Shown here piece by piece: positions 1 to 34,029 of a DNA stretch of 34,029 nucleotides. The notes beneath the pieces were generated by a model. The model was not told the origin of the DNA. It saw nothing but the letters and a program-made list of their open reading frames with translations, and did no database searches. The first letter of the stretch is position 1. The number at the start of each line of letters is the position of its first letter. The DNA is from Candidatus Rokuibacteriota bacterium (GTDB lineage: Bacteria; JAUVQV01; DATDCY01). The stretch lies in assembly GCA_031406795.1 (NCBI GenBank), contig JANOHV010000040.1:1-34029 (forward strand). Reading direction: 5' to 3'. The position numbers and the translations under genes are program-made.

Positions 1-166
1 CGTCGCGATGGTGGTGGTCTCGCACGACCTGGGCGTGATCCGCACCCTGACCTCGCGCACCCTGGTCATGAAGGACGGTCGGGTGGTCGAAGCGGGGCTG
101 ACTGACCAGGTGCTCGAGGATCCTCAACACGAGTACACCCAGCTCATGGTCAGTTCGATCCTGTAG
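1..166 (+). CDS. phnK: C-P lyase ABC-type ATPase PhnK, C-terminal fragment (window edge)
   Basis: Not in the ORF track. The frame from position 2 reads VAMVVVSHDLGVIR...EAGLTDQVLEDPQHEYTQLMVSSIL*, the typical PhnK C-terminus, directly upstream of phnL. Confidence 0.9.
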   Translation, partial: VAMVVVSHDLGVIRTLTSRTLVMKDGRVVEAGLTDQVLEDPQHEYTQLMVSSIL

Positions 167-174
167 GAGGCACG

Positions 175-894
175 ATGCTCGAGGTCAGCGGTCTCGCCAA
201 GTCGTTCACCGTGCACGCGCTCGGGGGCAAGCGCATCGACGGCTTCGCCGACGTGGATTTCCTGGTGACGGCCGGGGAAGTGCTGGTGCTCGCCGGGCCG
301 AGCGGGTCGGGCAAGAGCTCGGTCCTCAAGTGCGTCTACCGCACCTACCTCCCGACCGCGGGCAGCGCGCATTACCACCCGCGGCGGGGCGGGGTCGTGG
401 ACCTGGCCCGGGCTTCCGAGCATGAGGTGCTGCGGCTGCGCGCCGCCGAGATCGGCTGCGTCACCCAGTTCCTCAGGGTCATCCCGCGCGTCCCCGCGGT
501 CGACGTCGTCGCGGAACCGCTGCTGCGAAACGGCTTCGCGCTCCGCGAGGCGCGGGACCGGGCCGCCGAGCTGCTGGCGCGCCTGCAGATCCCGGCGGCG
601 CTGCACGAGGCCTTCCCGGCGACCTTCAGCGGCGGAGAGCAGCAGCGCGTCAACATCGCGCGCGCGGTGATCGGCGAGCCGCGGCTGCTGCTGCTCGACG
701 AGCCCACGGCCTCGCTCGACCGCACGGCGACCGGGATCGTCCTGGAACTGCTCGCGGAGCTCAAGTGCCAGGGGACCGCGCTGGTCGCCGTCTTCCACGA
801 CAAGGAGGCCGCGGACCGGATCGCCGACCGGTTCTGCTGCCTGCCTGAAAGGAGTGAACTGCCATGCCGCTGTGCCAGTGCCGTCCCGATGTGA
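175..894 (+). CDS. phnL: C-P lyase system ATPase PhnL
   Basis: Walker A GPSGSGKS, PhnL-type PATFSGGEQQRVNIAR, LLLDEPTASLD, VFHD; RBS AGGAGG upstream; lies between phnK and phnM. Confidence 0.93.
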   Translation: MLEVSGLAKSFTVHALGGKRIDGFADVDFLVTAGEVLVLAGPSGSGKSSVLKCVYRTYLPTAGSAHYHPRRGGVVDLARASEHEVLRLRAAEIGCVTQFLRVIPRVPAVDVVAEPLLRNGFALREARDRAAELLARLQIPAALHEAFPATFSGGEQQRVNIARAVIGEPRLLLLDEPTASLDRTATGIVLELLAELKCQGTALVAVFHDKEAADRIADRFCCLPERSELPCRCASAVPM

Positions 895-2051
895 CGGCCC
901 GTGGGGACCTCCTCATCGACAACGCCCGGATCGTGACTCCGGATGGGGTCATCGACACGGGAAGCCTCGAGATCGCCGAGGGGCGGATCGCGAAGGTCAG
1001 GGAGTGGGCGGGCGGCCGCACCGGGTGTCGCGTCGACGCCCGCGGGCTGCTGCTCTTCCCGGGGTTCGTCGACATTCACAGCGATGCGATCGAGACGACG
1101 ATTCAGCCGCGCCCCGGCGGCCGCTTCCCGTATGCGATGGCGATCACGGAGCTCGACAAACAGCTCGTCTCCTGCGGGATCACGACGATCTACCACTGCC
1201 TCTCCTTTTCCGACCCCCACGACAAGACGCTGCGGGGCTTTCGGACCTGCGCCGAGCTGATCCGGGAGATCAACCGTCGCGCGCCGGGTCTGCGCGCCGC
1301 AACCAGGGTTCACGCGCGCTTCGAGGTGACCGAGACCGCCGCGTTGCCGATCGTCGAGGAGCTGCTGCGCGAGGACGAGGTGCACCTCTTCTCGGTGATG
1401 GATCACACGCCGGGACAGGGGCAGTTCCTCGACGTCGGGAATTTCCGCGACTACTACGGTCGCGTGCGGGGACGAACCCCGGCCGAGCTCGACACGCTGA
1501 TCGAGGAGCGACTCGCCGCCCGGCGGACCCTCGACGAGCGGCTGCTGCGCGGCATCACGGCGCTGGCGCTCAAGCGCGGCGTCGCGATCGCCAGCCACGA
1601 CGACGATTCCGCGCAGAAGGTGGCCTGGGTTCAGCGGCTCGGCGCAACGCTCTCGGAGTTCCCGGTGAACCTCGCCGCTGCGCGGGCGGCGCACGAGCGC
1701 GGCCTGGCCGTTTCGTACGGGGCGCCGAACGTCTTCCGCGGCGCATCGGCGACGAACAACCTCAATGCCCGCGAGAGCATCGGCGCCGGCTACGGCGACA
1801 TCATCTGCTCGGACTACGCGCCGATGTCGCTGCTGCACGCGGTTCTCGCCCTCGAACGCCTCGGGATCGTCCCGCTGCACGAAGCCGTGAACATGGTCTC
1901 CCGCAACCCGGCCGGCGTGGTGGGGATCGCCGACGAGACCGGTTCCCTCGAGGAGGGGAAACTGGCCGACCTCGTGCTTGTCGATGACCGGGAGGATGTT
2001 CCGCGCGTCGTTCGGACCTTCGTCGCCGGCAGGGAGGTCTTCTGCTCGTGA
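864..2051 (+). CDS. phnM: Alpha-D-ribose 1-methylphosphonate 5-triphosphate diphosphatase PhnM
   Basis: Amidohydrolase motifs PGFVDIHSD, MDHTPGQGQF, ASHDD, SEFP, GAPN, SDY, GKLADLV; RBS GAAAGGAG upstream. Confidence 0.93.
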   Translation: MPLCQCRPDVTARGDLLIDNARIVTPDGVIDTGSLEIAEGRIAKVREWAGGRTGCRVDARGLLLFPGFVDIHSDAIETTIQPRPGGRFPYAMAITELDKQLVSCGITTIYHCLSFSDPHDKTLRGFRTCAELIREINRRAPGLRAATRVHARFEVTETAALPIVEELLREDEVHLFSVMDHTPGQGQFLDVGNFRDYYGRVRGRTPAELDTLIEERLAARRTLDERLLRGITALALKRGVAIASHDDDSAQKVAWVQRLGATLSEFPVNLAAARAAHERGLAVSYGAPNVFRGASATNNLNARESIGAGYGDIICSDYAPMSLLHAVLALERLGIVPLHEAVNMVSRNPAGVVGIADETGSLEEGKLADLVLVDDREDVPRVVRTFVAGREVFCS

Positions 2052-2527
2052 GCGCCGTGTCGTCCCTGACGGTCCGCGACGCCGCGGCCGCGGATGCCAC
2101 GGCCCTCTCCGTGCTGCTCGCGCAGCTCGGGTACCCCATGTCGCCGCTGCTGGTGGCGGTGCGGGTGCTGCATCTCGCGGCGGGCGGCCAGACGCGGGTG
2201 CTGGTCGCCGATGCCGGAACCGGGGCCATCGGCTTTCTGGCGCTCACAAGGGTGGACATCCTGCCGTACCCGGAGCCCGTTGCGCGCATCACCGCGCTGT
2301 GCGTGGCCGAGGGCAGCCGCTGCGCGGGGGTGGGTGGGGCCCTCGAGGAGCGGGCCGCCGAGATCGCCCGCGACTGGGGCTGCGCGAAAGTCGAAGTCAT
2401 CTCCAACCGGTTACGGGTGCGGGCTCACGAATTCTACGAGCGGCAGGGATACGAGCAGACCCATCGTTGCTTCGCCAAACGGCTTCGGAACGAGAACCGA
2501 GGAGGAGATGCCGATGCCACCGGTTGA
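2048..2527 (+). CDS. phnO: GNAT acetyltransferase, PhnO-like (aminoalkylphosphonate N-acetyltransferase)
   Basis: GNAT motif A (RCAGVGGAL); C-terminal AHEFYERQGYEQTHRCFAKRL resembles PhnO; GTGA overlap with the phnM stop. Confidence 0.72.
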   Translation: MSAVSSLTVRDAAAADATALSVLLAQLGYPMSPLLVAVRVLHLAAGGQTRVLVADAGTGAIGFLALTRVDILPYPEPVARITALCVAEGSRCAGVGGALEERAAEIARDWGCAKVEVISNRLRVRAHEFYERQGYEQTHRCFAKRLRNENRGGDADATG

Positions 2528-3374
2528 TCAGCTCGACGTCACTGCGCTGCCGGAGACCCTGCTGACACGGATGCGGGAGACCGCAGTGGCGGCCGCCGCC
2601 GCCGCGGGAGAACTCCAGATGCGTCTCTTCCGGAGCGAGCACCTGGTCCGTGCGGTGTCCGATCACGACCTGACCCTCGATGTCGACAAGCACTGCGAAC
2701 AGGCGATGGTGCGGATCATCAGGGCGGCCTTCCCCCGTCACGGCATCCTTTCCGAGGAAGGCGGAACCGAGCCGGGGGACGAGCCTTATCTCTGGGTGCT
2801 CGATCCGCTCGACGGCACGGTAAACTACTATCATGGGATTCCGTTCTTCTGCGCCTGCGTCAGCTGCCATCGACGGCCGGACGCGGCGGTGACGTCGGCC
2901 TTCTCGCGCAGGCTCGGCACGGTCGCCGCGGCCGTCTGCGCCCCCGCACTCGGCGAGAGCTTCGCCGCGGCACTCGGCCGCGGCGCCGAGCTCAACGGCG
3001 GGACCCTCGCCTGTCCCGACACCTTCGATCTCGCGAGCGCGGTGTTCGGGGTCAGCCTCGGCAGCAGGCCGGAGGACACCGAGGCGATGCTCCGCCTCTG
3101 CCGGTCCCTCGGCGCGAAGGCACGGAAGTTGCGCTCGTTCGGCGCCACGGGATACGACCTGGCGCAGGTCGCGGCCGGCCGGCTCGGCGGGCTCGCGCAG
3201 AAGAGCGTGAACCTCTGGGACGCCGCGGCCGGAGCGCTCATTCTCGAGGAGGCCTGCGGGGTGGTCGAGGGTCGCCCGGCCGCCGGCGGGCGCTGGGACA
3301 TGGTCGCGGCCGCCCCGGGGGTTCACGCGCGGCTTTCAACGCTGGTGCGCGAGGCATGGACGACGTTCGCCTGA
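2514..3374 (+). CDS. Inositol monophosphatase (FIG superfamily) phosphatase
   Basis: Motifs SEEG, WVLDPLDGTVNY, WDAAAG. Start moved to ATG 2514 after GGAGGAG (2508 is an alternative); the ORF-track start at 2094 overlaps phnO. Confidence 0.88.
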   Translation: MPPVDQLDVTALPETLLTRMRETAVAAAAAAGELQMRLFRSEHLVRAVSDHDLTLDVDKHCEQAMVRIIRAAFPRHGILSEEGGTEPGDEPYLWVLDPLDGTVNYYHGIPFFCACVSCHRRPDAAVTSAFSRRLGTVAAAVCAPALGESFAAALGRGAELNGGTLACPDTFDLASAVFGVSLGSRPEDTEAMLRLCRSLGAKARKLRSFGATGYDLAQVAAGRLGGLAQKSVNLWDAAAGALILEEACGVVEGRPAAGGRWDMVAAAPGVHARLSTLVREAWTTFA

Positions 3375-3916
3375 TCATCATCACGGTCCCGCCCCCGGCC
3401 GTGCGCGCCGAACTCTCGAAGCTGCGGGCAACCTGCTCCGGGGTTTCCTCGTCGCACGCCGCATCGGTCTACCCTCCGCACATCACCCTGCGGACCGGTG
3501 TCCTCGTGCCGGAGGTCGAGATGCCGGTCTTCCTGGCCGAATTCGGTTCCCACCTGCAGGGCGTCGGCCCGTGCGAGATCCGCACCGGAGCCATCGTCTC
3601 CACGACGCTCAGGCGCGACGATCGGGAGGTGCCGATCGTCGCACTGGAGATCGAGCCGGACGGGGCGCTGGTTTCGTTGCACGAGCGGCTGCTGCGCTAC
3701 GATCGCTACCGCGCGAGCGACCGCACCGGCTTCTGGCCGCACCTGACGCTCGCCTTCCAGGATCTCAGCGCGGATGGCCGCCGACGCCTCGAGGCCTATC
3801 TGGCCGCCCGGGAGGAACTGCGGTCGCGGCGGTTCCTCTGGAACTGCGACAACGTCTCGCTCTACCGGCAGCGCGGGAGGCGCTGGCAGCCCCGCCACGT
3901 CTACAAGCTGGCGTAG
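3356..3916 (+). CDS. 2H phosphoesterase (2'-5' RNA ligase / cyclic phosphodiesterase superfamily)
   Basis: Two HxT motifs (PPHITL, WPHLTL) about 85 aa apart in a 186-aa protein; overlaps the upstream gene end. Confidence 0.85.
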   Translation: MDDVRLIIITVPPPAVRAELSKLRATCSGVSSSHAASVYPPHITLRTGVLVPEVEMPVFLAEFGSHLQGVGPCEIRTGAIVSTTLRRDDREVPIVALEIEPDGALVSLHERLLRYDRYRASDRTGFWPHLTLAFQDLSADGRRRLEAYLAAREELRSRRFLWNCDNVSLYRQRGRRWQPRHVYKLA

Positions 3917-4656
3917 TGCGGCGCGGCGGTCCACGCAGGAGACGGTGCGCCGCTGCGCAGCAACGGGGCGATCTCCGGGGGCAGGCCGGCCGCAACCAGT
4001 GCGCGGGCGTTCGCCTCGACGTCATACGGGACGCGCAGAATCTGGGCGCAGACGGCGGCTGGGGTGATCTCGACCACCGCGCACGCCGCGCGCGGGTCGC
4101 CGTCGACCGGCTTGCCGACGGAGCCGGGGTTGACCAGCGTGGTCCTGCCGAGCCGTTCGATCCTCGGGAGATGCGAGTGCCCGAGGACGACGATGTCGGC
4201 GCCGGTCTCGCCGGCCCGCCTCGCCCAGGCGCTCTGCTCGCGCGCGAGTTCCGCCTCGCCACGGTCGCCGACCTGGCCGTGGGCGAGCAGGATGTTCCGG
4301 TTTTCGAAGACCAGCCACCGGATCACGGCCAGCTGCCGCAGACGGCTGCGCGTCTGCTCGCTGACCCGGGATTGCGTCCAACGCAGCGACGCCTCCCTGA
4401 GGCGGGCGAGACTCCCGGACGCCGGCCCGCAGCCGCAGTCGGGGTGCATCTGGGCGACCGCCTCGTCGTAGTTGCCCTGGACTTCGATGACCTGCTCCTT
4501 CCCGAGAAGCTCGACGCACTCGTCGGGAAAGGCGGAGTACCCGACGCTGTCGCCGGTGTTCAGGATCGCGCTCACGCCGCAGCGCCGCAGCGCGCTCAGC
4601 ACACTGCCGAGTGCGGCGAGGTTGCCGTGAATGTCGCCGATGATCCCGAGACGCAT
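3901..4656 (-). CDS. Calcineurin-like metallophosphoesterase (YfcE/MJ0936-like)
   Basis: Motifs DIHGN, GD, GNYD, HG, GHSH, NPGSVG; RBS AAAGGGAGG; 34 nt downstream of phnE. Confidence 0.88.
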   Translation of the reverse strand: MRLGIIGDIHGNLAALGSVLSALRRCGVSAILNTGDSVGYSAFPDECVELLGKEQVIEVQGNYDEAVAQMHPDCGCGPASGSLARLREASLRWTQSRVSEQTRSRLRQLAVIRWLVFENRNILLAHGQVGDRGEAELAREQSAWARRAGETGADIVVLGHSHLPRIERLGRTTLVNPGSVGKPVDGDPRAACAVVEITPAAVCAQILRVPYDVEANARALVAAGLPPEIAPLLRSGAPSPAWTAAPHYASL

Positions 4657-4690
4657 CGCGTTCGTCCTCCCTTTCGTGGTGACGACCGTC

Positions 4691-5497
4691 TCAGACGAAC
4701 AGCCGTCTCAGCCGCGAGCTCGCGACGTCGACGAGACTCACGGTGACGATGATGATCAACAGCATTGCCGCAGTCTCGCTGTACTGGAAACTGCGGATCG
4801 CGTCCCAGAGCACCATGCCGATGCCGCCCGCGCCGACCATGCCGACGATGCTCGCCGAACGGACGTTGGCCTCGAACCGGTAGAGGGAGTAGGAGACCCA
4901 GAGCGGCATCACCTGCGGGATGACGCCGAAGGCGATGTCCTCCAGCGCGTTGGAACCCGTCGCGCGGATGCCTTCCACCGGGCGCGGGTCGATCGCCTCC
5001 ACCGCCTCGGAGAAGAGCTTCGCCAGCGTCCCGCTGGTGTGGACGAACAGCGCCAGGACGCCCGCGAAGGGGCCGAGGCCGACCGCGGCGATGAAGAGCA
5101 TCGCGAAGATCATCTCGTTGATCGAGCGGGCGGCGTCCATGAGCCGCCGGGTCGGCTGGTAGACCCACAGGGGCACCACGTTCGACGAGGAGAGCAGCCC
5201 GAGCGGCACCGCCGCGAGGACGGAGAGCACCGTCCCCCAGACGGCGATGTGGATCGTGATCAGCATCTGCTCGAGATAGAGGCGCCACTCGCCGAAGCTC
5301 GGCTTCGCGAAGCCGCGGAGGTACTGGACCATGTTCTCCCGGTACGTCCAGAGGTCAAGCGGCTTGAGCTCCAGCACGATGGAGGACCAGACCAGGTACG
5401 CCAGGACGGCGGCCGCGACGCCGCCCCGGGCGATCCACACCCGCCGCGAAGTGCGGGGAATCTCCAGGCCGAGTTGGAACATCGTCGTTTCTGTCAT
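4691..5497 (-). CDS. phnE: Phosphonate ABC transporter permease PhnE
   Basis: [56 protein letters not shown]. Confidence 0.95.
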
Positions 5498-5512
5498 GGA
5501 ACCGCCCGCCGC

Positions 5513-5543
5513 GCGAGGGGAGGGGCGTCAGCCCCCCCCCGCG
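5513..5543 (-). other. GC-rich hairpin between phnD and phnE (possible mRNA-stabilising stem)
   Basis: Imperfect inverted repeat GGGGAGGGGC-gtca-GCCCCCCCCC just after the phnD stop; no U-tract. Confidence 0.4.
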
Positions 5544-5548
5544 TCGGT

Positions 5549-6571
5549 CTACTCCTCGTGGAACTTCGAGAGGTTTTGCACGTACGACTTCAGCTCGCTG
5601 AGCTGGTCGGCCAGGGAGGCGAGCTTGGCCTTGTCCTCGGCGCTTTGCTCCGGCTTGCCCTGGATCTTCAGCGTCTCCTTGATGATTTCGATCTCGCGGA
5701 TCGGGAGCAGCTGCCGGTTGTTCGACTCGTTGAAGGGCGCCCAGCCGCTGGAGAGCCCGGCGAGCACCTGCCGCTGCCGCTCGACGTCTGCGCCGACGCG
5801 GCCGTACGAGAGGACGAAGCCCTTGATGCGGGCCTTCAGTTCCTTCGACAGGTCCTTGCGCCAGACGAGGGGGTCGCTCGGGATCAGCGGGCTCTTCCAG
5901 ATCGGCTTCACCTGGGCGGCCATTTCAGGCTGCGTCTTCTGGAGCTTCCCGAGGTTCTCGGTGTTGTTCGTCGCGAAGTCGACCTTCTTGTTGGCCACGG
6001 AGAGCAGGTTCGCCTCGTGGTTGGAGTTGACGACCCGCTTGAAAGTCTTCATCGGGTCGATCCCGCGCTGCGCCCAGAGGTAGTAGTTCGGGATCAGGTA
6101 CCCCGAGGTGCTGTTGGGGTCGCCGTTGCCGAAGGTCAGGTCCTTCGCGTTCTTCACGATGTCGTCGATCGAGTTGTAGGGGCTGTCCTTGTGCACGAGG
6201 ATCAGCGACCAGTAGCCCGGGTTGCCGTCCTTGTCGACCGTCTGCGCGAAGATCTCGCCGCTGGAGCGGTCCACCGCCTCCATCGCGGACTTGTTGCCGA
6301 ACCAGGCGATGTGGACCTTGCCGAAGCGCATCCCCTCGATGACTCCGGCGTAGTCCGTGGCGAAGAACGCGTTGACCTTCATCCCCAGCGCCTTCGACAT
6401 GTCCTCGAGGAACGGCTCGAAACCTTTCCTCAGCCCCTGGGTGGATTCGGTCGAGATGATGCCGAAGTTGAGCTCCTTGATCTCCTCCGGCCTGTTCACC
6501 GACGCGCCGGCCGCCGAAGCGGCCAGCAGTGCGATGCCGAGCAACGGTGCGATGAACCTGAACGAACGCAT
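5549..6571 (-). CDS. phnD: Phosphonate ABC transporter substrate-binding protein PhnD
   Basis: Signal peptide; LNFGIISTES, DYAGVIEGMRF, GNGDPNSTSGYL, WKSPLIPSDP; RBS AAGGAGG. Confidence 0.95.
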   Translation of the reverse strand: MRSFRFIAPLLGIALLAASAAGASVNRPEEIKELNFGIISTESTQGLRKGFEPFLEDMSKALGMKVNAFFATDYAGVIEGMRFGKVHIAWFGNKSAMEAVDRSSGEIFAQTVDKDGNPGYWSLILVHKDSPYNSIDDIVKNAKDLTFGNGDPNSTSGYLIPNYYLWAQRGIDPMKTFKRVVNSNHEANLLSVANKKVDFATNNTENLGKLQKTQPEMAAQVKPIWKSPLIPSDPLVWRKDLSKELKARIKGFVLSYGRVGADVERQRQVLAGLSSGWAPFNESNNRQLLPIREIEIIKETLKIQGKPEQSAEDKAKLASLADQLSELKSYVQNLSKFHEE

Positions 6572-6616
6572 GTCCGAGACCTCCTTGCTTTGCGGTTGTT
6601 GTCGTGGCGCCGCGGG

Positions 6617-7528
6617 TCAGTTCAGGCAGCCCGCGCCCGCCGGGTCACCAGGGGGATCGAAGATCGGCGGTGCACCGTGGCGTGCTCCGTGAAACTCGGG
6701 AAGTGCCGGATGCGCCTGCGTCGCCCGCGGCGTGCTTGCGCCGTCGCCGCACCAGTTCACGCAGCTGCCGTAGACGTTCCGCAGAAGATCCGGCGTCAGG
6801 TCGTGCGTCGGGCCGTCGAAGACCACGCGCCCGTCCTTGAGCGCGACGGAGCGGGGACAGTAGCGCCAGGCGTAGTCGATCTGGTGCAGGCTGACGAGGA
6901 CCGTCGCCCCGTCCTCCCGGTTGAGGGTCGCGAGCGCGGCCATGACCCGGTGCGAGGACTCCGGGTCGAGGGAGGCGATCGGCTCGTCGGCGAGGATCAC
7001 TTTCGCCCCCTGGACCATCGCCCGGGCGATCGCCCCGCGCTGCTGCTGCCCGCCGGAGAGGGTGCTGGCCCGCTGGCCGGCGTGCTCCGCGATGCCGACA
7101 CGCTCGAGCGATGTCAGCGCGGCGTGTTTCTCCGCCCGGGTGAAGCAGTGGGCGGCGCTGCGCCAGGTCGGCACGCGCGCGAGCATGCCGACGAGCGTGT
7201 TGGTCAGGAGCGTGAGCCGGCCCACGAGGTTGAACTGCTGGAAGATGAAGCCCACGCGACTGCGGATGCGCCTGATGTCGCGGGCGACTTTGCCGCCACT
7301 CTGGACGATCTGACCGTGCACCCGGACTTCGCCGCCGCGGCGATCGGCCGGGATCAACCCGGCGACGTGCCGCAGCAGGGTGGACTTGCCGGAGCCCGAG
7401 GTCCCGATCAGGGCCACCATCTCCCCGGGCGCGACGCGGACGCCGACCCGGTCCAGGGCTTTGCGCTGCGCAAAGGTCTTGCGCAGATCGGTCACCTCGA
7501 TCGCCGCCGCTTCGTTTGATCCGCTCAT
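6617..7528 (-). CDS. phnC: Phosphonate ABC transporter ATP-binding protein PhnC
   Basis: [41 protein letters not shown]. Start set at ATG 7528 after AGGAGG. Confidence 0.95.
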
Positions 7529-7640
7529 CGCGTGCCTCCTTGCCGTTGCTCGGGCCAACCCGTTGCCCTTCGTTATCCTCCCGACAGATTGGGGGCGTGT
7601 GTGGCTGGGATGTTGTTCCTGTGCGTTCGCGTGCCGCCTG

Positions 7641-7684
7641 AAAAAGGTTGGGGGTCGAACGCCCGGGGGAGGCGCTCGACCCCC
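7641..7684 (-). terminator. Probable intrinsic terminator between the porin gene and phnC
   Basis: Stem GGGGGTCGAaCGCC / GGCGcTCGACCCCC (7650-7684) followed on the minus strand by AACCTTTTT. Confidence 0.55.
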
Positions 7685-7793
7685 TGCAGGAGGAGGATCG
7701 GGGGGCAGGCTTTCCCCCCAATGAGCGAGACCCACCGGCAGGATGCGTCTCGCTCTCGAGGGGGAAGGCCTGGCCCGCCCGGTGGCCCTCCCG

Positions 7794-8972
7794 TTAGAAC
7801 TTGATGCGGGCGCCGGCCATCATGCCGCCGATGTCCGCGTAGTCCTTGCCGGTGCGGTCGAGCGTGTGGGTGCGGTAGCCGAGGTAGAGCTCCGTCCCGT
7901 AGGTGTCGAGCCGCTGGACGAAGAAGGCGCCGATGGTCTTCGCCTCGTCCTTGTCCTTCTTCATGTCGTTCGTGGCGGAGTAGTCCACGGCGAAGGAGGT
8001 GCTGCCGGCGAAGAACAGTTTCGCCGTGTACCCGAGCTTGGCGTAATAGAACAGCGGGTCCTCCTTGCGGGCCGGGTCGTCGAGCTTCTGCTGCCCGGCC
8101 GCGGCGGTGACGCTCAGGCCGAACGGCATCAGCACCGAGACCGAACCGTTGTACTGCTTGATGGAATCGCGCCCCGAGAGCTTGCTGCCGTCGCCCATGT
8201 CGGCGAACGCAGCGGCGGCCTCAAGCTTGACCCCGCCGAATTCTGCGCCGTAGCGCAGCGCTGCGTCCCAGGCCTTCTGGGCGGTGGTGGAGGCGGAGAG
8301 GGTGAAGCCGGCGAGCTTCGGGGTGTCATAGCGCACGCGGTCGTCGCGGCTGAGGCCGTCGAGGTTGTCGAAGACTTCCTTGATCTTGGGGTTGAACTTC
8401 TTGTCAACCGCCGCGTGGATCGTCTTACCGTCCTTGTCCAGGACCGACGCCTTGGCGGCCGCCTCGACGAGACTCCCGGTCTTGTTGTCGAAGAAGACGA
8501 TCCCGCCGGCGAACATCCTCACGTCGGAGTAGCCGATCACGGAGGTGCCCGAGAGGTCGACCTCGGAGGTGTTGTTGGACGCCGTGTCGCCCTGGCCGAG
8601 CGAGAGCTTCCCGAAGTTGCCGCTCAGGTAGAAGTCCAGGTGTCGCTCCGAGAACGTGACCGGGGTGGTCCGCTCGAGGGTCTGGTTGATGTCGCCGGTG
8701 GAGTTGGACTGGATTTCGGCCTCAATCTTCGACCCGACGGTCAGACTGCCGCCTTCGAGCGTCGCCTTGGCGTCGATGCCGATGCGCGTCGAAGAGTTCT
8801 TGTTGTCGACGAAGTAGAGCTTGCTCTGGTCGCCGTCGTCCACCCAGAGCAGCCCGCGGTCGACCTGTCCGTAGAGTTTGACGCTCGGGGCCGCCTGCGC
8901 CCCCTGCGCTGCAACGACGCCCGCGAGGACGAGCGCCGCCGCCAACTGCCACTTGCCATTGCCTGCTTTCAT
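7794..8972 (-). CDS. Gram-negative porin, probably linked to phosphonate/phosphate uptake
   Basis: Signal peptide, VKLYGQVD start, [22 protein letters not shown]-terminal Phe; upstream of and co-oriented with phnCDE. Start set at ATG 8972 after GGGAGG. Confidence 0.85.
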
Positions 8973-9041
8973 TCCTGCCTCCCTCTCCTGGTTGAACCCC
9001 ATGCCGCCGCGGCACCGCGCCGGACGACTCACACGGAGGCT

Positions 9042-9085
9042 ACGGTAGAAGGGCAAGGTTAGGAAGGGCTCTGGACCAGGTTAAG
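9042..9085 (-). promoter_or_regulatory. Pho-box-like direct repeat plus -10 element for the porin/phnCDE unit
   Basis: Minus strand CTTAACCT (9085-9078) and CCTAACCT (9063-9056), 22 bp apart; TACCGT at 9047-9042. Confidence 0.55.
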
Positions 9086-9145
9086 ATCGCATTGCGCGTG
9101 GATGAGCACGTCATCCACCGCGGCCGGAACTGCAGGCGCCGTCCC

Positions 9146-9817
9146 CTACAGCGTCTTCTTGTGGATGTACGCCTCGATCATCTGAAACCCCTGGCGGCCC
9201 GGGTCGATGAACCGCGCCCCGTACTTCGTGTCCCTGCCCGGCAGCGACTCGACCCGCAGGATCTCGGTCGTGATGTGGAGCTGGCCCTGGCCGGGTAGCA
9301 CCAGGTGGAGTTCGGGGCGGTCACCGACCGCCATCGCGTGGTTCGTCGAGAAGAGGATGCCCGTGGCGCTGATGTTCTCGCTGCGCCCGAAGAACGGCGC
9401 GCTGTGCACGGCGCCGCTGATCCGCACGCCGACGAGCACCCGGAAGTCCTTTCGCGCGGCCACGTCGATCAATGAGCGCACCGCCCCGAGGAAGTCCTCC
9501 TGGTCGAGCGGGCGAAGGAAAGTCCGATTGGCCGCGCACCTCTTCACGGTGCCCAGGGACGCTGCGGTACCGATGACGATCAGGGACACGTTTCGCAGCG
9601 CCGCGTCCGCCCGGAAGGTGCGGCAGATCGCCTCGGGAGGAACGCCCGGCAGCAGCACGTCGAGGATCACCAGGCGCGCCTGGTGCTGGCGGTGCAGTTC
9701 GATGATCTCCTCGCCGTCGCGGGCGCCGAGGATGGAGAGTTCGCGGGAGACTGAGATGCTCTGCCGGTGCTTCTCCAGGAGCAGGGCCATCCGCTCCCCG
9801 GCGATAATGTGTTTCAT
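9146..9817 (-). CDS. Atypical receiver domain fused to a PilZ domain
   Basis: REC-like N-half (ARDGEE, LVILD); PilZ motifs RKDFR (RxxxR) and NISATG (NxSxxG). Confidence 0.8.
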   Translation of the reverse strand: MKHIIAGERMALLLEKHRQSISVSRELSILGARDGEEIIELHRQHQARLVILDVLLPGVPPEAICRTFRADAALRNVSLIVIGTAASLGTVKRCAANRTFLRPLDQEDFLGAVRSLIDVAARKDFRVLVGVRISGAVHSAPFFGRSENISATGILFSTNHAMAVGDRPELHLVLPGQGQLHITTEILRVESLPGRDTKYGARFIDPGRQGFQMIEAYIHKKTL

Positions 9818-10022
9818 CCGCGACGACTATAGCACGCGCACGGTGCTCGATTCGGCTGGCGCTGGTCGTTCACCCGGAAAGGTTCTCTGCCGGGGGTGGC
9901 CCCTGACAGCGCGCCGAAGGGGATGCCACGTGAATCGCGCGCTGCGAGCCGGCATGAACCCTCTCCGCTCCGAGATGCCGCCGGGTTGTCGCCGATGGTC
10001 AGCGATGGTAGCAGAATCGGCA

Positions 10023-10087
10023 TTCGCACACTATTCATGCACGGTTCATCTCCCGTTCATCATGCCTTCTCCTTCGGCGCCTATGTT
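10023..10087 (+). promoter_or_regulatory. cre-tag-like direct-repeat array (OmpR-family site, probably CreB) plus -10 element
   Basis: TTCGC/TTCAT/TTCAT/TTCAT/TTCTC at 10023, 10034, 10045, 10056 and 10067 (exact 11-bp period); TATGTT at 10082. Confidence 0.7.
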
Positions 10088-10147
10088 CATGGCCAACAAG
10101 GGGGCGTCACGGGGTCGCCAACCACCAACGGAGGAGATGAAGTCGCC

Positions 10148-12166
10148 ATGAGAAGCATCAGGCCGGTCGTCGTCGCAAGCATACTTCTGATCGTCGCCAT
10201 GTGTTGGACGGTTCCGCTGGTTGCGGCGCCCGACGCCGCCAAGACGCTGGCACCCTATTTCCTCGTCGAGGGCGAGGAATCTACCGTGGATCAATTCCCG
10301 TTGAAGAGCACCGACGTGCAGGTGTCGATCGGCGGGGTCATCGCCGAGGTCACCGTCCGGCAGTCCTATCAGAACGGCGGGGACCGCCCCATCAACGCCA
10401 GGTACGTCTTTCCGGCGTCGACCCGCGCTGCCGTCCACGGCATGAAGATAACGATCGGCGAGAAGGTGATCATCGCCAGAATCAAGGAGCGGGAGGCCGC
10501 GCAGGCCGAGTTCCGGGAGGCGAAGGCGAGCGGGAAGACCGCCTCCCTGCTCGAGCAGCAGCGGCCGAACGTCTTCATGATGAGCGTGGCCAACGTGCTG
10601 CCGGGGGACATCGTGGACATCGAGCTGATTTACACCGAGTTGCTCGTGCCCACCGACGGCGCGTACGAGTTCGTCTTCCCCACCGTGGTCGGGCCGCGGT
10701 ACTCGAGCCAGCCGGAGGCGACCGCGCCCGCGGAGGACCGGTTCGTCAAGAATCCCTACCTGAAGGAGGGCCTGGCGACCCCGTCGCGCTTCTCGATCGC
10801 CACGCAGATCGCCGCCGGGCTGCCGATCCAGGAGATCGCCTGTCCCTCGCACCTGGTCAAGACGACATGGACGGACAAGACCGCGGGGAGCGTGACCCTC
10901 GACGAGAGCGAAACGGCCGGCGGCGACCGCGACTACATTCTGCGCTACCGTCTCGCGGGCCGGCAGATCGCCTCCGGCCTGCTGGTCTACGAAGGTCCCG
11001 AGGAGAATTACTTCCTGCTGCTCGCCGAGCCGCCGCAACGGGTGAGCCCGGCCGACATCCCGGCGCGCGAGTACATCTTCGTCGTCGACGTCTCGGGGTC
11101 GATGCACGGGTACCCGCTCGACGTCGCCAAGGGACTACTCAAGGACCTGATCGGACGGATCCGGGCGACCGACACCTTCAACGTGGTGCTCTTCTCCGGC
11201 ACGTCCGCGCTGCTCGCGGAGCATTCGGTGCAGGCGACCCCCGAGAACGTCGCCAGGGCGCTCGCGCTGATCGACCGCCAGCAGGGAGGCGGCGGCACCG
11301 AGTTGCTCGCCGCGATGAAGCGCGCGATGGGGATCCCGCATGCCGAGGGGTTCTCGCGCAGCATCGTGCTGGTGACCGACGGCTTCATCGACGCCGAGCG
11401 CGATCTGTTCGGCTCCATCGGCGAGAACCTCGACGAAGCCAACGTCTTCGTGTTCGGCATCGGGAGCAGCGTCAACCGTTACCTGATCGAGGGCGTGGCC
11501 AAGGCCGGTCTCAGCGAGCCGTTTGTCGTCACGAAGCCCGACGAAGCGCCGGCAGCCGCCGAGAAGTTCCGCGAGTACGTGCAGTCGCCGGTGCTGACCG
11601 GCATCGAGCTGAAGACCGAGGGGCTCGAGGGCGTCGCGATGGAGCCTGCCAGCATCCCCGACCTGTTCGCCGAGCGGCCGATCGTCGTCACCGGGAAGTG
11701 GCGGGGTGCGCGGACCGGCCGCCTCGTCGTGACCGGGCACGGCGGGGCCGGGGAGTACCGGCAGGAGTTCGATCTCGAGCGGACCGAGCCGTCCGAGGCA
11801 GCCGCGGCCCTGCCCATCCTCTGGGCGCGGACGCGGATCGGCCGCCTATCGGAGTTCGGCCCGCGGAGCGTCGATCCCCAGACGAAGGCCGAGATCACCG
11901 AACTGGGGCTGAAGTACAACCTGCTCACGGCCTACACGTCGTTCATCGCGGTGCATGAGGAGATCCGCAACCCCGGCGGCGAGGCGCAGAACGTCAAGCA
12001 GCCGTTGCCACTGCCGAAAAACGTGTCCGAACTGGCGGTCGGCGGCGACACGAGATCGGTGCCGGAGCCCGGCCTCGGCTGGCTGATCGCGCTGGCGATG
12101 CTCGTCTTCGGCTCCCGGTGCGCGATCGGATGCCTGCGCTGCCGTCCGCTGTCGATCCGTTTCTGA
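10148..12166 (+). CDS. VIT + vWA domain protein with PEP-CTERM sorting signal
   Basis: Signal peptide, VIT domain (YVFP...AAVHGMKITIG, ASLLEQQRPNVF), vWA MIDAS DVSGS / GGGTE / TDG, C-terminal VPEP + hydrophobic helix + Arg-containing tail. Start set at ATG 10148 after GGAGGAG. Confidence 0.9.
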   Translation: MRSIRPVVVASILLIVAMCWTVPLVAAPDAAKTLAPYFLVEGEESTVDQFPLKSTDVQVSIGGVIAEVTVRQSYQNGGDRPINARYVFPASTRAAVHGMKITIGEKVIIARIKEREAAQAEFREAKASGKTASLLEQQRPNVFMMSVANVLPGDIVDIELIYTELLVPTDGAYEFVFPTVVGPRYSSQPEATAPAEDRFVKNPYLKEGLATPSRFSIATQIAAGLPIQEIACPSHLVKTTWTDKTAGSVTLDESETAGGDRDYILRYRLAGRQIASGLLVYEGPEENYFLLLAEPPQRVSPADIPAREYIFVVDVSGSMHGYPLDVAKGLLKDLIGRIRATDTFNVVLFSGTSALLAEHSVQATPENVARALALIDRQQGGGGTELLAAMKRAMGIPHAEGFSRSIVLVTDGFIDAERDLFGSIGENLDEANVFVFGIGSSVNRYLIEGVAKAGLSEPFVVTKPDEAPAAAEKFREYVQSPVLTGIELKTEGLEGVAMEPASIPDLFAERPIVVTGKWRGARTGRLVVTGHGGAGEYRQEFDLERTEPSEAAAALPILWARTRIGRLSEFGPRSVDPQTKAEITELGLKYNLLTAYTSFIAVHEEIRNPGGEAQNVKQPLPLPKNVSELAVGGDTRSVPEPGLGWLIALAMLVFGSRCAIGCLRCRPLSIRF

Positions 12167-12192
12167 CAGGCTGCTGAAGACGGCCAGAAAAC

Positions 12193-12216
12193 GTCATTGC
12201 GAGCGGAGCGAAGCAA
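12193..12216 (+). repeat. Degenerate GTCATTGCGAG-type REP-like repeat
   Basis: GTCATTGCGAGCGGAGCGAAGCAA, related to the reverse-strand copy at 23405-23438. Confidence 0.55.
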
Positions 12217-12230
12217 ACTGACTGCTGATT

Positions 12231-12989
12231 ATGGACAGAACGCGCACGCGCAGTGGTATTGCGGCCTCCGCACTGGCAATCCTGATCGCCGTCGGGCTCA
12301 AGGCGCACTACAGCACGGCGTCCGTCGATCGGCTGGGCTGGATCATGCGGCCGACGGCGGGGCTCGTGGAGTTGTGCACCGGGCTCCCCTTCGAATGGGA
12401 GGCGGGCGCCGGGTATGTCAACCAGGAGCACCGCGTGGTCATCGCCAAGCCCTGCGCAGGCGTCAACTTCCTGATCATGGCCTTCTGCATGCTGGCCTTC
12501 ACGCTGATCGGCCGCGCCGGAGCGGGCCGCCGCCCCTTCCCGATGGTGGCGGCCGCTCTGGCGGCGGCGTACGCGGCGACGGTGATCGTCAACGGCGTCC
12601 GGATCATGATCGCGCTCCGGCACGACGGCGACGGCGTCGGCAACGGTTGGCTGACCCCCGAGCAGCTCCATCGGCTCGAAGGGATCGTCGTCTACTTCGC
12701 GGCGCTCACGGGGCTCTACTGCCTGGCCCGGTTAATCGCGCGCGCCTCCGGCGGCCGTCCGGGCCGCTCCCCGGTCGAGCACCCGACGGCGTCGCGGCTC
12801 GGACGGAGTTCGATTGTTTTCGTCCCCCTCGGCTGGTACGCGGCCATGACGCTGGGCGTTCCGCTGCTGAACGGAGCGATGAGTAAGGACGCGGCGCAGT
12901 TCGGGGAGCACGCGCTCTGGGTTCTGGGCGTCCCGCTCGTCCTGTCGGGAATCCTGCTGCTGGCGTCCTCAGGATACGCGCGTCGATAG
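12231..12989 (+). CDS. xrtK: Exosortase, exosortase K-like
   Basis: Multi-TM protein with an exosortase Cys-Arg-His triad: PCAGVNF, NGVRI, LHRLEG. LKAHYSTAS...WIMRPTA resembles XrtK as recalled; adjacent to a PEP-CTERM target. Confidence 0.75.
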   Translation: MDRTRTRSGIAASALAILIAVGLKAHYSTASVDRLGWIMRPTAGLVELCTGLPFEWEAGAGYVNQEHRVVIAKPCAGVNFLIMAFCMLAFTLIGRAGAGRRPFPMVAAALAAAYAATVIVNGVRIMIALRHDGDGVGNGWLTPEQLHRLEGIVVYFAALTGLYCLARLIARASGGRPGRSPVEHPTASRLGRSSIVFVPLGWYAAMTLGVPLLNGAMSKDAAQFGEHALWVLGVPLVLSGILLLASSGYARR

Positions 12990-14411
12990 CGGGAGGGTGA
13001 GGACCGCGCGGACTCCCCCTTCGGGGCGGTTCGCCACGGCGATCTCGCCCCGATGCAGCGTCGCGACCTCCCTGACGCAGCTCAGGCCGAGCCCGGTGCT
13101 CTTGCGCATCGTGTCCGGCCGGCTCAGTGAGTAGAACTGCTCGAAGATCTTGTCGACCGCGTACTCCGGAATGCCGGTCCCGTTGTCCTCCACCGTCACG
13201 ACGCACGAGGCTCCGTGCTTTTCCACACCGATGGTGATCGTGCCCCCCTCGGCGACGAAGTCGATCGCATTGGACACCAGGTTGGCAATCGCCTGGCGCA
13301 GCAGGAAGCGCTCGCCGCTGGTCCGGACGACCTCCGGGGCCGCGATGGTAATCGTTATGCGTTTGCATTCCAGGACCGCGGCCTGGCTCTGCACGATCTC
13401 CCTGGCCAGCGCGACGAGGTCGATCTCCTCGACGTCCTTGAGCCCCTTGCGGTTCTCCAGCGCCGACAGATCGAGCAGCCGCTCGACGATGTTCTGGATG
13501 CGCTGGCTCTCCGTGCGGATGTTCTCGAGGAACCGGGCGCGTCGCTCGGGGGGCATGTTCTCGTTCATCAGCTCCGCGGCCCCCCGGATCGCGGAGAGCG
13601 GGCTCTTGATCTCGTGCGTCAGCGTCTGCACGTAGGTCTCCACATAGTTCTTCCCCTCGAGCGCTTCGCGCATCTCCTCGAGCGCCCGCCCCATGACCGC
13701 GATCTCGCTGCGGCCCAGCCGCGGCAGCGCCACGTTGCGGTTGTCGCGGATCGCCCGCGCATACGCCGTCAGCCGCTTGATCGGCAGCGTGACCCAGATC
13801 GAGAGCCCCAGGCCGAGCAGGATCGCCGAGAGCGAGGCGATCCAGGCCGCGGTGATGATCTTCCGGCGCGCCAGGTCGATGAACAGGTTCACGCTGCCGC
13901 TCGGCTTGACCACCGTGAGCACACCGATCGTCTCCCGGCCGTTGGTGATCGGCGAGGCGACGAACAGCGACGACAGATTCGGGTCCCTCGGGTCGACGTG
14001 GCTCGTGCGCGCGCCGTACTCGCCCGCGAGGGTCAGCCGGACGTCGTTCCAGCGGGAGTAGTCCTTCCCCTCTTCCTTCCCTCCGTCGGAATCGAAGAGC
14101 ACGATCCCCTTGCGGTCGGTGACGTAGACGTGGATGTTGATCCGCTTCTTCTCCAGATCGTAGATGCGGGCCGAGAACTCGCGGCGGTAGGCGTGGTCGA
14201 AGGCCGCCCGCAGGTCCTCCACCGGGATTTCGCTGCCGGTGGCCCTGGTCGACACCTGGGAGGCCAGCAGCGTGGCGGTGTCGATCAGCGACTCCTCCAT
14301 CGACTTCATGTAGTGCGGGCGCACATCGTTGATGATCCAGTGCGCGAGGTAGTAGAAGCCGACGGCGATGATCAGCAGGAAGCCGAGGATGATCCGGGTG
14401 CCGATCTTCAC
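12969..14411 (-). CDS. creC: Two-component sensor histidine kinase CreC
   Basis: DYSRWNDVRLTLAGEYGARTS, YVETYVQTLTHEIKSPLSAIRGAAEL, EQFYSLSRP, STGLGL. GTG start at 14411 overlaps the creB stop (GTGA). Confidence 0.92.
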   Translation of the reverse strand: MKIGTRIILGFLLIIAVGFYYLAHWIINDVRPHYMKSMEESLIDTATLLASQVSTRATGSEIPVEDLRAAFDHAYRREFSARIYDLEKKRINIHVYVTDRKGIVLFDSDGGKEEGKDYSRWNDVRLTLAGEYGARTSHVDPRDPNLSSLFVASPITNGRETIGVLTVVKPSGSVNLFIDLARRKIITAAWIASLSAILLGLGLSIWVTLPIKRLTAYARAIRDNRNVALPRLGRSEIAVMGRALEEMREALEGKNYVETYVQTLTHEIKSPLSAIRGAAELMNENMPPERRARFLENIRTESQRIQNIVERLLDLSALENRKGLKDVEEIDLVALAREIVQSQAAVLECKRITITIAAPEVVRTSGERFLLRQAIANLVSNAIDFVAEGGTITIGVEKHGASCVVTVEDNGTGIPEYAVDKIFEQFYSLSRPDTMRKSTGLGLSCVREVATLHRGEIAVANRPEGGVRAVLTLPLSTRVS

Positions 14412-15106
14412 GGCGCGTCTTTGAGACAGTAGCCGAACCCCCGGCGCGTCTCGATGGGATCGCCCTTCGGGTCGACGGCGCGCAGCTTGCCGCGGATGTT
14501 CTTGATGTGCGCGTCGACGGTCCGGTCGAGGCAGGCCTCCGGGTTCTCCCACGCCAGGTTCATCAGCTCGTCGCGCGAGAAGACGCGCCCCGGGTGCCTC
14601 ACGAGCGTCGCGAGCACGTTGAACTCGCTTCGGGAGAGATCGAGGGGCCGGCCGAGGTAGGAGATCGCCATCCGGGTGCCGTCGATCCGGAAGACGGCGG
14701 TGACTGCCTGCTGCGGGGCCGGGCCGGCAGCGGGCCGCGCCGTCCGCCGCAGGATCGCCTTGACTCGCGCTGTGAGTTCACGGGGGCTGAAAGGCTTCAC
14801 GAGGTAATCGTCGGCGCCGATCTCCAGGCCGACGACGCGGTCGATCTCCTCCGCGCGCGCCGTCAGAAACATGATCGGGACCGCGGATTCATGCCGGATC
14901 TGTTTGCACAGTTCCAGTCCGCTGATGTCCGGGAGGCCGATATCAAGCACGATCAGTGCGATGTCGCCCGCCGCCAGCCGCCGTCGCCCATCCTCCCCGG
15001 TCATGTGCCAGACCGGCTCGAACCCGTCGGTTTTCAACGCGTAGACGATGGTGTCGGCAATCGCCGCCTCATCCTCGATGATCAGTACCTTGGGCGCCAT
15101 CAGCAT
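14408..15106 (-). CDS. creB: Two-component response regulator CreB (OmpR family)
   Basis: IEDE, LDIGLPD, KPFSPREL, wHTH DRTVDAHIKNIRGKL; paired with creC. Start is 15106 or 15100. Confidence 0.9.
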   Translation of the reverse strand: MLMAPKVLIIEDEAAIADTIVYALKTDGFEPVWHMTGEDGRRRLAAGDIALIVLDIGLPDISGLELCKQIRHESAVPIMFLTARAEEIDRVVGLEIGADDYLVKPFSPRELTARVKAILRRTARPAAGPAPQQAVTAVFRIDGTRMAISYLGRPLDLSRSEFNVLATLVRHPGRVFSRDELMNLAWENPEACLDRTVDAHIKNIRGKLRAVDPKGDPIETRRGFGYCLKDAP

Positions 15107-15111
15107 CGGGG

Positions 15112-15498
15112 CTACCAGATGACCTTTACATCATACTTCATGAATACGGCATCGGCGGTAACCACGCGAAGGTCCCCTTTGCGAGCTTGGGCGATCAACA
15201 TTCGATCGAACGGGTCCCGGTGCGGCCCCGGCAGTTGCCCGGCAAGCAGGGCGTGCTCGAAGCTGATGGGAAGCACCTCGAAGCGCTCGTGCCGAATGTG
15301 GCGTGGCAGCTTGTCGAGGATCTCGCCGATCTCGGGGAGCTTGCCGAGCCGATGCTTGGTGGCGATCTCCCAGGCGCTTGCACTGCTGACGAGCACCTGA
15401 TGTGCGGAGGGACTGATCGCCCGGCGGGCGACCTTGGTCAAACGCGGATCATCAAGGAGCCACCAGAGCAGGGCGTGGGTGTCGAGCAAGATCCTCAT
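15112..15498 (-). CDS. vapC: PIN-domain toxin (VapC family)
   Basis: LLDTHALLW, SSASAWEIATK, HRDPFDRMLIAQA, VTAD; ATGA overlap with the antitoxin. Confidence 0.93.
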   Translation of the reverse strand: MRILLDTHALLWWLLDDPRLTKVARRAISPSAHQVLVSSASAWEIATKHRLGKLPEIGEILDKLPRHIRHERFEVLPISFEHALLAGQLPGPHRDPFDRMLIAQARKGDLRVVTADAVFMKYDVKVIW

Positions 15499-15719
15499 TC
15501 CCAGACCTTCAGCTCCTCCTCCGGAAGGGGCTCGAAGAAGGCGTCGGTGAGTCTCCCTTGCCCCTTGGCCGCGCCTGGCTTGCGGTCCTCGGTCAGCACG
15601 GCTTTCAGAAGGACGTACGGCTTCCCATCCTTGGCGATGATCACCTCTTCGCCGGCGACGGCGGCATCCAGGAGTCGCGAAAGGTGGGTCTTCGCCTCGT
15701 GTACGTTGACGACCGTCAT
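15495..15719 (-). CDS. Phd/YefM-family antitoxin
   Basis: VNVHEAKTHLSRLL...GEEVIIAKDGKP; 74 aa; RBS GGAGG; upstream of the PIN toxin. Confidence 0.92.
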   Translation of the reverse strand: MTVVNVHEAKTHLSRLLDAAVAGEEVIIAKDGKPYVLLKAVLTEDRKPGAAKGQGRLTDAFFEPLPEEELKVWE

Positions 15720-15743
15720 CTGCCAGTTACCTCCCTGCGCCGG

Positions 15744-15772
15744 AATCTAATATGACTAGTATGATTAGTCAA
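15744..15772 (-). promoter_or_regulatory. Sigma70 promoter of the TA operon with overlapping palindromic operator
   Basis: Minus strand TTGACT-N17-TAGATT; inverted repeat TGACTA-N7-TAGTCA at 15753-15771. Confidence 0.75.
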
Positions 15773-15884
15773 CGGTCGCACGCTGTCCCGTGATCGCCGG
15801 ACACGCCCGCCCGGAGCAGGAGGCTGACTTCCGTCACGGCTTGTTTCTCCCCGATGGACTATCGTTAAAGATCCAGCTCGTAGC

Positions 15885-16090
15885 TCAAGCCAGATGCCTC
15901 TGGAGTCCATCCAGAATGAGGTTGAGCCCGAATTCGAAATCGGCGCTTTCATCGTGGCCGGAGCTCATCACATAATCGACGGCCATCTCCGTGAGGGAGG
16001 GGTACTCAGCGGCGGGTATCGCACGGAGGAAGGCCTCCGCCGCTTGCTCGGGCTTGATGTCGCCTCCGGCAGGCATGTATAAGTTGACTG
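15885..16090 (-). pseudogene. TetR-family regulator C-terminal fragment (no HTH)
   Basis: AFLRAIPAAEYPSLTEMA...DESADFEFGLNLILDGLQR* matches the TetR C-terminal pattern; no DNA-binding domain or credible start. Confidence 0.75.
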
Positions 16091-16285
16091 CGCACCGGGG
16101 GACTGCCCAGGGTGCTGAATTGGCTCGGTGTGGCAATCGGCACTGCGGGTGTCCTCTCGGTCGTGCCGGCACCCAAGGACTTGGCATACGGCTTCGGGTT
16201 GCTGCAGATCGTGTGGTTCGTGTGGCTGGGCATCGTCATGCTGCGCACAACTTCACGACCGGCTGATCCGGCAATGGAAGGCTGA
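16088..16285 (+). pseudogene. Membrane protein C-terminal fragment (DUF4386-like)
   Basis: Not in the ORF track. The frame from 16088 reads LRTGGLPRVLNWLGVAIGTAGVLSVVP...GFGLLQIVWFVWLGIVMLR...*, with an in-frame TGA directly before it and no start. Confidence 0.65.
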
Positions 16286-16300
16286 GGTCGGGGGGGTGTC

Positions 16301-17272
16301 TTGAAAGCGGTTGTTCAGAAGGAGTACGGCTCACCGGAAGTCCTGGAGTTCAAGGACATCGACAAGCCGGTGATCAAGGACAACGAGGTGCTCGTGCACG
16401 TTCGCGCGGCCGCCGTGAACCCTCCTGACTGGGCGGGCGTTCATGGCGTGCCGTATATCGTCCGCCTGGCATTCGGGCTGCGCACGCCGAAGCTCGGTGT
16501 TCGCGGCACGGATGTAGCGGGCACGGTCGACGCTGTCGGCAGGAATGTGACACGGCTCAAGGTCGGGGATGAGGTCTTCGGCGCCGGCAGAGGTACTTTC
16601 GCCGAGTACGCGGTTGCCGCGGAGGAGCACCTGGTGTCCAAGCCGGCCAACATCACGTTCGAACAGGCCGCCGCCGTTCCCATGGCCGGGCTCACTGCGC
16701 TCCAGGCGCTGCGCGACGCGGGCGACATCCGGCCCGGGCAGAAGGTCCTGATCGTCGGCGCAGGCGGAGGCATCGGCACGTTCGCCGTGCAGATCGCCAA
16801 GTCTTTCGGCGCGGAGGTGACCGGCGTGTGCAGCGCGTCGAAGCTGCATCTGGTTCAGTCAATCGGCGCGGGCCACGTCATCGACTACGCGCAAGAGGAC
16901 TACACCCAAGGTGAGGAGCGCTACGACCTGATTCTCGACAATGTGTTGCAGCACTCGTTGTCGCGCCTGCTGCGCCCGCTGAAACGCAGCGGGACACTCG
17001 TGCCGAACGGCGGCCAGTTCTACAAGCGCTGGTTTGCCAGCACAGGCGTCCTTCTCATCAAGGCCCCGCTGCTTTCGCTGTTCGTGCCGCAGCGCATCCG
17101 CGTGTGCAGCGAGCGTCCCCTGAAGCAGGACCTGCTTTTTCTGAATGAGCTCATGGAGACCGGAAAACTAACCCCGGTGGTAGGCAGGACCTACCCTTTG
17201 AGCCGGACTCATGAGGCCATAACCTACTTCGGAGAGGGGCACGCCCAAGGCAAGGTTGTCATCACGGTGTGA
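16301..17272 (+). CDS. NAD(P)-dependent MDR-family oxidoreductase (zinc-independent)
   Basis: MKAVVQKEYGSPEVL, VNPPDW, GTDVAG, GAGGGIGTFAVQIAK, GKVVI; lacks the Zn-binding GHE motif; TTG start. Confidence 0.9.
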   Translation: MKAVVQKEYGSPEVLEFKDIDKPVIKDNEVLVHVRAAAVNPPDWAGVHGVPYIVRLAFGLRTPKLGVRGTDVAGTVDAVGRNVTRLKVGDEVFGAGRGTFAEYAVAAEEHLVSKPANITFEQAAAVPMAGLTALQALRDAGDIRPGQKVLIVGAGGGIGTFAVQIAKSFGAEVTGVCSASKLHLVQSIGAGHVIDYAQEDYTQGEERYDLILDNVLQHSLSRLLRPLKRSGTLVPNGGQFYKRWFASTGVLLIKAPLLSLFVPQRIRVCSERPLKQDLLFLNELMETGKLTPVVGRTYPLSRTHEAITYFGEGHAQGKVVITV

Positions 17273-17363
17273 GCCAGTGACGAGCGATCCAAGCTGCGAT
17301 CGAACAGGGCCCGCTACTTGCCGTCGCCCGAAGATGGCGTTCCAGACTTGAAGGAGGAGCACG

Positions 17364-18101
17364 ATGTCCGATGAGCACACAGTCCTGCTGCTCGGCGGCA
17401 CCGGACGCACCGGCCGGCTCGTCCTGGAGCAGCTTCTGGGCCGCGGAGTCAGCGTCCGCGCGATCGTACGAACCGCTTCCCGGCTCCCCGAAGGCGTCGC
17501 CGGCAATCCCCGTTTGACGGTGATCGTGGGTGATCTGCTGTCGCTGAGCGACGACGAACTTTGGCGTCACGTGGCCGGCTGCGACGCCGTGGTCTCCTGT
17601 CTCGGCCACACCATCAGCTTCAAGGGAATCTTCGGGTCGCCCAGGAACCTCGTCGAGCGAGCGATCGTCAGGGTGTGCGGTGCGGTCAAGGCGCTGCGGC
17701 CCGCCGAGCCGATCAGGCTCATTCTGATGAGCAGCGTCTCGGTCAACCGTCCGGGGCGTTTCGACGCACGTCGCGGGAGGCTCGAGAGGGCGGTCGTGTG
17801 GGTGATCCGGGGACTTCTGCCCCCCGCCCGGGACAACCAGCGGGCCGCCGATTTCCTCCGCGACCGGATCGGGACGCGCGACCCCTTCATCGAGTGGGTG
17901 GCCGTCCGCCCGGACACCCTCGTGGAGGGCGATGTCTGCGAGTACGCTGTCCACCACGGCCTCGTGAGCGGTCTTTTCGCTCCCGCCAAGACCGCCATGG
18001 CCAACGTCGCACACTTCATGTGCGAGCTGGTCACGGACGCCACGGCGTGGCACGACTGGATGGGCGGGACGCCGGTCATCGTCAACGCAGCCTCGAAGTG
18101 A
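17364..18101 (+). CDS. NAD(P)H-binding protein (atypical SDR, flavin/biliverdin reductase-like)
   Basis: LLGGTGRTG Rossmann motif, DAVVSCLG, WVAVRP; RBS AAGGAGGAG. Confidence 0.85.
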   Translation: MSDEHTVLLLGGTGRTGRLVLEQLLGRGVSVRAIVRTASRLPEGVAGNPRLTVIVGDLLSLSDDELWRHVAGCDAVVSCLGHTISFKGIFGSPRNLVERAIVRVCGAVKALRPAEPIRLILMSSVSVNRPGRFDARRGRLERAVVWVIRGLLPPARDNQRAADFLRDRIGTRDPFIEWVAVRPDTLVEGDVCEYAVHHGLVSGLFAPAKTAMANVAHFMCELVTDATAWHDWMGGTPVIVNAASK

Positions 18102-18139
18102 GGCAGCCGGATCGGCGACGTTCGTGTGCTCTGCGGGTG

Positions 18140-19303
18140 TCACCACAGTACCCCCGCGCTCTCCCGCCATCCGACCACGTTTACGCCATTGCGCTGATAG
18201 CGATCGGTGCCGCCGTGGATCAGCGTCGGCTTCCGGCAGCTCTTTCCGGCGAGGACACGCCACTTTTCCAGTGAAGAGAACGCCTCGCCGGTCACTGTTT
18301 GTCCAGACTTGATCTCCACCGGGATGAGCGAGTTTCCCTGCTCGGCGACAACGTCTACCTCGTTGCCGTTGCTGTCCCGCCAGAAGAAGAGGTTTGGGCG
18401 CTCGCCGCGGTGCAAACGCGACTTGGCCAGCTCCGAGACGACCATCGTCTCGAAGATGTTGCCCCGTAGCGGGTGGGTTTCAATCTGCTCCGCCGTGCGG
18501 ATGCCCAGAAGCCAGCAGAGCAAACCGGTGTCGAAAAAGTAGAGCTTCGGCGTCTTCACCAACCGCTTGTTGAAGTTGGCATGGTGCGGACGGAGAAGGA
18601 AGATCACGTAGCTCGCCTCGAGCACGGAGATCCAGGCCTTGGCGGTATTGTGAGTGATGCCGCACTCGGTGGAGAGAGAGGAAAGGTTCAGCAACTGACC
18701 GGTCCGGCCCGCGCACAGGCGAACGAAGCGCTGGAATGTCTCCAGGTCCTGGATCCTTAACATCTGTCGGACATCGCGCTCGACGTATGCGGTGACGTAG
18801 GCGCCGAACCAGACCGAAGGTGCCAGGTCGCGGTCGTAGAGTGGAGGGTAGCAGCCGGTCAAGAGCATGGCGTCGGTGTTGGCGGGGAGCCGTTTAGCCA
18901 TGGCGAGTTCCTCAACAGAGAAGGGGAGCAGCTCCAGGAAGGCGGTTCGGCCGGCCAGCGACTGGGTGACGCTCGAGAGCAGCCCGAACTGTTGCGAGCC
19001 GGTGAGAATAAACCGGCCCATCCGCTTGTCGGTGTCGACGTGCGTCTGCAGGTACGAAAGCAGGTCAGGGCTGCGCTGCACCTCGTCGAGGACGGCGCCG
19101 TTGCGGAAGCGCTCAAGGAACGAGCGCGGGTCGTCGCGGGCGGCAAGCCGGACATCGGGCTCTTCCAGCGAGGCGTACGGGCGATCAGGGAAGACGGCCC
19201 TGGCGAGCGTCGTCTTCCCTGACTGCCGCGGGCCGGTGATGGTGAGCACCGGGAAGCCCTTGAGCAAGGAGCGGATGACTCGCTCGGCGGTGCGAGGGAT
19301 CAT
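18140..19303 (-). CDS. AAA_14-type ATPase with DUF4143 C-terminal domain
   Basis: ITGPRQSGKTT, LDEVQ, LTGS, LAGR, KTPKLYFFDTG, EVDVV...VEIK. Start set at ATG 19303 (MIPR). Confidence 0.9.
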   Translation of the reverse strand: MIPRTAERVIRSLLKGFPVLTITGPRQSGKTTLARAVFPDRPYASLEEPDVRLAARDDPRSFLERFRNGAVLDEVQRSPDLLSYLQTHVDTDKRMGRFILTGSQQFGLLSSVTQSLAGRTAFLELLPFSVEELAMAKRLPANTDAMLLTGCYPPLYDRDLAPSVWFGAYVTAYVERDVRQMLRIQDLETFQRFVRLCAGRTGQLLNLSSLSTECGITHNTAKAWISVLEASYVIFLLRPHHANFNKRLVKTPKLYFFDTGLLCWLLGIRTAEQIETHPLRGNIFETMVVSELAKSRLHRGERPNLFFWRDSNGNEVDVVAEQGNSLIPVEIKSGQTVTGEAFSSLEKWRVLAGKSCRKPTLIHGGTDRYQRNGVNVVGWRESAGVLW

Positions 19304-19309
19304 GATTAG

Positions 19310-19356
19310 AGAATGGTCCCGTCTATGCAGATTGTCAAATACTTTATCAATCTGCA
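19310..19356 (-). promoter_or_regulatory. Promoter and inverted repeat upstream of the ATPase gene
   Basis: Minus strand TTGACA (19338-19333)-N17-CATTCT (19315-19310); inverted repeat TGCAGATTG-N13-CAATCTGCA (19326-19356). Confidence 0.6.
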
Positions 19357-19809
19357 ACGCGCGGACCCCTTGCACCTCGCATCTGAGAGACAGGTTGACA
19401 CGGCTTTCTCCCTAAAGTGCGCTCCAAACAGGTGATGAGTGTTTCAGCAAACGCTGAAACAGGCATAAATACTGAAAATGTGGATTGTGCCTCGCACATC
19501 GTGTCGAACGCCCGCCCCGCGTCATCGCGATCCCGCGGTCCCCAGCTCGCTCGCGCGTCCGTCGCCGGTTCTCTTTTCAATCTGCTTACCTCGAAACGCC
19601 GCCCCGGCAAGCAGATTCTTCGGCAGGGAAAATGACGCTGCCAAGACGACGGCACCCGGTACCCCAATTCCTGTTGCCAAGAAGGGTACTTGACTTTCGC
19701 CCCCCCGTCGCCGGAAACTCGATCCCGGCAGAGTACTCATCAGACGGGCGGGTTGGCAGGTAACCGTGTAGTCGATCTGCGCGTGGGTGGAATATCTGCA
19801 GGAGAACCG

Positions 19810-20370
19810 ATGACTGATCTCTACCTCGTCCGACATGGTGAAACGGTCTGGAGCAAGTCGGGTCAACACACCTCCTTGACCGACCTTGAGCTGACCGAGC
19901 GTGGCATCGAGCAGGCCAAGGCTCTGCGGAGCCGGCTGAACCCGGCAGACTTCGGACTCGCCCTGAGCAGCCCTCGACGACGAGCCCTCCGGACCGCCGA
20001 GCTGGCTGGCTTTGGTGATGTGAAGGCCGATGAAGACCTGGCCGAGTGGTACTACGGCGACTACGAGGGCCTGACCAGCCAACAGATCCGCGAACGTGTT
20101 CCCGGCTGGCGGATCTGGACGCATCCCTGCCCCGGCGGCGAGACTGCCGACCAGGTGCAGGCCCGGCTGACCCGGATAGTTGAGCGCGTCTGTAAGTCGG
20201 GCGTGGAGCGAGTACTTTGCTTCGCCCATGGGCACTCGCTGCGGGTGTTGGCCCTCTGCTGGCTGGGCATCGACATCACAAGGGGGGCGAGCTTCCCGCT
20301 CCAGACCGCGACGGTGTCAATCCTGGGTCATGAAAAGGAGTCCCCGGCAATCCTGAAGTGGAACAGCTGA
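19810..20370 (+). CDS. Histidine phosphatase superfamily protein
   Basis: LVRHGET, SSPRRRA, EWYYGDYEG, AHGHSLR. Start set at ATG 19810 after AGGAG. Confidence 0.9.
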   Translation: MTDLYLVRHGETVWSKSGQHTSLTDLELTERGIEQAKALRSRLNPADFGLALSSPRRRALRTAELAGFGDVKADEDLAEWYYGDYEGLTSQQIRERVPGWRIWTHPCPGGETADQVQARLTRIVERVCKSGVERVLCFAHGHSLRVLALCWLGIDITRGASFPLQTATVSILGHEKESPAILKWNS

Positions 20371-20398
20371 GGACATTCTCGCAGGCTGCCGAAGAGCC

Positions 20399-21868
20399 TT
20401 ACAACCAGTATTCCAGGCGCCGCGCCGCCCACTCCTTCAATTTGAGCAGCGGCGACCGGCGCTGCCAGCGATCGAGTTCGATGGCGTCGGATTCCGCCAG
20501 ATCCCGGGCAAACATGGTGTCCATCTGCCGGGAAAAATCGCGGCCCAGAATCGCCGCATTGAGTTCGTCGTTGTGCAGGCGGCTGCGCCAATCCAGATTA
20601 GTGGAGCCGATGGTCGACCAGACGCCGTCGATGGAGGCGGTCTTCGAATGCATGACGGCGCCGCGGCGCTCGTAAATCTTGACGCCGGCTCGCAACAACC
20701 GGGAGAAATGCGAGCGCCCGGCGTGGAAGACCGCCCAGGAATCGGTGTGGCTCGGCAACACCAGCTTCACCTCGACGCCGCGCTGCGCCGCGCCGATCAA
20801 GGCCTTGAGCAACTGTGGATCGGGAGCAAAATAGGCGTTGGTCAGCTGCACCTGCTGCTCCGCATGGTCGATCGCGGAGAGCAGCGTGAGAAAGATCCGG
20901 CTGTGGGGATCTTCGGCGGCGCCGGCGAGGGCCCGCACGACCTCGTCGCCCTTTCTGTCGAGCTTGGGGAAGTAGTTTTTCTGAGCCAGCGGCTCGCCCT
21001 TTTGTTTCGTCCAGGTGTCCATGAACAGCTTCTGGAACTCCGCCACCGCCGGACCCTCGATCAGCAGGTGGGTGTCCCGCCAGCCCGCGGGGTTCGCCTT
21101 CTTTTTCTTGGGCGACTTGCCGGAGGGGCCGCTGGAATAGGATTCGCTGATGTTGATGCCGCCGAGGAAAGCGCTGCGGCCGTCGACCACCAGCAACATG
21201 CGGTGGTCGCGGTTGTTGAGCAGCCAATATTTTTTATTGCCGGTCAATGGGTTGACCGGATTGAACTCGAGCACCTGGATGCCGCCGGCGTCGAGACGCT
21301 TGAAAAAATCCTTTGGCGTGTTCAGGCAGCCGACGCTGTCGTAGATCAGGTTGACCTGGACGCCGGCGGCCTGCCTTTCCAGCAGCAGACGCGCGAACTC
21401 ATGGCCGACGTCGTCGTCCTCGAAGATGTAGGTTTCCAGGTTGATGTGATCTTCGGCCGTGCGGATGGCTGCGAACATGGCCCGGTAGGTCGCCGGCCCG
21501 TCCTGCAGCAGGACCAGCTTGTTGCCCAGCACGAGCGGGCTGTCGACGTTGATCGCCTGTTCGACGGCCAGGTGCTTTTGCAGGATATCGATGTCGCCGG
21601 ATGTGCTCTTGAAGTCCTTGAGGATGGCGGCGCTCTTGCTTGCGGAGACCGGTCCGCGCGCGTTGTCGAACTCTACGGCCTGTCCGGACGATCTATCCAC
21701 AGTGTGCTCGGGGGCGGCAATTCCGGTGCAGCCGGCGCTGGCGAGCAGGCACCCTGCGAGCGCTAACGACACCACAAGCCGCCAAGGAGACATTTCATGG
21801 CAAGCGCGGCAAAAATCCGACTCGGCCGCCAGCGGAGCCGTGGCCGAGTCCGCGATCGCCAAGCCCAT
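20399..21868 (-). CDS. Phospholipase D / cardiolipin synthase family protein, probable lipoprotein; first HKD motif altered
   Basis: INLETYIFEDD, DSVG, HRMLLVVDG...GGINI, WRDT, NAYFAP, HSKTASIDG...GSTN; lipobox-like LASAGC. Start is 21868 or 21793. Confidence 0.85.
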   Translation of the reverse strand: MGLAIADSATAPLAAESDFCRACHEMSPWRLVVSLALAGCLLASAGCTGIAAPEHTVDRSSGQAVEFDNARGPVSASKSAAILKDFKSTSGDIDILQKHLAVEQAINVDSPLVLGNKLVLLQDGPATYRAMFAAIRTAEDHINLETYIFEDDDVGHEFARLLLERQAAGVQVNLIYDSVGCLNTPKDFFKRLDAGGIQVLEFNPVNPLTGNKKYWLLNNRDHRMLLVVDGRSAFLGGINISESYSSGPSGKSPKKKKANPAGWRDTHLLIEGPAVAEFQKLFMDTWTKQKGEPLAQKNYFPKLDRKGDEVVRALAGAAEDPHSRIFLTLLSAIDHAEQQVQLTNAYFAPDPQLLKALIGAAQRGVEVKLVLPSHTDSWAVFHAGRSHFSRLLRAGVKIYERRGAVMHSKTASIDGVWSTIGSTNLDWRSRLHNDELNAAILGRDFSRQMDTMFARDLAESDAIELDRWQRRSPLLKLKEWAARRLEYWL

Positions 21869-23360
21869 AGGAATTTCCTTCCCCGCCTTGGGTCAAACGA
21901 GCCCGCCGCGAGTCCACCCGTTGCTGTGATTGTCGGATTTTCGCAAAGATTGTTGCATCGCTGGAGGTCGAAGTCAAGGTTCGTGCGTGTCTCGCTGCGG
22001 GCGTGGCCGGCGGCGGCCGCGGCTCTTCGATGAACGCGACGATCCGCAGCGTCCCGCCGCAGTCCGGGCATAGAACGACCTTGATCGGTTGCAATGTTTG
22101 GAAAAGAAACGGGGCCGCGGGACGAATCCCGCGGCCCTCCTCACCGTAGGGGCGACCGGCCGGTCGCCCTTTCGCCAGCGTCGTTTGGTAGTACTCCATC
22201 AGGATCTTGGCGACCTCGGGACGGGAGAACTCGGGCGGCGGCGCGATGCCCTTCGAGAGCATCTCGCGGACCTTGGTGCCCGAGAGCGTGACCCAATCTT
22301 CCTTGGTGTGGTCCTTGCCGTCGCGCATCATGATGACCTTGTTGAGCTTCTTCGAGTAGGCGGTGTTGTCCGCCCGGAAAATCTCGATCAGCAGCGCGCC
22401 CTTCGGCACTTCCGTGTCGAAGACGGTCTGGGCATCGAAACCGCCGTAGTAGTCGCCGACGCCGGCGTGATCGCGGCCGACGATCAGGTGGGTGCAGCCG
22501 CAGTTCTGGCGGAACACCGCGTGCAGCACGGCCTCGCGCGGGCCGGCGTAGAGCATGTCGAAGCCGTAGCCGGTGACCATCACGGTGTTCTTCGGGAAGT
22601 ACAGCTCGACCATCTTGCGGATGCAGTTGTCGCGCACGTCCCCGGGGATGTCGCCCTTCTTGAGCTTGCCGAGCAGCATGTGGATCAGGATGCCGTCGGC
22701 GTTCTCGGCCTCCTTGGCCATCTTGCAGAGCTCTTCGTGGGCGCGGTGCATCGGGTTGCGGGTCTGGAACGCGACGACCTTGTTCCAGCCGCGCTCGGCG
22801 ATCTCGTTGCGGATCGCGGTCGCGGTGCGGAAGGTGTCGGGGAAGTCCGCCTCGAAGTAGGAGAAGTTCAGCACCTGGATCGGGCCGGAGACCACGAACT
22901 TGCCGACGGAGTTGAAGGCCGCGACGCCGGGGTGCTCGGGGTCGAGCGTGCGGAAGATCTTCTCGGTCATCATCTTCATGTCGGCGTCCGAGAACTCCTC
23001 GATTGCCTCGACGTCCATGATCGCGAGCACCGGGTTGCCCTGGACGTTCGGGTCGCGCAGCGCAATGCGCTTGGCGCCCTTGATGGCCGCGGCGTCCTTG
23101 ACCATGTTCACGATCGGCACCGGCCAGAAGAGGCCCTTGGTGGTCTTGAGCTTCTCGGCGACCAGCAGCGAGTCGGCCTTGTTCATGAAGCCGGTCAGCG
23201 GGTTGAAGTACCCCGAGCCGAGCATCACGGCATTGCCGGCCGCGGCCGAGCTCACGATGATCGAAGGCAGCGTCTCGGCCTCCTTGAGCAGCGCGGTGCG
23301 CTTGGCGTCGTCGGCAACGTACAGCGGGTTGAGCTTGTCGGAACCGTGGGGCTTGATCAT
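21795..23360 (-). CDS. sat: Sulfate adenylyltransferase (ATP sulfurylase); Sat-like part ends near 22173, then about 125 aa of read-through
   Basis: QTRNPMHRAHE, YAGPREAVLHA, GRDHAG, LSGTKVREML, PPEFSRPEVA. ATG 23360 is better spaced from AAGGAG than GTG 23366. Confidence 0.95.
   Translation of the reverse strand: MIKPHGSDKLNPLYVADDAKRTALLKEAETLPSIIVSSAAAGNAVMLGSGYFNPLTGFMNKADSLLVAEKLKTTKGLFWPVPIVNMVKDAAAIKGAKRIALRDPNVQGNPVLAIMDVEAIEEFSDADMKMMTEKIFRTLDPEHPGVAAFNSVGKFVVSGPIQVLNFSYFEADFPDTFRTATAIRNEIAERGWNKVVAFQTRNPMHRAHEELCKMAKEAENADGILIHMLLGKLKKGDIPGDVRDNCIRKMVELYFPKNTVMVTGYGFDMLYAGPREAVLHAVFRQNCGCTHLIVGRDHAGVGDYYGGFDAQTVFDTEVPKGALLIEIFRADNTAYSKKLNKVIMMRDGKDHTKEDWVTLSGTKVREMLSKGIAPPPEFSRPEVAKILMEYYQTTLAKGRPAGRPYGEEGRGIRPAAPFLFQTLQPIKVVLCPDCGGTLRIVAFIEEPRPPPATPAARHARTLTSTSSDATIFAKIRQSQQRVDSRRARLTQGGEGNSYGLGDRGLGHGSAGGRVGFLPRLP
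21960..22090 (-). mobile_element. IS91-like transposase C-terminal remnant
   Basis: LCPDCGGTLRIVAFIEEP...RPPP resembles the recalled C-terminal CPxCGGxxRIxAFI..P segment of IS91-family transposases; no catalytic domain. Boundaries approximate. Confidence 0.55.
22101..22137 (-). terminator. Intrinsic terminator of the apr-qmo-sat operon
   Basis: 11-bp stem GGGCCGCGGGA / TCCCGCGGCCC with UUCG loop (minus strand) followed by CGTTTCTTTTC. Confidence 0.75.
22146..22169 (+). repeat. GTAG-family REP element
   Basis: GTAG followed by the perfect 20-bp palindrome GGGCGACCGG|CCGGTCGCCC. Confidence 0.7.
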
Positions 23361-23404
23361 GCTCACTCTCCTTTAGTGTTATGCGCCTGTGGTGAAAATT
23401 CCAT

Positions 23405-23438
23405 GAGATTGCCGCGTCGCTGCGCTCCTCGCAATGAC
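23405..23438 (-). repeat. GTCATTGCGAG-type REP-like repeat between qmoC and sat
   Basis: Minus strand GTCATTGCGAGGAGCGCAGCGACGCGGCAATCTC. Confidence 0.65.
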
Positions 23439-23455
23439 GTGAGGCACCGTCCTCG

Positions 23456-24664
23456 TTAAGCGGCCTTCGCGGTGGGAGCCGCCGTGTCGCGGCCGACGTT
23501 CTTGGCGTGGATGATGGCGATCGGCCGGTAGAGCAGGTGCGCGAGCTTGGAGAAGGGGAGGAAGGCGATGACGTAGAAGACGAAGACCAGGTGGACGAAG
23601 TACATCGGGTACGCCAGGGCGGCGTTGTCCATCAGGCGCAGGATCTCGGTGAGCATCCCGGTGGCGCCGACGAGGAATATCGCGCCGAGGAAGACCCAGT
23701 CGTAGCCGCTCGCCGGGCTGTCCTCGCTCTTGGACATCCGGTTGGCGATCATCAGCAGCGCGCCGAACACGATGGCCAGGCCGCCGATGTTGCCGAAGAA
23801 CTTCGGCAGCAGTCCCGCGCCGGAGAAGGCCAGCGGCGTCTCGAGTTCGTGGAAGATGCCGAACTTGGTGCCCCACTCGTAGACCAGCACGATGTTCGTC
23901 GCGATGAACGCGCCGACGAAGCCGTAGAAAACGAGCAGGTGCGCGAGGGTGCGCCCCGCGTTCACCGTGCACTTCTTGAAGCTCGCGTGGCTGATCAGCT
24001 CCCCGACGAACTCCATCATGCTCGGCACGAAGCCCTTGCGCGGCACGGATGCCGGCACCTGGGCCTCGAGCCGGCCCCAGAACCCCTTGAGGCTCGCGAA
24101 CGCCGAGAGCACGGCGAGGAGGGCGACCGTCAGGAACGTCAGGTCGACGCCGGTGGTGATCGGCATCATCTTCGAGAAGACGATCGGGCCCTCCGGCATG
24201 AAGCCCTGGCCGCCGAAGATCGGGAAGAGGTGCGAGCCGGCCTGCGGCTGGTTGTTGAGCATGATCACCGCGGCCAGGATCACGATCGGGATCGCGAAGA
24301 CCACCGGCAGGAACTTGATGTCGGAGAACAGCGTCCCCATGAACGCGGGAACCGCGTGGGCGCGGTAGGCGGTGCGGCGGATCGCGCCGAGCACCTCGCC
24401 GGGCTTGGCGTCGCGCGGGCACTTGGCCGTGCAGTCCGCGCACTGGTGGCAGAGCCAGACGTCGGCATCGTTGATCAGGCGGCTCTTGAGCCCCCACTGG
24501 GCCCAGACCATCTCCTTGCGCGGGAAGGGCTGGGCGTCGCCGGTGACGTCGCAGACCACCGAGCAGGTCGCGCACTGGTAGCACTTCTTGAGGGACTCGC
24601 CGCCCGCGGCGATGACCTCCTTGACGTACCCGAGATCGGGCTTGATCAGCTGGGCTTCAGACAT
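23456..24664 (-). CDS. qmoC: Quinone-interacting membrane-bound oxidoreductase subunit QmoC
   Basis: N-terminal CYQCATCSVVC and CHQCADCTAKCP, multiple TM helices, HLLVFYGF, YFVHL, PFSKLAH. Confidence 0.93.
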   Translation of the reverse strand: MSEAQLIKPDLGYVKEVIAAGGESLKKCYQCATCSVVCDVTGDAQPFPRKEMVWAQWGLKSRLINDADVWLCHQCADCTAKCPRDAKPGEVLGAIRRTAYRAHAVPAFMGTLFSDIKFLPVVFAIPIVILAAVIMLNNQPQAGSHLFPIFGGQGFMPEGPIVFSKMMPITTGVDLTFLTVALLAVLSAFASLKGFWGRLEAQVPASVPRKGFVPSMMEFVGELISHASFKKCTVNAGRTLAHLLVFYGFVGAFIATNIVLVYEWGTKFGIFHELETPLAFSGAGLLPKFFGNIGGLAIVFGALLMIANRMSKSEDSPASGYDWVFLGAIFLVGATGMLTEILRLMDNAALAYPMYFVHLVFVFYVIAFLPFSKLAHLLYRPIAIIHAKNVGRDTAAPTAKAA

Positions 24665-24673
24665 TGTTTCTCC

Positions 24674-26803
24674 TTACATGCCGCGGAAGGGGTTCGGGCC
24701 GAACTCCTTCACGTCCTCGATGAACTGATCCACGATGCCGGGGAGCTGGTCGAACTCGTTGATCGCCAGCTGGACCATGCGGATGCGGCCGGACTCGAGC
24801 TGCAGGCGGTTGAGGGTCTCCTGCACCTTGCTCAGCCGGATGCTGCACAGCTCGCTGCCCTTGACGAAGTGGCACTGGTAGTTCTCGCCGTGCTTGCAAC
24901 CGATCAGCAGCACGCCCTCGAGGCCCTTGCTCATCGCCTCGGCCATCCAGACCAGGTTGGTGCCGCCGAGGCAGCGCAGCGGGATGAAGCGGATGTGCGG
25001 GCTGTACTTGATGCGGGCCAGGCCGGCCATGTCCAGCGCCGGGTAGGCGTCGTTCTCGCAGATCAACCCGAGGAAGGTCGGCACGTCCTCGTCGTCCGAG
25101 ACGTCGACCGCCTTGATCATCGAGGCGATCATGTCGATCGAGTAGTTCTTGAAGGAGATGATGCGCTCCGGGCAGGCCCCCATGCAGACGCCGCAGCGGC
25201 GGCAGCGGGTGGGGTTGGGCTTGGGCGTGCCCTTCTCGTCCTCGTCCAGCGTGCCGAAGGGGCACTCCTCGGTGCAGCGCTTGCACTGGGTGCAGCGATT
25301 CAAGAAGAAATCCGGGAACGAGTCGTCGCCGACGCGCGGGTGCACGGCCTTGCCCTGCGCGGTCAGGTGCAGGCACTGGATGGCCTTGAGCGCGGCGCCC
25401 GCGGCGTCCTGCACGACGGCGGCGCTGTCCATCGGCGCGCGCACGGTGCCGGCGGCGTAGATGCCGGTGCGCTGGGTCTCGTAGGGGAAGCAGATGAAGT
25501 GCGAGTCCGGGAAGCCGTACTTGAGCGTCGGCAGCGCCGGGCCCTGGCGGTACGCGAGATTGAGGATCGGCTCGTCCACCGTGGTCGGCACCATGCCGGT
25601 GGCGAGCACGACGAGATCGGCCTCGAACTTGACGTCGGGTCCGAGCAGCGTGTCCTTCGCCGCGACCTGGATCTTTCCGCCTGCGGCGGTCACGCCGGTC
25701 ACGACGCCCTTGGTCAGGAAGATGCCCGGGTCCTCCTGGGCGCGCTGGTAGAAGAACTCCCCCTGGCCGGGGGTGCGCATGTCGCGGTAGACGATCGTGA
25801 CTTCGGCCTCGGGGTTGCGCTCGCGGATGTACATCGCCTGCTTGAGCGAGGTCGCGCAGCAGGTGGCCGAGCAGTAGGGCAGGTGGGCCTCGTCGCGCGA
25901 GCCGGCGCACTGGATGAAGAGCACGCTCTTGGCCTTCTTGCGGTCCGAGGGGCGGTGGATCTCGCCCTTGACGGCCATCGCCTCGAGATCGGCCGCGGTG
26001 ATCACGTCGGGGCTGCTGCCGAAGCCGAGATGCGCGAGCTTGGTGGCGTCGTAGGGACGCGAGCCGGTGGCGAGCACGATCGCGCCGACGCGGATCGTCT
26101 CTTCGCCGGCCTCGGTCTTCACGGTCGCGTCGAAAAGGCCGGGCGCGCCGGCGATCTTCTCGATGCTCGCGCCGGTGATCACGCGGATCTTCGCGTTGGC
26201 CTGCACGAGGCGGGCCTTCTCGGCGACCTGGGGGGTCTCGAGGTCGCGATAGGGCGCCGTGGAGGGCAGGTCCTTCCAGGCGCCGGCGAGCCAGCCGCCG
26301 AGCCGCGGCGACTTCTCGATCAGGATGACCTCGGAGCCGGCTTCCGCGGCGTCCAGGGCCGCGCTGATGCCGGTCAGGCCGCCGCCGACGACCAGGACGA
26401 CCTTGGAGATGTCCTGGATATTCGGCTCGGGCGGCGAGGTCTTCTGGACCCGCACGATGCCCATGATCAGGTAGTCCTCGGCGAGCTGCTGGGTGTGCTC
26501 GTCGTTCGGCTCGTGGCTCCACGCGACGTGCTCGCGCAGGTTGACGCGCTCGAGGATCGGCACGTCGATGCGGAAAGCGTCGGTCATGGCGCGCGCCGAG
26601 CAGGCCGCGATGACCACGGTGTTCACGCCCTCGCTGGCGACGTCGTTCGCGAGCAGGGCGTTGCCCTCTTCGCCGCAGAAACAGGGGTGGGTCTTGACGA
26701 CCTGGCCCCCCTTGCGCTGCGCGACGGCGGCGAGCTTCTCGACGTTGAGGCTCTCGCCGATCCCGCAGCCGCTGCAGATGTAGACTCCGATCTTCTTCTC
26801 CAT
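24674..26803 (-). CDS. qmoB: QmoB (HdrA-like flavoprotein + ferredoxin + MvhD-like domain)
   Basis: MEKKIGVYIC, GGGLTG, QCAGSRD...YCSATCC, CTQCKRCTEECP, CENDAYPALDMAG, GCKHGENYQCHF. Start set at ATG 26803. Confidence 0.95.
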   Translation of the reverse strand: MEKKIGVYICSGCGIGESLNVEKLAAVAQRKGGQVVKTHPCFCGEEGNALLANDVASEGVNTVVIAACSARAMTDAFRIDVPILERVNLREHVAWSHEPNDEHTQQLAEDYLIMGIVRVQKTSPPEPNIQDISKVVLVVGGGLTGISAALDAAEAGSEVILIEKSPRLGGWLAGAWKDLPSTAPYRDLETPQVAEKARLVQANAKIRVITGASIEKIAGAPGLFDATVKTEAGEETIRVGAIVLATGSRPYDATKLAHLGFGSSPDVITAADLEAMAVKGEIHRPSDRKKAKSVLFIQCAGSRDEAHLPYCSATCCATSLKQAMYIRERNPEAEVTIVYRDMRTPGQGEFFYQRAQEDPGIFLTKGVVTGVTAAGGKIQVAAKDTLLGPDVKFEADLVVLATGMVPTTVDEPILNLAYRQGPALPTLKYGFPDSHFICFPYETQRTGIYAAGTVRAPMDSAAVVQDAAGAALKAIQCLHLTAQGKAVHPRVGDDSFPDFFLNRCTQCKRCTEECPFGTLDEDEKGTPKPNPTRCRRCGVCMGACPERIISFKNYSIDMIASMIKAVDVSDDEDVPTFLGLICENDAYPALDMAGLARIKYSPHIRFIPLRCLGGTNLVWMAEAMSKGLEGVLLIGCKHGENYQCHFVKGSELCSIRLSKVQETLNRLQLESGRIRMVQLAINEFDQLPGIVDQFIEDVKEFGPNPFRGM

Positions 26804-26807
26804 GCTC

Positions 26808-28073
26808 CTAGCTCCTTGCCATGGCCTGGATGGCCTTGAGGGCGACCCCGGTGGCGTCCTGCACCGTGCCGGCGACGTCGAGGGGTTTCTTCGCGCAGCC
26901 GACGGCGAAGACCGGCACCGCGCCGGAGGGGCCGGTGGCGAAGCCGTTCGTATCGTAGGCCACGCCGGGCAGCCCGGTCGTCGCGGGCGGCATCCCGGTG
27001 GCGAGAACAACCAGGTCCGCGGTGAGGCGGCGGATGCCGCCGCCGAGGATGTCCTCGACCTCGACGGTGACCTCGCCGGTGGCGGCGTTCTCGGTCACCT
27101 TCGCAACCTTGCCCTTGAGCATGGTGATGTTGTGCTCGGCCTGGGCCTTCACGGAGAAGTCTTCGAGCTTGCCCGGCGCGCGCACGTCGATGTAGCACAT
27201 CGTGATCTCGGCGTCGGGGTGCTGGGCGCGCACGTAGCCGGCCTGCTTGAGCGAGGCCAGGCAGCAGACGGCGGAGCAGTACGGCAGGTGCAGGCGGTCG
27301 CGCGAGCCGGCGCACTGCACGAAAATTACGCGCTTGGGGGCGGCGCCGTCCGAGGGGCGCTGGATCTTGCCGCCCGTGACGCCGCTCGGCGCCGCGAGGC
27401 GCTCCATCATCGCGTTGGTGATCACGTTCTTGGAGGTGCCGAAGCCAAGGGTGTCGATGCGTTTGGCGTCGTAGGGGAGCCAGCCCGTCGCGACGGCCAT
27501 CGCGCCGACCGGGATCTCGAGGGTGCGCTCCTTCATGTCCAGGTCGATCGCGCCGTAGGGGCAGACGGTCGCGCACTTGCCGCAGGATTTCCCGAGGCAG
27601 ACCGAGCCGTCGATGACGAGGCGCTGGGGGTGGGCCATCGCATGGGCGAGATAGACGGCCTTGGTGGTGCCCAGGCCCGCGTTGAAGGCGTCCGGGCGCG
27701 AAACCGGGCAGACCTCGATGCACTTGCCGCAGGCGGTGCACTTCTCGTTCACGTAGCGCGGCTTGACGGTGACGGTGGCCACGGCGTCTTTCGCGCCGCC
27801 GGAGACCTTGGTCACCTCGGCGAGGGTCAGGATCTTGATCGCCGGGTTCTTGCGCAGGCGCTGGAAGTTGATCTCCAGGCCGCAGGTCGGGGGGCACATC
27901 TTCGGGAAGTAAAGGTGGTTCGCCGCCACCCGGCCGCCGACGAAGGCGTTCTTCTCGACGACGACCACCGGCCATCCGGCCTCGGCGGTTTCAACGGCCA
28001 CCGTAAGACCGCCGATGCCGCCGCCGACCACGAGCACGGCCTTGGTCTGCTGCGCTGCCTGTTGTTCCGTCAT
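26808..28073 (-). CDS. qmoA: QmoA (short HdrA-like flavoprotein)
   Basis: VVGGGIGG, YFPKMCPPTCGLEIN, two ferredoxin-type Cys clusters, QCAGSRD...YCSAVCC. Start set at ATG 28073 after AAGGAG. Confidence 0.95.
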   Translation of the reverse strand: MTEQQAAQQTKAVLVVGGGIGGLTVAVETAEAGWPVVVVEKNAFVGGRVAANHLYFPKMCPPTCGLEINFQRLRKNPAIKILTLAEVTKVSGGAKDAVATVTVKPRYVNEKCTACGKCIEVCPVSRPDAFNAGLGTTKAVYLAHAMAHPQRLVIDGSVCLGKSCGKCATVCPYGAIDLDMKERTLEIPVGAMAVATGWLPYDAKRIDTLGFGTSKNVITNAMMERLAAPSGVTGGKIQRPSDGAAPKRVIFVQCAGSRDRLHLPYCSAVCCLASLKQAGYVRAQHPDAEITMCYIDVRAPGKLEDFSVKAQAEHNITMLKGKVAKVTENAATGEVTVEVEDILGGGIRRLTADLVVLATGMPPATTGLPGVAYDTNGFATGPSGAVPVFAVGCAKKPLDVAGTVQDATGVALKAIQAMARS

Positions 28074-28142
28074 GCACGCTCTCCTTGCTGGGTACAAATC
28101 ATCTGCCCGCGGCGGGCGTCAGGGATGTCTGCGAGGGGGTGA

Positions 28143-28181
28143 GAAAAACCCCGGGGAAGGGCCGTGAGACCCTCCCCCGGG
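28143..28181 (-). terminator. Terminator-like hairpin between aprA and qmoA
   Basis: CCCGGGGAAGGG / CCCTCCCCCGGG stem followed on the minus strand by GTTTTTC. Confidence 0.6.
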
Positions 28182-28191
28182 AACGCGACTG

Positions 28192-30198
28192 CTACTCGAA
28201 GAGCTGCTTGTACTCGACCTTCTTCATGGTCCAGGTGTTGGCCTTGGCGTCGTACACGGAGTTCGTGAAGCACTTCCAGTTGACGTCGTCGATCATGTCG
28301 AAGTCGCCGCGGTAGTAGTACCCCGGGTAGCGGCTTTCCTCGCGGAACAGGATGTGCCGGGCGTGCGCCTCGACCGAGAGGATGCGGTGGTAGTTCTCCC
28401 AGCAGCGCATCAGCTCGTGCAGGTTCGCCGCCGCCATGTGCGAGGCGTCCTCCTTGAGCATGTCCAGGAGCTGGAGGCCCGCGTCGAGCATGGTCTTGGA
28501 GGTCATGTACCAGGTGCCGCAACCGCCGAAGTACTCGTCGGCGATCTTCTGCAGCCGGGCCTGGAGCATGTCGGGCTTGATGTAGTGCGGGTTGGTCTTC
28601 GGGTCGGTGGTGAAGGTCTTGTGCTTTTCGTAGACCTCGTAGGGCAGGTACAGCTCGGCGGCGACCTCGTCGGCCGTCTCCTTGATCGTGGGCTTGTAAT
28701 CCGGGTGGTCGAGGATGAACGCGATGGCGGACTTCGCGGCGATGCGCCCCTCGGCGTGCGAGCCCGAGGAGAACTTGTGCCCGGAGGCGCCGCAGACGTC
28801 GCCGATCATGAACAGGCCCGGCACGGTCGACATCCGGTTGTAGCCCCAGTGGTAGTGCGCCGGGGTGCCGGGGATGTCGGCGGGACCCGAGCACCAGAAG
28901 CCGGCGCAGCCGGCGTGCGAGCCGAGCAGGTAGGGCTCCGTGGGCATGATCTCGGAGGGGGACTTGTCGGGCTCGATGTTCTTGGAAGCCCACAGCCCGG
29001 CCTGGCCGATCGCCATGTCGAGGAAGTCCTCCCAGGCCTCGGCCTCGAGGTGCTTGACCTTCTTCTTGCCTTCCTTCTCGCCGAGGGCCGCCACGAACTG
29101 CTTGTTGATGGCGTCCATCGCCTCGTGGGTGCGCATCAGGATCGGACCCTTGCCGGCCTTCATGTCCTTCATCATCAGGTGGTTGCGGATGGCGGTGCCC
29201 ATCGCGTCCACGTACTTGCCGTACTTCGCCCGCGCTTCGGCGAGGTAGGCCTCGTTCGTGCAGTAGTCCTCACCCAGGGCGTTGGTCGCCTTCGCCTTGA
29301 AGAAGAGGAACCACGCGCCGACCGGCCCGTAGCCGTCCTTGAAGCGCGCGGGCACGAAGCGGTTCTCCATCAGGGTCATCTCGGCGCCGGCCTGCATGCC
29401 GAGCGCGTAGCCGGAGCCGGAGTTCCAGACGGGGTACCAGGCGCGGCCCTGGCCTTCCTTCGTGGAACGGGGGCGGAAGACGTTGACCGCGCCGCCGGCG
29501 GCGTTGATCATCGCCTTGGCCTTGAAGATGTAGATCTTGTTCTCGCGCACCGAGTAGCCCGCCGCCGCCGCGACGCGCTTCGGGTCGTTGGCGTCGTGGA
29601 AGAGCTTGACGATGAAGACGCGCTCGAAATGGTTCTGGTCGACGCCGGTCTTCTTGCGGTTGTACTCCAGCGCCTTCTTGGCGGCCTCGGCCACGATGAC
29701 CTTGTAGGACTCGCCGTTGATCATGATCTGCCACTTGCCCGAGCGCACCGGCGTGCCGCCGTCCTTGAGCATCTTCTTGCCGGCGTCGCGCGCCTGGAAG
29801 CCGTCGAGCGAGAAGCCGTCGTCGCCCTTCTTCCAGATCGGCAGGCCCCACTCCTCGAAGAGGTGCACGGAGTCATCCACGTGCCGGCCCAGGTCGTAGG
29901 TGAGGTCCTCGCGGGTGATGCCCATCAGGTCGGCGCGGACGTACTTGACGTAGTCCTCGACCTTGTTCTCGCCGACGTAGGTGTTGATCGCCGAGAGGCC
30001 CATCGCGACGGCGCCGGAGCGGTCCGTGGCGGCCTTGTCGACCATGGTGATCTTGATGCCCTTGGCGTCAGCCCAGCGGGCGGCCTCGTAGGCGGCGCCG
30101 CAGCAGGCCATGCCGCCGCCGATGAGCAGCAGGTCGGTCTCGATCTCGATGACCTTGGGCTTTTCGCAGAAGGAGAAGGTGCAGGTAGTTTTTTCCAT
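28192..30198 (-). CDS. aprA: Adenylylsulfate (APS) reductase subunit alpha
   Basis: RSGAVAMGLSAINTY, WQIMINGESYK, RAWYPVWN, ENRFVPARFKDGYGPVGAW, GHKFSSGS, EESRYPGYYYR. Confidence 0.98.
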   Translation of the reverse strand: MEKTTCTFSFCEKPKVIEIETDLLLIGGGMACCGAAYEAARWADAKGIKITMVDKAATDRSGAVAMGLSAINTYVGENKVEDYVKYVRADLMGITREDLTYDLGRHVDDSVHLFEEWGLPIWKKGDDGFSLDGFQARDAGKKMLKDGGTPVRSGKWQIMINGESYKVIVAEAAKKALEYNRKKTGVDQNHFERVFIVKLFHDANDPKRVAAAAGYSVRENKIYIFKAKAMINAAGGAVNVFRPRSTKEGQGRAWYPVWNSGSGYALGMQAGAEMTLMENRFVPARFKDGYGPVGAWFLFFKAKATNALGEDYCTNEAYLAEARAKYGKYVDAMGTAIRNHLMMKDMKAGKGPILMRTHEAMDAINKQFVAALGEKEGKKKVKHLEAEAWEDFLDMAIGQAGLWASKNIEPDKSPSEIMPTEPYLLGSHAGCAGFWCSGPADIPGTPAHYHWGYNRMSTVPGLFMIGDVCGASGHKFSSGSHAEGRIAAKSAIAFILDHPDYKPTIKETADEVAAELYLPYEVYEKHKTFTTDPKTNPHYIKPDMLQARLQKIADEYFGGCGTWYMTSKTMLDAGLQLLDMLKEDASHMAAANLHELMRCWENYHRILSVEAHARHILFREESRYPGYYYRGDFDMIDDVNWKCFTNSVYDAKANTWTMKKVEYKQLFE

Positions 30199-30230
30199 GC
30201 TGTTTTATTCCTCCTTGGTCCGGCCGGCGG

Positions 30231-30647
30231 TTACTTGCGGGCCTCGGAATTGAAGAAACCGGAGCTCTTGAGCTTGGCGAAATCGGGCTCGGGCTTGCCG
30301 GTGTACAGGTCGATCGACCCTTCGACGGTGGTGCGGATCGGGAACTTGAAGCGCTTGATGATCCCGTTGCGGAACTTCACCGTCCACATGATGGAGTCGG
30401 TGGAGCGCATCGGGATGACGTTCGCGCCGAGGGGGGCGAAATCCTGGTAGGCCCGGACCTCGATCGCCTGCTGGGGGCAGATCTTCACGCAGTTGTAGCA
30501 CTCCCAGCACTGGTCGGTTTCCTGGTTGGTGGCCTTCATGATGTCGCGGTTGAGCACCATCAGGTCGTTGGGGCAAATGTACTGGCAGGCGGTCTTGTCC
30601 TGCCCTTTGCACCCGTCGCACTTTTCCGTGAGAACATAACTCGGCAT
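30231..30647 (-). CDS. aprB: Adenylylsulfate reductase subunit beta
   Basis: MPSYV...CDGC...CQYICP, CWECYNCVKICP, WTVKFRNG...RFKFPIRTT. ATG 30647 after AAGGAGGAG. Confidence 0.98.
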   Translation of the reverse strand: MPSYVLTEKCDGCKGQDKTACQYICPNDLMVLNRDIMKATNQETDQCWECYNCVKICPQQAIEVRAYQDFAPLGANVIPMRSTDSIMWTVKFRNGIIKRFKFPIRTTVEGSIDLYTGKPEPDFAKLKSSGFFNSEARK

Positions 30648-30847
30648 CAGCTCTCCTCCTTGTTGACGGTCCCGACAGCGGGACACTCCTGGGAACCTGC
30701 GATTCCCGTTCTGGGTAACCTGCGTGCGCTTCCTTTCCGGCCGTCACCTCCCTGTCCAAAGCCCTCGTCCAGTCGTAACCCGTTCCCGTTGGTCGCTTCA
30801 CACCGGACGAAGCGTGCCGCCGGCGCGGTGAATCACGCGTTCTTCAT

Positions 30848-30863
30848 AGCAAAATCCATACCA
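30848..30863 (-). promoter_or_regulatory. Sigma54 (-24/-12) promoter upstream of aprB
   Basis: Minus strand TGGTATGGATTTTGCT: GG-N10-GC spacing with TTGC, matching TGGCACG-N4-TTGCW. Confidence 0.7.
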
Positions 30864-31152
30864 GAATCGCTGCCGAGGCCGAAGTCGGGAAATACTGAAT
30901 TTCAGCGGCGACAAAAGGGTCTTGTGGTGGTGCAATCTTTCACAGCTTCGAGCAATGCCAACTTGTCAGGTCGCTCTGTCAGGCTGTCAGTGCGGCCATC
31001 ATACTGAGGGTTCGGCACTGCCCATCCTCCGCCGGCGGGGGGAGATTTCAGTTCATTGAGCGGCGATCAGCCGAGGGCTCGAATCTTGCACCATTGTTCA
31101 CACGAATGTTGTAATCTGGGTAAGGTATAAACCAACAAGGGAGGTAGCGGAC

Positions 31153-32457
31153 ATGAAGAAGATTTTTTCGGCACTCGCAGTGACGGCACTTCTGGGCGCG
31201 ATCGGGGTTGTCCCGGCCGGTGCCACCAACGGCATGGACATGATCGGGTATGGAACGCGCGCGATCGGGATGGGCGGTGCGGACGTCGCGGTCGCCGGCG
31301 ACGCGGGGAACGTCAGCGGCAACCCGGCGGCGGTTTCCGAGGCGAGTCCGAGTTCGGCGAACATCGGCGTCACGTTCCTGATGCCGACGCTGAGCCTCAA
31401 GCACAACACGCCGGCCGGCCCCGATTCGGTCGACGGCGAGTCGGCCGGCTTCAGTTTCTGGATGCCGCAGATCGGGTATGTGCACCGGCTGAAAGACAGC
31501 CCGCTGGCTTTCGGCTTCGGCCTGTACGCCCAGGGCGGCATGGGCGTGGACTTCCAGGACGTCAACACCGGTATGGGCACCCAGGACGAGCTGACGTCGC
31601 AGGTTTCCTTCATGCGGTTCAATCCGCTGCTTTCCTACACGCTCAACGAAGCCGTCAGTCTCGGGGCGACGCTGATGGTGGGCTATTCGCAGGCTCAATT
31701 CTCGTTCTACCCGGGGACCTACTCGGCGGGGCCGGACGGCACGCCCGGCACGGGGGATGACTTCGCGGGCATGGACGTCACGGGGCTCAAGAGCTTCGGC
31801 TTCGCCGGGCGCGTCGGGGCCCAGGTCAAGCTCGGGCCGATGGTGCGCCTCGGTGCGACGTACACCAGCGAGTCGACGATCAAGCTCGAGGACGGCAACG
31901 CCAAGCTGAACTTCGGCCAGATGAAGGTCAACTACGACGCCGAAATGCAGGACTTCACCTGGCCCCAGGAGATCGAAGCGGGCGTCGCGCTCATGCCGGC
32001 GAGGGGGCTCACCGTCGCGTTCGACGTCAAGTGGATCAACTGGTCGGCCGCGATCGACCAGCCTCTGCTGAAAATCTCCAGCCCCGACCAGCTCGTCGGG
32101 TTGACCTCGCGTGAGATCGCCTTCGACATGGCCTGGGAGGACCAGTTTGTCTACGCGATCGGCGTGGAATACGCGCTCAACAGCACGCAGACGCTGCGGG
32201 CGGGGTACAACTATGGCAAGAACCCGGTCCCGGATGCGAATCTCAACCCGCTCTTCCCCGCGATCGTCGAGCATCACCTGACGCTCGGGTACGGGCTGGG
32301 GCGCGGGCCGTGGAGTCTGAACCTGGCGTACGAGCACGCCTTCGAGAACTCCCAGGTCAACAACAACACGAACCAGCAGGTCAATAACTTCGGTCCCGGG
32401 CTGGAAGTCAGCCACTCCCAGAACACTTTCAGTCTAGAGGCGACCTACCGCTACTAA
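31153..32457 (+). CDS. FadL/OmpP1/TodX-family outer-membrane transport protein
   Basis: Signal peptide, hatch-like TNGMDMIGYGTRAIGMGG...NPA, LRAGYNYGKNP, HHLTLG, C-terminal YRY; RBS GGGAGG. Confidence 0.88.
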   Translation: MKKIFSALAVTALLGAIGVVPAGATNGMDMIGYGTRAIGMGGADVAVAGDAGNVSGNPAAVSEASPSSANIGVTFLMPTLSLKHNTPAGPDSVDGESAGFSFWMPQIGYVHRLKDSPLAFGFGLYAQGGMGVDFQDVNTGMGTQDELTSQVSFMRFNPLLSYTLNEAVSLGATLMVGYSQAQFSFYPGTYSAGPDGTPGTGDDFAGMDVTGLKSFGFAGRVGAQVKLGPMVRLGATYTSESTIKLEDGNAKLNFGQMKVNYDAEMQDFTWPQEIEAGVALMPARGLTVAFDVKWINWSAAIDQPLLKISSPDQLVGLTSREIAFDMAWEDQFVYAIGVEYALNSTQTLRAGYNYGKNPVPDANLNPLFPAIVEHHLTLGYGLGRGPWSLNLAYEHAFENSQVNNNTNQQVNNFGPGLEVSHSQNTFSLEATYRY

Positions 32458-32488
32458 GCCGGCGGCGTACACCTCAGGGTGAGTATCT

Positions 32489-32527
32489 CGGGGCTCCGGC
32501 CATGCGCCGGGGCCCCGCTTTCGTTTG
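32489..32527 (+). terminator. Intrinsic terminator after the FadL-like gene
   Basis: CGGGGCTCCGGC / GCCGGGGCCCCG stem followed by CTTTCGTTT. Confidence 0.65.
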
Positions 32528-32533
32528 TGCGGG

Positions 32534-33553
32534 TTATCGGGGAGAGGTTCCCTTCCCGGCTTCATGTTTCGTCTCGGGTTCGAGCCAGATCTGCAGCAGA
32601 GCCTGCTCCCCGGGCAGAACCGTGAGTTCGCCCTTCCAGGTGCGCGAATCGGGCCTGGAGAGCTCGAGCGGGTACGCCCCGGGCGCCAGCCGTGAGAACT
32701 CCACGGGGGTCTTCTGCCGCAGCAGGACCCCATTGAACTTGATCGAGGCCCCCGGGGGGTCGGTCTCGATCCGCGCCCCGCCGACTTCCTGCGCCGGCAG
32801 ATGCCGCAACGAGACCAGCAGGTTCTCGCTGTGACCCTCGCGGATCACCGCGGCGCCGCGCCAGGCGCGAAAGCCGTCGAGGCGCAGTTCCACCCGGTGA
32901 TTCCCGGGGGGGAGGCCGTCGAGGCGCTGCGGCGTGAACTTGCCGGTTGTCAGGCCGTCGAGGAAGATCTCCGCGCGCGGAGGCTGGGATTGCACGGCCA
33001 GCGTGCCGCAACTGCTGCGGGAGGGCGTGAGATGGGCCTGGATCTCCATCGCGCGGTTCTGCGTGATGACCACGGCCTGGGACCAGTCTTCGAAGCCGAT
33101 GCGGCGCAGCTGCACCGTGTGGGTCCCGACCATCAGCTGCGGGACGACCGTCGGCGTGCGCTGGTCGAACGGCAGGCCGTCGATGAGGATCGCCGCGCCC
33201 GCGGGGACGCTGCCGATGCCGAGGGTTCCGGACGCCAGCGGCGTCAGGATCGCTTCGACCCGCAGCGTGTCCCCCGGGCCGAGGCGCACGGTCTCCTCGG
33301 CGTTTCGGTGGCCGGCCAGCGAGAGGGTGATGCGGTGCACGCCGGGCGGGAGCGGGAAAGCCGTCGGGGAGCGGAAGCCCGTTGCCTTGCCATCGACGAT
33401 GATGCGGGCGCCGGCGGGCGCCGACCAGACCTGCAGCAGGCTGGCCGTGCCGTCGGGTTTCCCGGAATCGGGCGTGGGAGCCGTTGCGCACGCGGCGAGG
33501 GTGACGAGGGCACCGATCAGGAGGCCGAGGCTCGCGGACCTGCGCCAGTTCAT
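32534..33553 (-). CDS. PEGA-repeat lipoprotein (four repeats)
   Basis: Lipobox TLAAC; four repeats of (S/T)xPxxAxIxx(D/N)G...(S/T)P...G.(H/Y). Start set at ATG 33553. Confidence 0.85.
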   Translation of the reverse strand: MNWRRSASLGLLIGALVTLAACATAPTPDSGKPDGTASLLQVWSAPAGARIIVDGKATGFRSPTAFPLPPGVHRITLSLAGHRNAEETVRLGPGDTLRVEAILTPLASGTLGIGSVPAGAAILIDGLPFDQRTPTVVPQLMVGTHTVQLRRIGFEDWSQAVVITQNRAMEIQAHLTPSRSSCGTLAVQSQPPRAEIFLDGLTTGKFTPQRLDGLPPGNHRVELRLDGFRAWRGAAVIREGHSENLLVSLRHLPAQEVGGARIETDPPGASIKFNGVLLRQKTPVEFSRLAPGAYPLELSRPDSRTWKGELTVLPGEQALLQIWLEPETKHEAGKGTSPR

Positions 33554-33618
33554 GATACGTGGAATAGCGCCGACCCGGGTCGGTGTCAAGCGCCGGCCCG
33601 GGTCGGCGCGCGTTCCCG

Positions 33619-34029
33619 TCAGTGGATCGCGATGCGGACCGTGGGGGAGCGCTCCTCCTGGGCGGGGATCCGCACCTGGAACGTGTGCGCTCCGGGCTCG
33701 ATCGGCCAGCGCAGGGTGTACGGGTATCCGGCGATGCGCCAGGGGCGGCCGTCGACGTACCAGATCAGCTCCGGCGGCGCGGGCTCGGCCTCAGCCTGCA
33801 AAGCGATGGTTGACGATCCCGCAGGCACTTCAGGGTCGGCGAGGAGGACCGCGCCCGCTTCGGGAGAGCTGACGCGCAGCCGGGCGGCCTGCGTGCCGCG
33901 CAGAGCCGCCGGAGGCCTGCTCCCGGCAACCGCCGCGGCGGCGCGGTGATCGCACACCTCCCGCGGCTCCTGCCCCGGAGCGAGCCACTCGGCGCTGACC
34001 CGATCGCAGGCGGCCCCGGGCACCAGTCC
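33619..34029 (-). CDS. pbpC: Penicillin-binding protein 1C C-terminal domain (partial, window edge)
   Basis: LRVSSPEAGAVLLADP...LIWYVDG...RWPIEPGAHTF resembles the PBP1C C-terminal beta domain; the frame is open to the window end. Confidence 0.65.
   Translation of the reverse strand, partial: GLVPGAACDRVSAEWLAPGQEPREVCDHRAAAAVAGSRPPAALRGTQAARLRVSSPEAGAVLLADPEVPAGSSTIALQAEAEPAPPELIWYVDGRPWRIAGYPYTLRWPIEPGAHTFQVRIPAQEERSPTVRIAIH

Follow-up and report, generated by a model that had tools for sequence, protein, structure and literature searches.

A 2H phosphoesterase and an inositol monophosphatase-family protein at the end of C-P lyase operons as candidates for the steps of PhnP and PhnN

Bacteria obtain phosphorus from methylphosphonate, glyphosate and similar compounds mainly through C-P lyase, which is also one of the sources of methane in oxic water. 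To our knowledge, the last steps of this pathway are known only from E. coli, where PhnP, an enzyme of the metallo-beta-lactamase fold, opens 5-phosphoribosyl 1,2-cyclic phosphate (PRcP) to ribose 1,5-bisphosphate and PhnN spends ATP to make PRPP, and from one enzyme of the PHP family (PhnPP, NF041661), which reportedly carries out both hydrolyses in a single PHP fold via the 2,5-bisphosphate. The locus analyzed here, a stretch of 34,029 nucleotides from Candidatus Rokuibacteriota (contig JANOHV010000040.1; "the window" refers to this whole stretch), raises the question of how PRcP would be processed by an operon that ends in genes for an inositol monophosphatase (IMPase)-family protein and a 2H phosphoesterase. 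In gene surveys based on phnP and phnN, such operons would be counted as incomplete.

The genes of the operon lie on the forward strand in the order phnK (end), phnL, phnM, a GNAT acetyltransferase gene, IMPase and 2H, with overlapping ends (Table 1). The sequence-only reading had reported such overlaps from phnM onwards, and they can be read directly off the sequence: the phnM stop (2049-2051) and the GTG start of the GNAT gene at 2048 share 4 nt (GTGA), the GNAT stop (2525-2527) lies 14 nt into the IMPase gene with its ATG at 2514, and the IMPase stop (3372-3374) and the 2H ATG at 3356 overlap by 19 nt. The interval to which it had drawn attention, 2514 to 3916, coincides with the stretch between the first base of the IMPase gene and the last base of the 2H stop codon. 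Further upstream, the phnL stop (892-894) and the phnM ATG at 864 overlap by 31 nt, or by 4 nt if phnM starts at the GTG at 891. For the IMPase, the GGAGGA at 2501-2506 suits the ATG at 2514 better than that at 2508. The two frames look real, as the IMPase and 2H genes have GC3 values of 0.86 and 0.90, in line with the neighboring genes, versus 0.70 in the long ORFs of the opposite strand. Downstream of the 2H gene, and overlapping it by 16 nt, a convergent gene for a YfcE-type metallophosphoesterase, which the sequence-only reading had passed over, is followed by phnE, phnD and phnC, all on the reverse strand; the true start of phnC probably lies downstream of 7735. No promoter-like sites were found in positions 1-9500, a search of the window against Rfam yielded no family at the gathering score, and the window contains no tRNA.

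Table 1 Features of the phosphonate region of the window.
Feature	Position	Strand	Evidence
phnK 3' end (C-P lyase ATPase)	2..166	+	TIGR02323, E 1.1e-17, profile positions 190-239 of 239; gene start outside the window
phnL	175..894	+	TIGR02324, 269.3 bits (cut-off 256.3)
phnM (RPnTP diphosphatase)	864..2051	+	NF011990, 421.6 bits (cut-off 233); TIGR02318, 386.8 bits
GNAT acetyltransferase in the phnO position	2048..2527	+	PF00583, E 2e-10; NF007530, 32.8 bits (cut-off 142)
IMPase-family phosphatase of operon-specific clade; proposed ribose 1,5-bisphosphate 1-phosphatase	2514..3374	+	PF00459, 145.2 bits (cut-off 27)
2H phosphoesterase, YjcG/CPDase-like; proposed 5-phosphoribosyl 1,2-cyclic phosphate phosphodiesterase	3356..3916	+	PF13563, 48.1 bits (cut-off 27)
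YfcE-type metallophosphoesterase, at the end of the phnC-D-E unit	3901..4656	-	PF12850, E 3.1e-26; TIGR00040, 66 bits (cut-off 56)
phnE (phosphonate ABC permease)	4691..5497	-	TIGR01097, 291.5 bits
phnD (phosphonate-binding protein)	5549..6571	-	TIGR03431, 333 bits
phnC (phosphonate ABC ATPase)	6617..7735	-	TIGR02315, 279.6 bits, match from residue 79 of the 372-residue ORF
Terminator-like hairpin between porin gene and phnC	7650..7684	-	15-pair stem with 11 G-C pairs, T-run; 4 such sites in the region, shuffle mean 4.2

The gene between phnM and the IMPase gene had been read as phnO. Its product is a GNAT acetyltransferase, but the PhnO identity is weak, as the protein shares 36% identity with E. 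coli PhnO over 86 residues and falls below the cut-off of the PhnO model. Judged by these scores, it would be PhnO-like at best. In the related loci described below, this position is usually filled by a hexapeptide transferase (TIGR03308) rather than by a GNAT protein.

To place the IMPase and 2H genes in context, we considered 29 genome loci collected by the peptide pattern YPPH[IV]TLRT in relatives of the 2H protein. Genes of C-P lyase are present in 26 of these loci. The IMPase-2H neighborhood is not one of chance. The commonest order is phnG-H-I-J-K-L-M, hexapeptide transferase, IMPase and 2H. In 19 loci, the same-strand gene directly upstream of 2H codes for an IMPase; in three it codes for PhnN (L012 and L014, with about 200 bits to TIGR02322 against a cut-off of 156, and L028, with a tblastn E of 1e-37), while a PHP-family hydrolase (L015), a TIM-barrel protein (L020) and phnM (L018) occur once each; IMPase and PhnN were never found together in any of the 29. 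The window shares the conserved gene order with loci from Spirochaetota, Lentisphaerota and Planctomycetota and with others whose records are titled Deltaproteobacteria or unclassified bacterium. It should be considered that these locus counts are not independent events, as a single peptide motif was used and 19 of the 29 loci come from Spirochaetota. In several phyla, the IMPase-2H pair is conserved as the closing part of the C-P lyase operon. The sequence-only reading had put the pair forward as a candidate replacement for PhnP and PhnN, and the comparison supports this proposal, given the conserved pairing, the 19 loci with IMPase as compared to three with PhnN, the mutual exclusion of the two and the lack of a clear PhnP in the loci. 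Searched by tblastn with the 2H protein, a set of 72,556 plasmid records contained no match.

That no phnN or phnP follows the 2H gene, as noted earlier from the sequence, proved true of the entire window, where neither was found in profile scans of the ORFs or by tblastn. Among 21 further window ORFs compared to NCBIfam (E <= 1e-5), none matched PhnN, PhnP or the PHP-family cyclic phosphate hydrolase (NF041661), and neither a PHP domain nor NF041661 was found in the eight window proteins scanned against both Pfam and NCBIfam. Neither the 2H protein nor the IMPase of the window matched a PhnP model in NCBIfam, and no window gene matches TIGR02322; the IMPase shares with PhnN only the slot. Likewise, tblastn of the window with PhnP and PhnN from E. 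coli, PhnP and PhnN from Methylibium, and PhnN and the DUF1045 protein from Sinorhizobium gave no match. When the window and the 29 loci were searched with the Methylibium PhnP and the Sinorhizobium DUF1045 protein, no match was found at E <= 0.01, while E. coli PhnP gave no clear tblastn match in the loci and one weak match, in L002. We rejected this match as being due to chance or a remnant, since it covers 58 residues with an E of 1.6e-4, there is no ORF of at least 60 amino acids on the matched strand and the Methylibium PhnP query did not find it. These results refer to the window and to about 10 kb on either side in the 29 loci. As the operon begins outside the window and the locus flanks are of this limited length, copies of phnP, phnN or phnPP could lie elsewhere in the genomes.

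RNA or nucleotide 2',3'-cyclic ends are the substrates of many bacterial 2H enzymes. The window 2H protein contains the two motifs of the superfamily, H42-I-T44 and H129-L-T131, and H42-x-T44 and H129-x-T/S131 are found in all 28 aligned members, where the first motif is part of the search pattern and the second is not. The predicted structure (pLDDT 94.1) presents the 2H-superfamily fold, with 37 of the best 40 of 50 PDB matches (E <= 0.001) being named as phosphoesterases, 2'-5' RNA ligase-like proteins or their kin. The best match by both sequence (E 1.9e-7, at 18% identity) and structure (2D4G, TM 0.77/0.84) is YjcG of B. subtilis, which has no assigned activity (PMC4201822). Second by structure is the Arabidopsis cyclic phosphodiesterase (1JH6/1FSI, TM 0.74/0.75), followed by LigT (about 0.56-0.62). 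The Arabidopsis enzyme matches the window protein weakly in sequence (E 0.0012), with 12-15% identity, and differs in being eukaryotic, in serving the metabolism of a tRNA-splicing by-product and in having a substrate that carries ADP rather than a 5-phosphate. It opens the ribose 1,2-cyclic phosphate to the 1-phosphate (PMC4201822).

The idea of a 2H protein standing in for PhnP is already in print. DUF1045, a member of the 2H superfamily, was proposed as a PhnP replacement in C-P lyase clusters without phnP (PMC3840354). Of 223 operons, 78 contain DUF1045, which adjoins phnN in 86% of the cases and is mostly alpha- and beta-proteobacterial (PMC3266647). Although the two proteins share both the superfamily and the setting of C-P lyase clusters lacking phnP, DUF1045 pairs with PhnN, as in the Sinorhizobium example (PF06299, 183.9 bits), which adjoins phnN, whereas the window 2H family pairs mostly with IMPase. 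Even at E <= 1, PF06299 does not match the window 2H protein, and none of 17 aligned members of its family matched an NCBIfam model beyond NF010223 and TIGR02258. When the alignment of these 17 was compared with the DUF1045 protein of Sinorhizobium by hhalign, the probability was 0.2%. By these profile comparisons, the window 2H protein is of a different family from DUF1045. The best named match is a protein from a Candidatus Methylomirabilia MAG (69% identity), and a protein atlas returned generic 2H clusters alone.

The IMPase-family protein belongs to PF00459 by both profile score and metal-binding residues (EE, DPxDG, WD). Its metal ligands E81, E82, D97, D100 and D236 align with E67, E68, D84, D87 and D212 of SuhB and are unchanged in all 29 clade members aligned, so that the operon IMPases share both fold family and metal ligands with the SuhB-type IMPases and the FBPase/IMPases. 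They differ from these in several respects. The window protein falls below the equivalog cut-offs for HisN (121.1 vs 275 bits), SuhB (108.1 vs 332), FBPase/IMPase (106.1 vs 264) and CysQ (50.3 vs 229). The operon proteins carry K205 and Q229 where ordinary IMPases have Asp and Glu, as well as two invariant Cys residues. In a tree of the 19 IMPases adjoining 2H (18 loci and the window) and 10 top database hits, set against 21 others including E. coli SuhB, the operon IMPases form one clade apart from the rest (UFBoot 99, SH-aLRT 100), and a quick tree with all 53 rows gave the clade a support of 99. At the edge of this group, database search scores drop from at least 208 bits to 124 bits. The Lys and Gln replacements fit a more anionic substrate. 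The best named match is again a Candidatus Methylomirabilia MAG protein (79% identity). A literature search on the IMPase partner found no paper, although the literature on C-P lyase, PhnPP or 2H classification may hold an earlier mention.

Taken together, we consider it moderately likely, from sequence comparison, that the IMPase and 2H proteins, encoded by the last two genes of the C-P lyase operon, jointly process PRcP via ribose 1,5-bisphosphate to ribose 5-phosphate and Pi. In the first step, the 2H protein would use its two His-x-Thr motifs to open PRcP to ribose 1,5-bisphosphate, as PhnP does in E. coli. In the second, the Mg-dependent IMPase would hydrolyze the 1-phosphate, yielding ribose 5-phosphate and Pi, whereas PhnN makes PRPP with ATP. 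The pair closes the operon as PhnP and PhnN do in E. coli, and its proposed substrate and proposed first product are also the same; PhnP shows no sequence relation to the window 2H protein, whose fold is metal-independent. The choice of intermediate is suggested by the three loci in which PhnN itself is the partner of the window-type 2H family. Since the PhnN-paired 2H proteins nest among the IMPase-paired ones in the tree (SH-aLRT 81-84) and PhnN needs ribose 1,5-bisphosphate, the common 2H product is probably ribose 1,5-bisphosphate.

The same observations weigh on the other regiochemistry, in which the 2H protein would open PRcP to ribose 2,5-bisphosphate and the IMPase would remove the 2-phosphate, the PhnPP route thus being split over two enzymes. 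When a 2H enzyme opens a 2',3'-cyclic phosphate, the product usually keeps the 2'-phosphate (PMC4201822), and the PHP protein that takes the IMPase slot in L015 has the PhnPP model as its best match (200.8 bits, below the cut-off of 500). We nevertheless find this route unlikely, as the same 2H family is coupled in three loci to PhnN, which uses ribose 1,5-bisphosphate, and as the closest characterized structure leaves a 1''-phosphate on its 1'',2''-cyclic substrate (PMC4201822). The proposed route via ribose 1,5-bisphosphate would have the same net result as PhnPP, namely ribose 5-phosphate and Pi from PRcP without PhnN, to go by what is reported of that enzyme, yet PhnPP is one enzyme and here there would be two unrelated ones. 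If the PhnPP-like partner in L015 performs both steps alone, the 2H protein of that locus is left without a clear job.

The pair could also belong to the phosphonate or phosphate-starvation response and have a substrate other than PRcP, scavenging dephosphorylated or side products, or other cyclic or sugar phosphates. Three of the 29 loci (L017, L023 and L025) carry 2H without C-P lyase genes and the 2H family is, therefore, not strictly tied to the pathway; in L017, 2H adjoins an IMPase-like gene near phoB, and the enzymes found in the slot before 2H are varied. With the other 26 loci being C-P lyase operons, with the pair placed where E. coli has phnN and phnP, and with IMPase and PhnN excluding each other, such a role appears rather improbable. 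Even less can be said for the idea that PRcP is opened here by the YfcE-type metallophosphoesterase, with the 2H protein having another role. It is encoded by the last gene of the phnC-D-E unit, abuts 2H and might contribute to the diesterase step or carry it out instead of 2H, and a relative with 46% identity holds the same position in L007, beside a second phnM; yet this is the only one of the 29 loci that has it besides the window, as compared to 19 with IMPase (2H being constant by construction), and we regard this explanation as very improbable. Finally, a chance neighborhood, in which the genes after phnM would be those of a housekeeping RNA 2',3'-cyclic phosphodiesterase and a housekeeping IMPase of the SuhB or HisN type, placed there by accident, is scarcely credible: the databases give the two proteins no finer names than '2'-5' RNA ligase family' and 'inositol monophosphatase family', and the IMPase profile is nearest to solved SuhB-type IMPases, but the gene order is kept across phyla, in 15 of the 18 loci with an intact IMPase ORF the 2H start and the IMPase stop share exactly 4 nt, as ATGA or GTGA (19 nt in the window), and the operon IMPases stand apart as a clade, the window protein missing every equivalog cut-off.

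The conversion of PRcP to ribose 5-phosphate and Pi by the 2H and IMPase proteins thus remains our preferred reading, and it may be part of a wider arrangement, which we put forward tentatively. Outside the proteobacterial models, the back end of C-P lyase operons could be modular, with a YjcG/CPDase-like 2H protein, of a family unrelated to PhnP and DUF1045, as the constant opener of PRcP and an interchangeable, translationally coupled gene upstream of it that sets the fate of the phosphorus. This gene could encode PhnN, leading to PRPP, or else a PHP hydrolase, a TIM-barrel enzyme or a member of the IMPase clade. The IMPase would then be a dedicated ribose 1,5-bisphosphate 1-phosphatase that sets Pi free directly and saves the ATP spent by PhnN.

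If the proposed steps are true, two activities would be added to those of the pathway, a PRcP phosphodiesterase of the 2H type and a ribose bisphosphate phosphatase of the IMPase type, and two groups now carrying family names only could be named by function. A complete Pi-yielding pathway would also be present in mostly uncultured and probably largely anaerobic members of Spirochaetota, Lentisphaerota, Desulfobacterota and Planctomycetota, as well as in the relatives of the window organism.

We also considered whether 2H occurs in fused form. No 2H match was found among proteins of 327-2000 residues, which is weak evidence against fusions, and none of the 10 longer or odd profile hits to 2H has an IMPase or PhnN domain. 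One of these 10 profile hits (P0258) is a chimeric ORF that contains pieces of PhnH and PhnI.

The first 7.7 kb of the window are occupied by two converging phosphonate transcription units, as summarized in the table. In the forward unit, whose start lies beyond the window, the ends of consecutive genes from phnL through the 2H phosphoesterase gene overlap by 31 (or 4), 4, 14 and 19 nt; the sequence-only reading had noted overlapping ends from phnM onwards. The called frames present a GC3 of 0.84-0.94, as compared to 0.70 in the long opposite-strand ORFs of the inositol-monophosphatase-family (IMPase) and 2H genes. It had also been stated that neither phnN nor phnP follows 2H. As an NCBIfam scan of the 21 further window ORFs detected no PhnN, PhnP or PHP-family cyclic phosphate hydrolase, and as PhnP, PhnN and DUF1045 proteins from E. 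coli, Methylibium and Sinorhizobium, used as tblastn queries, matched nowhere in the window, the earlier observation is confirmed at the coordinates it gave. The gene previously named phnO does encode a GNAT acetyltransferase, although one that misses the PhnO cut-off widely (32.8 bits versus 142).

Genes of the two converging phosphonate units, with window coordinates
Feature	Coordinates	Strand	Remark
phnK	2-166	+	last 54 codons
phnL	175-894	+	
phnM	864-2051	+	
GNAT acetyltransferase	2048-2527	+	
IMPase	2514-3374	+	
2H phosphoesterase	3356-3916	+	
YfcE-type metallophosphoesterase	3901-4656	-	last gene of phnC-D-E unit
phnE	4691-5497	-	
phnD	5549-6571	-	
phnC	6617-7735	-	

On the reverse strand, about 77 N-terminal residues of the longest phnC ORF lie outside the coverage of the PhnC models, and the real start is thus probably later. 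A Gram-negative porin gene (PF13609; 7794-9056, - strand) precedes phnC, with a terminator-like 15-pair hairpin (7684-7650) between the two. At the other end of this unit, the metallophosphoesterase and 2H genes share 16 nt at their stop ends. Such a gene lies beside 2H in the window and in a Victivallales MAG (locus L007), where a relative of 46% identity holds the same convergent position (10795-11499, - strand) and is followed by a second phnM. The enzyme may serve as an additional phosphodiesterase in the phosphonate response or in that to phosphate starvation.

The family of the 2H protein is modest in size. A word-indexed search returned 29 relatives, the nearest of 74% identity, while a profile search against 1.84 billion representatives yielded 1059 proteins at E <= 0.001, of which 209 reach E <= 1e-10 and 70 reach E <= 1e-30. 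Gene context was analyzed in 29 loci (L001-L029), found by scanning the motif YPPH[IV]TLRT over one genome per species and originating from Spirochaetota, Lentisphaerota (Victivallales), Desulfobacterota, Planctomycetota, SAR324 and unclassified MAGs. Their gene content was determined by tblastn with the window proteins, ORF clustering and family scans of cluster representatives. C-P lyase genes are found in 26 of the 29 loci (all except L017, L023 and L025); as a single motif was used for selection and 19 loci are from Spirochaetota, this and all other locus counts overstate the number of independent events. Typically, the order is phnG-H-I-J-K-L-M, a hexapeptide transferase (TIGR03308), IMPase and 2H. 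In L017 (SAR324 MAG; 9974-11515, 13721-14464), 2H and a divergent IMPase-like gene are arranged tail to tail near a phoB-like regulator, with no C-P lyase genes within 10 kb of 2H. L008 carries phnL and phnM as a single 651-residue ORF (7210-9165) and a second phnM after 2H (10594-11760). A 214-residue database ORF, P0258, joins a 2H-family N-terminus to PhnH and PhnI pieces; although probably an artefact of frame or assembly, it still represents another contig in which 2H touches C-P lyase genes.

The same-strand gene directly upstream of 2H is IMPase in 19 of the 29 loci. Among the 18 loci whose IMPase ORF is intact, 15 show an overlap of exactly 4 nt between the IMPase stop and the 2H start codon, usually taken as a sign of translational coupling. 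In L004 (9146-9971), IMPase is split over two overlapping frames, as the result of a frameshift (pseudogene) or of faulty assembly. Different lineages fill this slot with different enzymes, namely PhnN in three Desulfobacterota loci (L012, 6029-6586; L014, 9381-9986; L028, ~3446-3982), a PHP-family hydrolase in L015 (9097-9993; best NCBIfam match to the PhnPP model, at 200.8 bits below the cut-off of 500) and an AP_endonuc_2/xylose-isomerase-like TIM barrel in L020 (9031-9984). In L018, phnM directly precedes 2H, and in L029, 2H is found alone beside phnE. PhnN matches are confined to these three loci, which lack IMPase, and IMPase and PhnN are therefore mutually exclusive within the fetched stretches; the evidence for absence of phnP and phnN extends over the 34-kb window and, in the related loci, over ~10 kb in either direction. 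PhnP queries gave one weak 58-residue match, in L002, where the matched strand holds no ORF of at least 60 aa, and none elsewhere in the fetched stretches of the 29 loci; the DUF1045 query matched neither the window nor these loci.

The operon IMPase retains all metal ligands of its family, and the window protein reaches none of the NCBIfam equivalog cut-offs. In a maximum-likelihood tree containing 21 other IMPases, including E. coli SuhB, as a contrast set, a single clade (UFBoot 99, SH-aLRT 100) unites the 19 2H-adjacent IMPases (18 loci and the window) with the 10 best database hits. Three long-branch rows (L017_conv2H, P0133 and P0139) were excluded from this tree, and the L004 copy was left out from the outset; with all 53 rows kept, the clade had a support of 99 in a quick tree. 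At the clade edge, database search scores drop from at least 208 bits to 124 bits. Among the residues conserved specifically in the clade are Lys205, at a position that is Asp in 14 of 20 ordinary members, and Gln229, at one that is Glu in 17 of 20; this Glu would correspond to the inositol-binding Glu213 of human IMPase. Reduced acidity of the pocket would fit a bisphosphate. C113 and C118 (motif FFCxC(I/V)xCH) do not vary within the operon-linked clade, whereas ordinary IMPases mostly carry Ala, Val or Ser there; the two cysteines may form a metal or redox site.

Both His-x-Thr/Ser motifs are present in 28 of 28 aligned 2H members, although the search pattern contained just the first. A confident AlphaFold model based on 17 sequences (pLDDT 94.1, pTM 0.87) has B. 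subtilis YjcG as top PDB match (TM 0.77/0.84), followed by Arabidopsis cyclic phosphodiesterase (0.74/0.75), while LigT and ThpR rank lower (about 0.56-0.62); the same two proteins lead a sequence profile search. The Arabidopsis enzyme converts a ribose 1,2-cyclic phosphate to the 1-phosphate (PMC4201822), a reaction with the same chemistry and ribose positions as conversion of 5-phosphoribosyl 1,2-cyclic phosphate (PRcP) to ribose 1,5-bisphosphate. PRcP is the product of PhnJ (PMC3840354, PMC9947105). We infer each catalytic step that follows: the 2H enzyme would open the cyclic phosphate to yield ribose 1,5-bisphosphate, from which IMPase would take off the 1-phosphate, i.e. the phosphorus of the phosphonate, giving Pi and ribose 5-phosphate. 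The 1,5-bisphosphate is preferred because of the plant analogy and because PhnN, whose substrate is ribose 1,5-bisphosphate, is the coupled partner of a close 2H relative in three loci. The PhnN-coupled 2H proteins nest among the IMPase-coupled ones (only 81-84% support). Comparative evidence supports the earlier proposal of 2H and IMPase as a candidate replacement for PhnP and PhnN.

A 2H protein as a possible PhnP substitute is already in print, as Martinez et al. 2013 propose it for marine clusters without phnP (PMC3840354). Of the 223 operons counted by Villarreal-Chiu et al. 2012, 78 contain DUF1045, in most cases next to phnN (PMC3266647), and a 2024 preprint still describes duf1045-phnMN only as 'key accessory proteins' (10.1101/2024.07.19.604230). 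Membership of the window 2H protein in DUF1045 was ruled out, with no PF06299 match at E <= 1. For 17 family members, NCBIfam matches were limited to NF010223 and TIGR02258, and when the family was compared by hhalign with a genuine DUF1045 protein encoded on a Sinorhizobium plasmid (183.9 bits for PF06299), the probability was 0.2%. These proteins therefore make up a second 2H family with that proposed role, which could reflect either separate recruitment or very deep divergence. For an IMPase partner in the C-P lyase pathway, searches of open-access papers and bioRxiv found nothing; by title, the papers naming both inositol monophosphatase and carbon-phosphorus lyase deal with flux modelling in E. 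coli and with a nucleotidase from Bacillus.

Elsewhere in the window, positions 9896-15106 hold an exosortase K gene, a protein resembling the marine proteobacterial sortase target (TIGR03788; 393 bits, under the cut-off) and a CreC/CreB-like two-component pair, both above E. coli-type cut-offs. The genes aprB-aprA-qmoA-qmoB-qmoC-sat, a complete cluster for dissimilatory sulfur metabolism, lie at 21795-30743 (- strand), with scores of 893 bits for AprA, 425 for QmoC and 405 for Sat.
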